Shown: positions 1-64,000 of the stretch, piece by piece
How positions within the stretch are numbered: the first letter of the stretch is position 1
How the letters are laid out: every line of letters starts with the position of its first letter
Assembly (NCBI GenBank): GCA_030653365.1
Contig: JAURZL010000007.1
Span: 434,011-498,010, forward strand
Direction: 5' to 3'
Length of the DNA stretch: 64,000 nt
DNA from: Anaerolineaceae bacterium
GTDB lineage: Bacteria; Chloroflexota; Anaerolineae; Anaerolineales; Anaerolineaceae
Notes under the pieces: model-generated
Told to the model about the DNA's origin: nothing
Seen by the model: the letters and a program-made list of their open reading frames with translations, nothing else
Database searches by the model: none
Position numbers and translations under genes: made by a program

Positions 1-1
1 A

Positions 2-487
2 CCATATGCCCATGAATTAATAATTACTACCAATCATCCTGAAAGATATCGCCAATTCGGTATTCAGCTTGTTGGTGATATTTATAAAGATTATGGTGCA
101 TTAGCTGGATTGCACACAGCACTTTCAGCTGCTACAAATGAAGTTGTTTTTGTAATTGCATGTGACTTGCCTTTTGTAAATCTTGGACTCTATAAGTTTA
201 TGAAAAATTTGTTTATGGCAAAAAATGTTGATGTTGTTATTCCAAAAACTGAAATGGGATATGAACCATTTTATGCATTATATCGGAAATCCACATGTTT
301 ACCTTATGTATCGAGCGCAATAGATTCTGGTAAAAGAAGGTTAATTTCCTGGTTTGAATCAGCAATAGTTCATCCAGTATTTGAGGTCGAATTAAGACAA
401 TTTGACCCACTACTTGCGTCTTTTGTTAATATTAATACCCCTGAAGATCTAAAATTAGCAGAAAAACAATGCCTGGAATTTTTATAA
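2..487 (+). CDS. mobA: Molybdenum cofactor guanylyltransferase MobA, 5'-truncated by the window edge
   Basis: The frame is open from base 2 (PYAHELIITTNHPERYRQFGIQLVGD...GALAGLHTAL...VIACDLPF), so the tracked TTG at 110 is internal. The sequence pattern is MobA-like. The N-terminus lies outside the window. Confidence 0.75.
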   Translation, partial: PYAHELIITTNHPERYRQFGIQLVGDIYKDYGALAGLHTALSAATNEVVFVIACDLPFVNLGLYKFMKNLFMAKNVDVVIPKTEMGYEPFYALYRKSTCLPYVSSAIDSGKRRLISWFESAIVHPVFEVELRQFDPLLASFVNINTPEDLKLAEKQCLEFL

Positions 488-1261
488 TTTTATCCGTTCC
501 GGATTTGAATACACTGTAAATTCATTTCGTCTGGTATAACCTATAAGTGTAATGTTATGTTCTTTTGCGAATTCAACTGAAGTTTTGGTTGGACTTGTTC
601 TTGAAACAACAATAGGGACATTCAACCTGGCAGATTTTTGAATCATTTCAGAGCTAACTCGTCCAGTTGTGAGGATTATTTTTCGGGTCCATTGGTGTTT
701 CTTATCTAATAAAAATAATCCGGCTAACTTATCGATTGTGTTATGCCTGCCAATATCTTCCGCGATGAGGTGATTATGATTTCCATCGGAAAGCAAGGAA
801 CAATGTATTCCTCTTGTTTCTTTGTAAACTTCTTGTTTTGATATTAATAAAGCAAAAAGATCCAGGATTAATTGTGGTTCAACAATCAGATCACTTTTGA
901 TTTTTTTTTCCTTTTTTTCAATATTGCTGGTTTTCCCTCCGGCACATCCTGAAGTATTTTCCCATTTTTCAGGTTTTTTAGCTTCATGGTCTAACCAAAC
1001 GTCAACGTTTTTATTATTTTCACATACCCTTGCAATTTCAATTTCTGAAATGGATTCAATGATGTGTTCGTTGTAGAGGAAACCGATTGCTAATTCTTCT
1101 AACAAAAATGGTGAGCATCCAAAAGAAAGCCAGGATTCTCCATTAACTGTAAGTACAACTGAAGACTCTTCCGGTGGAATATGCGTGCTTTTTTTCCATT
1201 GATCTTTGCTGAAAGTCATTGGTTGGAAATGATTTTTATTTTTCATGTGTTTGTTTGCCAA
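482..1261 (-). CDS. fdhD: Formate dehydrogenase accessory sulfurtransferase FdhD
   Basis: 259 aa. GRHNTIDKLAG and TTGRVSSEMIQKSARLNVPIVVSRTSPT motifs are typical of the FdhD/NarQ family. Convergent 6-nt overlap with mobA. Confidence 0.85.
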   Translation of the reverse strand: MANKHMKNKNHFQPMTFSKDQWKKSTHIPPEESSVVLTVNGESWLSFGCSPFLLEELAIGFLYNEHIIESISEIEIARVCENNKNVDVWLDHEAKKPEKWENTSGCAGGKTSNIEKKEKKIKSDLIVEPQLILDLFALLISKQEVYKETRGIHCSLLSDGNHNHLIAEDIGRHNTIDKLAGLFLLDKKHQWTRKIILTTGRVSSEMIQKSARLNVPIVVSRTSPTKTSVEFAKEHNITLIGYTRRNEFTVYSNPERIKL

Positions 1262-1356
1262 TTATAATAAAAGATTGAAGTATGGATAAAGTCTTTTCTA
1301 GCTTTATTATCATATGATTATTAGCAAAAAAGAAAATTTGTTGTGGAGGGTTAAGG

Positions 1357-2388
1357 ATGAATTTTGATGATTTTGAAAAAATAAGTCAAATTGATGTTGA
1401 TAAATTGATTGATCACATTCGAAATCTTCCTGAGTTATTGGTTTCTGGTTGGTCCTATTCAAAACTTCAAGAACCGATCCACATTGATAATATTTCCCGG
1501 GTAGTTTTAGCCGGTTTTTCCAAAATTGAAAATAGTATCGCAATTTTCAAATTATTAATAAACAAACATTGTTCTGTACCAGTTATTACGATTAATGAAA
1601 ATCATTTCCCCATCTGGTGTAAAAATCCTGATACTTTAGTAATTTTTTTGATTGATCAGAATAACTTTGGAGAAATACTGAATTTTTTGGGAAGCAGTTA
1701 TGCTAATAATTGTTCAATTATTACGCTCACAAACAATCAATCTATCGAAAAACAATTAATGAATTATTCAGTGAATAATTGGATTTTTGATAATCACACA
1801 TTTTCAAGATTAACAGTAGCGTTCGATGTAATGGTTTTGTGTGGTTTATTTCATAAACTAAATTTAATACCAGATATGTCAAATGAATTTCAATCTACTA
1901 TAGCAGGGCTGAGGAAAACAATGTCTAAAATAGATTTTAATGTCACTTCAGCTTTGAATCCCGCAAAACGTCTTGCTGGTCAGATGGTGGGAAGATGGAT
2001 AAAAATTGTTGGTGGGGATTGTATGGTTCCTATCGCACGAAGATGGAGTGATCAAATTAATGAAAGTTCGAAAACCATGTCTTATGCTGAGGGCATCCAT
2101 CAATTAATTAACCACTCAATCAATGGAAGCTTTTTCCCAGATAATATTGTTCAACAATCAATGGTAATATTTCTCAAATCAAACCTCAATGACGAAAGCA
2201 TTGAAAATTTGGTAGATCTCGCTAAGAAAGAACTCATGTGTAATGGAATTGGAACTGATGTTTATACAACACTCGGGGAAACATTTTTTTCACAGGTTTG
2301 GAATACGATTCTTTTTGGAGATTACCTGGCTTATTACCTGGCGATCGCATATGAATGTGATCCTTCAAAGACATTGACCATAATTTAA
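1357..2388 (+). CDS. Bifunctional phosphoglucose/phosphomannose isomerase-like (SIS-domain) protein
   Basis: 343 aa. The N-terminus MNFDDFEKISQIDVDKLIDHIRNLPELL resembles the conserved start of archaeal/Chloroflexi-type PGI/PMI. GGAGG SD upstream of the ATG. Family call is from memory of the motif pattern only. Confidence 0.6.
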   Translation: MNFDDFEKISQIDVDKLIDHIRNLPELLVSGWSYSKLQEPIHIDNISRVVLAGFSKIENSIAIFKLLINKHCSVPVITINENHFPIWCKNPDTLVIFLIDQNNFGEILNFLGSSYANNCSIITLTNNQSIEKQLMNYSVNNWIFDNHTFSRLTVAFDVMVLCGLFHKLNLIPDMSNEFQSTIAGLRKTMSKIDFNVTSALNPAKRLAGQMVGRWIKIVGGDCMVPIARRWSDQINESSKTMSYAEGIHQLINHSINGSFFPDNIVQQSMVIFLKSNLNDESIENLVDLAKKELMCNGIGTDVYTTLGETFFSQVWNTILFGDYLAYYLAIAYECDPSKTLTII

Positions 2389-2410
2389 TGATGGCGAGAA
2401 TGAATATTTT

Positions 2411-3661
2411 TCATTCTGACTTTTGTAAAATCTGGTTATAAACCTCGATCATTTTTGTGCTGATTGTTTCCCAGGCATACATTTGAGCGTATTCTGTGCT
2501 CTTTTTCCCTAATTTATTTCCCAGTTCTTTATCTTTTATCAATTCCATCAACCGATTTGCCAGACTTTGGATATCATTTCCAGGTACCACAAATCCAGTT
2601 TCGCCATCTCTCACCAAAAATGCAAGACCTCCAACTTGAGAGGCAACAACAGGGGTGCCACAAGCCATGGCTTCCAATGCAACCATTCCAAATGACTCAT
2701 AATGGGATGGCATAACAACTACTTCTGCAGCAGAATAATAATATGGCAACATTTGTTGATCTTGTTTCCCCAGAAAAATAACAAAATTTTCAATTTTCAA
2801 TTCCTCAACCATATCCTGTAATCTAGCCATTTCCGCATTCATCTCCTCGGGTTTGGCATTAGGTTCACCACCAATAATAACAAGAGTATGAGGACAACAT
2901 TTCAGGACTCCACTTTTATGGTTCAACGAAATCGCCTGAATAAGATTGTCAATGCCCTTAAGCGGTTCTATTCTTCCTACAAATAAAATCATTGTTGCTT
3001 CCTGAGGTACCCCAACAACTTCTTTTGCTTCGTCTTTGGGAATTGGATAAAAATGGCGGATGTCCACTCCTGGGGGAATTACAGATATTTTTGAGGAAGG
3101 TGTATCATAAAGGAATTCAAGTTGGGATTTTTCTGCCAATGTTGCAGCAATTATCCGATTTGCTTTTGCAATTACTTTCTTTTCACCGATCAGGCGATAT
3201 TCGCCTTCCATTTCTTGGGGAGATCTTGCAATCCGGTTCTTCATTAAAACCAGGGTGTGAAACATATGCAGGAAAGGAATATCCCAGGATTCGGATAAGT
3301 CGATTGCTGCGATTCCACTCATCCAATAATGACTATGAATAAGGTCATAATGAATATTTTTTGATTCAACAAATGACTTAACTCCCTGAACAAATTTTGG
3401 AATGTATCTTTCCAACTCAGTTTTAGGTAATGGTATCTCGGGTCCAGCCGGAATATGGACAACGCGGTTATGATATCCCAGATCATGTAAAACATGTGGG
3501 ACATGCTCGTCTTGTGATCTGGTGAATACGTCAACATGAACACCTAACTTACCCAGTGTTCGGGTAAGTTGATGTACATAGACATTCATACCACCTGTAT
3601 CTTTTCCACCAAGAGTAGCCAATGGACATGTATGGTAAGATAACATTGCAATGTTGATCAT
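2411..3661 (-). CDS. Family 4 glycosyltransferase (MshA / sucrose-phosphate-synthase-like)
   Basis: N-terminal HTCPLATLGGKDTGGMNVYV and C-terminal PSHYESFGMVALEAMACGTPVVAS (E-x7-E region) are GT4 hallmarks. ATG at 3661 (MINIAMLSYH) has an AAGGA SD, so it is preferred over the tracked TTG at 3679. Confidence 0.8.
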   Translation of the reverse strand: MINIAMLSYHTCPLATLGGKDTGGMNVYVHQLTRTLGKLGVHVDVFTRSQDEHVPHVLHDLGYHNRVVHIPAGPEIPLPKTELERYIPKFVQGVKSFVESKNIHYDLIHSHYWMSGIAAIDLSESWDIPFLHMFHTLVLMKNRIARSPQEMEGEYRLIGEKKVIAKANRIIAATLAEKSQLEFLYDTPSSKISVIPPGVDIRHFYPIPKDEAKEVVGVPQEATMILFVGRIEPLKGIDNLIQAISLNHKSGVLKCCPHTLVIIGGEPNAKPEEMNAEMARLQDMVEELKIENFVIFLGKQDQQMLPYYYSAAEVVVMPSHYESFGMVALEAMACGTPVVASQVGGLAFLVRDGETGFVVPGNDIQSLANRLMELIKDKELGNKLGKKSTEYAQMYAWETISTKMIEVYNQILQKSE

Positions 3662-3706
3662 AAAATCCTTGCCTATCAATTTTTCTACTGGTATAATCTC
3701 GCGCGT

Positions 3707-3779
3707 GCCACAGTGGCTCAGTTGGTAGAGCAGACGATTCGTAATCGTCAGGTCATGGGTTCGACTCCCATCTGTGGCT
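3707..3779 (+). tRNA. tRNA-Thr (anticodon CGT)
   Basis: Hand-folded cloverleaf: acceptor GCCACAG/CTGTGGC, D arm GCTC..GAGC, anticodon stem GACGA/TCGTC with loop TTCGTAA, T arm ATGGG-TTCGACT-CCCAT, discriminator T. CCA is not encoded. Confidence 0.9.
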
Positions 3780-3780
3780 C

Positions 3781-5367
3781 CTATTTATTAATTATAAACC
3801 TGTGATAATTATCCAGGTAATTTCTTGTTGCTCTTCTTCCTTCTTCTACGAGATCAATGAATTTTTGATCTTTTTTAGTAAGATGAAAGTCAGTTGATGA
3901 AATTCCTAATGTGTTTATCTTAACAGATCGTCTTTGATCAATTGGATTATTGTCAATCCCAGCAATTTGAAGACTGATATTATAGGACTCATAAATGTGA
4001 GAGATGAAATCTTTGAAGCTCTCGATTTTTTTTGTTTCAGAGACTAATTCAGCATTGGTATAAAGATAAAACCCAAGTGTTTCCCAATTTATCCCATTTT
4101 CGTACCAGAGGTTGTTATCCTGATATTTAGGATGGTCAAAAATCGGTAATGGGTAATTCATCAAAATACCACCATCCACATAGTAATCACCTTCACCAAA
4201 TACTTTTCCATTGAATCGCATAACTTCAAAATATAAGGGGATCGACATTGACATCCTGACAGCATTGGCAACCGGAAAGTCTGGCGTTGTATCGGCAGAA
4301 AAGACTGCAACCTCAAGTTTGGAGATATTCGCGCTGATCACAAATAAATCTTTATGTCCGAATTTCCTAAAATCAGAAAAGGTCGCGTCAGAGTTCCCTT
4401 CACAATATTGAGCAATTATATTTCGAAGCCATTTATTAAAATATTCACTTGAATACCAGCCATATTTTGTCATTAAACGCTGTACGGCCTCGAAATCACC
4501 AGTAATTTTCGAGATCTCTTTTCCAATGAATTTTGGAAGCCATTCCGGCTCATTTTCTTTATTTTCAGACCTTAATTGTGGAACCTGTTTGAAATCCAGT
4601 GATTCAATTAATTTCAGAGTCTCAGAAAAACTTAAATTTAAACTAACTAAAGTAGCTGTAATTGCACCAGCGGATGAACCTGCCACACGCTGAATTTGTT
4701 TCAATAAACCTTTTTCATCCAAAACTTCGAGAGCACCGGTATAGGCGGTGCCTTTCATTCCTCCTCCTCTAAATACCAAATTCTTAAATGGGTAGGTAGG
4801 AATCGAAGAGTGGAGATTTATTGGGGGAATTGGTATGATTCGCCCTTTGACTCTTTTTTTGTATTCTAAATAAAATGGTCCAAATTCTTTTTCCAGGTTT
4901 TCTTCTTCATGAATGATGTGGAGTTGTAATGCAACCCACCAGATTGGTGTGAGGGCTAAGCCAATTATCGAATGAAAAATTAATGCCAAGGAGAATGAAA
5001 ATAATATTTCACCTAGAAAAAATGGATGTCGAACGATGCGAAATAAACCATTGGTTTTAAAATCATTTTTCTTGGCTGATGTGATTAAAGGTTGTGAGAT
5101 TATGCTAGGAATAATAAAAACCAAACTAAAAATACCAATAATTATGCCCAGCCCAAGGAGATAGTTATTTTGAATCAGTCTATGTTGTGGAATGAAAGGG
5201 AGAACCAAGACAATCCTTCCAATGCTAAATAAAAAACCTGAAATCTGGGCAAAAAGACGAAATCTTTTTCCGAAACGTGTATTTACTGCAGTATTTGCAC
5301 CTAATAAACCCAAAAGGCTGATTCCAGCCCAAAAAAAAGGGTTTTGAACGAAATCAAACATGTCCAC
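3781..5367 (-). CDS. Fusion protein: N-terminal ICMT/PEMT-like polytopic membrane methyltransferase domain plus C-terminal patatin-like phospholipase
   Basis: 528 aa. The N-terminal ~180 aa are hydrophobic with RHPFFLGE and EEENLEKEFGPFYLEYKKRV (ICMT/PEMT-type motifs). The C-terminal part has the patatin motifs GGGMKG (oxyanion), GSSAG (GxSxG serine) and YVDGG (catalytic Asp). Confidence 0.8.
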   Translation of the reverse strand: MDMFDFVQNPFFWAGISLLGLLGANTAVNTRFGKRFRLFAQISGFLFSIGRIVLVLPFIPQHRLIQNNYLLGLGIIIGIFSLVFIIPSIISQPLITSAKKNDFKTNGLFRIVRHPFFLGEILFSFSLALIFHSIIGLALTPIWWVALQLHIIHEEENLEKEFGPFYLEYKKRVKGRIIPIPPINLHSSIPTYPFKNLVFRGGGMKGTAYTGALEVLDEKGLLKQIQRVAGSSAGAITATLVSLNLSFSETLKLIESLDFKQVPQLRSENKENEPEWLPKFIGKEISKITGDFEAVQRLMTKYGWYSSEYFNKWLRNIIAQYCEGNSDATFSDFRKFGHKDLFVISANISKLEVAVFSADTTPDFPVANAVRMSMSIPLYFEVMRFNGKVFGEGDYYVDGGILMNYPLPIFDHPKYQDNNLWYENGINWETLGFYLYTNAELVSETKKIESFKDFISHIYESYNISLQIAGIDNNPIDQRRSVKINTLGISSTDFHLTKKDQKFIDLVEEGRRATRNYLDNYHRFIINK

Positions 5368-5427
5368 TCCTGCTATTGATATTAATTAATCTTACTTCAT
5401 TTGTTGGAATAAGATTATAATTTTTAT

Positions 5428-6075
5428 ATGACAAAACGGAAAACGCCACTTGTAATTGGGATTGCCGGGGGATCAGGTTCAGGAAAAACAACCGTAGCCA
5501 ATGAGATATTAAAAAGTGTTGGATCAAATCGTATTTCTTTATTACCACACGATGCTTATTATCGGGATCTTAGTGCTTTACCGGAGAATCAAAGGAAATT
5601 AATAAATTTTGATCATCCTAATTCACTTGAAAACGAACTTCTCGTTGAGCATGTGATTCAATTGAAAAATTGGGAGAGAATCTATTTGCCTGTGTATGAT
5701 TTTACGACACATACCAGGACGAATAAAACTATACAGATCGAACCTCAATTGGTTATTGTAGTTGAAGGGATTTTAATTTTTGCAGAACCAAAATTACGGG
5801 ATTTATTCGATGTAAAAATATTCGTGGATACAGATGATGATATTCGCTTTATCCGCCGTTTACAGCGGGATATTGCTGAACGTGGCCGTTCGATGGACAT
5901 GGTGATTCATCAATATTTAACCACTGTCAGACCCATGCATCTGGATTTTGTTGAACCTTCCAAAAGATATGCTGACGTGATCATTCCTGAAGGTGGAAGA
6001 AATCAGGTTGCTTTGGATATGGTTATCGCTCGAATAGAATCATTACTTAAATCCTCTGATAAAACCCTATTGTGA
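5428..6075 (+). CDS. udk: Uridine kinase
   Basis: 215 aa. P-loop IGIAGGSGSGKTT, NFDHP and RRLQRDIAERGR motifs are typical of Udk. Confidence 0.9.
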   Translation: MTKRKTPLVIGIAGGSGSGKTTVANEILKSVGSNRISLLPHDAYYRDLSALPENQRKLINFDHPNSLENELLVEHVIQLKNWERIYLPVYDFTTHTRTNKTIQIEPQLVIVVEGILIFAEPKLRDLFDVKIFVDTDDDIRFIRRLQRDIAERGRSMDMVIHQYLTTVRPMHLDFVEPSKRYADVIIPEGGRNQVALDMVIARIESLLKSSDKTLL

Positions 6076-6079
6076 ACCA

Positions 6080-6634
6080 ATGAGCAAAGAAAAGCGATTA
6101 ACAATTCTTCGGTGGCTTGCTATACTCTTTGTGATCGGTTTAACGATTGTTTTGTTTCTTAACCGTGAAAGTATCCAATATTTAGAACAATTTGGATATG
6201 TCGGAATTTTTCTTGCATCCTTATTGACGAATGCTTCTTTAATCCTGCCAGTGCCTGGTGTTCTGATAACCTCTGCAATGGGAGCAGTTTTTAATCCATT
6301 TTATGTAGCTTTGGCTGCAGGAGGAGGGGCAACGTTAGGAGAAATATCCGGTTATCTTGCTGGTTTTAGCGGTCAAACGATTATTGAAAAAGCAAAATGG
6401 CACGAAAAATTAGAAGGTTGGATGAGAAGGTATGGTAGTTTAACGATACTTGTTTTGGCTTTTATCCCAAATCCTGCATTTGATATTGTAGGAATTATGG
6501 CAGGTGCGATGAAAATCCCAATTCATCGATTTCTATTTTTCTGTCTTATTGGAAAAGTGTTAAAAATGTTGGTTTTTGCATATGGCGGATTTATATTAGG
6601 GAATCAAATCTCTGTTTCGGAAGGAACAAGATAG
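6080..6634 (+). CDS. DedA/YqaA-family (VTT-domain) membrane protein
   Basis: 184 aa polytopic membrane protein. LILPVPGVL ... GATLGEISGYLAG pattern resembles YqaA/DedA. Starts 4 nt after the udk stop. Confidence 0.6.
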   Translation: MSKEKRLTILRWLAILFVIGLTIVLFLNRESIQYLEQFGYVGIFLASLLTNASLILPVPGVLITSAMGAVFNPFYVALAAGGGATLGEISGYLAGFSGQTIIEKAKWHEKLEGWMRRYGSLTILVLAFIPNPAFDIVGIMAGAMKIPIHRFLFFCLIGKVLKMLVFAYGGFILGNQISVSEGTR

Positions 6635-6636
6635 AT

Positions 6637-7998
6637 ATGGACTATAACAAAATTGATGATTTTATTAATAGCCATTTACAGAATAGTATTGAAGAATTAA
6701 CTAAATTATGTAAATTTCCAAGTGTTTCTGCAAAGAACCAACAACTTCCTGAAACCGCATATTTTGTGGGGGATTTGTTAAAAAAACGAGGATTTGATGT
6801 AAAAATAGGATCAGGGAACGGTGCTCCTGTGGTATACGCTGAAAGAAAAGGTGTCAGTGAAAAGTCTTTATTGTTCTACAATCATTATGATGTTCAACCA
6901 GCTGAACCGTTAGAATTATGGAAATCAGATCCGTTTGAATTGCGTTACGATAATGACCATTTATTTGCTCGTGGGGCAAGCGATGATAAGGGGCAGATCA
7001 TTAGCCGATTAGCAGCAATTGACGCACTACTTGATCAAGAATCAGACCTACCCTGCACAATAAAATTTGTTATCGAGGGAGAAGAAGAAGTTAGCAGCAA
7101 AAACCTTGCTCCATTTATTGAAAATAATATTGAATTATTAAAAGCAGATGGATGTATTTGGGAATTTGGTGGTGTAAATGATTACGATCAACCGATCCAA
7201 TATTTAGGATTGCGGGGAATTTGTTATGTTGAATTGTCAATAACAACTGCAAATCAGGATGTTCATTCCGGACTGGGTGGGTCGATATTTCCAAATGCAG
7301 CCTGGCGTTTAGTTTGGGCATTGAATTCATTAAAAGACGAGGATGAAAATATTCTCATCCCGGGATTCTATGAGGATGTTATTCCACCCAGCAGTTTAGA
7401 TCTGCATTTATTTGGACAACTTCCCGATATGCGTGAAATTTACAAAAATAGATATGGAATCAAAGAATTTATCAATGGCGTGCAAGGTGGGGTTGATTTA
7501 AATGTTTCTGAAGCCTTGTTGCCAACTTGTACAATTTGTGGTCTTTCCTCTGGTTATCAAGGTGAAGGATCAAAAACAGTTTTGCCGGCAAAAGCAAGTG
7601 CAAAAATTGATTTTCGGTTAGTTCCGGAGCAAACCCCAGAAAAAATCTTGACACTTCTAAGAGATCATTTAGATAAACATGGATTCTTAGATATAGAAAT
7701 TTCATTCCTTGGTGGCGAATCTCCAGCACGTACCGATCCGGATCATCCTTTTGTAAATCTGGTTGTCGAAAGCGCAAAAGACGTTTATGGAATGCCAATG
7801 ATAGTGGTTCCCATGGTTGGTGGGTCAGGTCCAAACCACTTGTTTATTAAACATTTAAATGTTCCTATCGTTACTGCTGGCGTATCTTATCCTGGATCAC
7901 AGAACCATGCTCCAAATGAAAATATCCGAGTTGTAGATTTTCTTAAGGGTACGAAGCATCTTGCCAGAATTATTTCCGAATTTGGATCATTGGGTTAA
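6637..7998 (+). CDS. M20-family metallopeptidase/dipeptidase (ArgE/DapE/CPG2-like)
   Basis: 453 aa. NHYDVQPAEP and ARGASDDKGQ metal-binding/catalytic motifs and EGEEE are typical of M20 dipeptidases. Confidence 0.8.
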   Translation: MDYNKIDDFINSHLQNSIEELTKLCKFPSVSAKNQQLPETAYFVGDLLKKRGFDVKIGSGNGAPVVYAERKGVSEKSLLFYNHYDVQPAEPLELWKSDPFELRYDNDHLFARGASDDKGQIISRLAAIDALLDQESDLPCTIKFVIEGEEEVSSKNLAPFIENNIELLKADGCIWEFGGVNDYDQPIQYLGLRGICYVELSITTANQDVHSGLGGSIFPNAAWRLVWALNSLKDEDENILIPGFYEDVIPPSSLDLHLFGQLPDMREIYKNRYGIKEFINGVQGGVDLNVSEALLPTCTICGLSSGYQGEGSKTVLPAKASAKIDFRLVPEQTPEKILTLLRDHLDKHGFLDIEISFLGGESPARTDPDHPFVNLVVESAKDVYGMPMIVVPMVGGSGPNHLFIKHLNVPIVTAGVSYPGSQNHAPNENIRVVDFLKGTKHLARIISEFGSLG

Positions 7999-8071
7999 TT
8001 GTGATTTAACACGAATTATTACCAGAAATAAGTAAAAAAATTACCTTTTCAAAATTTATAAAATTTCAATA

Positions 8072-8080
8072 TGGTATAAT
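8072..8080 (+). promoter_or_regulatory. Candidate extended -10 promoter (TGgTATAAT) for the mreB cluster
   Basis: TGGTATAAT lies 36 nt upstream of the mreB start. GGAG at 8105-8108 sits 7 nt before the TTG at 8116. No convincing -35 element. Confidence 0.35.
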
Positions 8081-8115
8081 CCTGATTTATAGAATCCTAA
8101 TTTAGGAGTAACAAT

Positions 8116-9162
8116 TTGGCTTTTCGACCACTGAATTGGCTGTTTGGACTTTTTTCACTTGATATTGGAATTGATTTGGGCACAGCTAACACATTAGTTA
8201 ATGTGCGTGGTAAGGGTATTGTTATTAATGAACCTTCCTGGGTTGTTATCGATAAGAAAACCCGACGGCCAGAAAAAATCGGGTTACAAGCGAAAGAAAT
8301 GGTAGGGAGAACACCTGCCACTCATATTGCTATTCGACCGTTACGGGATGGTGTCATATCTGAATACGATGTAACCAAAGATTTGATTGGTTATTTTCTT
8401 AGCAAAGCGCATCAACAAACTCTTGTTCCCTTACCAAGACCTCGCGTGGTCATTGGAATCCCTTCTGGAGCGACTGAGGTTGAAAAGAACGCAGTCTATG
8501 ATGCATCTAAAGAATCTGGTGCAAGAGAAACATATTTAATTGAAGAACCAATGGCAGCAGCATTAGGAGCTGGTTTACCTATTACAGATTATGTTGGAAG
8601 TATGGTTGTTGATATTGGTGGCGGTACATCGGAAGTAGCTATCATTTCAATGAGTGGGGTAGTTGTTTCCAGATCTCTACGGGTCGCGGGAGATGAATTG
8701 GATCAAGACATCATCACATATATACGAAATAAGTACAATTTATTAATTGGTGAACGCATGGCAGAACAGGTGAAAATGACTGTTGGTTCTGCTTATCCGC
8801 TTCCTACAGAAAAAACAATGCACGTGCGTGGTCGAAATCTTGTCACAGGATTGCCAGAAGAGCTGGAAATTTCTTCTGTTGAAGTAAGAGAGGCGATCAG
8901 TGGCTCTGTACAGGTCATCATTGATACCATTAAAGATGCTTTGGATGAAGCTCCCCCTGAAATAGTCGCTGACCTAATGGAAAATGGTATTTGTCTTGCA
9001 GGAGGCGGTGCCTTACTATTAGGTTTGAAGGAAAGACTGTCTGATGAATTGAATCTACGTGTATGGGTTGCTGAAGACCCATTAACATGTGTGGCTCGCG
9101 GTGCAGGGATGGTATTAGATGATCTAGAGAAATATTCAAAATTACTCGTTGACATCGATTAA
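8116..9162 (+). CDS. mreB: Rod shape-determining actin homologue MreB
   Basis: 348 aa. DIGIDLGTANTL, VIGIPSGATEVE and VVDIGGGTSEVA actin-fold phosphate motifs. TTG start with a properly spaced SD. Confidence 0.95.
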   Translation: MAFRPLNWLFGLFSLDIGIDLGTANTLVNVRGKGIVINEPSWVVIDKKTRRPEKIGLQAKEMVGRTPATHIAIRPLRDGVISEYDVTKDLIGYFLSKAHQQTLVPLPRPRVVIGIPSGATEVEKNAVYDASKESGARETYLIEEPMAAALGAGLPITDYVGSMVVDIGGGTSEVAIISMSGVVVSRSLRVAGDELDQDIITYIRNKYNLLIGERMAEQVKMTVGSAYPLPTEKTMHVRGRNLVTGLPEELEISSVEVREAISGSVQVIIDTIKDALDEAPPEIVADLMENGICLAGGGALLLGLKERLSDELNLRVWVAEDPLTCVARGAGMVLDDLEKYSKLLVDID

Positions 9163-9196
9163 TTAAGAATACTGCATTAACAAAATCAATGATGGA

Positions 9197-10039
9197 ATGA
9201 AAAACTTTTTCAATTCAATTAAATCCTTTACAGTCATACTAATCGCTGTAGGTCTAATATTATTAGCTCTAGGAGGGTACCTAAGTCCCATTCTTGTAAC
9301 TTTGTCACGTCCATTTCTTGGCGCACAGGAATGGATCTCTTCCCGTTATATCGCTGTAAGCCAATTATTAAATGCACCTCAAGATGTCGAAGAAATAAGA
9401 GTCAGAAATATTGAGTTAGAGAATGAAATAGCACGTTTGCAATCACAGGTTATTGTCTTACGGGAACAATTAGACGAATCTCAGGGACTAGAAGAATTAT
9501 TAGGATACGCCAGGCGAAGACCTGAATTTCAATATACCGCCGCTGCAGTTATTGGAAAAGACCCAAGTCCATTTCTCCACTATATTATCATAGACCATGG
9601 AAGTGATGAAGGAATTCGCCGTGGGATGCCGGTTGTAACTGAATCTGGATTGGTTGGCAGGATAGATGCAGTCACAGCCGGAGCAGCGAGAGTACAATTG
9701 ATTACAGATCCAGGTTCTATCGTAAATGTCAAATTACAGTCACAGAGAACCAATGCCCAAATCAATGGCTCAATTACTGGTGAAATAAATCTGGAAATGG
9801 TTCCTCAGGATACAAATTTAGAATCTGGTGAAGTGATACTCACATCAGGTTTAGGGGGAAATTATCCAGCAGATATTTTAATTGGACAGGTGATCACTGT
9901 TCGTCAATTTGAAAATGAATTATTTCAAACCGCCACAATCCAGCCAATCATTGATTACTCACAATTACAAGCTGTTTTGGTAATTATTAATTTTCGCCCA
10001 ATTGATATTTCTCCATTGTTACCGAGTTCAGGTCAATAA
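9197..10039 (+). CDS. mreC: Rod shape-determining protein MreC
   Basis: 280 aa. N-terminal TM segment, a coiled-coil segment (ENEIARLQSQVIVLREQL) and a C-terminal beta-rich domain (GMPVVTESGLVGRI). Located between mreB and mreD. Confidence 0.85.
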   Translation: MKNFFNSIKSFTVILIAVGLILLALGGYLSPILVTLSRPFLGAQEWISSRYIAVSQLLNAPQDVEEIRVRNIELENEIARLQSQVIVLREQLDESQGLEELLGYARRRPEFQYTAAAVIGKDPSPFLHYIIIDHGSDEGIRRGMPVVTESGLVGRIDAVTAGAARVQLITDPGSIVNVKLQSQRTNAQINGSITGEINLEMVPQDTNLESGEVILTSGLGGNYPADILIGQVITVRQFENELFQTATIQPIIDYSQLQAVLVIINFRPIDISPLLPSSGQ

Positions 10040-10041
10040 CA

Positions 10042-10548
10042 ATGCGGCGAATTTTTATTCTATTATTCGTATTAGTTATCACTATGTTGCAACTGGGGAT
10101 TTTCAGCAATTTACAGATTTTGGCTGGAAAAATTGATTTATTATTGTTGGGTGTTATTGCCTGGTCACTCCAAAAAAAAACTGGAATTATTGATATTTTA
10201 ATTTATACGACCATTACGATTTTTTTTCTTTATTTGATTTCTGCTGAACCAATCACCATCATAATTCTTTTGTATAGCATGATGATTTTCATAATTTTTT
10301 GGAGTAAAAATAATATTCAACAGTTTCCAATTGTCAGTATGTTTATTTTTACTGCAATTTTCACATTTATCCATTTAGCAATATTTGGTTTTTATTTACA
10401 ATTAACAGGAATTAATATGATTGCGATTGAGATTTTTCAAACTGTGATTTTACCAAGTATGTTGATAAACCTGATTGCTGCAATTCCAATATATTTATTG
10501 GCAAATGAGCTTCAGCATTGGGTTTATCCATTTGTGGAGGAAGTATGA
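10042..10548 (+). CDS. mreD: Rod shape-determining protein MreD
   Basis: 168-aa polytopic membrane protein immediately after mreC. Its stop overlaps the mrdA start (ATGA). Confidence 0.7.
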   Translation: MRRIFILLFVLVITMLQLGIFSNLQILAGKIDLLLLGVIAWSLQKKTGIIDILIYTTITIFFLYLISAEPITIIILLYSMMIFIIFWSKNNIQQFPIVSMFIFTAIFTFIHLAIFGFYLQLTGINMIAIEIFQTVILPSMLINLIAAIPIYLLANELQHWVYPFVEEV

Positions 10549-12641
10549 ACCAATCCGCTTTAGACCAATCCAGGGTTCAAAAATGGAGATTAATCCTATT
10601 TTTTAGTGTGATGACAATCATTCTATTGTTTTATGGATATCGATTATTCGTTCTTCAAATTATTGAAGGAAACTCATATCTTGTTCAGGCGAATGATAAC
10701 CGAATCAGAGAGATCAGTGATCCTACACAGAGAGGGATTATTTATGATAGGAACGGATTTGTTCTCGCCAGGAACATTGCTTCTTATAACGTAATCGTTA
10801 CACCAGCCTTATTGCCAGACGTAGATACCTATAATCCCAACGGAGATATGCAAAGGATTTACCGTGAATTATCCAATTTAATAGATATTCCAGTCAGTAG
10901 TGGAAATATCGATGATCGAGAAGCAATGCTAAATTTTACACCTTGTTACAATGATTTTGGAATCAAGGAAATTATTTATATAGGTGATACCAATGCACCT
11001 TACAGCCCTGTTCAGGTAAAATGCGATATCGATCCTGAAATTGCGATGGTCATTCGGGAAAAGAAGGGGGATTGGCCGGGTGTTGACATAGAAATCGTTC
11101 CAGTTCGAGATTATCCAACTGGTGAACTAACTTCTGAAGTGATTGGTTTCCTGGGACCCATCCCAGCATCACAAGTAGATTATTATGAGGATTTAGGGTT
11201 TGTTTCGAATAGAGATAAAGTTGGTTATGCTGGTGTTGAGCAATATTTAGATGAAATTTTATTAGGATCAAATGGTAAAAGAGTTGTTGAAGTAGATGGA
11301 GCGGGCCAAATTTTGCGTGATCTTGAGGTTCCAATTTCTTCCACTCCTGGAAATAACTTGAAACTTACCATAGACACCCGTTTACAAGCAGCAACGAAAA
11401 CCGCACTGCTTGCAAATATGGCCAAATACAATCTAATCAAAGGTGAAGAAAAATATAACGTGGGTGCAGTTATCGCTATGAATCCCAAAACCGGAGAGAT
11501 TCTAACTTTAGTCAGTTATCCAACTTTTGAAAATAACCGGTTGGCAAGGATTATTCCAGCTTATTATTACAATCAGCTGCAACTCGATCCCAGGAAACCA
11601 TTATTTAACCATGCAATTTCTGCTGAACATCCTCCTGGATCGGTATTTAAACTTGCTCCAGCTGTTGGTATTTTGAATGAAAATGTTGTCAGGCCAGAGA
11701 CTGTTATTTTTGATCCCGGAAAAATTACAATTCAAGAACAATTTACACCTAATGATCCAGGAAGACCAAGAGATTATGTTTGCTATACATACAAGGATAC
11801 AGGAGCGGGACATGGGGATGTCAATTTTCTCCGAGGAGTAGCTTTATCCTGTGATGTTTACTTTTATAAAGTTGGTGGTGGGTATGGTACGGAAGTACCC
11901 GTTGGTTTGAATATTTGGAGAATTGGTGAGTATGCGAGAGCGTTGGGATATGGTGCATTAACAGGTATAGAATTACCTGGTGAAATGAAAGGTTTAATCC
12001 CTGACCCGACCTGGAAACGAATCAATGTCGGAGAAAACTGGTCAACAGGTGACACTTATATAGCCACGATGGGTCAGGGGTATGTTTTATCAACACCAAT
12101 TCAGGTATTGGTTTCTTTTGCAACAATTGCAAATGATGGTGTGATGATGAAACCTACTTTAGTAAAAGAAATCCTGGATTCTGAAGGAAATGTGATAAAA
12201 CCATTCACGCCTATCCAGGTACACGATATCACCAAAGATCCTTTGATAAGAGTATATGATGAAAATTTTCGAACAACAGGTGAAGTAAAAACTGTAGAAC
12301 CCTGGGTTATAGAATTGAATAAAGCAGCATTAAGAGAAGTTGTCGTGGATGGAACTTCCGCCCTAATTTTTAGAGGAGAGACTGTTCCCTCAGCAGGTAA
12401 AACGGGAACAGCTGAATATTGTGACAATGTTGCTCAGGAGAAGAATATTTGTTTTCCTGGTAGTTGGCCTGCACATGCCTGGTATGTTGGATATGCACCT
12501 TATGATGATCCGGAAATCGTCGTTGTAGCATTTGTTTATGATGGGGATGAAGGTGCTGTTTTAGGTGGTCCAGTTGTAAGAAAGGTTATGGAAACATATT
12601 TTGCTTTAAATGCTGTTGATCAAGGATTAGAGAATAATTAA
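10545..12641 (+). CDS. mrdA: Penicillin-binding protein 2 (elongasome transpeptidase)
   Basis: N-terminal TM segment, PBP dimerisation domain, transpeptidase motifs SVFK (SxxK) and KTGTA (KTG). ATG at 10545 (MNQSALDQS) overlaps the mreD stop and is preferred over the tracked start at 10518. Confidence 0.9.
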   Translation: MNQSALDQSRVQKWRLILFFSVMTIILLFYGYRLFVLQIIEGNSYLVQANDNRIREISDPTQRGIIYDRNGFVLARNIASYNVIVTPALLPDVDTYNPNGDMQRIYRELSNLIDIPVSSGNIDDREAMLNFTPCYNDFGIKEIIYIGDTNAPYSPVQVKCDIDPEIAMVIREKKGDWPGVDIEIVPVRDYPTGELTSEVIGFLGPIPASQVDYYEDLGFVSNRDKVGYAGVEQYLDEILLGSNGKRVVEVDGAGQILRDLEVPISSTPGNNLKLTIDTRLQAATKTALLANMAKYNLIKGEEKYNVGAVIAMNPKTGEILTLVSYPTFENNRLARIIPAYYYNQLQLDPRKPLFNHAISAEHPPGSVFKLAPAVGILNENVVRPETVIFDPGKITIQEQFTPNDPGRPRDYVCYTYKDTGAGHGDVNFLRGVALSCDVYFYKVGGGYGTEVPVGLNIWRIGEYARALGYGALTGIELPGEMKGLIPDPTWKRINVGENWSTGDTYIATMGQGYVLSTPIQVLVSFATIANDGVMMKPTLVKEILDSEGNVIKPFTPIQVHDITKDPLIRVYDENFRTTGEVKTVEPWVIELNKAALREVVVDGTSALIFRGETVPSAGKTGTAEYCDNVAQEKNICFPGSWPAHAWYVGYAPYDDPEIVVVAFVYDGDEGAVLGGPVVRKVMETYFALNAVDQGLENN

Positions 12642-12673
12642 TCTAGAACGAGCTTAATGCTATAATTTAATCT

Positions 12674-13387
12674 TTGAAAAAATTGATTAATGGATATTTA
12701 CAATTGAGACAACCAGAACCGATACAAATAAAAGGAATTCGTGAAGGCTTATTAGTAACGCTCGGTGAAGGGGATTGGCCGACTATTCAAATTTCACTGA
12801 TGGAAAAAATTATCGAGAAAGAGAATTTTTTCAAAGGAGCGAAATTAGCTTTAGATGTTGGAAATCGTATTCTTCATGCAGCAGAGCTAGGGATTTTACG
12901 GGATCGCCTTGCTGATAAAAGCATTTCCTTATGGGCAATATTATCAAATTCTCCTATCACCGAAATGACAGCCCAGGATTTAGGTTTGGCAACGAGGATA
13001 TCAATTCCTAAACCTGAAAGAATAATCAAATCAATTGATTCTTCTTTATCCGGTGATGATGCAATCTTTCTTCGAAAAACAATACGATCTGGTTTTAAAG
13101 TTGTTTCGAATGGGCATATAATGATCCTTGGTGATGTAAATCCAGGTGCAGAAATAATAGCTGGTGGAAGTATTATTATTTGGGGAAAGTGTCAGGGAGT
13201 TGTACAGGCTGGAACAGAAGGCAGTGAAGATGCAGTTGTCTGTGCATTGGATCTAAATCCAACCCAGCTTAGAATTGCTGGTATCATCGCTATTTCTCCA
13301 AAAAGAAAAGGAAAACCACAACCTGAGGTTGCAAAAATAATTTTAGGGCAGGTTGTTGCAGAAACATGGAATCCAAAATCGAGGTAA
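12674..13387 (+). CDS. minC: Septum site-determining protein MinC
   Basis: 237 aa. The C-terminal beta-helix repeats (GDVNPGAEIIAGGSIIIWG) are typical of MinC, and minD follows. The TTG start has no clear SD, so the start is uncertain. Confidence 0.8.
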   Translation: MKKLINGYLQLRQPEPIQIKGIREGLLVTLGEGDWPTIQISLMEKIIEKENFFKGAKLALDVGNRILHAAELGILRDRLADKSISLWAILSNSPITEMTAQDLGLATRISIPKPERIIKSIDSSLSGDDAIFLRKTIRSGFKVVSNGHIMILGDVNPGAEIIAGGSIIIWGKCQGVVQAGTEGSEDAVVCALDLNPTQLRIAGIIAISPKRKGKPQPEVAKIILGQVVAETWNPKSR

Positions 13388-13397
13388 TTAACAATTA

Positions 13398-14201
13398 ATG
13401 AGTGCAAAAGTTGTAACAATTTCTAGTGGTAAAGGTGGTGTTGGTAAAACAACTACCACAGCAAATTTGGCAGTGGCTTTGGCTCAGGAAAACCAAAAAG
13501 TGGTTTGTATTGATGGGGATATAGGCTTGAGAAATTTGGATGTTATCCTGGGATTAGAAAATCGAATCGTTTATGATCTGGTAGATGTTATTGAAGGTCG
13601 CTGCAGAATTCGACAAGCCATGATTAGAGATAAACGGTTGCCAGATCTATTCTTAATTCCTGCTGCCCAAACAAGAGATAAAAGTGCTGTTTCTCCAAGC
13701 GACATGATTCGATTATGTGAGGAAATACGAGACGAGATGGATTGGATCATCATCGATTCCCCTGCAGGAATTGAGCGAGGATTTCGAAATGCTCTTGCAC
13801 CTGCTGATATGGTTATCGTTGTGACAAATCCAGAGGTATCTTCTGTGCGCGATGCAGATCGTATAATCGGTCTGGTCGAAGCTGAGGAAAAAGGCCCTGC
13901 TCAACTAATTTTGAATCGGGTTAATGTGGTGCTGACGAAAAGAGGAGATATGCTCAGTACAGAAGATGTACTCGAGCTTCTGGCAATCAACCTTATTGGG
14001 GTAATCCCTGAAGATGAATCGGTAATTGTAGCCTCCAATCGTGGACAACCGGTCACGTTCGCTAATAATTCCAGAGCTGGTCAAGCTTTCCGAAATATTG
14101 CTAAAAGATTGCTTGGCGAGGAGGTTCCATTCATGAATTTAGAAACGAATCATGGGTTGATTAATCGATTGGCTAAATTGATGAAGATTAGAGGTGATTG
14201 A
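13398..14201 (+). CDS. minD: Septum site-determining ATPase MinD
   Basis: 267 aa. Deviant Walker A SGKGGVGKTT and a C-terminal amphipathic helix (LINRLAKLMK). Confidence 0.95.
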   Translation: MSAKVVTISSGKGGVGKTTTTANLAVALAQENQKVVCIDGDIGLRNLDVILGLENRIVYDLVDVIEGRCRIRQAMIRDKRLPDLFLIPAAQTRDKSAVSPSDMIRLCEEIRDEMDWIIIDSPAGIERGFRNALAPADMVIVVTNPEVSSVRDADRIIGLVEAEEKGPAQLILNRVNVVLTKRGDMLSTEDVLELLAINLIGVIPEDESVIVASNRGQPVTFANNSRAGQAFRNIAKRLLGEEVPFMNLETNHGLINRLAKLMKIRGD

Positions 14202-14467
14202 TGGATAATTTCCTCGAGAAACTTTTCAAAAAAGAGAAAAATAGCGCTAATACTGCAAAAGAAAGATTGAAATTGGTCCTGATTCACGATCGAACTGATA
14301 TAACTCCAGGTCAACTGGAAAATTTGAAGAATGAATTGATTGATGTGATTTCCAAATATATAAAAATTGAACCGAATAAGGTCAAAATAAATATGACTCA
14401 AGAAGGCAATGAGCATCGATTAATTGCGGACATTCCTATTACTCCTTCTCCAAACCGGAAAAGATAA
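14201..14467 (+). CDS. minE: Cell division topological specificity factor MinE
   Basis: 88-89 aa. KERLKLVLIHDR motif. ATG at 14201 overlaps the minD TGA (TGATG). The tracked TTG at 14198 is less likely given the GAGGTG position. Confidence 0.9.
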   Translation: MDNFLEKLFKKEKNSANTAKERLKLVLIHDRTDITPGQLENLKNELIDVISKYIKIEPNKVKINMTQEGNEHRLIADIPITPSPNRKR

Positions 14468-14577
14468 GGTATCATCTCAATTAACCGGGATGGGTGTGTC
14501 TTTGGCATTGATACCTGCCTAATAAATCCTGACGAGGATCATTAAAAGATCCTAGATAGCAATCGAATATTGATCTA

Positions 14578-15672
14578 ATGTTAAAAAGAGAATTTTGGCA
14601 ACAGTTTGATTATTTGTTATTAGGGGGTGTGTTAATCCTATGCATTTTTGGTATAGCGATGATTCAGTCAGCGATTGCTGGTAATGAACAAATTTCCATC
14701 TCTGTTTCCAGACAAGTTATTTTTGTTGTTGGTGGAGTTGCTGTCTTATTTCTTACTTCTTTTATTAATTACCGATATCTATCTTCTCTAACAAGAATCA
14801 TGTACATCGTTTCAGTTTTATTACTGATGGGAATATATGTTATCGGTACAGCTGTCTATGGGTCTGCCAGGTGGTTTGACACGGGAGTAATATTGATTCA
14901 ACCATCAGAGCTTGTAAAGACAATTATGATTGTGATATTGGCAGATTATTTTTATAAAACCCAGGATCAGGAAAAAAACCTGAACTGGATATTCAAAAGC
15001 TTCATGATTACAGCATTTGTTGTTTTATGGATTTTTATTCAACCGAACCTTAGTATGTCCATCGTAATCTTTGTGATCTGGTTTTCACTTTTATGGTACG
15101 CTGGATTGCCATTCAAATATTTATTAATTTTCCTGACTGTTGGCATTGTAATTGGAATCATTGGATTTAATTTTTTGGAAGGTTATCAACAAGACCGAGT
15201 TTTAAATTTCCTTTTTCCTGATCCGGATGCAAGATATGGTGAAACTTATAATGTGGATCAAGCTAAAATTTCGATTGGTTCCGGCGGATTATTTGGGATG
15301 GGGTATGGACAGGGATCCCAAGTGCAATTGCGATTTTTAAAAGTCCGGCATACAGATTTTATTTTTTCATCGATGGCGCACGAATTTGGATTTGTGGGGA
15401 CCATATTTGTGATGTTGATATTAGTTTTTGTTATTTACCGGTGTTTTCGTGTAGGACAAAAGGCATCGGATATGTTTGGGCAATTAATTGCGTATGGCGT
15501 AGGGACGTTGCTCTTTTTCCAAATGGCTGTTAATATTGGCGTGAATTTAAATGTAATACCTGTCACTGGTCTTACATTACCTTTTATTAGTTATGGTGGC
15601 AGTTCATTAGCCTCTTTGTTATTAGGAATTGGATTTGTGGAGAGCGTAGCTGCGCATAGACATAGAGATTAA
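14578..15672 (+). CDS. rodA: SEDS-family peptidoglycan glycosyltransferase RodA
   Basis: 364-aa polytopic membrane protein. QPSELVK, HTDFIFS and LPFISYGGSS motifs of the FtsW/RodA/SpoVE family. Called RodA from its context in the mre/mrdA cluster. Confidence 0.9.
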   Translation: MLKREFWQQFDYLLLGGVLILCIFGIAMIQSAIAGNEQISISVSRQVIFVVGGVAVLFLTSFINYRYLSSLTRIMYIVSVLLLMGIYVIGTAVYGSARWFDTGVILIQPSELVKTIMIVILADYFYKTQDQEKNLNWIFKSFMITAFVVLWIFIQPNLSMSIVIFVIWFSLLWYAGLPFKYLLIFLTVGIVIGIIGFNFLEGYQQDRVLNFLFPDPDARYGETYNVDQAKISIGSGGLFGMGYGQGSQVQLRFLKVRHTDFIFSSMAHEFGFVGTIFVMLILVFVIYRCFRVGQKASDMFGQLIAYGVGTLLFFQMAVNIGVNLNVIPVTGLTLPFISYGGSSLASLLLGIGFVESVAAHRHRD

Positions 15673-15688
15673 ATGATTGGAGAAAAAA

Positions 15689-17164
15689 ATGAAGCCAGCC
15701 CGCGTACGATTTGCACCCTCACCAACAGGGCATATGCATTTAGGAAGCGCACGAACAGCGTTATATGATTATTTATTAGCAAAACAAACCGGGGGACAAT
15801 TTATTTTAAGAATAGAAGACACAGATCAAAAAAGGTATGTTAAAGGCGCTGAACAAGAGTTAATTGATGGAATGCGATGGCTGGGATTGGAATGGGATGA
15901 AGGACCAGATGTCGGTGGGGAATATGGACCCTACAGACAATCAGAACGAAAAGAAATATATCAGAAATATGCCAGACAACTGATAGAAAATGATCATGCT
16001 TTCTATTGTTTCTGTACCCAGGACAGACTTCAAAAGGTCAGAGAAGAACAAATAAGCAATAAAATTCAGGCAAAATATGATGGAACCTGCAGAAATATCT
16101 CTCTCGACGAAGCAGATAAAAGAATTAAGAATGGTGAAAGTTATGTGATTCGATTCAAAATGCCAAAAACGGGTACAACCAGCGTTCACGATCATCTCAG
16201 AGGCAATATCGTTGTCGAAAATAATACACTTGATGATTCCATCATTGTAAAATCAGATGGACTTGCTTTATATCATTTAGCTGCACCAGTTGATGACCAT
16301 TTAATGAAAATTACTCATGTTCTAAGAGGTTCAGAGTGGTTACCGACATTCCCTCTTCACAGCTTGATTCATCGTGCTTTTGGGTGGGAAGAGCCTGTAT
16401 GGGTACATTTGAGCGTTTTTCTGAAACCTTCTGGTAAGGGAAAAATGAGCAAACGGGAAGCCATTGATTTAGCGAAAGACGGTAAATCGATTTTTATTAA
16501 AGATTTGCTTGAATTGGGATATCTTCCGGAAGCAATCATCAATTGGATTGCTTTGATGGGGTGGAGCTATGACGATCATACAGAATTTTTCCTGATGAAC
16601 GACCTGATAGAAAAATTTAACCTGGAAAAACTTAATCCATCTCCAGCAGCCATCAATTTCACAAAATTTGATTATTTCAATGGGTTGCATATACGGAATT
16701 TGAGCATTCCTGAATTATCCGAGAGAATTAAACCGTTCTTCCTAGAAAAAGGAATTTTTCCCAGTGAAGAAAAACTACATATGTTAACTCCAATCATCCA
16801 AGAACGGTTACAAACATTAGATGATGCGCCTGATCTGGCAGGTTTTTTATTTGAGGAAGAAATAACAGTTAATTGTGATGATTTGATAGCAAAAAACACT
16901 ACACAATCGGAATCGTTAATGATTCTGAAGGAAATTTATGAAATCATTTCAAAATTTCCAGATGTAAAACATACTACTTTAGAAACCCCGATGCGTGAAT
17001 TGGTTGAAAAATTAGGATACAAACCTGGCCAGGTATTCGGTATTTTGCGCGTAGCTGTTACTGGAAGAATGATTAGTCCACCTTTATTTGAATCAATGGA
17101 AATAATTGGTCGTGAAAAAGTAATATCGAGAATAACTGGTGCAATTCGGTTACTTGAAGCTTGA
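15689..17164 (+). CDS. gltX: Glutamyl-tRNA synthetase
   Basis: RFAPSPTGHMHLGSART (HIGH region) and KMSKR (KMSKS). ATG at 15689 is preceded by GGAG with 6-nt spacing and is preferred over the tracked TTG at 15677. Confidence 0.95.
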   Translation: MKPARVRFAPSPTGHMHLGSARTALYDYLLAKQTGGQFILRIEDTDQKRYVKGAEQELIDGMRWLGLEWDEGPDVGGEYGPYRQSERKEIYQKYARQLIENDHAFYCFCTQDRLQKVREEQISNKIQAKYDGTCRNISLDEADKRIKNGESYVIRFKMPKTGTTSVHDHLRGNIVVENNTLDDSIIVKSDGLALYHLAAPVDDHLMKITHVLRGSEWLPTFPLHSLIHRAFGWEEPVWVHLSVFLKPSGKGKMSKREAIDLAKDGKSIFIKDLLELGYLPEAIINWIALMGWSYDDHTEFFLMNDLIEKFNLEKLNPSPAAINFTKFDYFNGLHIRNLSIPELSERIKPFFLEKGIFPSEEKLHMLTPIIQERLQTLDDAPDLAGFLFEEEITVNCDDLIAKNTTQSESLMILKEIYEIISKFPDVKHTTLETPMRELVEKLGYKPGQVFGILRVAVTGRMISPPLFESMEIIGREKVISRITGAIRLLEA

Positions 17165-17277
17165 TGAATAGGTAGATATAAGTTTTTTTTTTGTTGTTCT
17201 GGGTTCAAGAAAAATGGATGGAAAATTATTAAAACGCCCTGTACAATGAAATCTGAATGTGATAAACTTTTCGTCGG

Positions 17278-17348
17278 TGGGGGTTCGTCTAATGGTAGGA
17301 CAACTGACTCTGGATCAGTATGTAGGGGTTCAAATCCTCTACCCCCAG
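17278..17348 (+). tRNA. tRNA-Gln (anticodon CTG)
   Basis: Hand-folded: acceptor TGGGGGT/ACCCCCA, anticodon stem ACTGA/TCAGT with loop CTCTGGA, T arm AGGGG-TTCAAAT-CCTCT, discriminator G. CCA is not encoded. Confidence 0.85.
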
Positions 17349-17355
17349 CTAGCAA

Positions 17356-17381
17356 ATGTGGCGGTCAAAGCACCGCCACAT
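17356..17381 (+). other. GC-rich 10-bp hairpin downstream of tRNA-Gln
   Basis: ATGTGGCGGT-caaagc-ACCGCCACAT. There is no strong T tract, so it may be a processing or terminator element. Confidence 0.3.
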
Positions 17382-17395
17382 ATGATTTAAGGCTA

Positions 17396-17420
17396 AAAAG
17401 CAGCCATTACAGCTGCTTTT
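17396..17420. terminator. Bidirectional intrinsic terminator between the gltX/tRNA-Gln unit and the convergent minus-strand operon
   Basis: AAAAGCAGC-cattaca-GCTGCTTTT. The A/T tracts on both sides are part of the stem flanks. Confidence 0.5.
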
Positions 17421-17427
17421 ATTGATT

Positions 17428-17667
17428 TTAGTATTCTTCATCTTCATCTAACCAGTCGTCTTCATCTTCCTCCTCTAAACTAGTTAGTTCACCCCATTCA
17501 TCCGCTTCATCTTCATCGTCATTGTCCCAGGGTTCCTCAGGGATTGAATCCGCAGAAGGTGTGTAGGTAATACATCCTTTATCCGGATCTAGTTCTATTA
17601 GAGCAGCAGAACAAAAACCTTCATCTAAGAATTCACAATCCTCATAATGACATCGAATTTTTGGCAT
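17428..17667 (-). CDS. Small Cys-containing (DUF1540-like) protein with a polyacidic, Trp-studded tail
   Basis: 79 aa. The N-terminus IRCHYEDCEFLDEGFCSAALIELD...GC recalls the DUF1540 Cys pattern. The C-terminal ~40 aa are almost entirely D/E with interspersed W. Last gene of the rel-moeA-VKOR string. Confidence 0.5.
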   Translation of the reverse strand: MPKIRCHYEDCEFLDEGFCSAALIELDPDKGCITYTPSADSIPEEPWDNDDEDEADEWGELTSLEEEDEDDWLDEDEEY

Positions 17668-17693
17668 TTAATATTCCTCCTGATAAATCAATT

Positions 17694-18131
17694 TTATTCT
17701 AAAATGGTTTCTCTTTGTTCTTTTGTTAAATTAATAAATGATAGTATAAAAATAGTCATCATTGTTATTGCAGAAATTATACAAAACGGACAAACCGCTT
17801 TAATAACAGCAAATTGCAAGTATGTCAAGTAAATTGAGAATAAAAAGCCTGAAAGAGCGATTCCAAAAACAAATATGCTTCCAAATTCTCTAAATAATTT
17901 AAATTTTTTTTGGATAGAAAGTATCAAAATTATTCCTATATAAGCCAGAATTCCAAAAATTGATATAGGTATTCCGTTCCATTCTGAATAACGACTATTA
18001 TTGACCGACCAGCAATCACCAATTCCTTGTATACACAGTGCTTTATTGTCTGTTAATTTAATAATTGTCAGATAAATTGCATCCAACAAGCCCAATACTG
18101 CAATAATTATTGTTGCTTTTTTTAACATCAT
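17694..18131 (-). CDS. Vitamin K epoxide reductase (VKOR)-family membrane oxidoreductase
   Basis: 145 aa, about 4 TM segments. Loop cysteine pair CIQGIGDC and a membrane-embedded CPFC (CxxC). Confidence 0.65.
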   Translation of the reverse strand: MMLKKATIIIAVLGLLDAIYLTIIKLTDNKALCIQGIGDCWSVNNSRYSEWNGIPISIFGILAYIGIILILSIQKKFKLFREFGSIFVFGIALSGFLFSIYLTYLQFAVIKAVCPFCIISAITMMTIFILSFINLTKEQRETILE

Positions 18132-18138
18132 TATTTTT

Positions 18139-19371
18139 TTAGATCCAAAAGAATTTTACCGGTTTCCCTTTAGGCACGGATTTTACACCAGCTGGAATAA
18201 TCAGTAAAGCATTTGCATAAACTAATGAAAAAATATTTCCGGAGCCCTGGTGACTGGCCAATTTTGCAAAATAAGTTCCTTCCTGATGATCTATTTTTGC
18301 CCGTAAATAACTTTCTCTACCGTCAGATTCAAGATCTTCCTTTAAGATTGCTGAATTAAGGATAATTTCTTCACTTAATCCCAGAAGCTGATTTATATAA
18401 GGTTTTATAAAAATTAATGCGGAAACAAAAGCAGACACCGGATTTCCTGGTAATCCAAAATAGGGAACACTTTTATACTCACCAAATGTCAGTGGTTTTC
18501 CTGGCCGAATATTTACTCTCCAAAAATTTAAACTTCCATCTTCAAGGATAACATCGCGAATATAGTCATAAACCCCGACACTGACGCCAGCTGTTGAAAC
18601 AATTAAATCGAATTTCAAGTCCGTGATTTTTTGAAATTTTTCTTTAATATCCAGATAATTATCTTTAGCAACGCCGAGATCAACCACTTTTGCACCGAAT
18701 GACTCAATTAATGTTTTTATTGTTATCGAGTTTGAGTCATAGATTTTTCCAGGATGCAATACTTCTCCCGGTTGAATGAGTTCATCACCAGAAGATAAAA
18801 GCGCTACCAATGGTTGTTGAATCGTTGGGACCTTATCAATTCCTTGAGCTGCAAGAACACCTAGATCCTGTGCACGTAATTTATGGCTTTTGGAAAATAA
18901 TTTTTCTCCAATTTGAATATCCTGACCTTGAGGCCGGATATAATCTCCAGGTTTTATAGTTTTGTTAACCAGAATTGTTTTTGGTAGAGCCTGTTGAGCA
19001 TACCGGTCTGAAAAATTAGTAAATTCCACCGGAACTACTGCATTCGAACCAAACGGCATGGGAGCACCTGTCATGATTCTGGATGCCTGACCTGAATAAA
19101 CTTTTAATTTCGGATCAGAACCTGCAGCGATATCTTCTATAATTTCCAGTTCCACAGGATCCTGATGACTTGCCTTCATCACATCTTTAGCTATAACTGC
19201 AAATCCGTCCATGCTTGAATTATCAAATGAAGGTAAATTAATTTCAGCATAGATATCTTGAGATAAGATTCTTCCATGGGATTGATGTAAGGGGAAAAGA
19301 GATCCTTCTTTTATCTTTGCTTTTTCCAGAATAATCTTCTTTGCTGCCTCAACTGATAATAATTTTTCCAA
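18139..19371 (-). CDS. moeA: Molybdopterin molybdenumtransferase MoeA
   Basis: 410 aa. SSMDGFAV, GDELIQPG and STAGVSVGVYDY motifs, plus the C-terminal MoeA domain IV. Confidence 0.9.
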   Translation of the reverse strand: MEKLLSVEAAKKIILEKAKIKEGSLFPLHQSHGRILSQDIYAEINLPSFDNSSMDGFAVIAKDVMKASHQDPVELEIIEDIAAGSDPKLKVYSGQASRIMTGAPMPFGSNAVVPVEFTNFSDRYAQQALPKTILVNKTIKPGDYIRPQGQDIQIGEKLFSKSHKLRAQDLGVLAAQGIDKVPTIQQPLVALLSSGDELIQPGEVLHPGKIYDSNSITIKTLIESFGAKVVDLGVAKDNYLDIKEKFQKITDLKFDLIVSTAGVSVGVYDYIRDVILEDGSLNFWRVNIRPGKPLTFGEYKSVPYFGLPGNPVSAFVSALIFIKPYINQLLGLSEEIILNSAILKEDLESDGRESYLRAKIDHQEGTYFAKLASHQGSGNIFSLVYANALLIIPAGVKSVPKGKPVKFFWI

Positions 19372-19386
19372 ATTTCATCCTCGTTG

Positions 19387-21618
19387 TTATGACGATCGCA
19401 TCCGGTAAGCTTCCATCACATTTGGTAAATTTTCAATTCTTGTCAGTAATTTACTTAATTGAGAAATATCACTCACTTCTACAACCAACTTAATAGTTGC
19501 TAAATTATGAGAAACTTTAAGTTCAATGTCAATTAGATTTCCACCCTCTGAGCTAAGAACATTAGAAATATCTCCCATTAATCCCTGGCGATCATAGGCT
19601 TTTACCTGGATGGCTACAGGATATGTTTTCTGAAGTTCTCCCCATGATACTTTAACTATTCTTTCACGATCATTCAAGCGCAACATATTTGGACAATCAG
19701 CTCTATGAATTGTTGCCCCGCGACCACGAGTTATATACCCAACAATGTCGTCTCCTGGTGCTGGCTTGCAGCAACGAGCCAATACGGTTAATAATCCTTT
19801 CAAACCAAGGACTGTGATTGAATCACTTGAAATTGGTTTATCTGAAGGTGGTTTAGGAATTAATAATGGATCTTCAGCGCCAGGCTCTGTGTCGATTAAT
19901 TGGTTGACAATCCGACTGATCGAGATATCTCCACACCCGATTCCAACAAATAAATCTTCCAGTTTTTTCAAATCAAAATTAGGTAATAGTTCTTCCAAAC
20001 TGGATGTTTTTAGACCTAATCTTTTGATTTCACGTTCTAACATGATCTTGCCTTGAGATGCATTCTGATCACGATCTTGTTTTTTAAACCAGTTTCTTAT
20101 TTTTGATTTTGCTCTTTGCGTCTTAACCAGACCTAAATTTGAATTCAACCAATCTCGGCTAGGTCCTCCCTGTTTTGCGGTTAGAATCTCAACTTGATCA
20201 CCTGTTTTGAGAGCATAATCTAATGAGACCAATTTTCCATTAATTTTTGCCCCACGACATCGATTTCCAATTTCAGTATGCACGTGGTAAGCAAAATCTA
20301 TGGGTGTAGCGCCAGATGATAAATCAATAATGTCTCCTCTTGGTGTGAAGATGTAAACACGATCCTGGAACACATCACTTTTCATGCCATCAACAAATTC
20401 CTGGGCGTCTTCAACTTCCTGACGCCATTCCATTAGCCGGCGCAACCAATTTATTCGTTGTTCATATGTTTGATCGCGAGGTCCTCGTTCTTTATATCGC
20501 CAATGTGCAGCTATACCAAATTCAGCATTTTGATGCATTTCTGATGTTCGAATTTGAACTTCGAGCGGCTTTCCATCTTCATAAATGATGGCAGTGTGCA
20601 AGCTCTGATAGAAATTATCTTTCGGCGCTGCAATGTAATCATCGAACTCATGCGGAATTGGCCGCCAATGGGTATGGATCACACCTAAAGCGGCATAACA
20701 ACTTGGAACATCGTCAACAATCAAACGTAGCCCGCGTAAATCCAGTACCATATCAAATGGTTTGTCTTTCTCGACCATTTTCTTATAAATGGAGTAAATA
20801 TGTTTTGATCTTCCAGAAATTTCTACATTCTTAATGCCAGCATTCAATAATATGCGACGTAAATTATCTTCAATTTGGTTGATTTCCTGTTCCCGATCAC
20901 CTCTACGAATTGAAAGATTATTTGCGATTTCTTTATATTTTTCAGAATTCACATACCGAAAACCAAGATCTTCTAATTCCCACTTTACTTGCCAAATACC
21001 AAGTCGATTCGCAAGCGGGGCAAAGATATCCAATGTCTCCTGTGCTATCCTTTTCCTTTTGGCTTCAGGCATATAACCGAGTGTGCGCATATTATGAAGA
21101 CGGTCAGCCAGTTTAATTAAGACAACTCTGATATCATCCCCCATTGCCAGAAAAACTTTTCTTAGTGTTTCATTGCTAAGGTCTTTTTTTCGATCCCGAA
21201 TCGATGGAAAGATATCCTCTGATAAATCATGTTCATCATTAAAATCATCAAAATCAGAATCCTTATGGGGCTTTGAAATCTGGTCTCCCCGTGAAACCCT
21301 TGGAAGATTGGTTAGCTTGGTAACGCCATCTACCAATCTTGAAATTTCCTCACCGAAATTATTCTTTACATCTAAAGTAGTCGTCGGACTATCTTCAACT
21401 GTATCATGCAATAAACCAGCAATCACTACTGCTGGGGGTACTTTGAGTTCAGCAAGAATCGCTGCAACTGAAACACAATGGGTAATGTAAGGTTCGCCGG
21501 AGACACGCGTTTGACCTTCGTGTGCTTTTTCTGCAAACTTATAGGCTTTCATAACCATTTCGCGGTCTACGAAATTATAGTTATCTGGTAATGAATCCAT
21601 TAATGCTTCAATTTTCAT
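19387..21618 (-). CDS. rel: Bifunctional (p)ppGpp synthetase/hydrolase Rel (RSH family)
   Basis: 743 aa. HD domain (HDTVED), synthetase domain (YQSLHTAI, EVQIRT), and TGS and ACT C-terminal domains. Confidence 0.95.
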   Translation of the reverse strand: MKIEALMDSLPDNYNFVDREMVMKAYKFAEKAHEGQTRVSGEPYITHCVSVAAILAELKVPPAVVIAGLLHDTVEDSPTTTLDVKNNFGEEISRLVDGVTKLTNLPRVSRGDQISKPHKDSDFDDFNDEHDLSEDIFPSIRDRKKDLSNETLRKVFLAMGDDIRVVLIKLADRLHNMRTLGYMPEAKRKRIAQETLDIFAPLANRLGIWQVKWELEDLGFRYVNSEKYKEIANNLSIRRGDREQEINQIEDNLRRILLNAGIKNVEISGRSKHIYSIYKKMVEKDKPFDMVLDLRGLRLIVDDVPSCYAALGVIHTHWRPIPHEFDDYIAAPKDNFYQSLHTAIIYEDGKPLEVQIRTSEMHQNAEFGIAAHWRYKERGPRDQTYEQRINWLRRLMEWRQEVEDAQEFVDGMKSDVFQDRVYIFTPRGDIIDLSSGATPIDFAYHVHTEIGNRCRGAKINGKLVSLDYALKTGDQVEILTAKQGGPSRDWLNSNLGLVKTQRAKSKIRNWFKKQDRDQNASQGKIMLEREIKRLGLKTSSLEELLPNFDLKKLEDLFVGIGCGDISISRIVNQLIDTEPGAEDPLLIPKPPSDKPISSDSITVLGLKGLLTVLARCCKPAPGDDIVGYITRGRGATIHRADCPNMLRLNDRERIVKVSWGELQKTYPVAIQVKAYDRQGLMGDISNVLSSEGGNLIDIELKVSHNLATIKLVVEVSDISQLSKLLTRIENLPNVMEAYRMRSS

Positions 21619-21761
21619 GTGGTATTCTCTCCTGGTAGATTATATCCAAGAAAATGAAATTAATTTTGGGATTGTCAAGTATTTCGGACTTTCAGAAGCA
21701 ACCAAACAGAACAAACAGTTTAAGTGAAATAATTTTTGATTTTCAAATTTGAATAGAAAAA

Positions 21762-22928
21762 TTATTTCAATAACTCCTGACCACTAAAATCACGGTACGG
21801 GGAAACATATGGCAAAATTTCAAGGTCTTGTTTGGTCAATTCATTGGAAACGAAACGTTGTAAGAGCTCACCCATTCCCGGTCCCAACATGAATCCCTGC
21901 CCACAACTGCCAGCTGCCAATAAAAATCCTTTGGTTTTGTTTGACCAGCCAATAATCGGAAATCCATCAGGAGTCATTGGATACAAACCGCGCCAAGTTC
22001 TCCGAACGCGTATATTTTTCAATCTAGGCATAACTTCTATCATTCTTTTAGCCACCATAGGTAAAAATTCACTCGTTTCTTCCACATTAAAACCCCAAAT
22101 ATTGGGTTTTGGCGTAATGCAAAAAATGATTTGTCCAGTCGAATGCTGGTAGAAATAAAAATTAGATGAACCTGGTTGCGGTCGGATATCAACAACCATT
22201 GGATTCAAGAAATGAGAGACAGATTCCGTGATGGCTGCTTCATGACTATCCGGTTCAACCGGGGTTTCTTCATTAACCAGATTCGATACATGTTTTGCCC
22301 ATGGTCCGGCCGCATTAATGACTACATCAGTTCCATACGTCGAAGCATTTGTCTTTACCCCAATAATTCTTCCATTTGCGATAATTATTTCTTGAACGTC
22401 TTCATTAAAATGAAATTCTGCACCCAGTTGGGTTGCATGTCGATAAAAAGCATGTGTTGCTAATAAAGGTGATGCACTCCCATCATCCGGAGAAAATGTC
22501 CCACCTATTAATCCATTAGGGTTGATATCAGGAACAATCTTAATGAATTCTTTTTTGTCAAGCCAATCAATATTCAAACCAAATTCTTTTTGTTTACGCA
22601 AAAGATTCTTCAGCGTTTTTTCTTCTTGTTCTCGATAAGCAACAAATGTATAACCACCCTGAAACCAATCTATATCATCCCCATAAACCTCTTTCCAAGA
22701 TGAAAATATCTCTAAAGACCGTAGACATAATCGGATTTTTGCTGGATCAGAGTGGGTTGCCCGAATACCGCCAATTGCGCGTTTTGAAGAGCCTTGGCCA
22801 ACACTGGGGAATTTATCTAATACAAGCGTTTTTAAGCCGGATTTTGCTAGGAAAAATGCCGTAGGAGCTCCAATAGACCCTGCTCCAATGATTATCACAT
22901 CAAAATGGGGTGTATTCATTTTACTCAT
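21762..22928 (-). CDS. FAD-dependent oxidoreductase, DAO family (sarcosine oxidase beta / L-proline dehydrogenase beta-like)
   Basis: 388 aa. N-terminal dinucleotide fold VIIIGAGSIGAPTA. 8-nt overlap with the upstream partner gene. Confidence 0.8.
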   Translation of the reverse strand: MSKMNTPHFDVIIIGAGSIGAPTAFFLAKSGLKTLVLDKFPSVGQGSSKRAIGGIRATHSDPAKIRLCLRSLEIFSSWKEVYGDDIDWFQGGYTFVAYREQEEKTLKNLLRKQKEFGLNIDWLDKKEFIKIVPDINPNGLIGGTFSPDDGSASPLLATHAFYRHATQLGAEFHFNEDVQEIIIANGRIIGVKTNASTYGTDVVINAAGPWAKHVSNLVNEETPVEPDSHEAAITESVSHFLNPMVVDIRPQPGSSNFYFYQHSTGQIIFCITPKPNIWGFNVEETSEFLPMVAKRMIEVMPRLKNIRVRRTWRGLYPMTPDGFPIIGWSNKTKGFLLAAGSCGQGFMLGPGMGELLQRFVSNELTKQDLEILPYVSPYRDFSGQELLK

Positions 22929-25020
22929 CTATATGTTCCTCATCATTGTTAATTCCTGCAAATAATCCCAATGGAACTTCCATAAATAAAGGTCTTTTTG
23001 TTTGATCAGTAACTTCTTCTTCCGAGATACCCTCTTCTCTGAAAATACGTTTAATAATAGATGCGCAAGTCTTCGCACCGCAGGACCCCATTCCGGCTCT
23101 TGTAACAGTTTTAATTTCATTAAAATCCCTTATCCCTTGACGGATAAGGGATCGAATTTCCCCTGCTTTAACTCGTTCACACCGACAAACGATCATATCA
23201 TCATCTACGTGCCGAATATATTGGTCCATGGGATGCGTGATTTGACTTTCCTGCATTCGTATTCCTGCGATTTTGATTGCAGTTTCTCGGGGGGCTTGTA
23301 CATGAACAACCAAAGTTCTATCACTGGAAGGAATTGTGTGAACTGACATAACTTCATATTCACCTAAAGGATTTCCTTCTGTATCCATTGCCATTACTAA
23401 ATCTTTTTCTTGGATTGGATCGCGATTGAATTCATAAGGGATTGAAACTGTTGGCATTTCCAGATTGTTTCTGTAATCGACCAGGGTGATGGCCAACCCG
23501 GGACAACCAGCCACACATTGTTCACACACTTCACAACAAAAGCCATTACCCAAAAAGGTTGGTACACTGCGGATATCTTTTTGGTCTATGTATATCAGAC
23601 CATGTGGACAAAGATCTGCACAAGGGTTGCAGGGTATTTCCTGGGTGCAATGAATGATAGGAAATACACCTTCTTCGAATTCAGGAAGTTCTATTTTCTT
23701 ATTGGCTCCTGGTTTTGATTTGAGGATTTCAGATGTGCGATACCAGGAATCTGGTACTTCACCAACCTGAATACCAAGTGCTCTTGCAATTTCTCTGCCA
23801 CGAATTTTTCCAGCGATAATTGCTGCAGATGCTTCAGCTATTTCTTCAGCATCACCAGCCACAAATGTTGAAATCCCGTATTCCATCCCTTTTTTATAAA
23901 ATTCATTTACAGGATCTAATCCAACTGCGACAAGAATGCTGTCACACTCAAATGATTTTTCAGTACCAAAAATTGGTTGAAATTTATCATCGACCTGACT
24001 TATTGTAACGGATTCGACTTTGTCATTACCGTTTGCACTAATTATGGTGTGTGAAGTGAGGATTGGAACTCCCATTCGTAATAATTTATCTTTATGGACT
24101 TTGTAACCGCCACAATCTGGCAATGCTTCTACCAATCCAACAACACCAATTCCTGCCTGTAACGCGTGATAACCAGTAATTAGACCGACATTTCCTCCAC
24201 CAATAATGAATAATTTTTCAGCAGGACGAACAAGATCACGATTAACCAGGGTTTGGAAAGCTCCAGCACCATAAACCCCTGGCAGTGTATTCCCTTTGAA
24301 TGTAATAAATTTTTCTCTGGCACCAGAAGCAACTAATAGTATTTCGGGTTTTATCAGAATATATGTTTCTCCATCCTTTAAAACACCGACTTTCTTGTCA
24401 GAAAAAACAGCCAAAGCGGTTGAATTTAACCAAATATCAACACAAGAATAGGTTCTCAACTCGTCTTCTAATTTTGTTGCTATATCTATACCGCGCGTGC
24501 CTGCAAAGACAGCCTGTGTCGAACCAAAAAAACGATGGGTTTGCAGAACCAGTTTTCCCCCAAGGCGGTGTTTATCATCAATTAATATGGCTTGAATTCC
24601 CAATTTCGCCAGTTCCAAAGCAGCAGACAATCCAGCAGGACCACCACCAATGATTAATAATGGAATACTCAATTCGTGAATATTATCCATTTCTATTGGG
24701 TCATCAACTTTTGGCAAGACAGGAAAACCAATGAGTGGCTCAACTGACATTCCTTCCCCTACTTCTTCCATACATGCTTTTATTGGTATTCCATTCACCA
24801 TGACCATGCATTGAGAACATTGACCATTAGCACAGAATATTCCTTGTGGTGAATGATCTTTGTAATGATGACCAAAAACACGAATTCCATTGGCAAAAAG
24901 AGCTGCTGAAATTGTCTCACCTTTTTTTGCCGGTAAAACATTACCATTCCAATTGAAATTTATACTGGTTGTTTCCGGAATTTTTAAAATTGGATGTTTT
25001 TTTATTCTAAAATCAGTCAT
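22921..25020 (-). CDS. Multi-cofactor flavoprotein: 2Fe-2S N-domain, FAD/NAD(P) pyridine-nucleotide-disulfide oxidoreductase, Cys-rich 4Fe-4S-like segment and BFD-like [2Fe-2S] domain
   Basis: 699 aa. CANGQCSQCMV (2Fe-2S-type), IIGGGPAGLSAA and IIGGGNVGL Rossmann motifs, CNPCADLCP...CEVCEQCVAGCP, and a C-terminal CRCERV...GSCGAKTC (BFD-like). Confidence 0.75.
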   Translation of the reverse strand: MTDFRIKKHPILKIPETTSINFNWNGNVLPAKKGETISAALFANGIRVFGHHYKDHSPQGIFCANGQCSQCMVMVNGIPIKACMEEVGEGMSVEPLIGFPVLPKVDDPIEMDNIHELSIPLLIIGGGPAGLSAALELAKLGIQAILIDDKHRLGGKLVLQTHRFFGSTQAVFAGTRGIDIATKLEDELRTYSCVDIWLNSTALAVFSDKKVGVLKDGETYILIKPEILLVASGAREKFITFKGNTLPGVYGAGAFQTLVNRDLVRPAEKLFIIGGGNVGLITGYHALQAGIGVVGLVEALPDCGGYKVHKDKLLRMGVPILTSHTIISANGNDKVESVTISQVDDKFQPIFGTEKSFECDSILVAVGLDPVNEFYKKGMEYGISTFVAGDAEEIAEASAAIIAGKIRGREIARALGIQVGEVPDSWYRTSEILKSKPGANKKIELPEFEEGVFPIIHCTQEIPCNPCADLCPHGLIYIDQKDIRSVPTFLGNGFCCEVCEQCVAGCPGLAITLVDYRNNLEMPTVSIPYEFNRDPIQEKDLVMAMDTEGNPLGEYEVMSVHTIPSSDRTLVVHVQAPRETAIKIAGIRMQESQITHPMDQYIRHVDDDMIVCRCERVKAGEIRSLIRQGIRDFNEIKTVTRAGMGSCGAKTCASIIKRIFREEGISEEEVTDQTKRPLFMEVPLGLFAGINNDEEHIDE

Positions 25021-25279
25021 ATAAACCCTTTGTACGGTTACTTAAGAATCGCATTGATTTATTATATTGATTGTGTAAACCTGTTAATTTAAGAAATGTT
25101 AACCACCGTAATATTACATAATTTTGAAAAAGATTTATACTGTAAGAGTACATAAATTTTTATCTTAACTGTCATGAATTTTTTATTTTATTGTTAACAA
25201 CAAAATGAACAAAGGTTCTGTGTAAAAAATTTGTGATAGAATTTTCTAATTAATTACCAATATCTGGGAGGAAATTCCT

Positions 25280-26248
25280 ATGAAGAAAATTGCAGTTTTG
25301 ACGAGTGGTGGTGATGCGCCTGGTATGAATGGAGCTATTCGCGCTGTTGTCAGGTCAGGGGCATCAAAAGGATGGGAAGTTTACGGGATCAAAAATGGGT
25401 ATTCTGGTTTACTGTCTGGAAATTTCATTCAATTAGGTCCAAGAGATGTTGGTGGAATTATGCAAAGAGGCGGCACAATGCTGGGGAGTGCTCGATCGCT
25501 TGAATTCAAAACCGATTCAGGTCAAAAGAAGGCAATTAGAAATCTAAATTCTATGGGAATTGAAGGATTGATTGTTATTGGGGGAAATGGATCTCAAACG
25601 GGTTCGTATAAATTATTTCAATTAGGCTTTCCAGTGGTTGGCGTAGCGTCAACGATAGACAATGATTTGTATGGATCAGAAATTACAATTGGTGTCGACA
25701 CAGCTTTAAATATTGCATTGGAAGCGGTTGACCGTTTGAAAATTACTGCATCTTCTCATCAACGAGCTTTTCTTTTGGAAGTTATGGGGCGCGATTGTGG
25801 GTATCTTGCGCTTATGACAGCTCTGGCTGGTGGTGCAGAAGCAGTTATTATTCCTGAGGTTCCAACCAATCCGGAGGAAATTGCAAAAAAAATAGGTGCA
25901 GCATATGAAAAGGGAAAGGCTCATGCAATCGTTATCGTAGCAGAAGGGGCTGAGTATAATGCTGAGAAATTATCCAATCATTTTAAAGAACATCAGGAAA
26001 CATTAGGGTTTGATTTGCGTGTAGCGATCCTTGGCCATATCCAAAGAGGTGGGGATCCTTCAGCATACGACAGAATTCTAGCCAGCCGGTTAGGCGCAGG
26101 TGCAGTTGAGGCTATGGCGAATGGTAACTATGGTGTTTTAACCGGATGGATACATTCAAAAATTACGTATACTCCTTTGGAAGAGGTTGTAGCCAACAAG
26201 AAGACACTTGATAAAGCGTTAATTGAATTAGCAGCCGTGTTGGATTAA
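25280..26248 (+). CDS. pfkA: ATP-dependent 6-phosphofructokinase
   Basis: 322 aa. TSGGDAPGMNGAIRAVV, GGNGS, STIDNDL and MGRDCG motifs. GGGAGG SD. Confidence 0.95.
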   Translation: MKKIAVLTSGGDAPGMNGAIRAVVRSGASKGWEVYGIKNGYSGLLSGNFIQLGPRDVGGIMQRGGTMLGSARSLEFKTDSGQKKAIRNLNSMGIEGLIVIGGNGSQTGSYKLFQLGFPVVGVASTIDNDLYGSEITIGVDTALNIALEAVDRLKITASSHQRAFLLEVMGRDCGYLALMTALAGGAEAVIIPEVPTNPEEIAKKIGAAYEKGKAHAIVIVAEGAEYNAEKLSNHFKEHQETLGFDLRVAILGHIQRGGDPSAYDRILASRLGAGAVEAMANGNYGVLTGWIHSKITYTPLEEVVANKKTLDKALIELAAVLD

Positions 26249-26273
26249 GAATTCAATTATATTAAAAATAAAA

Positions 26274-26308
26274 ATCATATCTCATGGGTTATTGAGGTAT
26301 GATTTTTT
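26274..26308. terminator. Bidirectional intrinsic terminator between pfkA and prfB
   Basis: ATCATATCTCA-tggttat-region-TGAGGTATGAT: an 11-bp stem with one G-T pair, preceded by an A tract and followed by TTTTT. Confidence 0.6.
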
Positions 26309-26324
26309 CTTAACTTGAAAAAAA

Positions 26325-27411
26325 TTAGTTGATCGTAAATTTGAGATATGATTCAATAAAACTATTCAAGTCTCCATCCAAGACAGCATTTACATTACCC
26401 ACTTCATGGTCGGTTCGATGGTCCTTTGCGAGTTGATAAGGATGAAGAACGTAAGATCTGATTTGGCTTCCCCATTCAGCTTTTTGATAAGCCCCTCGAA
26501 ACCCGGATAATTCTTTTTCTTGCTCTTCCCGCTTGATCTCAAGCAATTTTGCTTTTAATACCCGAAATGCATTCTCTCGATTTTGAAGCTGAGAGCGTTC
26601 ATTTTGGCAGGTGACAATAATGCCGGTAGGAATATGAACCAATCGAATGGCTGTGCTGGTTTTTTGAACATTTTGACCACCAGCCCCTGAAGATTTAAAG
26701 ACATCAATACGCACATCCTCTTGTGGAATATGGATTGGCATATCATCCAAAATTAAGTCCGGCAAAATTTCAACTTGTGCAAATGAAGTATGTCGGCGAT
26801 GAGCTGCATCAAATGGAGATAATCTCACGAGGCGATGAACACCTTTTTCAGATTTCAAGTACCCATAAGCATATTTGCCATTGATTGCAATTGTGACGCT
26901 TTTAATCCCCGCCTCTTCCCCAACAGAGCGGTCGAGAATTTCTGCATCGAAGTTGTTTTTTTCTGCCCATCGAAGATACATACGCTCGAGCATTTCTGCC
27001 CAATCTTGCGAATCAGTTCCTCCAGCACCAGCATGGATTGCTAAAAGAGCATTTCCATGATCATATTTTTCTGCCAGTAGTGTACTTAATTCTAATTGAT
27101 CTAGCAGTTTTTCAATTACAATCAATTCGCTTTCAAGGTCTGAACGAATAGACTCATCGTTCATTTGAGCTAAATCATGTGAATCGATTATTTTTTGATT
27201 TAGCTCTTCAAGTTTCTGAATTTCTTCCCGGAGCTCGACGATCTGTTTTAAGATCCCTTGAGCTTTGTCTTGATCATCCCAAAGTGAAGGATTTTCAGCT
27301 AATTTTTCAAACTCAACAAGTTTTGATTTCTTCTCCGGTAAGTCAAAGATGCTCCAGGAGATCATTTATTTTGACAATATAATTTGCCAATCGATCAATT
27401 ATGTCTTGCAT
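26325..27411 (-). CDS. prfB: Peptide chain release factor 2, expressed through a programmed +1 ribosomal frameshift
   Basis: Frame 0 runs from ATG 27411 (MQDIIDRLANYIVKINDLLEHL) into the in-frame TGA at 27345-27343 within CTT TGA C. The +1 frame continues DLPEKKSKL... into the tracked ORF. SPF and GGQ motifs are present. GGAG SD lies before the ATG. Confidence 0.9.
27343..27348 (-). other. prfB +1 frameshift site CTT TGA (C), with an internal SD-like GGAG 3 nt upstream
   Basis: The minus strand reads CTC CTG GAG CAT CTT TGA C, the same slippery-codon/stop/C context as the classical prfB recoding site. Confidence 0.85.
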
Positions 27412-27425
27412 TAATTACTCCAAAA

Positions 27426-28334
27426 TTAATTTAATAAACCATCCACAAATGCGCCAGGGCTAAATTCTTGAAAATCTTCTGGTTTTTCTCCAAGACCGGC
27501 AAACAAGATCGGAAGATTAAGTTCTTTCTGTATCGCAAAAGCCATTCCGCCTTTTGCTGATGAATCCAGTTTGGTAAGAATTACACCGCTGATATTGACT
27601 GCATCCTTAAAAGCTCGTGCTTGCATCAGCGCATTTTGGCCTGTTGTTGCATCCAACACAAGCCATGTCGCATGGGGAGCTCCAGGCAATGCTTTATCAA
27701 TCACACGATTAATTTTTTTTAATTCTTCCATTAGGTTAAATCTGGTATGTAAACGTCCAGCGGTATCAACAAAAACAAGATCATATTGTTTAGAAATTCC
27801 AGCCTGCACTGAATCATATGCCACAGAACCGGGATCGGCATTTGGTTGACCCGATATTACTGGAATATCAAGCCGTTCTCCCCAAACTTCTAATTGTTCG
27901 ACTGCAGCTGCCCGAAAGGTATCTGCTGCAGCAAAAAGAACTTTATTGCCTTGATCTTTAAATTTTTTCCCTAATTTTGCGAGAGTAGTCGTTTTACCAG
28001 ATCCATTAACCCCTACAACCAGGATTACTGCTGGTTTATGTGGTGAAAAATCGGGTATTTCAGGCACAATTAGTTTTGATTGAAGTTCGATTGCCAGATA
28101 TTTACGCAAATCTTCTGTTGTTGTAATCCCTTCGATGTCCACTTTTTTAATTAATTCTGAGATGATTGTGCTGGTTGTATCAATACCAATGTCTGCTTGA
28201 ATCAGCATTGATTCCAACTCATCCCAGGTGTCGATTGTTATTTCTGTTGCACCAAAAAAGTTTGCAATTCGGCCAAAGGCTACTTTCCTTGTACGTTCCA
28301 GTCCCAACTTCCATTTATTAATTAAATCTGCCAT
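27426..28334 (-). CDS. ftsY: Signal recognition particle receptor FtsY (short form, NG domain only)
   Basis: 302 aa. GVNGSGKTTT, DTAGR and TKLD GTPase motifs of SRP-type GTPases. Confidence 0.95.
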   Translation of the reverse strand: MADLINKWKLGLERTRKVAFGRIANFFGATEITIDTWDELESMLIQADIGIDTTSTIISELIKKVDIEGITTTEDLRKYLAIELQSKLIVPEIPDFSPHKPAVILVVGVNGSGKTTTLAKLGKKFKDQGNKVLFAAADTFRAAAVEQLEVWGERLDIPVISGQPNADPGSVAYDSVQAGISKQYDLVFVDTAGRLHTRFNLMEELKKINRVIDKALPGAPHATWLVLDATTGQNALMQARAFKDAVNISGVILTKLDSSAKGGMAFAIQKELNLPILFAGLGEKPEDFQEFSPGAFVDGLLN

Positions 28335-28356
28335 AGCGTGAGATTATATCATAAGG

Positions 28357-29397
28357 TCATTCTGGATGATGAATGGCCAACTGTCCACAACCTGCGTTTA
28401 TATCTATCCCTCTACGAAGACGAATAGTGCAGGGGATTCCATTTTTCTCCAACACTTTCTGAAATTTTTGAGTTTGTTCTTTGTTAGATGCCTGGTAAAT
28501 GAATTGATTTGTCGGATTTAATGGGATCGCATTCACATGACACAATAATCCTTTGAGCAAATTGGCCAAATCCTGCGCAGTTTTTTCACTATCGTTTTTA
28601 CCTGCAATCAATGCCCACTCAAACGTAATCCTGCGATTGGTTTTCTGAACATAATATTTACAAGCTTCCATGACTTCTTTAATCGGGTATTTCACATTTA
28701 CTGGCATTAATTGGCTTCTTTCTGCGTCATTAACTGCATGCAGGCTGATAGCCAGATTTGTTTGACGATCCTCATCTGCAAAGTGTCGTATCATTGGAAC
28801 CAGGCCAACTGTGGAGACGGTGAACCGTCTGGCTCCCAGCCCTAAGCCTGATGGATCACTCAATCGATTAATCGCAGTCATTGTTGCATCATAATTATGA
28901 AATGGTTCACCCATACCCATCAAAACGATATTGGTGACTTTTTCATCTTGTGATTTTAATACCCGCGCAAAAAACATAACTTGTTCGATAATTTCTCCTG
29001 CAGAGAGATGTCTTTTGAATCCCATCTGGCCTGTTGCGCAAAATACACAACCCATTGCACAACCTGCCTGCGTAGAGATACAAAGCGTATTGCGTTTATC
29101 ATATTTCATTAATACTGTCTCAATAGCCTTATGATCATTTAATTGAAATAAAATTTTTGTAGTTTCCTGATCATTAGATTCCAGCTTTTTTATGGGGGAA
29201 ATTGATTGGAACTCGAATGATTCCCATAGTTTCTCCCGTAATTTCTTTGGTATATTCGAAAATTCTTCCTGTTTATACCAAAGATTTTTGTATACACCTT
29301 CCCATATCTGTTTAGCTCGAAAGGCGGGCTCATTTAATTCTTCGACCAATAAATTTTCAACTTGTTCAAAAGATAAATCATATAAATTTCGTTTCAT
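28357..29397 (-). CDS. rlmN: Radical-SAM 23S rRNA/tRNA adenine-C2 methyltransferase RlmN
   Basis: CAMGCVFC (CxxxCxxC), GMGEP, and the C-terminal IDINAGCGQL Cys. ATG at 29397 (MKRNLYDLS) overlaps the upstream stop as ATGA and is preferred over the tracked start at 29412. Confidence 0.9.
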   Translation of the reverse strand: MKRNLYDLSFEQVENLLVEELNEPAFRAKQIWEGVYKNLWYKQEEFSNIPKKLREKLWESFEFQSISPIKKLESNDQETTKILFQLNDHKAIETVLMKYDKRNTLCISTQAGCAMGCVFCATGQMGFKRHLSAGEIIEQVMFFARVLKSQDEKVTNIVLMGMGEPFHNYDATMTAINRLSDPSGLGLGARRFTVSTVGLVPMIRHFADEDRQTNLAISLHAVNDAERSQLMPVNVKYPIKEVMEACKYYVQKTNRRITFEWALIAGKNDSEKTAQDLANLLKGLLCHVNAIPLNPTNQFIYQASNKEQTQKFQKVLEKNGIPCTIRLRRGIDINAGCGQLAIHHPE

Positions 29398-30203
29398 TGC
29401 GCAAAACCCCAATTTTTTGAAATAAGAAAATTCACCAGTTCAACCAAATTTTTGTGGACTAAATCAGGTTTATAGGAAAATTTCATAAGGTCGGATTCAG
29501 ATGAAATTCCAGAAAGAACGAGTGCAGTTTTGCAATTTGCTCTAATTCCTCCTAAAATGTCGGTATCAATTCGATCTCCAATTATCAATGTCGATTCAGG
29601 GGTTGTATTCAATAATGAAATTGTGTGTTCAAACATCATTGGCTCTGGTTTACCCGCCAGAATTGCTTTTTTACCACTCGCAGTCACTAAAGCAGCCAGG
29701 ATTGAGCCAGCTCCTGGAATTTTACCTTCTGGCGTGGGGAAAGTCGAATCAGCGTTTGTGTAATAAAAATCTACATTATTTTGTAATTGAAGTGTGGCGT
29801 TTTTAAGTTTTTCATAAGTAATTTGTCGATCCAAACCACCAACAACTGCAAGTATATTTTGGTCAGATTGATAAAATCCAGAATTAGTTAACGGTTCTCG
29901 CAATCCATTTTCCCCTAAAATATGAACAGGTCCCCCTGTTGGATATTTTTCTTTTAACATTTTTACGAGGGTTGTTCCAGATGTAAAAATGTGATCTTCA
30001 TTTACCTTGACATTAAAATGATTTAGCTTTTTACAATATTCAAAAGGGGTTTTTGTACTGTTGTTCGTGGCAAAAGCATAACTAATTTGGTATTGATTTA
30101 ATTGCTTGAAAACCCAATCCAAATCAACAATTGGTGTTTGATCACTCCAAAGAACACCATCCATATCAAAAATTAATGCCTTGATTTTAATTGTCTTCAT
30201 CAT
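29394..30203 (-). CDS. HAD-IIA family hydrolase (NagD-like sugar-phosphate phosphatase)
   Basis: 269 aa. DMDGVLW (DxDG), TNNS, GKP and GDRIDTDI motifs. Confidence 0.8.
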   Translation of the reverse strand: MMKTIKIKALIFDMDGVLWSDQTPIVDLDWVFKQLNQYQISYAFATNNSTKTPFEYCKKLNHFNVKVNEDHIFTSGTTLVKMLKEKYPTGGPVHILGENGLREPLTNSGFYQSDQNILAVVGGLDRQITYEKLKNATLQLQNNVDFYYTNADSTFPTPEGKIPGAGSILAALVTASGKKAILAGKPEPMMFEHTISLLNTTPESTLIIGDRIDTDILGGIRANCKTALVLSGISSESDLMKFSYKPDLVHKNLVELVNFLISKNWGFAQ

Positions 30204-30212
30204 AAATAAAAC

Positions 30213-30247
30213 ATCAAGCCGGATGGCTTATACCTGTCCGGCTTGAT
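30213..30247 (-). terminator. Hairpin after clpP (terminator or attenuator)
   Basis: ATCAAGCCGGA-13 nt-TCCGGCTTGAT, an 11-bp stem. On the minus strand it is followed by GTTTTATTT, which runs straight into the ATG of the HAD gene. Read-through is therefore probably needed for the downstream genes. Confidence 0.55.
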
Positions 30248-30264
30248 TTTGTCTCATTTCTTCT

Positions 30265-30876
30265 TTACTTTTTTACTGGTACTTCAAGCACTTTATCAAC
30301 AAGACCATAGGTGACTGCTTGTTCTGAACTGAGATAATAGTCTCTTTCGGTATCACGTTCGATGGTATCGATTGATTGTCCGGTGCTTTCTGCCATAATT
30401 TCATTAAGGCGAGCTTTGAGGCGTAATATTTCCCTTGCCTGAATTTCGATATCTGAAGCCTGTCCTTGCGCGCCACCCAAAGGTTGATGCATATGGATGG
30501 TTGCATGAGGTAAAGCGTACCGCTGTCCTTTTTCGCCAGCCGCTAAAATGACTGTACCGAATGATGCAGTCATCCCTACTGCTACTGTAGAGATTTTGTT
30601 TGGAATCATTTTCATTGTGTCATAAATTGCCAGACCAGCATATATATGTCCACCAGGCGAGTTTATGTACATTTGAATACTTGCCTCCGGGTCTTCCCGA
30701 CTTAGGAAGAGTAATTGGGCGACAATAACATTAGCGACCTGGTCATTGATAGGTGTTCCCAACATAACGATTCTATTTTTTAAGAGCAAAGAAAAAATAT
30801 CATATGCTCGTTCTCCGCGTCCTGATGATTCGATTACCATCGGGATTACAGATGAAAATTCAGGTATATTTGACAT
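30265..30876 (-). CDS. clpP: ATP-dependent Clp protease proteolytic subunit
   Basis: 203 aa. GMTASFG (Ser), HMHQP (His) and the RD..L (Asp) region of the ClpP catalytic triad. Confidence 0.95.
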   Translation of the reverse strand: MSNIPEFSSVIPMVIESSGRGERAYDIFSLLLKNRIVMLGTPINDQVANVIVAQLLFLSREDPEASIQMYINSPGGHIYAGLAIYDTMKMIPNKISTVAVGMTASFGTVILAAGEKGQRYALPHATIHMHQPLGGAQGQASDIEIQAREILRLKARLNEIMAESTGQSIDTIERDTERDYYLSSEQAVTYGLVDKVLEVPVKK

Positions 30877-30894
30877 CCTGTTTAAACTCCTTTT

Positions 30895-32445
30895 CTATTC
30901 TTTAGGGTTTTCTTCTCCCTCATTTTCAGGTAAGTCTTTAGTTTCAGAAGATTCTACTTCCAATTTTTCTTCGACGACAACTTCTGTATCATCTTCAACT
31001 TCCTCTGCAATTGAGGTCTCGATTATTTCTTGCGTTTCTGTGGATACTACTTCTAATTTTTCTTCAATAACAACTTCAGATTCACCTTCTACACCCTCTT
31101 CTACCTCTTTTACGGCTTCCTGGGTTTCCTCTAGTAACAATTCACCAGTTGCCAATGCTTTCATTTTTTCAAGTGTTCTTTGATTATATAATCGAGAAAT
31201 CGCATTGTAAGCTACATTATTCACCATTTCGTTGGTAACCTTCGCTTTTTTCCCTTTTTGATCGGGCATATTATGAAGCATCTGTACTGTATCATTGATA
31301 ATTCCATCAATGTCTTTTTTTGGTACTTCAACTTTTTCTTCCTGAGCAAATTTTTCAATGATCAAAGAGTTTTTGACTCTGTTGATGGCAGCTGGTCTCA
31401 CATTCTCTTCAATATATTCTTCTTTTTCTTTTTTTAATAATTTTAAATAGGTTTCTACGTCTAAATTCTGTTGTTTCAAATCTCGTTCTAATGATTTAAA
31501 CATTTGTTCTATCTCTTCATCCACCATAAAAGGTGGAAATTTGACTGTCGCTTGTTCAGCGTACTTTGAAATCAACTCAGAAAAATATTTCTCATCATAT
31601 TCTTGTTTTTTGTTAGATTCTTGCTGGTCCCGAACCGCTTTTTCTAAGGCAGCATAATCTTCGAATTGACCAAGTAACTTTGCGAAATCATCATTTAATT
31701 CAGGAAGGGATAATGTTTTTACAGATTGGACATTTACAACAAATTTAATCGTTTTTCCCTTAAAACGATCATCTTCATTTTCTTCACCAAATGTATGTTC
31801 AATTTCTTTGTCTTCAGATTCTTTTAGCCCAATTAATTCATTTGAGAAATTCTCAAATGGCCAATTATCTTTTTGTTGGTCATCGCCAACAACAAACTGA
31901 ACAGGAAGTTCTTCCAGGATTGTCTCTTCATTTGCAAGACCTTTGAGTTTGAAATAGACAAGGTCACCTTTTTCGATAGCTCGATCTACAGGTTCTGCAG
32001 TGGCATAATTTTTTTGGAGTCGTGCCAGGAATTCGGTAATTTCATCTTCGGATACAGCTTCTGGAGTGTACTCCAATTGAATCTCCTTATAATCTCCCAA
32101 TACTATTTCCGGCTTTAAGGGAACCATAAAACTTAATTTCAATGGTTCCATAGAGACGATTTCCTTTAATGCTCCAGGTCCTGAAGGTTCAATAGTAGCC
32201 TCATCCAGTACTTTGGCATACTGTTCATCTATTAAGAGCTCTACGGCTTCTTCATTAATCACACCTTCGCCATACATACGCAAAACAACATCATAGGGAG
32301 CTTTGCCTGGACGGAAACCAGGAATTTTTGCTTGTTTAGCAATTTTTCGCGCTGCACGACGTTTAAAGCTTTCGAATAATTCGTCCTCGAATTCAGCTTC
32401 GATTTTTACTTGGTGATCTTCTTGTGGAATGGTTTCAATTTTCAA
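30895..32445 (-). CDS. tig: Trigger factor with an extended repetitive acidic C-terminal tail
   Basis: 516 aa. N-terminal ribosome-binding GFRPGKAP motif, a central PPIase-like domain and a C-terminal arm, then a ~70-aa E/V-rich extension containing a 31-aa tandem repeat. Confidence 0.9.
   Translation of the reverse strand: MKIETIPQEDHQVKIEAEFEDELFESFKRRAARKIAKQAKIPGFRPGKAPYDVVLRMYGEGVINEEAVELLIDEQYAKVLDEATIEPSGPGALKEIVSMEPLKLSFMVPLKPEIVLGDYKEIQLEYTPEAVSEDEITEFLARLQKNYATAEPVDRAIEKGDLVYFKLKGLANEETILEELPVQFVVGDDQQKDNWPFENFSNELIGLKESEDKEIEHTFGEENEDDRFKGKTIKFVVNVQSVKTLSLPELNDDFAKLLGQFEDYAALEKAVRDQQESNKKQEYDEKYFSELISKYAEQATVKFPPFMVDEEIEQMFKSLERDLKQQNLDVETYLKLLKKEKEEYIEENVRPAAINRVKNSLIIEKFAQEEKVEVPKKDIDGIINDTVQMLHNMPDQKGKKAKVTNEMVNNVAYNAISRLYNQRTLEKMKALATGELLLEETQEAVKEVEEGVEGESEVVIEEKLEVVSTETQEIIETSIAEEVEDDTEVVVEEKLEVESSETKDLPENEGEENPKE
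30954..31077 (-). repeat. 93-nt-period tandem repeat inside the tig 3' end
   Basis: Cores CTACTTCCAATTTTTCTTCGACGACAACTTC (30954-30984) and CTACTTCTAATTTTTCTTCAATAACAACTTC (31047-31077). They encode EVVVEEKLEVE / EVVIEEKLEVV. Confidence 0.7.
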
Positions 32446-32474
32446 AGCGACAATCCTTTATACAAAAATTTTTA

Positions 32475-32559
32475 TGGTGGGGAAGAGGGGACTTGAACCC
32501 CTACGCCTTTCGGCACATGATCCTAAGTCATGCCTGTCTGCCAATTCCAGCACTTCCCC
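32475..32559 (-). tRNA. tRNA-Leu (anticodon TAG), CCA encoded
   Basis: The reverse complement folds with acceptor GGGGAAG/CTTCCCC, anticodon stem CATGA/TCATG with loop CTTAGGA, a long variable arm (GCC-gaaa-GGC) and T arm AGGGG-TTCAAGT-CCCCT, ending ACCA. Confidence 0.85.
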
Positions 32560-32635
32560 ACAGCGACCAAATTATAAGCGTAACAAGGCGGAGCGTCAAT
32601 AATCAGATATAATAAGGGTTATTTTTAGGCAGGAG

Positions 32636-33055
32636 TTGGCATTGGGAAGAGTAATAAACCCTGATAGTAGTGGAAAAGAAAGAACAAAATTAACCAAAAG
32701 CATTGTAAAAGCAATTCGTCAATTGATGACACAAAACAAACCCGATCAACAGACCAAAGACCTGGCAGCTTATATTGTTTCAGGTTTATATGATATTTTT
32801 CAGACAGTAGATATATCCGTTGCTGCATGGGAAAAACGTGGTTATTGGGTGAAGGCTGATCGCTTTCGAATTGATTGGGAGTGGACTTTGCAATACAGTA
32901 ACCAAATGAAAGAAGCACTCATTTCTGAGGACTGGCCACAGATTGCATTGTTGGCAGCAAAAACTGCGCAAAAATTTAATAATGTAAAAATCTCACTTAA
33001 TAATCGAATTGGGGAACCCTGGATTGGCGCTTATGAAAAGCTTGTTAAAGGTTAA
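32636..33055 (+). CDS. Hypothetical protein (no recognised domain)
   Basis: 139-aa ORF with AGGAG at 32631-32635. The in-frame TTG at 32642 is better spaced than the TTG at 32636. Followed by a strong terminator. Confidence 0.5.
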   Translation: MALGRVINPDSSGKERTKLTKSIVKAIRQLMTQNKPDQQTKDLAAYIVSGLYDIFQTVDISVAAWEKRGYWVKADRFRIDWEWTLQYSNQMKEALISEDWPQIALLAAKTAQKFNNVKISLNNRIGEPWIGAYEKLVKG

Positions 33056-33084
33056 TCAGCAATTAAAAAAATAATTAACAAAAA

Positions 33085-33113
33085 AGAGATTGGTGTATCC
33101 TGAACCAATCTCT
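33085..33113. terminator. Bidirectional intrinsic terminator
   Basis: AGAGATTGGT-gtatcctga-ACCAATCTCT, a perfect 10-bp stem flanked by AAAAA and TTTTTT. Lies between convergent genes. Confidence 0.75.
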
Positions 33114-33135
33114 TTTTTGTGATGTATTGAATTTA

Positions 33136-35241
33136 CTATTTCAAAATGATACGGGCGTCTACAACTTTTACACCCTTGCCTTCCTCATAAACCAGGACTG
33201 GATTAGCATCAGATTCGCTGATCTCATCTGAAAGATCTACAATCATATTGGCATAGCGGCTGATGGTCTCAGCTAATACTTCGCGGTCACGGGGTGCTTC
33301 ACCACGAACACCAGCAAGGATTGGGGCGCCACGAATTTCACCAATCATTCGCAAGGAAGATTTCTTTGTGACCGGTGCAACTCGGAAGGTTACATCTTTC
33401 AGCACTTCGACAAAAATACCGCCAAGACCGAACATCATTGTTGGTCCGAAAGTAGAATCATTTACAGAACCTAAGATAACTTCCGTTCCCCAGGGAGCCA
33501 TTTCCTGGATTGCAATGCCATGGATATTGGCATCGCTCTTATACGCTTTTGCATTTTTAATAATAGTTTGATAAGCTTCCCGGCAAGAAGCTTCGTCTTT
33601 GATATTGACTTTCACACCACCGGCATCAGATTTATGCAAAATTTCAGGAGAGACAATTTTCATAACGATCGGAAAACCGATTTCTTTCGCCATTGCGACA
33701 GCTTCTTCTTCTGATTTTGCTAATTGCGTTTCTGTGATCGGGAGACCATATGCAGCAAAAACCTGTTTGGCTTCGATTTCAGTTAAGGCGTCGCGTCCAT
33801 CTTCTCTCGCAGTTTTAATAATGGAAAGGGCTTTTGCTTTGTTAAGGTCTGATAATTTTTCATCTGGTTCTGTAACAATCTCTTTCATTCGAGCGTATTC
33901 TCTTAATGCAGAAAGGGCACTGATGGCTAAATCTGGTCCACCATAAGCAGGAATGCCATTTTCAACCAGCCATTGCATCGCTTTTTCGGATTTTACGCCA
34001 CCGACAAAAGATACACACACTGGTTTTCCTTTAATCCCTGAATCATCGATTGCTTTTTTGATACCTTTTGCAATATCCATTGGTTCAGTCATTGCTGTTT
34101 CGCAATACAAAACTGCCAAACCATCAACCCATTCATGAGCGAATGAAAACTTCACTGAATCATGATACCAATCGTATCCTGCCATTCCTGTCAGATCAAC
34201 TGGATTTTTTGCTGAACCAAAAGGAGGCATATGTTTTTTGAGTTCATCCTGAACATCTTTTGGAGCAAATTTCAGAGGAAGATTACAGCGTTCTGCAGCA
34301 TCTGTAGCCAATACACCTACACCACCACCATTGGTAATAATTAATAAATTTTCACCTTTCATGGGTGGTTGAAGTGAAAGTGCAAGCGAAAGATCAAATA
34401 AATTGCCTAAATCGGATGCCTGAACAACACCTGACTGTTGGAAAGCTGCACCATATACTTTTGCTGCACCAGCAAGTGAACCAGTATGGGAGGCTGCAGC
34501 CGCTGCACCATGAGCAGAAACACCTGCTTTGAGTGCAATTACTGGTTTTTTGACTTTCTTTGCAACATCCATGAATTTCCGGCCATCTTTGAATCCTTCA
34601 ATATAAAGAGAAATACTGCTTGTGTATTCATCATTGTCAAGCCATTCAATAAGATCAGCAAAATCAACATCAGACATATTGCCAATGGAAATCAATTTTT
34701 CGAAACCAACCCGGCGGGTGAAGGTTGCCATATCGATTGCAATTAATAAGGCTCCACTTTGGGAGACTAGGGCACCTTTACCAGGCAATGGCAATAAAGG
34801 AGCAAAAGAAGCATTTAATTTTTCTGCATTGGATAGTGTACCGACGATATTGGGTCCAAGTACACGAATGCCATACTCATGAGCTTTGGCGACAAGTTCC
34901 AGTTCAAGTTCTTTGTTGCCAACTTCAGCAAAACCTGAAGTGATAACAATTAGACCCTTTACGCCTTTTTTTCCAGCTTCATCGATTGCATCCAGAACAA
35001 ATTTCGCAGGAATAGTAACCACCGCAGCGTCAATATCGCCAGGTACATCCAATAATGAAGGATAGCATTTTATTCCTAATATCTCTTCAGTTTTTGGATT
35101 GATGGGATAAATCTTCCCCTCATATCCACCTTCGATGATGTTCTTTAAGACACTATGACCAATTTTTGTTGGGTCTGCAGAAGCACCTAAAACTGCTATT
35201 GATTTTGGACGCATAAGTCCGTCTAAATATTGATTATTCAC
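33136..35241 (-). CDS. ADP-forming acetyl-CoA synthetase (fused alpha-beta; NDP-forming acyl-CoA synthetase family)
   Basis: 701 aa. N-terminal CoA-binding domain (PKSIAVLGAS), the succinyl-CoA-synthetase-like flavodoxin domains with the GSLAGA/HTGS region, and a C-terminal ATP-grasp domain. Confidence 0.85.
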   Translation of the reverse strand: MNNQYLDGLMRPKSIAVLGASADPTKIGHSVLKNIIEGGYEGKIYPINPKTEEILGIKCYPSLLDVPGDIDAAVVTIPAKFVLDAIDEAGKKGVKGLIVITSGFAEVGNKELELELVAKAHEYGIRVLGPNIVGTLSNAEKLNASFAPLLPLPGKGALVSQSGALLIAIDMATFTRRVGFEKLISIGNMSDVDFADLIEWLDNDEYTSSISLYIEGFKDGRKFMDVAKKVKKPVIALKAGVSAHGAAAAASHTGSLAGAAKVYGAAFQQSGVVQASDLGNLFDLSLALSLQPPMKGENLLIITNGGGVGVLATDAAERCNLPLKFAPKDVQDELKKHMPPFGSAKNPVDLTGMAGYDWYHDSVKFSFAHEWVDGLAVLYCETAMTEPMDIAKGIKKAIDDSGIKGKPVCVSFVGGVKSEKAMQWLVENGIPAYGGPDLAISALSALREYARMKEIVTEPDEKLSDLNKAKALSIIKTAREDGRDALTEIEAKQVFAAYGLPITETQLAKSEEEAVAMAKEIGFPIVMKIVSPEILHKSDAGGVKVNIKDEASCREAYQTIIKNAKAYKSDANIHGIAIQEMAPWGTEVILGSVNDSTFGPTMMFGLGGIFVEVLKDVTFRVAPVTKKSSLRMIGEIRGAPILAGVRGEAPRDREVLAETISRYANMIVDLSDEISESDANPVLVYEEGKGVKVVDARIILK

Positions 35242-35583
35242 GCTTATTTCCTCCTAAAGATTGTTCAAAATTTTACTGATAAGATTTTATACTGATAAAA
35301 AAATTCTTCTATAAGACATACAACAAAAAAATCTCCCAAAAATTTCATCAAGTGGGAGTTTTTATTAACAAAAGTTAGTTACCGATAAATCCATCCAGAC
35401 ATAAATAAATTATCATGTGTCGCATTTCCAATTATATAGTTTATCATATTCGACAACTAACATTCATAATTTTACGATTTTTTATGTAAACAAATGTACT
35501 CATTATGATGGTATTTTTATCATCATTTAAAAAAAAGGAAATCTACAATCCATTATAGAGTTCCTTTCTTCTTCTTGAAAAAT

Positions 35584-37455
35584 CTAATTTTTTAGTGCAG
35601 CTTCTATAATCTGGTTTACACGTTTGATCATATTTGCACTATTCGGCTGAATTCCATCTGCAATCAATGCATTTTCATATAATTGCTCGATCACCAAATC
35701 CCGAATCGGATTAATACCTTTTATATTCGCTAAATTCATTATGATTGGGTGATTTGGATTGATTTCCAGGATTTTTTCTGGTGATTCAAATTCTTTATGT
35801 AAATACCGGTATGCTTTTTGAATTTCCTGGCTGGGGCTTCCTTCTAAATCAACTAATCTGGCAGGGGAATCTACCAATTTATTAGTGGTTCTTATTTCTT
35901 TCACTCTATCTGTCAATGTGGTCTTGAAAAACGTCATCAACTCATTGAGCTCATTTTGATCAAGGTTTTGTTCTTGGGTTTCTTCTTCTTCGATTTCTTT
36001 CTCAGGCAAATCCAGATCTTTTGAGGTAACATTCACCAGGTCATGTTCTTTGTACTTATTGATCCTCATTAATACAAAAGGATCAATAGGATCAGTAAAT
36101 GTAATTACATCAATATTTTGTTTTTTGAATATTTCTAAATGAGGCGAATTCAAAGCTGAATTTTCATCTTCAGAAATTATGTAATAAATTTTCTTTTGAT
36201 TATCAACCATGTTTTGAATGTATTCTTCAAGAGATCGCCATTCAGTGATTTTATTAATCGTTTTAACCTTCAACAAGGACAACAATTCTTGATCATATTC
36301 ACCGGTGGATGCTAAACCTTCTTTTATAAAAAAGCCAAATTCTTTCCAAAAAGTCTCATATTTTTCTTTGTCATTGGACTTTAAATTGTCTAAGTGGTCC
36401 AAAACTTTAGAAGAAAGTATTTTTTTGATTTGAGCAATCGCTTTTGTGGATTGAAAAGATTCTCTGGATACGTTTAGTGGTAAGTCTTCCGAATCCACAA
36501 CACCTTGAATAAATCTTAAGAATTCAGGTAAAAGATCCTTTGTAAATTCCTGGATCATTACTTTTCTTGCGTATAGCTTTAGACCGTAATCTTTTCTTTC
36601 TGAAAACAAATTCGGTTCAGCTGACGAAGGAATATACAACAATCCATACAATTGAATGGGGGCGTCAATGGAGAGATGTAAATGGCCAATTGGTTCTTTA
36701 AAGTCCAATGTAAATTGATTATAAAAATCTTTATATTCCTCCTCTTTTACTGATTGAGGTTGCTGCCTCCAAATTGCGGTTTGGCGATTTATCTGTTCTT
36801 CATTTTCATTCAAATAAATTGGATAGGGTATGTAATCTGAATGGCGTTTAATGATTTGACGAATACGATACTCTTCTAAATATTCTGAAGCATCATCTTT
36901 CAAATGAAGGATAATTTCTGTTCCCCGATTTTCTCTGGTTCCTTTTTCAAGGGTGTATGTTTCCCCTCCATCCGAAATCCAGTGGATTGCAGAATCAGTC
37001 ATCCTAAATGATCTTGAAATTACTTCAATACTGTCTGACACCATAAACGCTGAGTAAAACCCAACACCAAATTGCCCAATAATGTTACTTAAATCCGTTT
37101 CACCGGTTTTTGTGGCTGCATCCAAGAATTCTCTGGCACCAGAGTGGGCAATTGTTCCAATATTTTCAATTACTTCATTTTGATCCATACCAATTCCTGT
37201 GTCGGAAATTGTTATGGTTTTATTTTCTTTATTTATCTTTATCCTTATCTTTGGTTCAACATCTGGATCTAATAAGTCTTTATTGGTTAATAATTCAAAG
37301 TTTAGTCTTGAGATAGCATCTGAGGCATTTGAGATCAATTCTCTGAGAAATATATCCCTTTCGGTATAAAGCGAGTGAATGAGGATATTTAATAATTGCC
37401 TTGTTTCCGCTTTAAAGTGATGGGTGCTAGATGAAGTTTTTTTGTCTTTAGCCAT
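35584..37455 (-). CDS. htpG: Molecular chaperone HtpG (Hsp90)
   Basis: 623 aa. FLRELISNASDA, DTGIGM and GQFGVGFYS motifs of the GHKL ATPase domain. Confidence 0.95.
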   Translation of the reverse strand: MAKDKKTSSSTHHFKAETRQLLNILIHSLYTERDIFLRELISNASDAISRLNFELLTNKDLLDPDVEPKIRIKINKENKTITISDTGIGMDQNEVIENIGTIAHSGAREFLDAATKTGETDLSNIIGQFGVGFYSAFMVSDSIEVISRSFRMTDSAIHWISDGGETYTLEKGTRENRGTEIILHLKDDASEYLEEYRIRQIIKRHSDYIPYPIYLNENEEQINRQTAIWRQQPQSVKEEEYKDFYNQFTLDFKEPIGHLHLSIDAPIQLYGLLYIPSSAEPNLFSERKDYGLKLYARKVMIQEFTKDLLPEFLRFIQGVVDSEDLPLNVSRESFQSTKAIAQIKKILSSKVLDHLDNLKSNDKEKYETFWKEFGFFIKEGLASTGEYDQELLSLLKVKTINKITEWRSLEEYIQNMVDNQKKIYYIISEDENSALNSPHLEIFKKQNIDVITFTDPIDPFVLMRINKYKEHDLVNVTSKDLDLPEKEIEEEETQEQNLDQNELNELMTFFKTTLTDRVKEIRTTNKLVDSPARLVDLEGSPSQEIQKAYRYLHKEFESPEKILEINPNHPIIMNLANIKGINPIRDLVIEQLYENALIADGIQPNSANMIKRVNQIIEAALKN

Positions 37456-37595
37456 TGTTTCCTCCTGGATTCAAATTCATATCAATCATAATTCATGTTT
37501 ATAAGATTTTTATAAATAAAATCGATATCATTTCGATAAACAGTAGGGGGCGGGTGTTTTACCAAAAACTCCCTGATCGTGATGATGAAAAGACA

Positions 37596-37628
37596 CAAAA
37601 ATCGGGTTCTCGTGATTGAAAACCCGAT
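37596..37628 (-). terminator. Intrinsic terminator after the SDR gene
   Basis: ATCGGGTT-12 nt-AACCCGAT. On the minus strand it is followed by TTTTTG, 25 nt after the stop codon. Confidence 0.6.
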
Positions 37629-37652
37629 CGATCTGCTTTTTGATTCTCGAAC

Positions 37653-38669
37653 TTAAGTATATCTGGCTTTTACTGCTGGAATCAGATATTCATAAAAAGC
37701 TCGATCCTGATCAAATTCTGGATTCCATCCCCAATCATTTTTTGCTGAGGTATCATCTACATCAGCTGGCCATGTATCGACGATTCCTTGTCTGGCAATA
37801 TCTGGTTCAAATGAAATTTCAGCGTTTGGAAATGCTTCGATGACAATATTATAAAATTCTTGTGCTGATGGATTAAAACTGGTCACGTTGTAGACCAATT
37901 TGGATAAATCACCTTTATCCGCTTTTTCTAAATCCAACAATGCTTTAATTGCATCCGGCATAACCATAAAGGGTAAGCGTGTATCTGGTCTTACAAAACA
38001 TCGGTATTTCTTACCCATGGCTGCATGATGCAGCATTTCTGGCCCGTAATCACTGGTCCCTCCGGTCGGCGTTGTGATAGCAGAAATAAGGCCTGGAAAA
38101 CGAAGAGCACGGAAATCAATGCCGCTTGAATTTCTATCTGCAGCCAATTGGCGATAATATTTCGTGTAGTAACGCCCTAATTGTTCACAATATAATTTGT
38201 TACAACCATACATGGTGGTGGGTTGACACCACATTTCCTCATTAATTTTATTGCTGGAATTTTTTGTTTGTAAATCAGGGATACCGTAAACTGCGATTGA
38301 ACTTGGATAAAGAAACTTGACTGGTTTTCCTTGCCAGGTTGCTTGTTCAACTGCAAGTCTTAAAAGGTTCAAAGTTCCTTCAACATTCACCTTATGAGCT
38401 GTTTCCGGATTATATTCAGCTTTTGTGGACAAGATTGAAGCAAGATGATAAATCGTGCGGATTTCATATTCAGCTACCAGGCGACCTAATAACATCTGGT
38501 CCAGAATATCACCCTGAATAAAGCGTTCACACATTGGTCGAAGACTTTCATCCAGAGGCATAACATCCAAAGCAAGAACATGTGTTTTTTCTTTTTCGGC
38601 AATATGAGAGATTAGACCGTGTCCAATTTCTCCATTAGCGCCTGTAATAAGAACAACTTCTTTCCTCAT
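37653..38669 (-). CDS. NAD-dependent epimerase/dehydratase (extended SDR; L-threonine 3-dehydrogenase-like)
   Basis: 338 aa. TGANGEIGHGL glycine-rich motif and the YGCNK (YxxxK) catalytic motif. Confidence 0.7.
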   Translation of the reverse strand: MRKEVVLITGANGEIGHGLISHIAEKEKTHVLALDVMPLDESLRPMCERFIQGDILDQMLLGRLVAEYEIRTIYHLASILSTKAEYNPETAHKVNVEGTLNLLRLAVEQATWQGKPVKFLYPSSIAVYGIPDLQTKNSSNKINEEMWCQPTTMYGCNKLYCEQLGRYYTKYYRQLAADRNSSGIDFRALRFPGLISAITTPTGGTSDYGPEMLHHAAMGKKYRCFVRPDTRLPFMVMPDAIKALLDLEKADKGDLSKLVYNVTSFNPSAQEFYNIVIEAFPNAEISFEPDIARQGIVDTWPADVDDTSAKNDWGWNPEFDQDRAFYEYLIPAVKARYT

Positions 38670-38849
38670 TCATCACTCCTTTAAGTGTTTTTAAAGATGA
38701 AATAATTCGGTTATTAATTTGAATATTAATTAATTGTATTCGATTTGCCTGTTATCAGAAGATACCATTTGTACTAAAAATAATCAAAAAAGCTCAGCAT
38801 TTTGCCAAGCTTTTAAAGAAATTTCTGAAAAATTAAACGAATTAATCAA

Positions 38850-39785
38850 TTATCCTGTTACTACTTCCTTTTTTCGGAACCAATTCTTCCATTCTTTGGT
38901 TTCCCAAACAACCAGAAGAGGTGCTGCAACAAAGATAGATGAATATGTACCGCTAAAAAGTCCGACCAATAAAATCACTGCAAATTCCCGCAGAGTAACT
39001 CCACCAAATAAGGCTAAGGCTAATAACATGAATTCTACCGTCATTAATTGTGTATTAATCGAACGTTGTAAGGTTTGGACAATTGAATGGTTGACCAATT
39101 TTTCAAACTTTAACTTTCTAAAAATAGTACTGTTTTCACGGATTCTATCAAAAACAACAATCTTGTCCTGAACTGAAAACCCAATGACGGTTAATAATGC
39201 AGTTAAAAACATCGAATCGACTTGCCAACCGAAAAGTTTTCCTCCAATTGCACTGAGGCTAACAACAATTAAAACATCATGCATCATGGCTAAAATGCCA
39301 CAGACACCATAACGAAAAGCATTGGTTATGCCTCTAAATGCAAAAGTAATATATATAACGACTGCTAAAGCAGCGATTCCCACAGCCATTGCTGCTCTTT
39401 GAGTAACCTGTTCTGCAATGACAGGGCCAACACTTTCGAAACGGTTTACAATTATTTGTGAATTACTTAACGTTTCGAGATTGTTAACAATGTTTCCTTT
39501 TATCTGTTCGTCCATAAATGGAGAACGGATTACAAGAATTGTTCGCTGGTCGTTTGTATCCATAGCTGTTTGAACAGTTACTTCTTTGAAATCATACTCA
39601 TCATAAATGGCGATTACTTCTTCAGTCCCCGGTAAATTGGGTGATGAATACTGCAATTCTAATAAGGTTCCACCCCTGAAATCGACCGCCAAAGGTAAAC
39701 CATCAATAGCGATAATTACCAATCCGATAAGAATGAAAACAGTTGATATTGCAAAGAATAGATAGCGTTTTCCTAAAATGTTCAT
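38850..39785 (-). CDS. secF: Protein translocase subunit SecF
   Basis: 311-aa polytopic protein. DFRGGT motif and an RND-like C-terminal TM bundle. Directly downstream of secD. Confidence 0.9.
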   Translation of the reverse strand: MNILGKRYLFFAISTVFILIGLVIIAIDGLPLAVDFRGGTLLELQYSSPNLPGTEEVIAIYDEYDFKEVTVQTAMDTNDQRTILVIRSPFMDEQIKGNIVNNLETLSNSQIIVNRFESVGPVIAEQVTQRAAMAVGIAALAVVIYITFAFRGITNAFRYGVCGILAMMHDVLIVVSLSAIGGKLFGWQVDSMFLTALLTVIGFSVQDKIVVFDRIRENSTIFRKLKFEKLVNHSIVQTLQRSINTQLMTVEFMLLALALFGGVTLREFAVILLVGLFSGTYSSIFVAAPLLVVWETKEWKNWFRKKEVVTG

Positions 39786-39800
39786 TTTTTCACCCTTTCT

Positions 39801-41180
39801 TTAGATGCCAAACCATTTCAAATGGTTTTCAGGATGTTTAATGAGATCTAATGAGATTGCCAGAAAAGTTCTGGTTACAACAATCGCAGAGAACAAACTG
39901 ACTGCAACACCTAAAGCTAATGTTATTGCAAATCCTTTTACAAAACTTGCACCAAATGTTGATCCAAACCAGAACAGGATGGAACAGGTGATGATGGTAG
40001 CGATATTTGAGTCTCTTATGGACGGCCATGCCCTTTTCCAGCCCAGATCGATTGCTTGTGAAAGGGTTCGACCATTTCGTAATTCTTCTTTCAATCTTTC
40101 AAAAATTAGAATATTTGCGTCTAATGCGCTGCCAGTACTGAGGAGAAAACCTGCGATACCTGGTAAAGTAAGGGTGACAGGGATTAACCTGAATAAAGCA
40201 AAAGTCACCAAAGCATAAATTATGATTGAAAAATCTGCCAAGATTCCAGGAACTTTATAGAAAATTGCCATAAATAAGGCGACCAATATAAATCCAACAA
40301 GGCCGGCAACAAGACTTTTTTCAAGCGAGTCTTGACCTAATGTTGGCCCAATTACCCGGATTTGTTCAACAACCAGGGGGATTGGCAATGAACCATAGCG
40401 TAATTGGACAGCCAATGCATTGGCTTCATCAATTGTAAAAGAACCCGAAATTGTTCCAGAGCCATCAGGGATAGCATTAGAAATTGTAGGAGCAGATATT
40501 ATTTTATTATCCAGTACGATGGCTAAAAATTTTCCGATATTATTTTTCGTATGTTCTGCAAAAATATCTTTACCTTGAGTGGTTAATTCAAAATTTATCT
40601 GATAGGTATTTGCAATAGGACTATCAACTGCGACAGCTTTTAAGTCAATGCCAGTCATAACTGTATGAAATATGGGTTTTGGAGTTTCAGCATTTGCATC
40701 ATCTGTTGGAACAATTAAGCCTGGTGCTGGTACTTCGGTGACTTTTATGGATGACGTGAAATCCGTAACAATATCGTCACCAGGTAAAAATTGCCAAAGA
40801 TTGTCGCCAATATCAACAAATTCCAAAACACCAGTTTGTTTGATTTGTTCGATTACATCCTCAGCATTACTTGCTCCAGGAAATTCACCAACAATTCGAT
40901 TACTGCCTGCCACCTGAAATACGACTTCACTAACACCTAAACCATTGGAGCGATTTTCAAGTATTTGGCGTGCGACCTGTAATGAATCGCCAGTGACTTC
41001 AGCACCTTCTGGAAGATCAGCTTTTAGGATAACTTGCATGCCACCACGAAGGTCCAGGCCTAATACAGTTGAGATTGATTTATTAATTACCGGAATATTT
41101 GTATTTGAGGGGAGATCAATCCAGATCACTGCAGCAAGCAGGACAAGTATCAGGATCAGGTTGATATAGCGTCGCTTCAT
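39801..41180 (-). CDS. secD: Protein translocase subunit SecD
   Basis: LGLDLRGG motif, a periplasmic P1 domain and a C-terminal 6-TM bundle. ATG at 41180 (MKRRYINL) is preceded by GGAGG and is preferred over the tracked start at 41228. Confidence 0.9.
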   Translation of the reverse strand: MKRRYINLILILVLLAAVIWIDLPSNTNIPVINKSISTVLGLDLRGGMQVILKADLPEGAEVTGDSLQVARQILENRSNGLGVSEVVFQVAGSNRIVGEFPGASNAEDVIEQIKQTGVLEFVDIGDNLWQFLPGDDIVTDFTSSIKVTEVPAPGLIVPTDDANAETPKPIFHTVMTGIDLKAVAVDSPIANTYQINFELTTQGKDIFAEHTKNNIGKFLAIVLDNKIISAPTISNAIPDGSGTISGSFTIDEANALAVQLRYGSLPIPLVVEQIRVIGPTLGQDSLEKSLVAGLVGFILVALFMAIFYKVPGILADFSIIIYALVTFALFRLIPVTLTLPGIAGFLLSTGSALDANILIFERLKEELRNGRTLSQAIDLGWKRAWPSIRDSNIATIITCSILFWFGSTFGASFVKGFAITLALGVAVSLFSAIVVTRTFLAISLDLIKHPENHLKWFGI

Positions 41181-41289
41181 AGGAAAATAACCTCCAGTCC
41201 TAGTATCCGCAGCCATAAAGCTGCACAACCCGAAAATTATACTCTTATATTTGTCTTATGGGTAGGAATGGATTCAGTGAATGTCAAGG

Positions 41290-41364
41290 CAATATAGAAA
41301 TGTCCTAGTCCGAGCACAATAGAAATGTCCTATTGTGAGCAAAATTGGAATGTCCAGATTTGTA
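41290..41364. repeat. Three degenerate 25-bp tandem direct repeats in the intergenic region upstream of secD
   Basis: CAATATAGAAATGTCCTAGTCCGAG / CACAATAGAAATGTCCTATTGTGAG / CAAAATTGGAATGTCCAGATTTGTA. Additional AATGTC copies occur at 41280 and 41401. Confidence 0.65.
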
Positions 41365-41461
41365 ACCAAATTTGATTTTTTCATTAGCATATTAGCCAAA
41401 AATGTCAAAATCATATGAATTTTGGAAAAATCGTTTTGGTCAATTTCAGTCGAGAATTAAA

Positions 41462-42457
41462 TTAATAGGTGAAACCAGGGAGATTTTTAGAAATTTGATC
41501 ACAAATTGCATGATACGCCCAATCATCCCATTCTTCTTTTACACCGATTCCAGATAAATCGAGATAATTTTTAAATATTAATCCACCTTTAAAAATATCA
41601 AACATTTTGAGTGCCCCAGATTCAATTATGGACCGATCACCAGTAGGTAGAATTTTCTGAATATCTATTGGACTGAATAAAGCAGCTTTATGTTTCTGTA
41701 ACAAATCAGATAGTTCAGGCATGTTGTATACTGCAGGTTGATCAAATTGGAATACATCAACCCCAATTTCCAAAAGGTCTGGAAGAATTGCCCAATTTTT
41801 ACCACAAGAGTGCATAAATACTTTTAAACCATAATCATGGGCTATGGAAAACAAGCGGGCATATTCCGATTTGAAATAATATCGAAACATTTTTGGACTA
41901 AATAAAAGTCCTGTTTGAGTACCCATGTCTTCGCCAAGGAATATTCCATCAGCATCATTTTTCCCCGCAAGATGGATTTTTTGTTCGTACACTTCTGAAA
42001 TTATTCCATGTAAACGATTCAATTCATCAGGATTTGCAGCCATGTCAAAAAAATAGACTGACATATCTCGAATATAGCGGGCATTGTCGAAAATCCAACC
42101 ACCCACAATTGCTATCTTAAACTTATCTGTAGGTTGTTTAAAGAGACTATTCATTTCTTTTGCACAATCTGGATGTGTATAATCAGGAGTCTGTAAGCAG
42201 TCCAGATCATTCCAATCCTTTACAAAAGGTCGATAGATTTCACCTTTTTGAGATCCTGTAGTCATCCGATGCCAAATATTTCCCCATTCATCGTCATAAT
42301 ATTCACGGTCGCCTTCCAACCAACGTTTTTGATGATAATTGTATGGTTTCAGATCTGCATATAAAAAATCACTTATGCGATTGCGATCAAAATCAAGGCC
42401 TGGACGAGGAGGATCTTCATGGTTGATATTGGCTAAAATGATTTCTTTTGAATTCAT
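41462..42457 (-). CDS. Uroporphyrinogen-decarboxylase (URO-D/MtaA-like) family protein
   Basis: 331 aa. FMHSCGKNWAILPDLLEIGVDVFQFDQP resembles the HxCG...D motif block of URO-D/MtaA-type TIM barrels. 4-nt overlap with the upstream gene. Family call is from motif memory only. Confidence 0.5.
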   Translation of the reverse strand: MNSKEIILANINHEDPPRPGLDFDRNRISDFLYADLKPYNYHQKRWLEGDREYYDDEWGNIWHRMTTGSQKGEIYRPFVKDWNDLDCLQTPDYTHPDCAKEMNSLFKQPTDKFKIAIVGGWIFDNARYIRDMSVYFFDMAANPDELNRLHGIISEVYEQKIHLAGKNDADGIFLGEDMGTQTGLLFSPKMFRYYFKSEYARLFSIAHDYGLKVFMHSCGKNWAILPDLLEIGVDVFQFDQPAVYNMPELSDLLQKHKAALFSPIDIQKILPTGDRSIIESGALKMFDIFKGGLIFKNYLDLSGIGVKEEWDDWAYHAICDQISKNLPGFTY

Positions 42458-43371
42458 AATGAGCTCATTCTACTCTTTTTTTCATCTTCAAATAATTTCA
42501 TGAATCTTTTTCCATATGAAACATAGTTTTCATACCTGATAGAAGCGATTGATTGTTCCGATTGATCATGATGAATGAAGGAAAGGTGAGGTTCAATGGA
42601 AAAACCTCCATCATATCCAGTTCTTAATAAATCAAACACAATTTTCCTCACATCGCCATGTCCCTCTCCAGGAAATGTAAATTCCAATTGGGGAAAAATG
42701 TCATTTTTCTCAGCGATGAATATGCAATCTTTTATATGGACATACTCAATAAATTCGCGTATGTTTTTATAGAATTCCCATGAAGACTGTTTTTTAAATG
42801 GTGGTGGGCCAACCCGATTATCAGATCCTACAGGATTGCCTGTGTCAAAAACCAATTTGAAATTTGGTGATTGAATGTTATCCAATAACCTTAGAGTATG
42901 AATATACGACAGTCCCCCATAATTCATACAATTTTCGTGCAGGTACATGATTCCAGAATCTTCACATATTTTTATCAGGGTAGATAATTTTTCAAAAATG
43001 TGCTTTTCAATTTCTGGTGAGTCTGGTTCAACATCTCTCAAAATTTTAAAACTCATGCCACGAATATAACGTGTTCCTAATCGATGCATGCGCGGAATTG
43101 CCCGGTTCAAGGACTGAACACACTCATCAAATGACTCATCATCTCTAGGATCTTTACTCCAATTCGCAATAGCACTCCCGAAGCAATTAATATTTATTCC
43201 AAATTCCATTAGTTTTTCGTATACAAAATCAAATTCTTTTTCACTAATATCTGTTATGTTGACATTGTTGATGGAACGTGATTCGATGTTCTTCCATCCT
43301 AACTCGATTGTTGCTTTTATCTGAGTTTCTATTGAATTTCCTGCTTCATCTGCAAAACCTGAAAAATACAT
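42454..43371 (-). CDS. Sugar phosphate isomerase/epimerase (xylose-isomerase-like TIM barrel)
   Basis: 305 aa. Pattern typical of AP-endonuclease-2/xylose-isomerase-like TIM barrels (LHENC, FDTGN, HIKD, EPH). Confidence 0.75.
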   Translation of the reverse strand: MYFSGFADEAGNSIETQIKATIELGWKNIESRSINNVNITDISEKEFDFVYEKLMEFGININCFGSAIANWSKDPRDDESFDECVQSLNRAIPRMHRLGTRYIRGMSFKILRDVEPDSPEIEKHIFEKLSTLIKICEDSGIMYLHENCMNYGGLSYIHTLRLLDNIQSPNFKLVFDTGNPVGSDNRVGPPPFKKQSSWEFYKNIREFIEYVHIKDCIFIAEKNDIFPQLEFTFPGEGHGDVRKIVFDLLRTGYDGGFSIEPHLSFIHHDQSEQSIASIRYENYVSYGKRFMKLFEDEKKSRMSSL

Positions 43372-43404
43372 TCTACCTCCTACGTCAGCATCATTACCAA
43401 TAAT

Positions 43405-44586
43405 TCAATTTCCAAATGAACCTGATATATCAAAGATTTCATTCTCGTTCACAATTTTCTGAAATTTAGAATTCCGAATTTTATCAATGAGAATATTTTT
43501 ATACATTTCTTCATTAATTGGTAAATTGACGGGTTTATCCAAAAATGAAGATAACATGATCGCATTACCAAGTTGCAATTGATGTACACCATCAACCCCC
43601 GGGACAATTAAGCTTTCTCCATTTTGAATAGATCTAACAAAATTTTGAATGATTATGTCATGCCCTGGTCCACCATGGTGAACATAAGGAACATTGATTT
43701 TTGTGAATTCCACCTGCTTATAAGGATCGGGAGAAGTTTGAATTTGATCAAGCATCGATTTTTTGTTTTCCCAGAAGGTTAACAATTCATCTTCAACCAC
43801 CAATTTTCCTTTTTCACCAATAATCTCAAGCCGATTGGTTCCAGGAGACTCTGCTGTTGAAGTGATGAAATGTCCGATCATACCATTTTCATATTCCATA
43901 TAGGCAGTTACTTCATCTTCAACTTCAATAGAATGATATTTACCTAATTGAGCAAAACCTGTTAGTTTCATTGGCATTCCAAAAAACCATTGGAATAAAT
44001 CGAGGTTATGAGGGCATTGATTGAGCAAAACGCCTCCACCTTCACCATGCCATGTAGCCCGCCAATCTCCATGATCATAATACCTTTGAGTTCGGAACCA
44101 ATTTGTAATGATCCAGGTTGCTCTGACAATTTTTCCTAATTTTCCTTCATCAAGCATTTTCTTTACCATTATCCAAGAACCATATGTGCGTTGTTGAAAC
44201 ATGATCGCAAATTTCAGATTTGGATGAGTTTCTAATGCCTTTTCATAGGCAGTTATCATTTTCTTAGCATTACATACATGAGCAGCAATAGGTTTTTCTG
44301 TAAGAACATGAATTCCTTTTTGAAAACAATCGATGGCAATTGGTGTGTGGTCGTAGTGAGGTGTGGCAATTATCACTCCATCCAAATTGACAGTATTTAT
44401 CATTTTCTGATAATTGGTAAATTGTTTGCAATCTGATCCATTTGAGTATTTTTCAGCTCTTTCAGGTATCAAATCACATACAGCTGCTAAATTGACATCT
44501 GGTAATAATTGGATATCTTTTGCATGCTGACTTCCCATTGCCCCCACACCAATAACTGCTAACTGAACTTTATTATTTTCCATCAA
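43405..44586 (-). CDS. Gfo/Idh/MocA-family NAD(P)-dependent oxidoreductase
   Basis: 393 aa. N-terminal Rossmann fold (VIGVGAMGSQHA), the EKP motif (LTEKPIA) and a C-terminal alpha/beta domain. Confidence 0.85.
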   Translation of the reverse strand: MMENNKVQLAVIGVGAMGSQHAKDIQLLPDVNLAAVCDLIPERAEKYSNGSDCKQFTNYQKMINTVNLDGVIIATPHYDHTPIAIDCFQKGIHVLTEKPIAAHVCNAKKMITAYEKALETHPNLKFAIMFQQRTYGSWIMVKKMLDEGKLGKIVRATWIITNWFRTQRYYDHGDWRATWHGEGGGVLLNQCPHNLDLFQWFFGMPMKLTGFAQLGKYHSIEVEDEVTAYMEYENGMIGHFITSTAESPGTNRLEIIGEKGKLVVEDELLTFWENKKSMLDQIQTSPDPYKQVEFTKINVPYVHHGGPGHDIIIQNFVRSIQNGESLIVPGVDGVHQLQLGNAIMLSSFLDKPVNLPINEEMYKNILIDKIRNSKFQKIVNENEIFDISGSFGN

Positions 44587-44648
44587 TCCTCCGCATTATC
44601 TACAATACTCGCAAGTTAGGGGATTGGCTATCAAAAAATACTCAAAAA

Positions 44649-45470
44649 CTAATGGTTAATATCCATATTTCTGCGAATGTTTCCTTGAGAGCGTCGATAA
44701 TCGCCAGGTGATACACCTGTCTCCTGCCGAAAAATCTGAGCAAAATGACTGAAACTGGTGTAGCCTACCTGCAGACTAATTTCAGAAATAGGCAACGAGC
44801 TTTCTAATAATAATTGCTTTGCACTGTTAATTCGAAATTCTAATAATCTTTTTGAGAGGGTTGTTCCAGTTGCATTTCGAAAAATTCTTGCCAGATGTGA
44901 TGGGGAGAGGTGAAAAACCTTTGATAATTCTTTTCGGGATAAATTGTGATGCAAATTTCTTTGCATGTAGGTTTCTATGCGTTCAACGATTTCTTTTTTT
45001 GATTGAATATTTAGATTTGATGAGTATTCAATTGCCGTGTTGCTTTTTTGAGAACGCTCCAAACCAATCAATAATCTGATGATAAGTGATTCAACAAGTT
45101 CAACGGTATTTTCTTCTGGTTTATTAATTTCATGGATTAGTGAACTTAGGTCATTTTGGAATTCATTAGGAATTGAAACCACAACATCAGATAGATGTTT
45201 TAATTTTAAGGAATGATTTTCAAATAGAACGTAAAAATAACCTAGGGATTTATCACGATACTTCGGTGATCTAAACACGCCTGGAGAAATCAATATTGAA
45301 TCGTGTGGATTCATTTTGTTGGTTGTATCACCAACCTTAAAATCAACACTTCCGTAAACCACACAATACCATTGATACAAATTGTGGATGTGTTGGGGAA
45401 CAAAATAAGAAGGACCTACTTCGTTGTATACAATTTCACGTATAGTTATCGTTGGTGTTCTGGTATTCAT
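44649..45470 (-). CDS. AraC-family transcriptional regulator (cupin sensor domain plus double HTH)
   Basis: 273 aa. The C-terminal ~100 aa carry the AraC/XylS HTH signature (LSRKELSKVFHLSPSHLARIFR ... GYTSFSHFAQIFRQETGVSPGDYRR). Confidence 0.85.
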   Translation of the reverse strand: MNTRTPTITIREIVYNEVGPSYFVPQHIHNLYQWYCVVYGSVDFKVGDTTNKMNPHDSILISPGVFRSPKYRDKSLGYFYVLFENHSLKLKHLSDVVVSIPNEFQNDLSSLIHEINKPEENTVELVESLIIRLLIGLERSQKSNTAIEYSSNLNIQSKKEIVERIETYMQRNLHHNLSRKELSKVFHLSPSHLARIFRNATGTTLSKRLLEFRINSAKQLLLESSLPISEISLQVGYTSFSHFAQIFRQETGVSPGDYRRSQGNIRRNMDINH

Positions 45471-45651
45471 GAAGATTATTATAGTATTTTCTTAAGCTAA
45501 TCATAGAAATGATCGTATATCTTTTGAAAATATAATGTAGTTTAAAATCCAAAATTGGATGTTAATATAAATTTTGACATTTCCCTTGTATTTTTGCAAA
45601 ATGAAATTGACATTTTGACTTTACACTTACAAATAAACAGGATATTTTCAA

Positions 45652-45688
45652 GGATTGCTGTCAGGATTGCTGTCAGGATTGCTTGACA
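45652..45688. repeat. 12-nt tandem repeat (GGATTGCTGTCA x2, plus a third copy GGATTGCTTGACA) running into the rpmF -35 box
   Basis: Read directly from the sequence. The third unit contains the TTGACA used in the promoter call below. Confidence 0.75.
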
Positions 45689-45712
45689 GTTCCAAATGCC
45701 TGCTATTATAAT
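45683..45712 (+). promoter_or_regulatory. Candidate sigma-70-type promoter of rpmF
   Basis: TTGACA (45683-45688), 18 nt spacer, TATAAT (45707-45712), about 55 nt upstream of the rpmF ATG. Confidence 0.5.
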
Positions 45713-45766
45713 TTGACGGCTTAACAAATAGGTAAATTACTGATTATTCAGATAGGAGTAAGGAAA

Positions 45767-45961
45767 ATGGGTCCACAGCCAAAAAGGAAAATTTCTAAAG
45801 GTCGACGTGATCGTCGCCGTGCACATGATAGTTTGACCGCACCATCATTGGTTCAATGCAGCAATTGTGGTGAAATGCGTCTTTCGCACACTGTATGTCC
45901 ATCGTGTGGACAATATCAAGGACGAGAAGTTGTCCAGGTTGAAAAAGAAAAGAAGAAATAG
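45767..45961 (+). CDS. rpmF: 50S ribosomal protein L32 (Zn-ribbon form)
   Basis: 64 aa. PKRKISKGRRDRRRAH N-terminus and CSNCG...CPSCG cysteines. Confidence 0.95.
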   Translation: MGPQPKRKISKGRRDRRRAHDSLTAPSLVQCSNCGEMRLSHTVCPSCGQYQGREVVQVEKEKKK

Positions 45962-45967
45962 AAAGAG

Positions 45968-45986
45968 ACTCCGAAAGGAGTTTTTT
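45968..45986 (+). terminator. Intrinsic terminator after rpmF
   Basis: ACTCC-gaaa-GGAGT followed by TTTTT. The stem is short, so confidence is moderate. Confidence 0.45.
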
Positions 45987-45989
45987 CTT

Positions 45990-46214
45990 TTATAAAGCCC
46001 AGGCGATCATTACACCAAATAATCCGATGATGATTCCCAGATGCAGAAGCAGATCGGATTGAGAAAACCAATTATTAAATAGCAATCCAATAATAAAATT
46101 GGTAATTATTAGAATGATCGCAACAAAAATTAACAATCCTTTTCGGTTTGAAAAAAAACTTGATAGTCTAGATAAGAGATTCGATAAATTTCCCATTTTA
46201 TTCATCTTTTTCAT
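45990..46214 (-). CDS. Small hypothetical two-TM membrane protein
   Basis: 74-aa ORF with two hydrophobic segments. It overlaps the hflX 3' end by 17 nt if the first ATG is used. An internal ATG at 46196 would remove the overlap. Confidence 0.4.
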   Translation of the reverse strand: MKKMNKMGNLSNLLSRLSSFFSNRKGLLIFVAIILIITNFIIGLLFNNWFSQSDLLLHLGIIIGLFGVMIAWAL

Positions 46215-47538
46215 TTGTTAAATTCGAAAAATAATGTTCGAATAAAGAAATATACCTTGCAGGTAATTTGCCTTCAATCAACACACCACCTTTTTTATGA
46301 GCAATATTCTCAATTTTTCCTTGTTCATGGAAGATCGAGATTAAACGACCTTGTTGATAAGGCAAGTTGACTTTTACAGGAATTAGGCTGAAAAACAATT
46401 CATTTTCAACCATGCTCAATAATTCAATTAATCCTATTCCTGTTTTAGCAGAGATAGCTACTGCATCTTTATAATCAAGGGAAATTTGTTTGGCTGCATC
46501 AGGATCGTGAAGATTATCAATTTTATTAAGTACAGTTATGGTTGGAATGTGATCAGCCTTTAGAATTGATAAGGTTTCCTGAACAGATTGCCATTGAGAT
46601 TGTGCGCTTGGATGAGTAATGTCAACAATGTGTAATAATAGATCTGCTTCGGAAATTTCTTCTAAAGTAGCTCGAAAAGCTGCAATCAATTGGGTCGGGA
46701 GTTTTTGTATAAATCCAACTGTGTCAGTAAACAAACAAGTATGGTTATCTGGCAATGTCACCCTTTTGGTCGTGGGATCTAAAGTTGCAAATAATTGATT
46801 TGCAACATAAACATCAGCTTTGGAAATTGTATTCAATAAGGTGGATTTACCAGCATTTGTGTATCCTACAAGTGATACGGTTGGAATCTGTGACCTTTTC
46901 CTTTGCTGCCGATATCGATTTCGATGAGACCTAACTTTTTCTAATTCTTTTTTTAGTGTTGAAATTTTGTTGCGGATTTCTCGGCGGTCTACTTCCAGTT
47001 GTGTCTCACCAGGACCACGCAAACCGACTCCACCAACACTGCCTGTTCTACCACCACCGCCACCAGCTTGTCTGGCTAAATGTGTCCACGCACGAGTCAA
47101 TCGTGGCAGCCGATATTCATATTGAGCCAGTTCGACCTGTAAAATACCTTCTCTGGTGTCAGCATGTTGTGCAAAAATATCCAGGATTAAAGCTGTGCGA
47201 TCCAAAACACGGATCTGATCACCGAAACTTTTTTCCAATTCTCTTTGATGTCTGGGAGAGAGTTCTTCATCGAAAATGACAATATCAGCTTGAGTTTCGT
47301 TTACCAGTGTTATTACTTCTTGCACTTTACCGGATCCAATAAAGGTTTCCGGATTTGGGTGAGAAAGACTCTGTGTTGCTTCACCGACTACCACAAGCCC
47401 TGCAGTTGCAGCAAGAAGACTTAATTCATCCATTGAATCTTCCAAAGATAACCAATTTTTTTGGTTATATATATCGACTCCAACTAAAAATGCTTTTTCT
47501 TTGGCCATCTTTGTTGGTTCAGTGCTTTTTTTTGACAT
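46198..47538 (-). CDS. hflX: GTPase HflX
   Basis: 446 aa. HflX N-domain, a coiled linker, and G-domain motifs GYTNAGKST, DTVGF and NKID. Confidence 0.9.
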   Translation of the reverse strand: MSKKSTEPTKMAKEKAFLVGVDIYNQKNWLSLEDSMDELSLLAATAGLVVVGEATQSLSHPNPETFIGSGKVQEVITLVNETQADIVIFDEELSPRHQRELEKSFGDQIRVLDRTALILDIFAQHADTREGILQVELAQYEYRLPRLTRAWTHLARQAGGGGGRTGSVGGVGLRGPGETQLEVDRREIRNKISTLKKELEKVRSHRNRYRQQRKRSQIPTVSLVGYTNAGKSTLLNTISKADVYVANQLFATLDPTTKRVTLPDNHTCLFTDTVGFIQKLPTQLIAAFRATLEEISEADLLLHIVDITHPSAQSQWQSVQETLSILKADHIPTITVLNKIDNLHDPDAAKQISLDYKDAVAISAKTGIGLIELLSMVENELFFSLIPVKVNLPYQQGRLISIFHEQGKIENIAHKKGGVLIEGKLPARYISLFEHYFSNLTNEKDE

Positions 47539-47550
47539 AATATCCTTACT

Positions 47551-48732
47551 TTATTTGATCCAGTTCTTAATTCTATCGATTGCTTCCCGAATACGATCGG
47601 TACTTGTCCCTAATGATACACGTAAATAGCCTTCTCCATATTGCCCATAAACTAATCCTGGTGTTGTGCTCACCCCGGTTTCTTCTAATAATCGGTTACA
47701 GAATTCCATACTATCAGTTTGTCCCGATGGCAATTTTGCCCAAACATAGATTGCTGCAGGAGGTGCATCAACGATAAAACCAGCCTTTTTAAGACCAGCA
47801 ACAACAATATCTCGTCTGGTTTGATAAATTGAATTTCTCTTTGTCAACCAGGCTTGATCACCTGTGAGAGCAGCAATTCCTGCATCGATTACAGGTGCAA
47901 ATTGAGAAGAATCCATCTGGCTTTTATAAGTGTGGATGTAGCCAATTACATCTAGGTTTCCTACAGCCATTCCTAAACGCCAACCAGCCATATTATACGC
48001 TTTTGATAAAGAGTTGAATTCAACTGCAACTTCTTTTGCCCCATCCACCTGTAATAAACTTGGAGCAACGTACCCATCAAAACAGACATCCACATAAGGT
48101 GCATCGTGAGCAATGATAATGCGATTTTTTATTGCAAATGCAACAATTTCCTCAAAAAAGGAAAATGGGGCGATCGCACCTGTTGGATTATTGGGGTAAT
48201 TAATCCAGATTATTTTTGTTTTCTCAATGACATCCTGAGGAATAGAAGTCAGATCTGGGATAAAACCATTTTCACTAAATAATGGAAGTTTATAAATTTG
48301 TCCACCAGCAATTTGAGCACTAGCAGAATATACCGGATATCCGGGGTCTGGAACGATAACATAATCGCCAGGATTAACCAAAACTTGTGTCAGGTGGAAC
48401 AAACCTTCTTTTGAACCGATTAAACCCACGGTTTCTGTCATAGGATCTACTTTGACCCCAAATCTATTTTCGTAATAATATGAAATCGCCTTGCGAAATT
48501 CGGGACTTCCACCCATTGGCGTGTATCCGTGTTTATTCGGTAGGGAAGCTGATTCAGTTAATTTATCGATAATAAATGGTTCTGGTGGTAAATCGGGAGA
48601 ACCCATGTCAATTTTTATAATATCTACTCCTTTTTCTTGTAGGGTTAATATTTTTTTTGACAGCGTTGCAAAGTAATAGGGTTTGAAAGAGGCAATTCTA
48701 TCAGAGGGGTGAATGAATGAATAATTTTTCAT
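47551..48732 (-). CDS. Class I/II PLP-dependent aminotransferase (LL-diaminopimelate aminotransferase-like)
   Basis: 393 aa. NPNNPTG and SLSKAYNMAGWRLG (PLP lysine) motifs. Substrate assignment is uncertain. Confidence 0.8.
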   Translation of the reverse strand: MKNYSFIHPSDRIASFKPYYFATLSKKILTLQEKGVDIIKIDMGSPDLPPEPFIIDKLTESASLPNKHGYTPMGGSPEFRKAISYYYENRFGVKVDPMTETVGLIGSKEGLFHLTQVLVNPGDYVIVPDPGYPVYSASAQIAGGQIYKLPLFSENGFIPDLTSIPQDVIEKTKIIWINYPNNPTGAIAPFSFFEEIVAFAIKNRIIIAHDAPYVDVCFDGYVAPSLLQVDGAKEVAVEFNSLSKAYNMAGWRLGMAVGNLDVIGYIHTYKSQMDSSQFAPVIDAGIAALTGDQAWLTKRNSIYQTRRDIVVAGLKKAGFIVDAPPAAIYVWAKLPSGQTDSMEFCNRLLEETGVSTTPGLVYGQYGEGYLRVSLGTSTDRIREAIDRIKNWIK

Positions 48733-49943
48733 TTATTTAGTCCTTGTTCTTCCATTAAATTTCTCTCCGGCAATTTATCAATAATTGGCAGCAATATATG
48801 AAAAGTGGACCCTGGGAATTCAAGCTCATTATATCCATCGGATTCGACCCAAATTGATCCCCCGTGTGCTTCAGCAATCCCTTTTGCGATCGGTAGACCC
48901 AGACCAGGTCCTCCACCTTTAAATTTTGTTTTTCCACTTGAATGTAATGCAATATTTCCTAACCGGTTGAATTTATCAAATATGGTCGTTTGATCTTCGA
49001 GATTAATTCCAATTCCGGTATCCGATATAAGCACCTCAATGAAACCAGACAACTTCCGACCACCAATATTAATTTTTCCTCCGTCTGGTGTAAATTTTAA
49101 CGCGTTGGATAAAAGGTTTCTAAAAATTTGAATAATCCTTTCTGGATCACCATAATTCATATCAGAAAAACCATCAAAATCCTGGATGTTTATGGATAAA
49201 TTTCTTTCCTGACTAACTGGTGACACTTCGATAATGACAAATTCAAGAATTCTATTTAGCCAATATGGTTGATAATTGAGTTTTAGTAAATCATTTTCTA
49301 ATAATGAAACATCAATCATATCTTCGATGATGCCACGCAAGCGTTTAGAACCATTTATTATTCCATTTGCAAAAACTAACAAATCATTCTTGTTTTGTTT
49401 TAAAATTACATCAATCAGCATGGATGTATATCCATCGATTAAAGTCAGTGGAGTTTTGAGTTCATGGGCTGCCACAGCTACAAAATTACTTTTACTTTCA
49501 TCCAATTTAACCAGATCAGTTTGCAATTGATTAAGTTTTTTAGTAAGAAAAAGAATTTTTTGCTCTGTTTCAATATTTGCTGTTTTAGTAAATAAATACG
49601 AATAGATTGGCAAAAGCAGGCTACTCAACAAAACCGCATCTTCTGGCACAGTATTCTCAATAATTGTCTGATTAATGATTTGCACCAATTCATTGATAAA
49701 TTCATTAATGACATTTTTCTCTTCGGCTAAATCTGTTTGTGTCAACGAATTTGCCCAGCTAGTAAGTAATGGGTCAAACCATGATGGATCACCAGTCTCA
49801 ATTGCTTGAATCAGGTGGTTGAAGAATAAACTAAATTGATCGGATATTTCATTCTTTAATAAAGATCCTCGAATCAATTCGTGAACCACTTTTTTTTCAA
49901 AAATTGGATATAGGTTAATTAATATCTCTGATGGTAATGGCAT
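48729..49943 (-). CDS. Soluble sensor histidine kinase (no adjacent response regulator)
   Basis: 404 aa. H-box AAHELKTPLT, N box LLSNALKFT, G boxes DTGIGI and GPGLGLPIA. No obvious TM segment. 4-nt overlap with the aminotransferase gene. Confidence 0.85.
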   Translation of the reverse strand: MPLPSEILINLYPIFEKKVVHELIRGSLLKNEISDQFSLFFNHLIQAIETGDPSWFDPLLTSWANSLTQTDLAEEKNVINEFINELVQIINQTIIENTVPEDAVLLSSLLLPIYSYLFTKTANIETEQKILFLTKKLNQLQTDLVKLDESKSNFVAVAAHELKTPLTLIDGYTSMLIDVILKQNKNDLLVFANGIINGSKRLRGIIEDMIDVSLLENDLLKLNYQPYWLNRILEFVIIEVSPVSQERNLSINIQDFDGFSDMNYGDPERIIQIFRNLLSNALKFTPDGGKINIGGRKLSGFIEVLISDTGIGINLEDQTTIFDKFNRLGNIALHSSGKTKFKGGGPGLGLPIAKGIAEAHGGSIWVESDGYNELEFPGSTFHILLPIIDKLPERNLMEEQGLNK

Positions 49944-49983
49944 ATATGAAGTTTATGATATATGGCTACATTTTTCCAATGTT

Positions 49984-50850
49984 TTATGGCACTAATAACC
50001 AATGATATATTGTTCTGCCAATAATTTCCAGACTCTCTGGTGATATTTTATCCAGCGTATCTTGAGAAGTGTGCCAATAAGGATAATCAAAATCAATAAT
50101 ATCAATCGCTGTAATTCCCTTTTCAATAAATGGAATATGATCATCCAGAATAGTATATTTGTATTCTTGAATAAAAGAATCCTGATACCCTAAATCAGCA
50201 GCAATATTCCAAATTTCTTCCTGTAATTCTTTATCAGAATTATGTTCAAAATAGATATTTAAGTCCTTATCTCCAATCATATCAAGAATTACTACAGCAT
50301 CTGGTTTTCCATCCAACACATTTACAAAACTGCGTGATCCAAGGATCCAATCCCAACCTTCAATATTTCCTTGATCTTCTACATCAAAAAAAACAAACCA
50401 GATAATTTTATCGATACCATCAGGCAACACTCTTGCCAGTTCTAGAAGTACAGCAACGCCAGACGCGCCATCATTTGCACCTGCTACTGGTTGATTTTTA
50501 TTCTCAATCTTTGGATCATGATCGGCGAAAAATCGGGAATCATAATGAGCTCCAATAATAATCCAGGGTTGATCTACAGATGAGGGCATTTTGGCGATAA
50601 TATTTTGGATTTTGTAACCATTTAATTCTTCTGATTGAATTTCAGTACTCCAACCTGAGGAACTTAACTCAGTTGTAATAAATTCAATTGTTTTTTGGTG
50701 AGCCTCACTTCCAGGAGTTCTTGGTCCAAACTCAACCTGAATTTTCGCATAGTCATAAGCATTTTTTCCATCAAATTCTAATACAGGCGGAGTGGTACAG
50801 CTTGAGAGGAGTAATATCAGTACACAGGCAATCGTTATAAACGGTTTCAT
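49984..50850 (-). CDS. M28-family zinc peptidase (glutaminyl-cyclase/aminopeptidase-like), probable lipoprotein
   Basis: 288 aa. Signal peptide with lipobox [23 protein letters not shown] and HT..D motifs of M28. Confidence 0.75.
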
Positions 50851-52205
50851 GAAATGTTCTCCATACTTGACTTGATTAGATAATCATTTAGACTGGATTT
50901 TGCTATCTCGGCATATATTTTTGCGCGTTCGCGTTTTCCTTTGGCTGAAATTTGAGGTAATATACCAAAATTAGCTTTCATTGGTTGAAAATCACGCATA
51001 TCAGAATCCGTAATGTAATGACAGAGTGCTCCAAGCATAGTGGTTCTTGGTAAAACTATCAATTCATGACCCTGTAAATATTTGGTCATGTTAATCCCAG
51101 CTAAAAGGCCGGTAGCAATATTCCCAACATACCCTTCTACACCTGTAATTTGACCAGCAAAGAATAAATCATTTCTATCTTTGAATTGTAACGAGGGCAA
51201 TAATAATTTGGGAGAAGCTATGAAAGTATTTCGATGCATTTGTCCATATCGACCAAAGGTTGCTTTTTCCAGACCTGGTATCATCTGAAAGATTCTTTTT
51301 TGTTCTGAAAACTTTAGATTGGTTTGAAAACCAACCATGTTATAAAGAGTCCCAGCAAGATTATCCTGGCGAAGTTGAAGAACAGCATATGGTCTTTTAT
51401 CTTGATGAGGATTCCAAATACCCACTGGACGAAGTGGTCCAAAGGCTAATGATTTTTCCCCTCTTTTTGCTATGACTTCAACCGGCAGACAGCCTTCAAA
51501 ATATTGTTTATCACCAGCATTTACACCTTGATCAATTTCAGATTCAAAATCTTTTAATTCAATCCTTTGGGCACATACCAATTCATTTACAAATGCTTCG
51601 TATTCTTCTTTTGAAAAAGGGCAATTAATATAATCACCTGACTCTTCATCTCCTCTTTGATAACGGGAACCTTTGAAGGCAATATCCATATTTATCGAGT
51701 CGTAATTAATAATTGGAGCAATGGCATCATAAAAAAACAAGTTATCAGAATTTGATAATCTTGATATGCTTCTTGAAAGTGGTTGCGAAGTTAATGGACC
51801 TGAGGCAACAATGGTTGGTTGATGCGGAATTTCCAAAACTTCTTCACGGATAATATTTATCTTTGGGTGATTTGAAAGCAACTCGGTTACCGTAGATGAG
51901 AAAAGATCCCGATCCACAGCGAGCGCTCCTCCTGCAGGTAATGCATATTGGTCAGCAATTTTCATTAGCAAAGATTCCAACGTCCTTAATTCATTCTTAA
52001 GAACACCTGAAGCCCGGTCCGGCAAATTTGAACCTAAAGAATTTGAACAAATCAATTCCGCAAATTGATCAGTCGTATGCGCTCCAGTGGTTACCAATGG
52101 ACGCATTTCATACAAATTAACATGAAACCCAGTTTTCGCTAATTGATAAGCAGCTTCACTTCCTGCTAAGCCAGCACCGATTACTGTCACTGTTTGTTTT
52201 TCCAA
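50847..52205 (-). CDS. trmFO: Methylenetetrahydrofolate-tRNA-(uracil54-C5)-methyltransferase TrmFO
   Basis: 452 aa. [19 protein letters not shown] fold and [11 protein letters not shown] motif. TTG start with a GAGGA SD. Confidence 0.9.
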
Positions 52206-52246
52206 TGCATTGTCCTCGGTTCATATTTTACATCAAAAAATATGTC

Positions 52247-52262
52247 TGGCATACAACTTGCA
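52247..52262 (+). promoter_or_regulatory. Candidate sigma-54 (-24/-12) promoter upstream of rpoN
   Basis: TGGCATacaacTTGCA has GG and GC elements at the canonical spacing. It is 15/16 identical to the site at 56839-56854 and ends 45 nt upstream of the rpoN ATG. Confidence 0.6.
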
Positions 52263-52306
52263 ACATAGCCCTTCTATAGATATACTTATAAAGTGAGGAC
52301 AACATT

Positions 52307-53704
52307 ATGCTCCAATATCAATTTCAGGTACACAAGCCAATAACAACAGCGCATCTTGCGCAAACCATGACTTTGTTAAGCCTTTCTGCCTTTGAACTCA
52401 AGCAGCAAATAGACTCTGAATTGGCTGCGAATCCAGCTTTAGAGATCATTGAAGAACGTCGTTGCCCCCATTGCAAGCGGGTATTACCTGATAATGGAGC
52501 TTGCCCGATCTGTTCCAGGCCAATGAATACCGATAATGACGAACCAATTGTCTATGTTTCACCAATGGATGATTTTATTCCGATGTCTGATTATGACGAT
52601 TCTGATTTTTCGGAAGAACCTTTTTCACCAGCGACTGATGATCTAACCAGTTATGTGATAAAACAAATAGCGCCTGAGTTGTCTAAAGATCAACAACTCA
52701 TCGCCATTCATTTATTGACGAATTTAGATGATGATGGTTTTCTCAGCGTAAAATTAGTTGATGTTGCCCGCTATTTTCATGTTCCAATTTCACAAATAGA
52801 GGAAGTTCAAAAAGTAATTCAATTGGCTGACCCTATTGGAGTTGGATCCATTAATCCACAACAGGCTCTTTTGATTCAATTGGAAGTATTGTCTGAAAAT
52901 AATTCAATTCCTGAATATTCTATTGATATTGTCAAAGACCATATGGATTTATTGAGCAAGCGTCAATATTCAGAAATTGCAAAGAAACTTAAAATTAGTG
53001 TACAGAGAGTTGAAAAAATTGTAGAATTCATCAGTGATAATTTGAATCCTTTCCCAGCTCGCTCGCATTGGGGAAATGTACGCAATCCTTCAGCACCTGA
53101 TTCGAATGTTTATCACCGACCAGATGTATTGATATCCTTTTCGAATAACGATCCAAAAATGCAAATGATTGTTGAGATAGTTATGCCATATTCAGGAACA
53201 CTTCAAGTGAGTCCATTGTATAAACAGACAATAAAGCAAACAGATGCTGAATTAAAAGATGCTATGAAGGGTGATTTGGAACGTGCATCATTATTTGTGA
53301 AGTGTTTACAGCAGAGAAACCATACGATGCAGAGATTAATGCTTGAGTTGGTTAAGATTCAGAAACCTTACCTTACTAAAGGTGAAAAATTTTTAAAACC
53401 AATTACACGGGCAAGTCTTGCGGGGGAACTCGAAGTGCATGAATCAACAATTTCCAGAGCTGTTTCAGGAAAATCAGTTCAATTACCGAATAGAAAAATT
53501 GTACCCATGGCTGCATTTTTCGATAGAAGTCTTTCTGCAAGAACTATTCTTCGAGAAATTGTTTCGGCCGAGTCTAAACCATTGAGTGATACAGAAATTC
53601 AGAAAAAACTCGATGAACGAGGGATTCAAGTTGCACGTCGTACTGTTGCTAAATATCGAGCTATGGAAGGAATACTGCCAGCGCATTTACGGCAGGCTGC
53701 ATAA
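52307..53704 (+). CDS. rpoN: RNA polymerase sigma-54 factor, with a CxxC-x9-CxxC insertion after region I
   Basis: 465 aa. Gln/Leu-rich region I, core-binding region, and the C-terminal RpoN box ARRTVAKYR. Cys53/56/66/69 (RRCPHCKRVLPDNGACPICSRP). Confidence 0.9.
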   Translation: MLQYQFQVHKPITTAHLAQTMTLLSLSAFELKQQIDSELAANPALEIIEERRCPHCKRVLPDNGACPICSRPMNTDNDEPIVYVSPMDDFIPMSDYDDSDFSEEPFSPATDDLTSYVIKQIAPELSKDQQLIAIHLLTNLDDDGFLSVKLVDVARYFHVPISQIEEVQKVIQLADPIGVGSINPQQALLIQLEVLSENNSIPEYSIDIVKDHMDLLSKRQYSEIAKKLKISVQRVEKIVEFISDNLNPFPARSHWGNVRNPSAPDSNVYHRPDVLISFSNNDPKMQMIVEIVMPYSGTLQVSPLYKQTIKQTDAELKDAMKGDLERASLFVKCLQQRNHTMQRLMLELVKIQKPYLTKGEKFLKPITRASLAGELEVHESTISRAVSGKSVQLPNRKIVPMAAFFDRSLSARTILREIVSAESKPLSDTEIQKKLDERGIQVARRTVAKYRAMEGILPAHLRQAA

Positions 53705-53708
53705 GTGA

Positions 53709-55661
53709 ATGAATTCTGAAAAACCAAATTGGTTTCGCGAAGTATTATTAGGAAAAGTACAAAATGATAGTGCTACGATCTTTAAGAATTTATTAAATGT
53801 AATTCAAGATCCTGCAATCATTGTTGATTTTAATCGAAATGAAATAGTTAGTTTTAATGTGGAATTTTTGAAACTGACATCCTATTCACCTGTTGAACTG
53901 ACTACTTTTCAAATTGATGCAATTTTTAATATTGAGGGGGTTATTGATGCATCGATATCAGAGCCTTTTATGCTCGAAATTACAAAACGGAACAAGCAGG
54001 TTGTTGATGGTTATGCCTGGAAATATTACATTGATGATAAAAATTCCCAGTGTGTAATTGTCTTTAATGAAGAACAAATATTTATAGAAAAACAAAAATC
54101 CTGGCAGGATCATCTCTTTTTAACAATGCAGAAATTATTGCGATTGATCGAAGAAGAAGATCTGGAAAGTGCATTACAGAACTCGGTCAAATATATTGAA
54201 AACTTTTTTGAAACCCCACATGTGACAATTTATCAGGTGAATAGTGATATTCCAGAATTAACACGAATCGCAGCGAAAACCGAAAGTGATTTGTTACCAT
54301 TCACTTTACCTTCCAGTGATATTCGATTGGATCAAAAAACGAGTATCTGGACCCCTGGACATAGAGTACAAACCGAATTACAAAAAATTGCCCGGATCAG
54401 TAATCTGGCTTATATTGCAACTTCTGCGTTAGGACCTGGAAAAAGTGCATCAGCATTATTGGTTGTAGGTCAACAGAAGAAACAACCTCCCAAAAATTTA
54501 ATTTCAATTTTGGAGATGTTTTCAGCAGCAATTTCTTCAACACTTCAATATTTCATATTAGTAAAAGCTCTTCGATCAAAAATTGAATCTCAGGATTGGA
54601 TGATTGACGTAAATAATGAAATTCTTGTTCATGTTCAGGATGGAATTATTATTTTAAAACCTGAACTTAAAATCTGGATGATTAATCCAAGTGCAGAAAT
54701 TTTACTAGGTTACCAATCGCATGAAGTATCAGATCGGACTATTGACAATATCCTTATTGGCCCTGATAGCTTTTTACCTTTATTGGAATCAGCAAAAACA
54801 GATTTTGGGATTCATCGTCTTGGAATTGTGCATATTCATAATCGCAATGGTGATTCAGTGCCGGTGGATGCTCGCATTGTCCCGGTAATTCAAAATAATA
54901 ATTTACTCGCAATAATTATTTATTTGCGTGATGTCAGTGAAAATGAAGAGATAAAAACAAGAGCTCAACAATTGGAACATAGGGCTGTATTAGGAGAATT
55001 TACAGCAGTATTTGCTCATGAAGTTCGTAATCCCATCAATAATATTTCAATGGGTTTGCAAATCCTATCGAGAAGTTTTACGGAGGATCCCAAGAACAAA
55101 GATATGGTTGATCGAATGATCCATGATTGTGATCGATTAACCCACCAAATGGAAGCTGTTTTGGCTTATTCAAAACCATTCGATGCGAAATTCGAGTCTG
55201 TAGATGTGGCTATTCTGCTTCAAAGAATTCTTGATCGTTGGAAGCCGAGAATGTCAAGGGTTGGCGTAAAGGAATTTTTCCAAAAAGGGGAAGAATTACC
55301 TTTAATTACCGCAGATCCCCGGCTTTTGGAACAGGTATTTACAAATCTTATTGGTAACGCTATAGAAGCTATGACTCCTGATCAAAAAGGAACATTGGCT
55401 GTTCATATAAATATTTCAAGAACCATTTCAAATTATCCACAAATAGAGATTAAAATAATCGACAGTGGACCTGGCATCCCTGATGATGTCAGAGGGCATG
55501 TTTTCGAACCATTTGTTACAACTAAAAAAACTGGAACCGGATTAGGATTGGCAATTAGTAAACGAATCATTACTGCTCACCGTGGTAATATTACAGTCGA
55601 ATCTTATCCTGGTGGAGGAACAGTTTTCGCTGTTTATTTACCGACCAAACAAGGAGATTAA
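53709..55661 (+). CDS. Soluble multi-sensor (PAS/GAF-like) histidine kinase, NtrB-type
   Basis: 650 aa with no TM segments. H-box FAHEVRNPINNI, N box NLIGNAIEAM, G boxes DSGPGIP and GTGLGLAIS. Starts 4 nt after the rpoN stop. Confidence 0.85.
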   Translation: MNSEKPNWFREVLLGKVQNDSATIFKNLLNVIQDPAIIVDFNRNEIVSFNVEFLKLTSYSPVELTTFQIDAIFNIEGVIDASISEPFMLEITKRNKQVVDGYAWKYYIDDKNSQCVIVFNEEQIFIEKQKSWQDHLFLTMQKLLRLIEEEDLESALQNSVKYIENFFETPHVTIYQVNSDIPELTRIAAKTESDLLPFTLPSSDIRLDQKTSIWTPGHRVQTELQKIARISNLAYIATSALGPGKSASALLVVGQQKKQPPKNLISILEMFSAAISSTLQYFILVKALRSKIESQDWMIDVNNEILVHVQDGIIILKPELKIWMINPSAEILLGYQSHEVSDRTIDNILIGPDSFLPLLESAKTDFGIHRLGIVHIHNRNGDSVPVDARIVPVIQNNNLLAIIIYLRDVSENEEIKTRAQQLEHRAVLGEFTAVFAHEVRNPINNISMGLQILSRSFTEDPKNKDMVDRMIHDCDRLTHQMEAVLAYSKPFDAKFESVDVAILLQRILDRWKPRMSRVGVKEFFQKGEELPLITADPRLLEQVFTNLIGNAIEAMTPDQKGTLAVHINISRTISNYPQIEIKIIDSGPGIPDDVRGHVFEPFVTTKKTGTGLGLAISKRIITAHRGNITVESYPGGGTVFAVYLPTKQGD

Positions 55662-55666
55662 TTCAA

Positions 55667-56830
55667 ATGGGTTTTACAGTCTTGGTAGTGGACGATGAAG
55701 AAAATGCGCGAACAAATCTAGAGACTTTTCTTACGCCATTAGGTTATGAAGTAATTGGTGTGGGAACATTAGAAGATGCCAGGTCGGAACTTCGAAAAGG
55801 AAATTGTGATATTGTTCTACTCGACGTTCAATTACCGGATGGTTTTGGTCCAAACCTATTGTATGAGACTCTCAATATGAAGTTAAGACCACCCATGATC
55901 CTCATTACGGGTTTCCCAGATATAGAAATTGCGGTGGAAGCCATGCGTAATGGCGCACATGATTTCTTAATTAAACCAATAAAACTGGACCGACTTGAAC
56001 TCTCTATCCAGAGGGCAATTGAAATTGTTAAGATGCGGCGCGAATTAGCATTGTTTCGAGATACTCAAAAAAACAGTGTTCAATTTGTTACTGGCAATAG
56101 CAACCATATGAAACATGTATTGAATCAGGCGGAAAGAGCAGCCTCGATGTCCGTTTCAGTTCTCATCACTGGTGAAACAGGTGTTGGAAAAGATGTGCTT
56201 GCTAATTTTATTCATAGCGTAGGTCCCCGATCCCACAAGATGTTTGTTGCCATTAATTGCGCAGCTATTCAAAGCACTATGCTTGAATCGGAATTATTTG
56301 GGCATGAATCTGGTGCATTCACCGGAGCAGATAAACGAAAACATGGTCTCATGGAAACGGCTGATGAAGGTGTTTTGTTTTTGGATGAAATTTCATCGAT
56401 GCCATTGGACATGCAAGCAAAATTATTACGAGCCATAGAATCTAAGGCTTTCCGAAGAGTGGGTGGAAATAATCTGATTAATGTAGATGTCCAGGTTGTT
56501 GCAGCTTCCAATAGAAATTTGGAGCAAATGATTGAAAAAAATGAATTTCGCTCAGATCTCTATTACAGATTGAAAGTAGTTGATCTTCATGTCCCCGCAT
56601 TAAGGGAACGAAAAGAAGACATTCCGGAATTGGTTGGTTTCTTCATAAAACAAAAAAACATGAAGATGGGTGTAAATATTCTGGACATTACTCCTCGAGC
56701 TATGGAAAAACTAGTTACATATAGTTGGCCAGGCAATATTCGGGAATTAAGTAACGCCATTGAAAGTGCAATGTTATTCTGTGACACCGGGATTATTGAT
56801 CTACCAAATTTGCCCTTGAATCTGCAATAA
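55667..56830 (+). CDS. Sigma-54-dependent response regulator (REC plus AAA+) lacking a C-terminal DNA-binding domain
   Basis: 387 aa. REC domain with DIVLLDVQLPDG; Walker A GETGVGKD; GAFTGA loop (ESGAFTGA); Walker B LFLDEI; WPGNIRELSNAIE. The protein ends about 24 aa after this motif, with no HTH and no continuing frame. Confidence 0.9.
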   Translation: MGFTVLVVDDEENARTNLETFLTPLGYEVIGVGTLEDARSELRKGNCDIVLLDVQLPDGFGPNLLYETLNMKLRPPMILITGFPDIEIAVEAMRNGAHDFLIKPIKLDRLELSIQRAIEIVKMRRELALFRDTQKNSVQFVTGNSNHMKHVLNQAERAASMSVSVLITGETGVGKDVLANFIHSVGPRSHKMFVAINCAAIQSTMLESELFGHESGAFTGADKRKHGLMETADEGVLFLDEISSMPLDMQAKLLRAIESKAFRRVGGNNLINVDVQVVAASNRNLEQMIEKNEFRSDLYYRLKVVDLHVPALRERKEDIPELVGFFIKQKNMKMGVNILDITPRAMEKLVTYSWPGNIRELSNAIESAMLFCDTGIIDLPNLPLNLQ

Positions 56831-56838
56831 AAAGTTAT

Positions 56839-56854
56839 TGGCACACAACTTGCA
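56839..56854 (+). promoter_or_regulatory. Sigma-54 (-24/-12) promoter for the downstream membrane-protein/TPR operon
   Basis: TGGCACacaacTTGCA matches the consensus TGGCAC-N5-TTGCW with exact spacing. It lies 8 nt after the EBP stop and 35 nt before the next start codon. Confidence 0.75.
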
Positions 56855-56889
56855 TCAAACCTCTAGAAGATTGTTCTGGAGGTTTTCTT

Positions 56890-57201
56890 ATGCAAAAAGA
56901 TGAAATAATCACGTTGCTAACACTTGTTTTTATGGGATTAGGATTTGTCTCATTTCTAACGGGTTTTATAGTTTTGTTAACCCGTGTATTAGGTAAAGGG
57001 ATAACTAAGATCGCCAATGAAACCCAAAAAGTGGTTCAAAAAGGTATTACAGAAGAAATAGCCTCAATTATTGGGAATGCATCTGTATTGATTGAATCAC
57101 TTAACCAACTGGTTACGACCTCTGCTGGAATTGGTGTGTTCCTGATGGTATTGGGAGTTTTACTTATGGGTGGATCCTTTGCATTATTCTTGCGATTCTA
57201 G
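56890..57201 (+). CDS. Small two-TM membrane protein (unknown function), first cistron behind the sigma-54 promoter
   Basis: 103 aa. GGAGG SD 7 nt upstream. Hydrophobic helices at both ends flank a ~45-aa polar helical segment. Confidence 0.6.
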   Translation: MQKDEIITLLTLVFMGLGFVSFLTGFIVLLTRVLGKGITKIANETQKVVQKGITEEIASIIGNASVLIESLNQLVTTSAGIGVFLMVLGVLLMGGSFALFLRF

Positions 57202-57221
57202 ATTATTCAACAGGAGTTTAC

Positions 57222-60200
57222 ATGAATACGACATTATTTTTTAAATCCTTAAAGGATAGTCTGAATGAAATTGATCAGAAGATCCTGATCGAGTCAGCCA
57301 ATCAAGATAAGGTAATTCTTAGCAAAATAAGCAATTATGATTTTTACAGTCAGTGTATTGAGACATTCGGAAATAAACTTTCAACGTGGACACTTGGAAA
57401 AATTGCTTTGTTTTCAATTGGTATCAAAATCGATATTCTTGACAAAGATATAAAAGAAAAATTCTATCTCAAGAATTCTATATCTGTAGTAGATGATACT
57501 TTGAAAAATCACATAAAAGAGGTAGATTTTACAAAAGCAACGAATATCGCACTGGCTCTATTTGAAAGAAAAAGGAAAAACCAGTCATGGATTGGATTAA
57601 TTGATGAATTGTCTTCAGGTATTCCCAGAAAATACGTATTGACGACCTGGCGAACCAGCATTTCAATTCTTTATAGTTTACTTAATGATGACGAAAATTT
57701 CCTGCTGGCATTAGTTAATGATAATGATCCCTACTTAGGTATCAGCTTTGTAAACCATATTATCGCAACTCAGTTAATATCCCACAAACAAAAAGCAACG
57801 TTAATTGTCAAATTGCTTGAGAAACTTCCTATTGAGACTCAAATAACCTGGCTTCAAACAATCCCAGTACAAATTTCAATCTTAAGTGAAGAAATTGCAG
57901 TTGCTCTAGGAAATTCTAAAACTTTCACCAGTTCTCAAAATGTCAGTCATACCCTGACCGATTTTGATGATGTATCGAAATTGGACTCGATATTTAAGAT
58001 CAATCTATTAAATGGCTTTAAGAACAAAATCGAAAATTCTCCAGTTCAAGCCAAAAGCAATTTCCGTTCAGCTAAGGAAAAACTTCAAAAGATCCTTCAA
58101 TTAATTGATCTCAACCTGATTCACAAATCGATTGATGATTTGAAAGACGACACAATCAAATATGTTAATGATCCAAAATTCAATGATCTGGTTTTTACAC
58201 AAATAGGTACAGATCAACAAACTTCTGGAGGTAAAAATCAAGATAACCAATTAAATGGAATTCTGGCAAATCTTGCTTTTGCCTGTGAGGTCCTGAAGAA
58301 TGGTGATGCTCCAAAAGCCAGGGAGATTGGTTCGAGGCAGTTTAGAAATTGGATTGAAACTCAACAGTCCAGCTGGCCTTCACCAGAAACGCTCTCTTAT
58401 CTCATAAAACTTGACCACAAAAAATTAATCGAACTTCTCAATAAATTAAGCTTAAATGGAATAAGTGCTGAATATGTGAAATTCTTAGAATCTATTTCGA
58501 TTCCTCGTGTGGATTATCAGGAGGAATATATTGAAGGTCTTCAAACCTTAAATCAGACAGATGAAGCTTATCGAGAATTAAAAATCTCATTATTGTCAGA
58601 CATCAATAATGAGAGTGTATATAAACAGATTTTTTCAATTTTAGAAAAGAATAATAAATGGGACTCCTTGTATTTGGAATGGGAAGATTATTCTAGAAAT
58701 TTCAATTTATCCCACGATGATTGGATTCATTTTGCAGATGCAGCCTTAGAAGCTAAAAAATATGATGAGACAAAAAAAATAATTGAGAAAATGCAAAAAG
58801 AGGGCGTCAATGAAACCCAAATTGATATGCTTTGGGGCAAGATGTTCTACAGAGAAGGTGATTATGAAAAAGCGAGAACCATTTTTGAAGATACAACAAA
58901 AAGATTGCCTGATTATGAGGAAGGTTGGATAGTTCTGAGTGAAGTTTATAACAAGATGGGTTTAATCCAGAAATCATTAGAAACCCTGAGATCTGCAGTT
59001 ATTACAATTCCAGATTCACCAATCATTCAATTTAATCTGGCTAAATCCTGCATCGATCAGGAATTATATGCAGAAGCATTACCTTATATTCGGAAAGCAG
59101 TTGCTTTAGACCCGAATAATGCCACCTTCAATCATTCATTAATTCAAACGTTACAAATATTAGGAAGAATTGATGAAGCAGACACGATTTTAAGTCAGGC
59201 AAGATTGAAATGGCCACTTGAGCCAGAACTTGCTTTTGCTGAAGCGGTTCGCCAGGTTGAAAAACAAAATCGAGATGCTGCTTTGATTGCATTTGAAGTT
59301 TCTGTAAACACTACTAGGATGGACGTCCCGATTTCTCGATTACTTTTGTACGTGCAAACAATTCTTGGTGACCGTCCTGAGAAATTTTTACCAACCGATG
59401 GCAAATTCAACAATATGAGTAATCTGTTGTCTTCTCAACGAATTCTTCAAAAAGCATTAAAAAATTCAGTAGGTGATAATCAATATTTACAAATAATTTT
59501 AGGAGAAATTTATTTCTTAATTGGTGAATACGAAGCGGCTAATTCGTTGTATACGCAATTGATAAATGAGTTTAAATCAAATCAAAAACACCAACCTCTA
59601 TTGTGGAGAGTCTATGCAGGATTGGGACTGGTGAAAATTGGTCTTTCAGAACTTGACAGTGGAATAGCTGCTTTACAGGAAGCGGATCAACTTAATCAAA
59701 AACATTTGGGTATCAAACAAAAATGTGCGGAAGCTTATCTTTCTGCTTCATTGCTAAGTCAGGCTGAGGCAAAAGCAGAAGAAATTTATGAATTAGGATC
59801 CACAGTAATTGATAACTTGTTATGGTATTCCGATTTTATGACAAAATTAGGGAAACCAGAAAGAGAAATCCGTGGTTTGGAACAAATACTCCATTTTGAT
59901 CCATCCAATTGTTCTGCAATAACTCGATTAGCAAGTATTTATATTTCCAATGGCGATTCAGAACTGGCTAGTGAAGTTTTGGAGAGACTAACAAACGTTG
60001 AAAATATTCCCAATGAAGATATTAGAAGCGCTGTGATTTCATTTCTGCGGATCGGGAAAAATGAAGAAGCACTCGTCTGGTTTGGTAAGATTTCAGAAAG
60101 TAAAAATGGTCTCCAAACAAAAGTAAACAAATTTGAGAAAATTTACTTGTTGATTATCAATAATCGATGGGAAATGGCTTTGGCAGAAATTCAGGAGATT

Positions 60201-62591
60201 AAGAAATCCACTTCCAACGCTAGGATAATTTCTTCTCTGGAAGGAGAATGCCTATTCAATAAAGAAGATTATTCTGCTTCTGTAAATGCTTATGAGACAG
60301 CATTATTACTTCAAAAAGGCGAATCAAATGAGGTTATTGAAAATATCCACAAAGGCTCATTAATCCCTGAGAATTGGATACAAAGTCGGGTGCAGGATTT
60401 ACAGATTTTGTATTCATTGTCAATTGCATACAAAAAGCTCATGGAGTTTGATCATAGTCTTGAGGTAATCAACCGAATGATTAAGTTTAATCCATCAGAT
60501 CTTTGGATTTATTTGATGGGGGCAGAATATGCAATGGAAATTACTGATTACGATTTAGTTTCAGATTATTTATTGAAATTAAAAAATAATACAAATTCAT
60601 CAGAGTGGCAGGGAACAAGCATGTATGCAACTGCAATAGATTATGCATGTGCATATCTCGATGGTCGCGATTATCGATTGTCGATTAATGAAAACGAAGA
60701 AAATGATGAAATAAAGAAATTACTTGCAGCTCATCAGATGCTCGATAAAAATTTGTTTGAAGAAGCCACAAAAATATATGATGAAACTTCTCAGTCGAAT
60801 ATTAACGAGACATCCAACTCAAATAAATATGATGATGGAAAATATGATGATATCAAAAAATCCATAACAAAAAGGTTAGCATTGATATTGGCATGGCGAT
60901 TATATGATTTTGAAAAAACAGCAGAATTTCTTGATTATCAAACAAATAATTCATTGGAGCGAGTTGATCAAGCAATTTTCAAATTATCAGTGAATTTAAG
61001 TTACAAAAAATATCTGGGTTTATTCAATTCGAATTTGGTGAAAGCTCACCAAAGTAAATTGATTGAGGCTGAGTTGAACAATCCCGATGTAACAAATCAA
61101 TTGCTATCCGTCATAAATCGATATGGGAAAACAAGAGCGATTAAAAATATTGAACAATTATATAAAGTAATAAAGGAAAAAGATTTTTCAACTGCATTTA
61201 GTCTGCTGAATTCTAAAACACTTCCAAAATACCAGGTTTTTATATTGGTTGACGAATTAATGAAGGCTGGAAAATCGGAAATTGTTAATGAATATTTTAC
61301 AAATTTTAGAAGTGAATTGAGTGACAGCATATTTTATCTCATGAACAGACTGAATGATCCGATTGACGAATTAATTTCATTTATCGAAAACCAAACTTCA
61401 TCGGATGATCCCCTTTGGTTAATGACCTGCTCAATGATTTTTGAGAAAGGTGGATTTCACGATGAGGCTATAGATTTTGCTGAACAGGCATATAAAATTT
61501 GGCCTCAGGAAGATCAATGGGTAATTCGAATTGCAAAACTATATCAAATTATCGGTGATTTTGACAAAGCAGATGAGTATTGGGCGAAAATCGTTGAAAG
61601 TTCTAATAGCACTGAATCTGTTATTTATGAGTATGCAAATTTATTACTCGACAATAAAAAATCCAGTGAGGTAATTCAATTATTGGATCATCATAAGCCC
61701 AATATCGCTGAATCCTTTGAATTTCATTTTGTAATGGCAAAGGCATATCTTCTGGAGAGATCACATGAAAACCTAATCCAATCTATTCAATTAGCAAGAA
61801 AATTTAGACCTGATTCCGCAGAAATCCAATATTTGGAAGCTGAAGCTTATTTGTTGATTGGCGAAGTTGAAAAATCAAAGAACAAAATTCAAGATATTCT
61901 TGTCAATAATCCTAGATTTGAAAAAGCCCATATTCTAAATGCAAATCTTCTCCGAATTGATGGAAAGAATTCTGACGCCATAAAATTGATTAATCGAAGT
62001 TTAGATATATGTCCTGATAGCAAAGGCTTATTAATTGAAAAGGTTCGAAATCTCAGGGATATGAAAAACTATTCAGAGGGATTACTTATCACGTCTGAAT
62101 TGTCTCAGCGTTTTCCAAAGGATTTAGATGTGCTTGAAATTCTGGCTAATTTATATATCGATATTGAGGATTTCCAGGCAGCTGAAATGGTGGCAAGAAA
62201 GAGTATTCACCTTCAACCAAATCAATCATCAATCCATTTACTGTTAGGGAAAATTGCCAGAAAACAAGGGCATTTGGATCAGGCATTAGATCACCTCACT
62301 AAAGCTGGATTAATAAAAATTGAAAGTATAGAACCCTGGTTGGAAATGGGTGACATTTATCTTGAACAAAATGAATTGGAAAAAGCTCTTGATGCTTTCA
62401 GAGAAGCTATCTCAAGAGATGAAAACGATTATCGAGCTTTTTATAAAGCAGGTCTGCTCTTACGTGATCTCAAGGATTATCAAGGTGCAGAGAAGATGTT
62501 GAAAATTGCGTCGTCCCTATCTCCAAAAGACACAAGTATTCGCCGACAATTAGCCGGTGTTATTGCATTGAATTTGGTTCACTCTTCATAG
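57222..62591 (+). CDS. Giant (1789 aa) TPR-repeat protein with a ~500-aa N-terminal region of unknown fold
   Basis: A single uninterrupted ORF with AGGAG SD. From about residue 500 onward there are many 34-residue TPR-like units (for example GDYEKARTIFEDTTKRLPDYEEGW, NELEKALDAFREAISRDENDYRAF). No enzymatic motif recognised. Confidence 0.8.
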   Translation: MNTTLFFKSLKDSLNEIDQKILIESANQDKVILSKISNYDFYSQCIETFGNKLSTWTLGKIALFSIGIKIDILDKDIKEKFYLKNSISVVDDTLKNHIKEVDFTKATNIALALFERKRKNQSWIGLIDELSSGIPRKYVLTTWRTSISILYSLLNDDENFLLALVNDNDPYLGISFVNHIIATQLISHKQKATLIVKLLEKLPIETQITWLQTIPVQISILSEEIAVALGNSKTFTSSQNVSHTLTDFDDVSKLDSIFKINLLNGFKNKIENSPVQAKSNFRSAKEKLQKILQLIDLNLIHKSIDDLKDDTIKYVNDPKFNDLVFTQIGTDQQTSGGKNQDNQLNGILANLAFACEVLKNGDAPKAREIGSRQFRNWIETQQSSWPSPETLSYLIKLDHKKLIELLNKLSLNGISAEYVKFLESISIPRVDYQEEYIEGLQTLNQTDEAYRELKISLLSDINNESVYKQIFSILEKNNKWDSLYLEWEDYSRNFNLSHDDWIHFADAALEAKKYDETKKIIEKMQKEGVNETQIDMLWGKMFYREGDYEKARTIFEDTTKRLPDYEEGWIVLSEVYNKMGLIQKSLETLRSAVITIPDSPIIQFNLAKSCIDQELYAEALPYIRKAVALDPNNATFNHSLIQTLQILGRIDEADTILSQARLKWPLEPELAFAEAVRQVEKQNRDAALIAFEVSVNTTRMDVPISRLLLYVQTILGDRPEKFLPTDGKFNNMSNLLSSQRILQKALKNSVGDNQYLQIILGEIYFLIGEYEAANSLYTQLINEFKSNQKHQPLLWRVYAGLGLVKIGLSELDSGIAALQEADQLNQKHLGIKQKCAEAYLSASLLSQAEAKAEEIYELGSTVIDNLLWYSDFMTKLGKPEREIRGLEQILHFDPSNCSAITRLASIYISNGDSELASEVLERLTNVENIPNEDIRSAVISFLRIGKNEEALVWFGKISESKNGLQTKVNKFEKIYLLIINNRWEMALAEIQEIKKSTSNARIISSLEGECLFNKEDYSASVNAYETALLLQKGESNEVIENIHKGSLIPENWIQSRVQDLQILYSLSIAYKKLMEFDHSLEVINRMIKFNPSDLWIYLMGAEYAMEITDYDLVSDYLLKLKNNTNSSEWQGTSMYATAIDYACAYLDGRDYRLSINENEENDEIKKLLAAHQMLDKNLFEEATKIYDETSQSNINETSNSNKYDDGKYDDIKKSITKRLALILAWRLYDFEKTAEFLDYQTNNSLERVDQAIFKLSVNLSYKKYLGLFNSNLVKAHQSKLIEAELNNPDVTNQLLSVINRYGKTRAIKNIEQLYKVIKEKDFSTAFSLLNSKTLPKYQVFILVDELMKAGKSEIVNEYFTNFRSELSDSIFYLMNRLNDPIDELISFIENQTSSDDPLWLMTCSMIFEKGGFHDEAIDFAEQAYKIWPQEDQWVIRIAKLYQIIGDFDKADEYWAKIVESSNSTESVIYEYANLLLDNKKSSEVIQLLDHHKPNIAESFEFHFVMAKAYLLERSHENLIQSIQLARKFRPDSAEIQYLEAEAYLLIGEVEKSKNKIQDILVNNPRFEKAHILNANLLRIDGKNSDAIKLINRSLDICPDSKGLLIEKVRNLRDMKNYSEGLLITSELSQRFPKDLDVLEILANLYIDIEDFQAAEMVARKSIHLQPNQSSIHLLLGKIARKQGHLDQALDHLTKAGLIKIESIEPWLEMGDIYLEQNELEKALDAFREAISRDENDYRAFYKAGLLLRDLKDYQGAEKMLKIASSLSPKDTSIRRQLAGVIALNLVHSS

Positions 62592-62601
62592 GAGAACTCA
62601 T

Positions 62602-64000
62602 ATGGAATTTTCAAATCCAACTCATGAACAAAACATTAATCGTGGAACAGTTATTCAACTGATTGTTTCAGCATTACAAAATAATAAAATTGTCTTTGGA
62701 AGACAGTTGGCGCAAAAATGGTTATCGTCTTATCCTGGCGATCTTACAATGCAATATTATTTGGCTTTGTTTTACCAAAAAGAAAACAAATTAGATTTAG
62801 CCATAGAAACAACTAAAAATCTAATAGAAGCTGACCCAGAAAATTTAACTGCGCATGAATTTTATGCAACCTTACCAATCCCTGAAGATGAAAAAAACCT
62901 TTCTTTGGCTTGTATTCATATTTTGGGTGGTGTAATCAAAAACAAAAGTGCTTTACCTGCCTGGAGCCCAGCATTACGGGTTGTAAAGAAATCCATAGGA
63001 AAAGAGAAATTTGATAATGCCGGAGATTTAATGGTCAGGGTACTGTCTTTAAAATTAGATAATCCGATTATCAATTTGTTCCACATCAAGTCTATATATT
63101 TTCAACATGACTCTACAACAACCAGAAATCTTGCAGAAATTTATTATCAAAAATGGCCAAAAACAATCCTGTATAAATTAATTCTGGCTGAACAATTATT
63201 AGAAACCGGTGAAGAAGAAGAAGCTGTAAATTTATTACATGAATGTGTCGCAAATGATTCTGCTGGACAGGTAGCTCGTAGATTGTGGGGAGACCAACAT
63301 GTATTCTTACCATTGTGGCCAGAAGTTCTAACTATCCGTTTTGATTTTCAGGTTCCAGGAGAAGTTGCGTCAGATATGGGATGGAATCGTTTACCAGAAG
63401 GAAAATTAGAAGTCAGCAATTACATTTTTGATGGTCAACCAGAAGAAAATTCAAAGAACTTTTCTGGTGCTCCCCGAAGTAAGGCGTTTATGGAGGCAGA
63501 AAAGGAGTTTCAAAGGATTGCTAAATCAATCAAAAAAGATTTTAGCGGCAAGCTGGATGGACGTTTTCCTGTCTATGTAATTATGTCAACCAAAACTGGG
63601 CTTATTCAACAATATGGAGAACAAACCTATAATGTGATCTTGCAATCAATGTCACAGATAAATTTGGTAATGCAAAAGAAACCAGGGTGGGATAGTCTCC
63701 TATTTATTCCAGATGATCCTAAAAGCCAACAAAAATTAAATTTAGCACCGATTACAGTAATCGACCCGTGGAAATTGAAATTAGCAATTCATGATTTAGA
63801 TAAAATGCTTGCAAAACGCGGAGAACGTATTGGATCTTTATTGATTGTAGGTGGAAATGAGGTCGTTCCATTCCATCGATTACCCAATCCAACAGATGAT
63901 GTTGATGACGAAATTATGTCTGATAACCCTTATGGAAGTTTGGATAATAATTACTTTGTTACAAACTGGCCTTTAGGGCGGATCATAGGGGAAAAAGGGC
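62602..64000 (+). CDS. Open-ended ORF (more than 466 aa, 3' end outside the window): N-terminal TPR-like region plus a domain with a gingipain/peptidase-C25-like motif
   Basis: Absent from the supplied ORF track, which lists no plus-strand ORF here; there is no stop codon in this frame in the window. I translated it by hand from ATG 62602 (AGGAGA SD 6 nt upstream) and found no in-frame stop to base 63999. It ends ...LLIVGGNEVVPFHRLPNPTDDVDDEIMSDNPYGSLDNNYFVTNWPLGRIIGEKG. Confidence 0.7.
   Translation, partial: MEFSNPTHEQNINRGTVIQLIVSALQNNKIVFGRQLAQKWLSSYPGDLTMQYYLALFYQKENKLDLAIETTKNLIEADPENLTAHEFYATLPIPEDEKNLSLACIHILGGVIKNKSALPAWSPALRVVKKSIGKEKFDNAGDLMVRVLSLKLDNPIINLFHIKSIYFQHDSTTTRNLAEIYYQKWPKTILYKLILAEQLLETGEEEEAVNLLHECVANDSAGQVARRLWGDQHVFLPLWPEVLTIRFDFQVPGEVASDMGWNRLPEGKLEVSNYIFDGQPEENSKNFSGAPRSKAFMEAEKEFQRIAKSIKKDFSGKLDGRFPVYVIMSTKTGLIQQYGEQTYNVILQSMSQINLVMQKKPGWDSLLFIPDDPKSQQKLNLAPITVIDPWKLKLAIHDLDKMLAKRGERIGSLLIVGGNEVVPFHRLPNPTDDVDDEIMSDNPYGSLDNNYFVTNWPLGRIIGEKG

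Follow-up and report, generated by a model that had tools for sequence, protein, structure and literature searches.

A two-promoter sigma-54 circuit proposed for the Anaerolineales, with a TPR and gingipain-like protease operon as its predicted output

The window, that is, the whole stretch of 64 kb of Anaerolineaceae DNA analyzed here, carries two consecutive groups of genes on the forward strand. In the first group, rpoN (sigma-54, 465 aa; 52307..53704), the gene of a soluble PAS histidine kinase (HK, 650 aa; 53709..55661) and that of a REC-AAA+ sigma-54 activator (enhancer-binding protein, EBP, 387 aa; 55667..56830) follow one another with gaps of 4 nt (rpoN/HK) and 5 nt (HK/EBP). The second group comprises a 103-aa protein with two transmembrane (TM) segments (sm103; 56890..57201), a 1789-aa TPR protein (57222..62591) that starts 20 nt further on and, after another 10 nt, a TPR + C25 protein of 837 aa, of which the first 466 codons lie in the window (62602..64000). 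The open reading frames (ORFs), the gaps and both TGGCAYACAACTTGCA sites were found again where the initial annotation had placed them. The close packing of the three regulators (4–5 nt) that it had described agrees with the ORF coordinates, and its reading of the three downstream ORFs, with their gaps, agrees with the ORF calls and Pfam; the promoter-like element 8 nt past the EBP stop and its near-copy before rpoN were both located, the latter 44 nt from the rpoN ATG. The window contains a single EBP and a single rpoN. Judged by its spacing, rpoN-HK-EBP is a single tightly packed gene block with a predicted sigma-54 element before it and another after it.

The rpoN product matches the Pfam families AID, CBD and DBD (PF00309, PF04963 and PF04552, all over threshold) and carries the RpoN box (ARRTVAKYR, residue 443); its TIGR02395 score of 270.5 bits is slightly below the cut-off of 277.35. 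Region II holds an insert with a Cys4 motif (CPxC-x9-CPxC) that is kept in 60/60 orthologues. In the HK, PAS_9, HisKA and HATPase_c were recognized by Pfam, with one significant PAS domain (residues 305–411) and no hydrophobic segment, and the best NCBIfam likeness is AtoS, under its cut-off. Of the soluble PAS/GAF kinase proposed earlier, the PAS domain and the solubility stand, while the GAF domain was not confirmed in domain searches: the N-terminal 300 aa gave no significant GAF or sensor domain, only PAS_9 at an E value of 0.13, and no PDB match. The EBP is composed of Response_reg (PF00072, residues 5–114), Sigma54_activat (PF00158, residues 142–307, E 6e-69) and AAA_lid_14, with GAFTGA at residue 216 and an aspartate at position 53, within 'LLDVQLPD', as the acceptor position of the REC domain. 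Its closest solved chain is 1ny5, an 'NtrC family' regulator (E 1e-90). A C-terminal Fis-type helix-turn-helix (HTH) was sought with Pfam without any HTH_8 match; AAA_lid_14 runs to residue 386 of 387, and matches to the NtrC and AtoC profiles end ~75 positions short of the profile end. The orthologues measure 385–393 aa, and throughout them the predicted activator never carries a DNA-binding domain, which would make the promoters, rather than an enhancer, the seat of specificity.

In sm103, hydrophobic segments at residues 4–38 and 73–103 are accompanied by a conserved loop (QKGIxEEhAGLVGNAS); 85 distinct orthologues were aligned and 221 database relatives were found, and Pfam matched neither the window protein nor, with one exception, any of the relatives listed. 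The 1789-aa protein, predicted to be cytoplasmic in that it has no TM segment, matches TPR families from residue ~440 to 1780 (Pfam) and diverges fast, with 21–32% identity at genus level (tblastn) and 25–30% in a second comparison. Its gene is absent in a few lineages, being missing between the small gene and the C25 gene at two loci (L134 and L143). The third product, complete on the same contig as an 837-aa ORF (L001 15381-17894), combines TPRs with a C25 domain and a C-terminal beta domain. The earlier designation of the open ORF as C25-like was borne out by a Peptidase_C25 match (PF01364, E 6.2e-11; score 42.6 bits, cut-off 23), by the catalytic residues and by the fold. Among 117 sequences of the protein, neither H563-G564 nor A608-C609 varies, and an AlphaFold model built from the same 117 (pLDDT 83.5) gave gingipain K (4rbm, catalytic + Ig-like domains) as the top Foldseek match (E 7.8e-9); an earlier run with 15 sequences had pLDDT <50 over the protease domain and was left out of the fold search. 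Sequence and profile searches against the PDB returned TPR proteins only and no gingipain. The clan-CD catalytic dyad of the protein is intact. With no hydrophobic segment anywhere and a polar N-terminus (signal peptides being judged by eye), the protein is predicted to lack an export signal. Gingipains are virulence proteases that Bacteroidota secrete, equipped with a signal peptide, a prodomain and a C-terminal domain for the T9SS. The C25 protein resembles them in its Pfam match over the curated threshold, its His-Gly...Ala-Cys dyad and its fold match to gingipain K, but it differs in having no hydrophobic N-terminus, in its N-terminal TPR domain and in its monoderm Chloroflexi host.

Two predicted sigma-54 -24/-12 elements frame the regulator block. 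The first, TGGCATACAACTTGCA (52247..52262, forward strand), an exact motif match 5' of rpoN, has a predicted start near 52273; the second, TGGCACACAACTTGCA (56839..56854, forward strand), a motif match 5' of the output operon, has one near 56865, both starts being set at the usual 12-nt distance from the GC. The two elements agree at 15 of 16 positions in the window, and in several relatives at every position, and both fit the canonical TGGCAC-N5-TTGCW, with GG and GC 10 bp apart and 5' of a gene. The 16-mer TGGCAYACAACTTGCA occurs exactly twice in the 64 kb against a shuffle expectation of 0.13, at least two matches being obtained in 2/100 shuffles. Across the order, conservation goes well beyond chance: TGGCAY-N5-TTGCA stands 51–68 nt 5' of the rpoN ATG in 60/60 distinct regions from ~60 Anaerolineales species (58/58 testable loci), and the same element was found within 260 nt 5' of the small membrane gene in 93/94 distinct regions. 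In these same 60/60 and 93/94 regions, the GG and GC doublets keep their fixed spacing while the neighboring bases vary, and both elements are supported by phylogenetic footprinting. With the strict motif, the rpoN-anchored loci (L001-L066) gave these two positions plus one intragenic match (L055) and a tandem pair (L056), and a looser motif added about seven stray matches in the C25-anchored loci. No further conserved site was seen in ~2.4 Mb of neighborhood sequence, which represents the same region of many genomes.

At rpoN, the sigma-54 element overlaps a predicted sigma-70-type promoter, TTGCAA-N17-TATACT (52258..52286, forward strand; promoter scan), whose -35 hexamer is at the same time the sigma-54 -12 element. 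The form TTGCAn-N17-TATACT is exact in 57/60 rpoN upstream regions, and TAnnnT follows TTGCA at 16–18 nt in all 60, against 5/52 output promoters, none of which has TATACT there. The predicted starts lie ~20 nt apart, near 52273 for sigma-54 and near 52293 for the sigma-70-type promoter. This finding modifies the earlier description of the module as self-amplifying: the sigma-54 element before rpoN is indeed present, but amplification is probably only part of its role where a sigma-54/sigma-70 pair overlaps. Because of this overlap, the dual promoter probably provides basal expression and is occluded by sigma-54 holoenzyme at rest, amplification setting in only once the activator is switched on.

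The output promoter is overlaid by a predicted hairpin (56851..56894, forward strand; fold -22 kcal/mol, z -4.7) in which an anti-SD arm (ACCTCT, 56859-56864) faces the SD (GGAGG, 56878-56882); the outer helix extends to the ATG, a T-rich run follows the stem, and the 5' arm is located before the start predicted for sigma-54. All 50-odd distinct regions that were folded form the hairpin, and the 3' arm always holds the SD and often the ATG. In an alignment-free arm-swap test, own-arm pairing reached -14.6 kcal/mol against -9.6 kcal/mol for swapped arms, with 0/10000 permutations as strong, a statistic inflated by the relatedness of the sequences. In an explicit structure count, 78% of the cells pair, against 69% when shuffled and 43–48% when slid, and double changes number 57 against 28. 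By these tests, the hairpin of the output promoter covaries and is predicted to pair the ribosome-binding site. A MAFFT alignment of the 5' leaders gave no predicted pairs in RNAalifold, since it misaligned loops of unequal length; Rfam recognized no known RNA family in the leaders, and a simple terminator scanner did not call the hairpin in the window. In IS10 and IS50, 'fold-back inhibition' is a known arrangement in which read-through transcripts fold a hairpin over the ribosome-binding site, while those begun at the promoter of the element itself have their 5' end within the hairpin and are translatable. The difference here is that the own promoter would be sigma-54-dependent and that the upstream transcription would come from the regulator genes of the circuit itself.

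Gene order was compared in 63 species genomes found via rpoN and in 80 metagenome contigs found independently via C25. The order rpoN-HK-EBP-sm103-TPR-C25 recurs in essentially all loci long enough, and it also holds at L068, where the downstream flank is different. The neighborhood comparison, which the initial annotation had suggested as a check, shows rpoN-HK-EBP and the TPR/C25 operon to be a conserved unit across related genomes, and the earlier interpretation is supported in part. M28, trmFO and alaS are conserved neighbors as well and synteny is generally high in the order, so that gene order alone is weak evidence. At L140 and L146, the operon lies apart from rpoN-HK-EBP and the sigma-54 element is kept at both, which are counted among the 93 regions with the element; at L148, the operon is found 9 nt behind an unrelated gene and has no recognizable sigma-54 site. 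Conversely, Anaerolinea thermolimosa (L045) and L056 have an intact rpoN-HK-EBP block with the dual promoter and no adjacent operon. Searches with Anaerolinea TPR and sm103 queries gave no match from the 3.44-Mb A. thermolimosa contig (the method is word-limited, and small ORFs can go uncalled), and the operon is likely absent from this species. Regulators without the operon in A. thermolimosa and L056 suggest other targets or recent loss.

The missing DNA-binding domain of the activator, the dual promoter at rpoN and the hairpin are additions to the initial annotation. Taken together, the observations make it probable, in our view, that the Anaerolineales possess a lineage-wide two-promoter sigma-54 circuit with sm103-TPR-C25 as its output operon, the mechanism of which we infer as follows. 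The housekeeping sigma factor would drive basal transcription of rpoN-HK-EBP from TTGCAn-N17-TATACT, and the resting sigma-54 holoenzyme would form a closed complex on the overlapping site, limiting this basal transcription. Upon sensing an intracellular signal, the kinase would phosphorylate the activator, which, being devoid of a DNA-binding domain, could work from solution on any sigma-54 closed complex and fire both promoters, so that the three regulators would be amplified and the operon switched on. Read-through transcripts from the regulator block would carry the anti-SD arm and would thus be terminated or untranslatable at sm103, while transcripts from the sigma-54 promoter would start at or after this arm and leave the SD exposed. 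The likely output is a cytoplasmic complex associated with the membrane, where the TPR proteins would act as scaffolds and offer substrates to a gingipain-like endopeptidase, i.e., a form of regulated intracellular proteolysis. A bolder extension, to which we give only a small chance, sees a bistable cell-fate switch of multicellular, filamentous Anaerolineae with a single output: a self-amplifying sigma-54 loop, flipped by a cytoplasmic signal, whose sole product would be a membrane-tethered, TPR-scaffolded, caspase-like (clan CD) protease. It would serve programmed proteolysis, for instance in filament fragmentation, in dormancy or in cell death, behind two gates, namely sigma-54 initiation and the start-site-dependent unmasking of the ribosome-binding site.

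The strongest competitor of the proposed circuit, with a chance somewhat short of even, is a general sigma-54 system with a wider regulon, of which the TPR/C25 operon is merely the nearest target. A. thermolimosa and L056, with their block and dual promoter but no operon beside them, fit such a system, as does the failure of the Anaerolinea TPR and sm103 queries to find a relative in the former; moreover, dozens of genes are under the control of a Chlamydia activator that has no DNA-binding domain (PMC7482065). On the other hand, the ~2.4 Mb of neighborhood sequence, all from one region of many genomes, held no other conserved site, and the 64 kb held one EBP only. Inherited synteny without regulatory meaning, in which the 16-mers are not promoters at all, is very improbable. 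The neighboring housekeeping genes are syntenic too, and two matches per window are only modestly unlikely by the shuffles; yet the invariant GG/GC at fixed spacing amid varying surroundings, the movement of the element with the detached operon (L140, L146) and the canonical fit beside the gene of the very factor that would read it all argue against mere inheritance.

Two further alternatives, both rather doubtful, concern the separate parts of the circuit. The site upstream of rpoN may mainly be an operator for negative autoregulation, where the sigma-54 holoenzyme blocks the sigma-70 promoter and keeps the sigma-54 level constant with little or no positive feedback. TTGCA belongs to both promoters in all 60 regions, an overlapping sigma-70 promoter is repressed at glmY when sigma-54 binds (PMC3045617), and negative rpoN autoregulation is reported for Rhizobium leguminosarum (cited in PMC3538637); however, with an activator lacking a DNA-binding domain, nothing obvious keeps the closed complex there from firing, and the near or complete identity of the two sites argues for equal competence. 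Negative autoregulation and positive feedback at rpoN are not mutually exclusive. Likewise, the hairpin might be the intrinsic terminator of rpoN-HK-EBP, or a stabilizing 5' stem-loop that is also part of sigma-54 transcripts, and not a promoter-selective gate. In low-GC members 5–7 T follow the stem, and a similar hairpin with a T-run follows the C25 stop, before alaS; in addition, the sigma-54 start sites are predictions, and with initiation just a few bases further upstream, sigma-54 transcripts would fold the hairpin as well. Against this alternative, only ~4/10 bases after the stem are T in many other genomes and the 3' arm is invariably built on the SD. Moreover, the hairpin is kept at L140, where unrelated co-directional genes lie upstream, whereas no anti-SD sequence was seen by inspection at L146, where the upstream gene is divergent.

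Known systems share parts of the proposed circuit. Chlamydia also pairs a REC-AAA+ activator devoid of a DNA-binding domain (CtcC) with a kinase (CtcB): the activator, likewise ~386 aa long, resembles AtoC and NtrC most, and sigma-54 is the switch for a change of cell state (PMC7482065). There, the rpoN transcript level remains about the same as ctcB and ctcC go up, and the paper reports no autoregulation of rpoN through sigma-54 (PMC7482065), whereas in the Anaerolineales the three regulators form one block behind a predicted sigma-54/sigma-70 dual promoter, and a single output operon lies next to it. At glmY of E. coli and Salmonella, sigma-54 represses a sigma-70 promoter and a two-component activator (GlrK/GlrR) fires the sigma-54 promoter, but both promoters use one start site and GlrR-binding enhancers and IHF are needed (PMC3045617). 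Here, the sigma-54 -12 element coincides with the sigma-70 -35 hexamer, the predicted starts differ by ~20 nt, the activator would not bind DNA and the regulated gene is rpoN itself. The rhizobial prxS-rpoN2 operon also expresses an rpoN from a sigma-54 (NifA-dependent) promoter, so that sigma-54 feeds its own synthesis; it differs in being a second rpoN copy served by a DNA-binding EBP encoded elsewhere, and in lacking an overlapping housekeeping promoter and a co-transcribed kinase and activator (PMC3538637). On the output side, TPR-CHAT (Csx29) of the type III-E CRISPR 'Craspase' similarly joins a cytoplasmic N-terminal TPR region to a C-terminal clan-CD protease, and the whole-chain fold matches of the C25 protein include 8eey_B, 8eex_B and 7y84_C (E 1e-5 to 1e-4), at low TM-scores of 0.21–0.26. 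Unlike Csx29, the C25 protein has no CHAT Pfam match, no cas genes were called in the neighborhoods examined, and the position is a fixed chromosomal one and not a defence island. A PADLOC search for known anti-phage defence matched neither the C25 protein nor sm103, while the TPR protein gave a short TPR-type match only and the EBP a match via its generic AAA+ domain only.

Sigma-54 is usually made constitutively and is common to several DNA-binding activators. In the Anaerolineales, it appears instead in a compact, self-regulated cassette with a predicted DNA-binding-free activator and a hard-wired neighboring target, and it is kept throughout a whole order of filamentous Chloroflexi that are abundant but poorly studied. 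The initial annotation had named no characterized system of this architecture, and the searched literature (on sigma-54 or rpoN in Chloroflexi or Anaerolinea, and on gingipain in Anaerolineae) likewise contained no description of one; the model offered here for sigma-54 use in Anaerolineae is directly testable. What seems new, on present sequence evidence, is known sigma-54 circuitry in an altered form with an uncharacterized output. A published discussion asked whether sigma-54/sigma-70 overlap exists outside enterobacteria (PMC3045617), and the rpoN promoter would be a second, independent case. The C25 proteins indicate an uncharacterized protease family, gingipain-like and cytoplasmic, with TPR proteins as partners; its tight regulation suggests a cost or danger to the cell when these proteases are active. 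If true, the hairpin mechanism would represent promoter-selective translation in a clean, naturally occurring form. Finally, alaS was considered as a further operon member and rejected: a TTGCAA-N17-TATAAT promoter and the hairpin with its T-run lie between the C25 stop and alaS, and at L068 other genes take the place of alaS.

The proposal that this locus holds a sigma-54 cassette which regulates itself and is wired to an operon for TPR and clan-CD protease proteins is, on comparative sequence evidence, supported in its core; it is refined here by a dual promoter at rpoN, an activator devoid of a DNA-binding domain, and a hairpin that masks the Shine-Dalgarno (SD) sequence of the first output gene. 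The ORFs, the gaps and both sigma-54 elements were found where the initial annotation had put them, and its ORF coordinates agree with the ORF listing. All genes lie on the + strand: rpoN (52307-53704), a kinase of 650 aa (53709-55661), an activator (enhancer-binding protein, EBP) of 387 aa (55667-56830), the 103-aa ORF sm103 (56890-57201), the 1789-aa TPR ORF (57222-62591) and the C25 ORF, which starts at 62602 and is open at the window end. The successive gaps measure 4, 5, 59, 20 and 10 nt. By Pfam, the rpoN product contains all three sigma-54 domains, together with the RpoN box; the activator consists of REC, sigma-54-interaction AAA+ and lid domains, with the GAFTGA motif and the acceptor Asp in place; and the kinase shows PAS, HisKA and HATPase_c domains. 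The GAF domain also attributed to the kinase received no confirmation in domain searches. Two hydrophobic segments are present in the 103-aa protein and none in the kinase, the TPR protein or the C25 protein. Only one rpoN and one EBP gene occur inside the window. Within the 64 kb, the TGGCAYACAACTTGCA pattern is matched exactly twice, in each case on the + strand (52247 and 56839), compared with 0.13 expected from shuffles. The looser TGGC-N7-TTGCW adds three matches in the window, each of them on the minus strand and inside a listed ORF.

Scanning one genome per species with the sigma-54 of the window yielded 63 loci, all from Anaerolineales (including Longilinea arvoryzae, Ornatilinea apprima, Bellilinea, Anaerolinea thermophila and A. 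thermolimosa), with sigma-54 identities from 45 to 91%. In tblastn searches with the window proteins, the order rpoN-kinase-EBP-sm103-TPR-C25 was found in essentially every sufficiently long locus. An independent set of 80 more loci was obtained from metagenome contigs with the C25 protein as anchor; wherever enough upstream sequence is available, the EBP, kinase and rpoN genes lie upstream, except in three loci (L140, L146 and L148). The linkage of the regulators with the TPR/C25 operon is conserved in both sets. Nevertheless, gene order alone is weak evidence, since the housekeeping neighbours (M28 peptidase, trmFO and alaS) are likewise syntenic. It is the promoters, not the gene order, that make the case for wiring. 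With TGG and TTGC at the correct spacing as the motif, an element lies 51-68 nt ahead of the rpoN start codon ATG in 58/58 testable loci and 11-82 nt past the stop codon of the EBP gene in nearly every locus. Counting distinct sequences only, the element is present in 60/60 rpoN upstream regions and in 93/94 sm103 upstream regions, with the EBP gene directly upstream in 91 of the 93. In the rpoN-anchored loci the strict motif is almost confined to these two promoter positions, and in the C25-anchored loci a looser motif had a few scattered extra matches. Furthermore, the element persists where the regulators are not next to the operon: as TGGCATAGAAATTGCA in L140, where two ABC-transporter genes precede the operon, and as AGGCATACATCTTGCA in L146, where the operon adjoins a divergent gene. 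Being kept in both, the element thus follows the operon rather than the position of the regulators, as expected of a real regulatory link.

In the third exception (L148 612-1871), sm103 starts 9 nt behind an unrelated co-directional gene of 302 aa and no recognisable sigma-54 element precedes it; the locus belongs to a high-GC lineage in which the operon has seemingly been captured by another transcription unit. The converse situation was observed in two rpoN-anchored loci. In A. thermolimosa (L045, NZ_DF967965.1, 9900-16100), an intact rpoN-kinase-EBP set with the dual promoter is followed by a cytidylate-kinase-like gene and a phosphoribosyltransferase gene. In L056 (7350-15000), an equally intact set, whose dual promoter has two tandem sigma-54 elements, is followed by a DEAD/HNH helicase gene. 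The sm103-TPR-C25 operon is not adjacent to the regulators in either locus, and a search for it elsewhere in A. thermolimosa, with Anaerolinea TPR and sm103 queries, did not find it, which points either to further targets of the regulators or to recent loss of the operon.

A second near-invariant block, TATACT, lies before rpoN, 17 nt (occasionally 16 or 18) past the TTGCA of the sigma-54 element. A TAnnnT hexamer occupies this position in 60/60 distinct rpoN regions and reads exactly TATACT in 57, whereas at the output promoter, between the EBP gene and sm103, TAnnnT occurs in only 5/52 and TATACT in 0. The combination TTGCAA-N17-TATACT is a good sigma-70-type promoter that is also listed by a generic promoter scan, and the identical -35 form is found before alaS. 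The sigma-54 -12 element would thus also be the -35 element of a predicted housekeeping promoter. At glmY, the promoters for sigma-54 and for sigma-70 overlap and bound sigma-54 represses the sigma-70 promoter (PMC3045617). In the rhizobial prxS-rpoN2 system the rpoN gene is transcribed in a sigma-54-dependent manner, and rpoN of R. leguminosarum is negatively autoregulated (PMC3538637). The most economical reading of the rpoN promoter is that the housekeeping sigma factor would provide basal expression of rpoN-kinase-EBP, that resting sigma-54 holoenzyme would damp this activity, and that phosphorylated activator would lead to amplification. In addition, the sigma-54 element has a conserved ATTTTACC(A) sequence upstream of it, at 52225-52252 of the window (minus strand) and at the corresponding place in related loci; on the opposite strand it reads TGGTAAAAT, which for the divergent trmFO is an extended -10. 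The -35-like hexamer that goes with it in the window is ATGCCA, the sigma-54 -24 element in reverse complement, and some 60 bp may be common to three promoters (sigma-54, sigma-70 and trmFO).

At every output promoter, an inverted repeat directly follows TTGCA. The 5' arm of the hairpin holds an anti-SD sequence (CCTCY) and the 3' arm is the SD (GGAGG), often reaching the ATG; the window hairpin folds with -22 kcal/mol (z -4.7). The arms covary: duplexes of own arms average -14.6 kcal/mol, a value reached in 0/10000 permutations, versus -9.6 for swapped arms; 78% of alignment cells pair, versus 69% when shuffled and 43-48% with the partner slid; and 57 double changes were counted in the stem versus 28 expected. 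A terminator-like T-run follows the stem in AT-rich genomes and not in GC-rich ones. Sigma-54 geometry predicts a start 12 nt downstream of the C in GC, and in all 50-odd distinct regions that were folded the 5' arm begins 5-11 nt upstream of it. Transcripts that sigma-54 initiates would be without the anti-SD arm, and read-through from rpoN-kinase-EBP, on constitutive sigma-70 transcripts, would terminate or be untranslatable at sm103. The hairpin is kept in L140, where the upstream genes are co-directional; no anti-SD was seen in L146, where the upstream gene is divergent, nor was one present at the rpoN promoter. These observations are consistent with gating of read-through. The model is least secure on promoter-selective gating, which rests on predicted start sites.

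The window activator ends with the AAA+ lid domain and so carries no HTH; all orthologues seen are 385-393 aa long and likewise have the lid as their last domain. The nearest solved chain is the 'NtrC family' regulator 1ny5. The closest characterised analogue is CtcC of Chlamydia, the partner of the kinase CtcB, which also lacks a DNA-binding domain (PMC7482065). Without such a domain, the activator would have to work from solution, at any closed complex of sigma-54. This fits very few sigma-54 promoters per cell, without proving it.

The longer copy of the contig (L001), which also encodes the 1789-aa protein, shows the open ORF in full: it has 837 aa and includes a Peptidase_C25 domain, and alaS is the next gene. 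Membership of alaS in the operon was considered and rejected, because alaS is preceded by a promoter and a hairpin with T-run and is replaced by other genes in L068; the output operon is therefore predicted to be sm103-TPR-C25. The region from the C25 stop to alaS (L001 17895-17965, just past the window end) comprises, in this order, TTGCAA-N17-TATAAT, a 9-bp hairpin (ATGGGCAAA/TTTGCCCAT) with T-run, and the alaS SD. Initiation by sigma-70 is predicted within the 5' arm of this hairpin, a 'promoter inside a terminator' arrangement that the sigma-54 output promoter shares.

The C25 protein has a Pfam C25 match above threshold and aligns over its full length with >117 relatives, among which the clan-CD dyad context (H563-G564 and A608-C609) is invariant. 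Its AlphaFold model, built from 117 sequences (pLDDT 83.5), has residues 10-240 as an N-terminal TPR domain; a disordered linker follows, then an alpha/beta domain and, at the C-terminus, a beta domain. In a Foldseek search of the PDB, the catalytic and Ig-like domains of gingipain K ranked first (E 7.8e-9); further matches were TPR proteins and, at low TM-scores, Csx29, which is the TPR-CHAT protease of type III-E CRISPR. Unlike gingipains, the protease is predicted to be cytoplasmic, since neither a hydrophobic N-terminus nor a TM segment was detected. The TPR giant diverges fast (21-32% identity between genera), and the gene for it often overlaps or directly adjoins that for C25. In two loci (L134 9541-12553 and L143 65-3245), C25 directly follows sm103 and the TPR gene of ~1800 aa is missing, which argues that the giant protein is dispensable for the conserved core. 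The sm103 protein is well conserved, with the loop motif QKGIxEEhAGLVGNAS between its two TM helices; the window copy matched no Pfam family. Defence-system profiles gave no meaningful match for sm103, the TPR protein or the C25 protein. With low confidence, the most likely function of the output is that a membrane-associated complex of TPR proteins and protease carries out regulated proteolysis inside the cell. No paper describing a sigma-54/TPR/C25 circuit was found in the literature searched; each component has precedents, and the combination and its output are new. Among the entries listed in a 2011 census of sigma-54 systems, Herpetosiphon is the only Chloroflexi genome with sigma-54, and Anaerolinea does not appear.

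Two further features were noted. A few kb downstream, the opposite strand carries a conserved gene of 48 aa whose product weakly matches Flp/Fap pilin; it sits between the gene for a metallophosphatase and those for glycine cleavage (L001 23456-23602; L003 18503-18649; L067 19053-19199); no sigma-54 element was seen near it. Region II of sigma-54 is normally acidic and variable, and other sigma-54 proteins are not known to carry a zinc ribbon. Here, region II contains a zinc-ribbon-like four-Cys motif, CPxC-x9-CPxC (residues 53-69; window 52463-52513), that is kept in 60/60 distinct Anaerolineales orthologues.

Follow-up and report, generated by a model that had tools for sequence, protein, structure and literature searches.

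A predicted sigma-54 promoter sharing DNA with a sigma-70 promoter ahead of rpoN suggests autoregulation of sigma-54 synthesis in Anaerolineae

Sigma-54 is normally treated as a constitutive factor, the activity of which is set only by its activators. The rpoN gene of Pseudomonas putida and rpoN2 of Bradyrhizobium are negatively autoregulated, and the nifU2-rpoN superoperon of Rhodobacter capsulatus is an rpoN-containing operon located behind a -24/-12 promoter. The prxS-rpoN2 operon of Rhizobium etli and Mesorhizobium loti depends on sigma-54 and NifA (PMC3538637), and rpoN of Rhizobium leguminosarum is cited in the same paper as being negatively autoregulated. With such cases documented, the remark in an earlier note on the DNA studied here, that rpoN is usually expressed constitutively, overstated the novelty of a sigma-54-dependent rpoN (PMC3538637). 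Promoters of the sigma-54 and sigma-70 types that overlap each other have been described for glmY (PMC3045617) and Vibrio parahaemolyticus qrr2 (bioRxiv 10.1101/2021.07.01.450815), and enhancer-independent activation for FlgS/FlgR-sigma-54 of Helicobacter and CtcB/CtcC-sigma-54 of Chlamydia (PMC3162934, PMC7482065). Thus, sigma-54-dependent rpoN, negatively autoregulated rpoN, overlapping promoters and activators without a DNA-binding domain are each known already. For the phylum concerned here, Francke et al. noted sigma-54 only in "some Chloroflexi" (PMC3162934), and our literature search found neither work on sigma-54 in Anaerolinea nor an account in which these features come together at rpoN itself. 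The locus reported below has in common with prxS-rpoN2 a (predicted) -24/-12 promoter driving an rpoN-containing operon.

Inspection of the window, i.e. the whole stretch of 64,000 nucleotides of Anaerolineaceae DNA that was analysed, revealed a sequence reading exactly TGGCATACAACTTGCA on the plus strand in the trmFO-rpoN intergenic region (Table 1). It can be written as TGGCAT-ACAAC-TTGCA and fits the canonical TGGCAC-N5-TTGCW, with GG and GC 10 nt apart; it is co-oriented with rpoN and lies a short distance upstream, 44 nt separating it from the ATG, or 45 when counted from the last motif base as in the earlier note. This predicted promoter was designated P_rpoN, with a predicted sigma-54 start at about 52273. 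A copy, TGGCACACAACTTGCA, was located after the rpoN-kinase-activator operon and designated P_small; comparison of the two confirmed the single mismatch in 16 positions that had been claimed. Allowing up to three mismatches, the motif had three matches in the window, as compared with a mean of 0.67 in shuffled sequences, none of 100 shuffles reaching three. A weight matrix, the training set of which consisted only of the orthologous downstream promoters (P_small) of other genomes, gave 28.4 bits for P_rpoN and 28.8 bits for P_small, the next best score on both strands of the 64 kb being 12.1 bits. The likeness is therefore indeed unlikely to have arisen by chance, as had been argued. The loose pattern TGGC-N7-TTGC with one mismatch was not enriched in the window (52 matches versus 42.8 expected), indicating that the signal resides in the full 16-18 nt motif. 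On the minus strand, TGGCAGAGAAATTGCA (bp 23785-23800, 10.8 bits) was found within the reading frame at 22921-25020 and is probably a chance match. A search of bp 52000-57400 against Rfam gave no match near the gathering score.

Table 1. Coordinates of the features of the rpoN region, as positions in the window
Feature	Position	Strand	Remarks
trmFO	50847-52205	-	divergent from rpoN
Divergent trmFO / M28 peptidase promoter, putative -10 region TAAAAT	52225-52233	-	back-to-back with P_rpoN; deduced from sequence only
Predicted sigma-54 promoter P_rpoN	52247-52262	+	GG 52248-49 (-25/-24), GC 52260-61 (-13/-12)
TTGCAA, sigma-70 -35-like hexamer	52258-52263	+	identical with sigma-54 -12 element
TATACT, sigma-70 -10 hexamer	52281-52286	+	17 nt after TTGCAA
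rpoN, sigma-54, 465 aa	52307-53704	+	Pfam AID, CBD, DBD; RpoN box ARRTVAKYR
PAS-HisKA-HATPase histidine kinase, 650 aa	53709-55661	+	cytoplasmic, no hydrophobic segment
Sigma-54 activator, 387 aa	55667-56830	+	receiver (D53) and AAA+ with GAFTGA
Predicted sigma-54 promoter P_small	56839-56854	+	predicted start about 56865
Hairpin	56857-56885	+	3' arm holds Shine-Dalgarno GGAGG (56878-56882), followed by a U-run
103-aa protein, first output-operon gene	56890-57201	+	two hydrophobic segments
1789-aa TPR-repeat protein	57222-62591	+	
837-aa TPR and Peptidase_C25 protein, last output-operon gene	62602-64000	+	5' part, cut by window end

Gene identities were assigned from Pfam and NCBIfam. The three regulatory genes are spaced by only 4-5 nt in the window, the kinase gene beginning 4 nt after rpoN, and rpoN has a Shine-Dalgarno sequence, GTGAGGA, at bp 52293-52299. 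The activator possesses Walker A and B motifs, GAFTGA and the receiver Asp53, and it stops right after the AAA lid (AAA_lid_14), aligning with positions 6-389 of the 461 of the AtoC model and 1-378 of the 463 of the NtrC model, so that it is without the C-terminal helix-turn-helix or any DNA-binding domain; its orthologues end at the same point. It scored below every NCBIfam equivalog cut-off, suggesting that it is no orthologue of a named system. By eye, no upstream activating sequence was apparent at P_rpoN, the conserved features noted above the -24 element being confined to an AAAATT stretch and the -10 region of the divergent promoter. No second rpoN and no paralogous activator was found in the window and the 757 kb of flanking DNA, and when the collection was searched for either, orthologues and sequences from distant phyla were all that came back. 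It was also noticed that a CPxC-N9-CPxC sequence, resembling a zinc ribbon or knuckle, is located just after the activator-interacting region of RpoN (residues 53-69, window 52463-52513) and is present in all 58 of the 58 RpoN orthologues. To our knowledge, the sigma-54 proteins of model organisms have no insert of this type. RpoN of Helicobacter is stabilised by FlgZ, a zinc-ribbon protein distinct from it (PMC3372290). A second HisKA-HATPase kinase gene (404 aa, bp 48729-49943, minus strand) lies two genes upstream of trmFO.

A search with the RpoN protein yielded 63 loci, all from Anaerolineae or unclassified Chloroflexota and sharing 45-91% identity, including the isolates Longilinea arvoryzae, Ornatilinea apprima and Anaerolinea thermolimosa. 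The gene order, with an M28 peptidase gene and trmFO diverging from rpoN-kinase-activator-small-TPR, was kept in essentially all of them, one subgroup being without trmFO and retaining the remaining order. Conservation of the motif upstream of rpoN orthologues had been named beforehand as a check, and TGG(C/T)A-N6-T.GC. was found in all 60 loci holding the rpoN 5' end, 51-68 nt before the start codon. Among 61 sequences anchored on the motif, the consensus was cTGGCAya.AACTTGCAaC; motif columns outside the search pattern were 80-100% conserved, most flanking columns carried 0-0.3 bits, and the flanking intergenic bases were randomised across relatives. Applied to 757 kb of related loci, the weight matrix gave 125 matches of at least 12 bits, 118 of them at the two expected places (63 just upstream of rpoN and 55 just after the activator gene); of the 7 elsewhere, one is an rpoN promoter as well, from a locus in which rpoN is frameshifted. 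Since the motif is conserved at both positions, a chance origin of the repeat is rejected, as is a local duplication of recent date. A second sigma-54-like motif was observed in tandem upstream of the main one in a few loci, namely L053 (about 84 and 66 nt before rpoN) and L021, L023 and L058 (about 108 nt before rpoN).

Since a loose GG-N10-GC pattern is common by chance, we considered that the motif might be no sigma-54 site at all, having recurred by chance or serving a different DNA-binding protein as its operator. This is very improbable, because a match to the canonical TGGCAC-N5-TTGCW occurs at two fixed positions flanking a sigma-54/activator operon in about 60 genomes, the motif is not palindromic, and similar intergenic sites, among the matches listed, precede other Anaerolineae genes. 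The latter came from a scan of the collection with the extended motif TGGCAYRNAACTTGCAWC, in which the matches listed also included the same architecture in further Anaerolineae and in one Candidatus Aquidulcis (Limnocylindria) genome. The further intergenic sites in other Anaerolineae genomes suggest a regulon larger than two promoters: among the matches listed, extra TGGCAY..AACTTGCAWC sites were situated 20-80 nt before genes in L087, L100, L105, L124, L127 and L129. The predicted products in L087, L124 and L127 have N-terminal hydrophobic, signal-like segments, and those in L100, L105 and L129 carry no functional assignment. TATACT was absent from all of these extra sites, and the genes behind them are candidate regulon members.

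Examination of the region downstream of the -24 element revealed that the sigma-70 promoter at rpoN shares DNA with the sigma-54 one, the predicted -12 element being at the same time the -35 hexamer. TTGCAA-17-TATACT is a near-consensus sigma-70 promoter (9 of 12 matches), with a predicted start at about 52292-52294 and a predicted leader of only about 13 nt, at the very 5' end of which the Shine-Dalgarno sequence is located. The promoter regions of 59 loci, every one a distinct sequence, were compared, and an exact TATACT was found 16-18 nt after the TTGCA hexamer in 56, with a spacer of 17 in 49. No good -10 hexamer is found at that spacing at P_small, where none of 51 sequences reached at least 5 of 6 matches. 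At its sixth position, the shared hexamer carries A, the sigma-70 preference, in 33 of 59 sequences at P_rpoN, and T in 39 of 51 at P_small. The basal sigma-70 promoter, which according to the earlier note would still be required, is accordingly predicted to exist and is conserved, but it is no separate element, its -35 hexamer being the sigma-54 -12 element. In three divergent loci (L136, L152 and L181), which were found through the motif itself among the matches listed, the -10 hexamer is TATAAT and lies just 5-6 nt after TTGCAA. The sigma-70 -35 would thereby fall on the -24 element, so that the sigma-54/sigma-70 overlap is kept in a different geometry, a full overlap like that of glmY.

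The C of TATACT is invariant in 56 of the 59 genomes, whereas -10 hexamers usually tolerate variation at position 5. Sigma-70 recognition does not account for the invariance, and TATACT may carry another constraint. That TATACT is the generic -10 hexamer of this genome was not supported, as TATAAT showed the higher intergenic enrichment in the window (6.4-fold versus 2.8-fold), and RNA structure in the rpoN leader was rejected as the cause of the conservation (median z-score 0.17). Further upstream, ATTTTACC or ATTCTACC was conserved in most loci (window 52225-52242). The complement is TGGTAAAAT, an extended -10; in most relatives the divergent -10 is TG-extended, reading TGGTAAAAT or TGGTAGAAT, and the extended -10 TGGTAAAAT apparently belongs to a divergent trmFO or M28 peptidase promoter. 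ATGCCA, the complement of the -24 element, was considered as the -35 of this divergent promoter and judged coincidental, because its spacing to the divergent -10 varies among loci. The AAAATT element, conserved 5-9 nt before the -24 element, may be UP-like.

The first base of P_small lies 9 nt past the end of the activator stop codon (56830), 35 nt lie between the motif and the next ATG (56890), and its presence after the activator gene is conserved in 52 of 53 loci. A hairpin is situated in the leader of the 103-aa gene in every locus (L001-L063), and in each of the 49 distinct sequences its stem begins 1-7 nt past the -12 C, with the 5' anti-Shine-Dalgarno (anti-SD) arm upstream of the predicted sigma-54 start. 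Its median z-score against shuffled sequences was -5.3, with 98% below -2 (44 distinct loci), and compensatory changes were seen in 4 of the 8 core pairs. Given the predicted start, these features would fit a translational insulator embedded in P_small: because the anti-SD arm precedes that start, read-through RNA from the rpoN operon would be terminated or have its ribosome-binding site (RBS) sequestered, and transcripts initiated at P_small, being without the anti-SD arm, should be translatable. The hairpin also accords with a basally transcribed regulatory operon that needs insulation from the output. The output operon adjoins the regulators throughout the Anaerolineae loci examined. In a contig with the same TPR protein (L263, output operon at bp 9669-17894), the gene for the 837-aa protein with TPR and Peptidase_C25, a gingipain/caspase-fold family, comes next and is followed by alaS.

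What was observed here, namely the overlapping promoter elements, how far they are conserved and which domains the proteins have, is consistent with the following scheme; that the factors bind, occlude and activate as described, and which sign the feedback has on balance, is what we infer. RNA polymerase carrying the housekeeping sigma would use TTGCAA-17-TATACT to supply basal sigma-54, kinase and activator, and sigma-54 holoenzyme would occupy the overlapping TGGCAT-N5-CTTGCA site. As the -12 element is also the -35 hexamer, the geometry implies that the two holoenzymes could not bind simultaneously. With the activator unphosphorylated, a silent sigma-54 closed complex would occlude the sigma-70 promoter, resulting in less sigma-54, i.e. 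negative autoregulation; the footprint of the closed complex must cover the -35 hexamer, so that idle holoenzyme should lower sigma-70-driven rpoN transcription. Once the cytoplasmic kinase has phosphorylated the activator, the closed complexes at P_rpoN and P_small would be remodelled together from solution, since an activator without a DNA-binding domain needs no enhancer and any sigma-54 closed complex should fire. At the activated P_rpoN, the regulatory operon would then start about 20 nt further upstream and positive feedback would follow, while the output operon encoding the small membrane protein, the 1789-aa TPR protein and the TPR-C25 peptidase-like protein would be switched on in parallel, the hairpin shielding these genes from basal read-through. 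The scheme is in line with reports that sigma-54 represses where its site overlaps another promoter, as stated in PMC4591121 with reference to Zafar 2014, that it does so at the overlapping promoters of qrr2 (bioRxiv 10.1101/2021.07.01.450815) and glmY (PMC3045617), and that activators lacking a DNA-binding domain work from solution and on any closed complex (PMC3844500; for FlgR and CtcC, PMC3162934 and PMC7482065).

Sigma-54 thus very probably autoregulates its own synthesis in this genome and in about 60 Anaerolineae relatives, and it may both repress and activate rpoN. We favour, with moderate confidence, the mixed arrangement, in which sigma-70 provides the basal expression, idle sigma-54 holoenzyme occludes, and phosphorylation of the activator leads to activation, because it follows from two premises, that sigma-54 binds the site and that the activator is enhancer-independent. 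As promoter strengths cannot be read from sequence, some probability has to be left to a purely positive and a purely negative version. In the former, the sigma-54 promoter would amplify the operon on signal, the sigma-70 promoter would be only basal and the overlap would have no regulatory consequence. P_rpoN does have the full consensus and a score equal to that of the output promoter, it should respond to an activator lacking a DNA-binding domain (PMC3844500) and prxS-rpoN2 provides a precedent (PMC3538637); however, the exact sharing of the hexamer is conserved in 56 of 59 genomes, the overlap persists where the -10 has moved, stable closed complexes are general for sigma-54 holoenzyme, and occlusion has been shown elsewhere (PMC4591121; the qrr2 preprint), which makes the purely positive version unlikely. 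Slightly less likely still is the reverse, that sigma-54 holoenzyme at this site does no more than occlude the sigma-70 promoter, without ever initiating productively, as might be suspected from the overlap of the site with the -35 hexamer and from the negatively autoregulated rpoN of R. leguminosarum (as cited in PMC3538637). P_rpoN is indistinguishable from P_small, which is taken as productive, both having the same extended consensus TGGCAY..AACTTGCAWC, and an activator acting from solution would not discriminate among closed complexes. Under the favoured mixed arrangement, of the positive feedback loop proposed in the earlier note the conserved sigma-54-type promoter stands, but because unactivated holoenzyme should repress rpoN, the overlap makes the loop as likely negative or mixed as purely positive; bistability of the loop is speculation.

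Taken together, the finding is a well-supported comparative prediction, which places sigma-54, a kinase and an activator in what looks like a feedback loop through a promoter common with the housekeeping sigma, in a deep-branching and poorly studied class. If true, transcription should start at two points about 20 nt from each other, loss of the GG should relieve repression, and a phosphomimetic activator should act as an inducer. A wider proposal, which we put forward tentatively and consider possible but not likely as a whole, is that of a self-contained sigma-54 switch in Anaerolineae and at least one Limnocylindria genome, in which idle holoenzyme would repress its own sigma-70 promoter and sigma-54 would activate itself once the enhancer-independent activator is phosphorylated, with the output shielded by the anti-SD arm in the promoter; together, these could give an all-or-none, possibly bistable commitment in filamentous bacteria. 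The arrangement points to a conserved output of a giant TPR protein and a C25-type peptidase in the Anaerolineae loci examined, and the composite promoter with its promoter-embedded translational insulator would be a compact natural design for synthetic circuits.

Compared with the known systems, the proposed loop resembles prxS-rpoN2 in that sigma-54 and an activator would raise sigma-54 synthesis and that a weak promoter is needed for the basal level. In the rhizobial case, the operon holds an additional rpoN of specialised role, NifA acts from an upstream activating sequence to which it binds, and basal expression has a promoter of its own, whereas here, in Chloroflexota, the basal sigma-70 promoter overlaps the sigma-54 site and the activator, lacking a DNA-binding domain, is encoded in the same operon. 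With rpoN of the R. leguminosarum type it would share the lowering by sigma-54 of transcription of its own gene; those cases are not known to have an activator gene in the same operon, and no class-wide conserved architecture has been described for them. P_rpoN is like the promoters of glmY and qrr2 in having both promoter types on the same DNA, and by analogy idle sigma-54 would block sigma-70 until the activator switches the promoter; the latter two drive small RNAs instead of rpoN, and hence exert no feedback on sigma-54, and the geometry at P_rpoN, with the -12 element identical to the -35 hexamer and predicted starts about 20 nt apart, is different. As for FlgR and CtcC, a cytoplasmic kinase is paired with a receiver-AAA+ protein without a DNA-binding domain, but in the FlgS/FlgR and CtcB/CtcC systems rpoN lies outside the operon, and no promoter of the sigma-54 type has been reported in front of it. 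A parallel to the hairpin is the fold-back inhibition of IS10 transposase, in which outside transcripts pair the RBS, and transcripts from the own promoter start inside the pairing segment and are translatable. Likewise, read-through RNA at P_small would carry the RBS-pairing segment and RNA from its own promoter, as judged from the predicted start, would not; in contrast to IS10, the P_small hairpin is located between two chromosomal operons of one module and, in the AT-rich lineage, is terminator-like as well.
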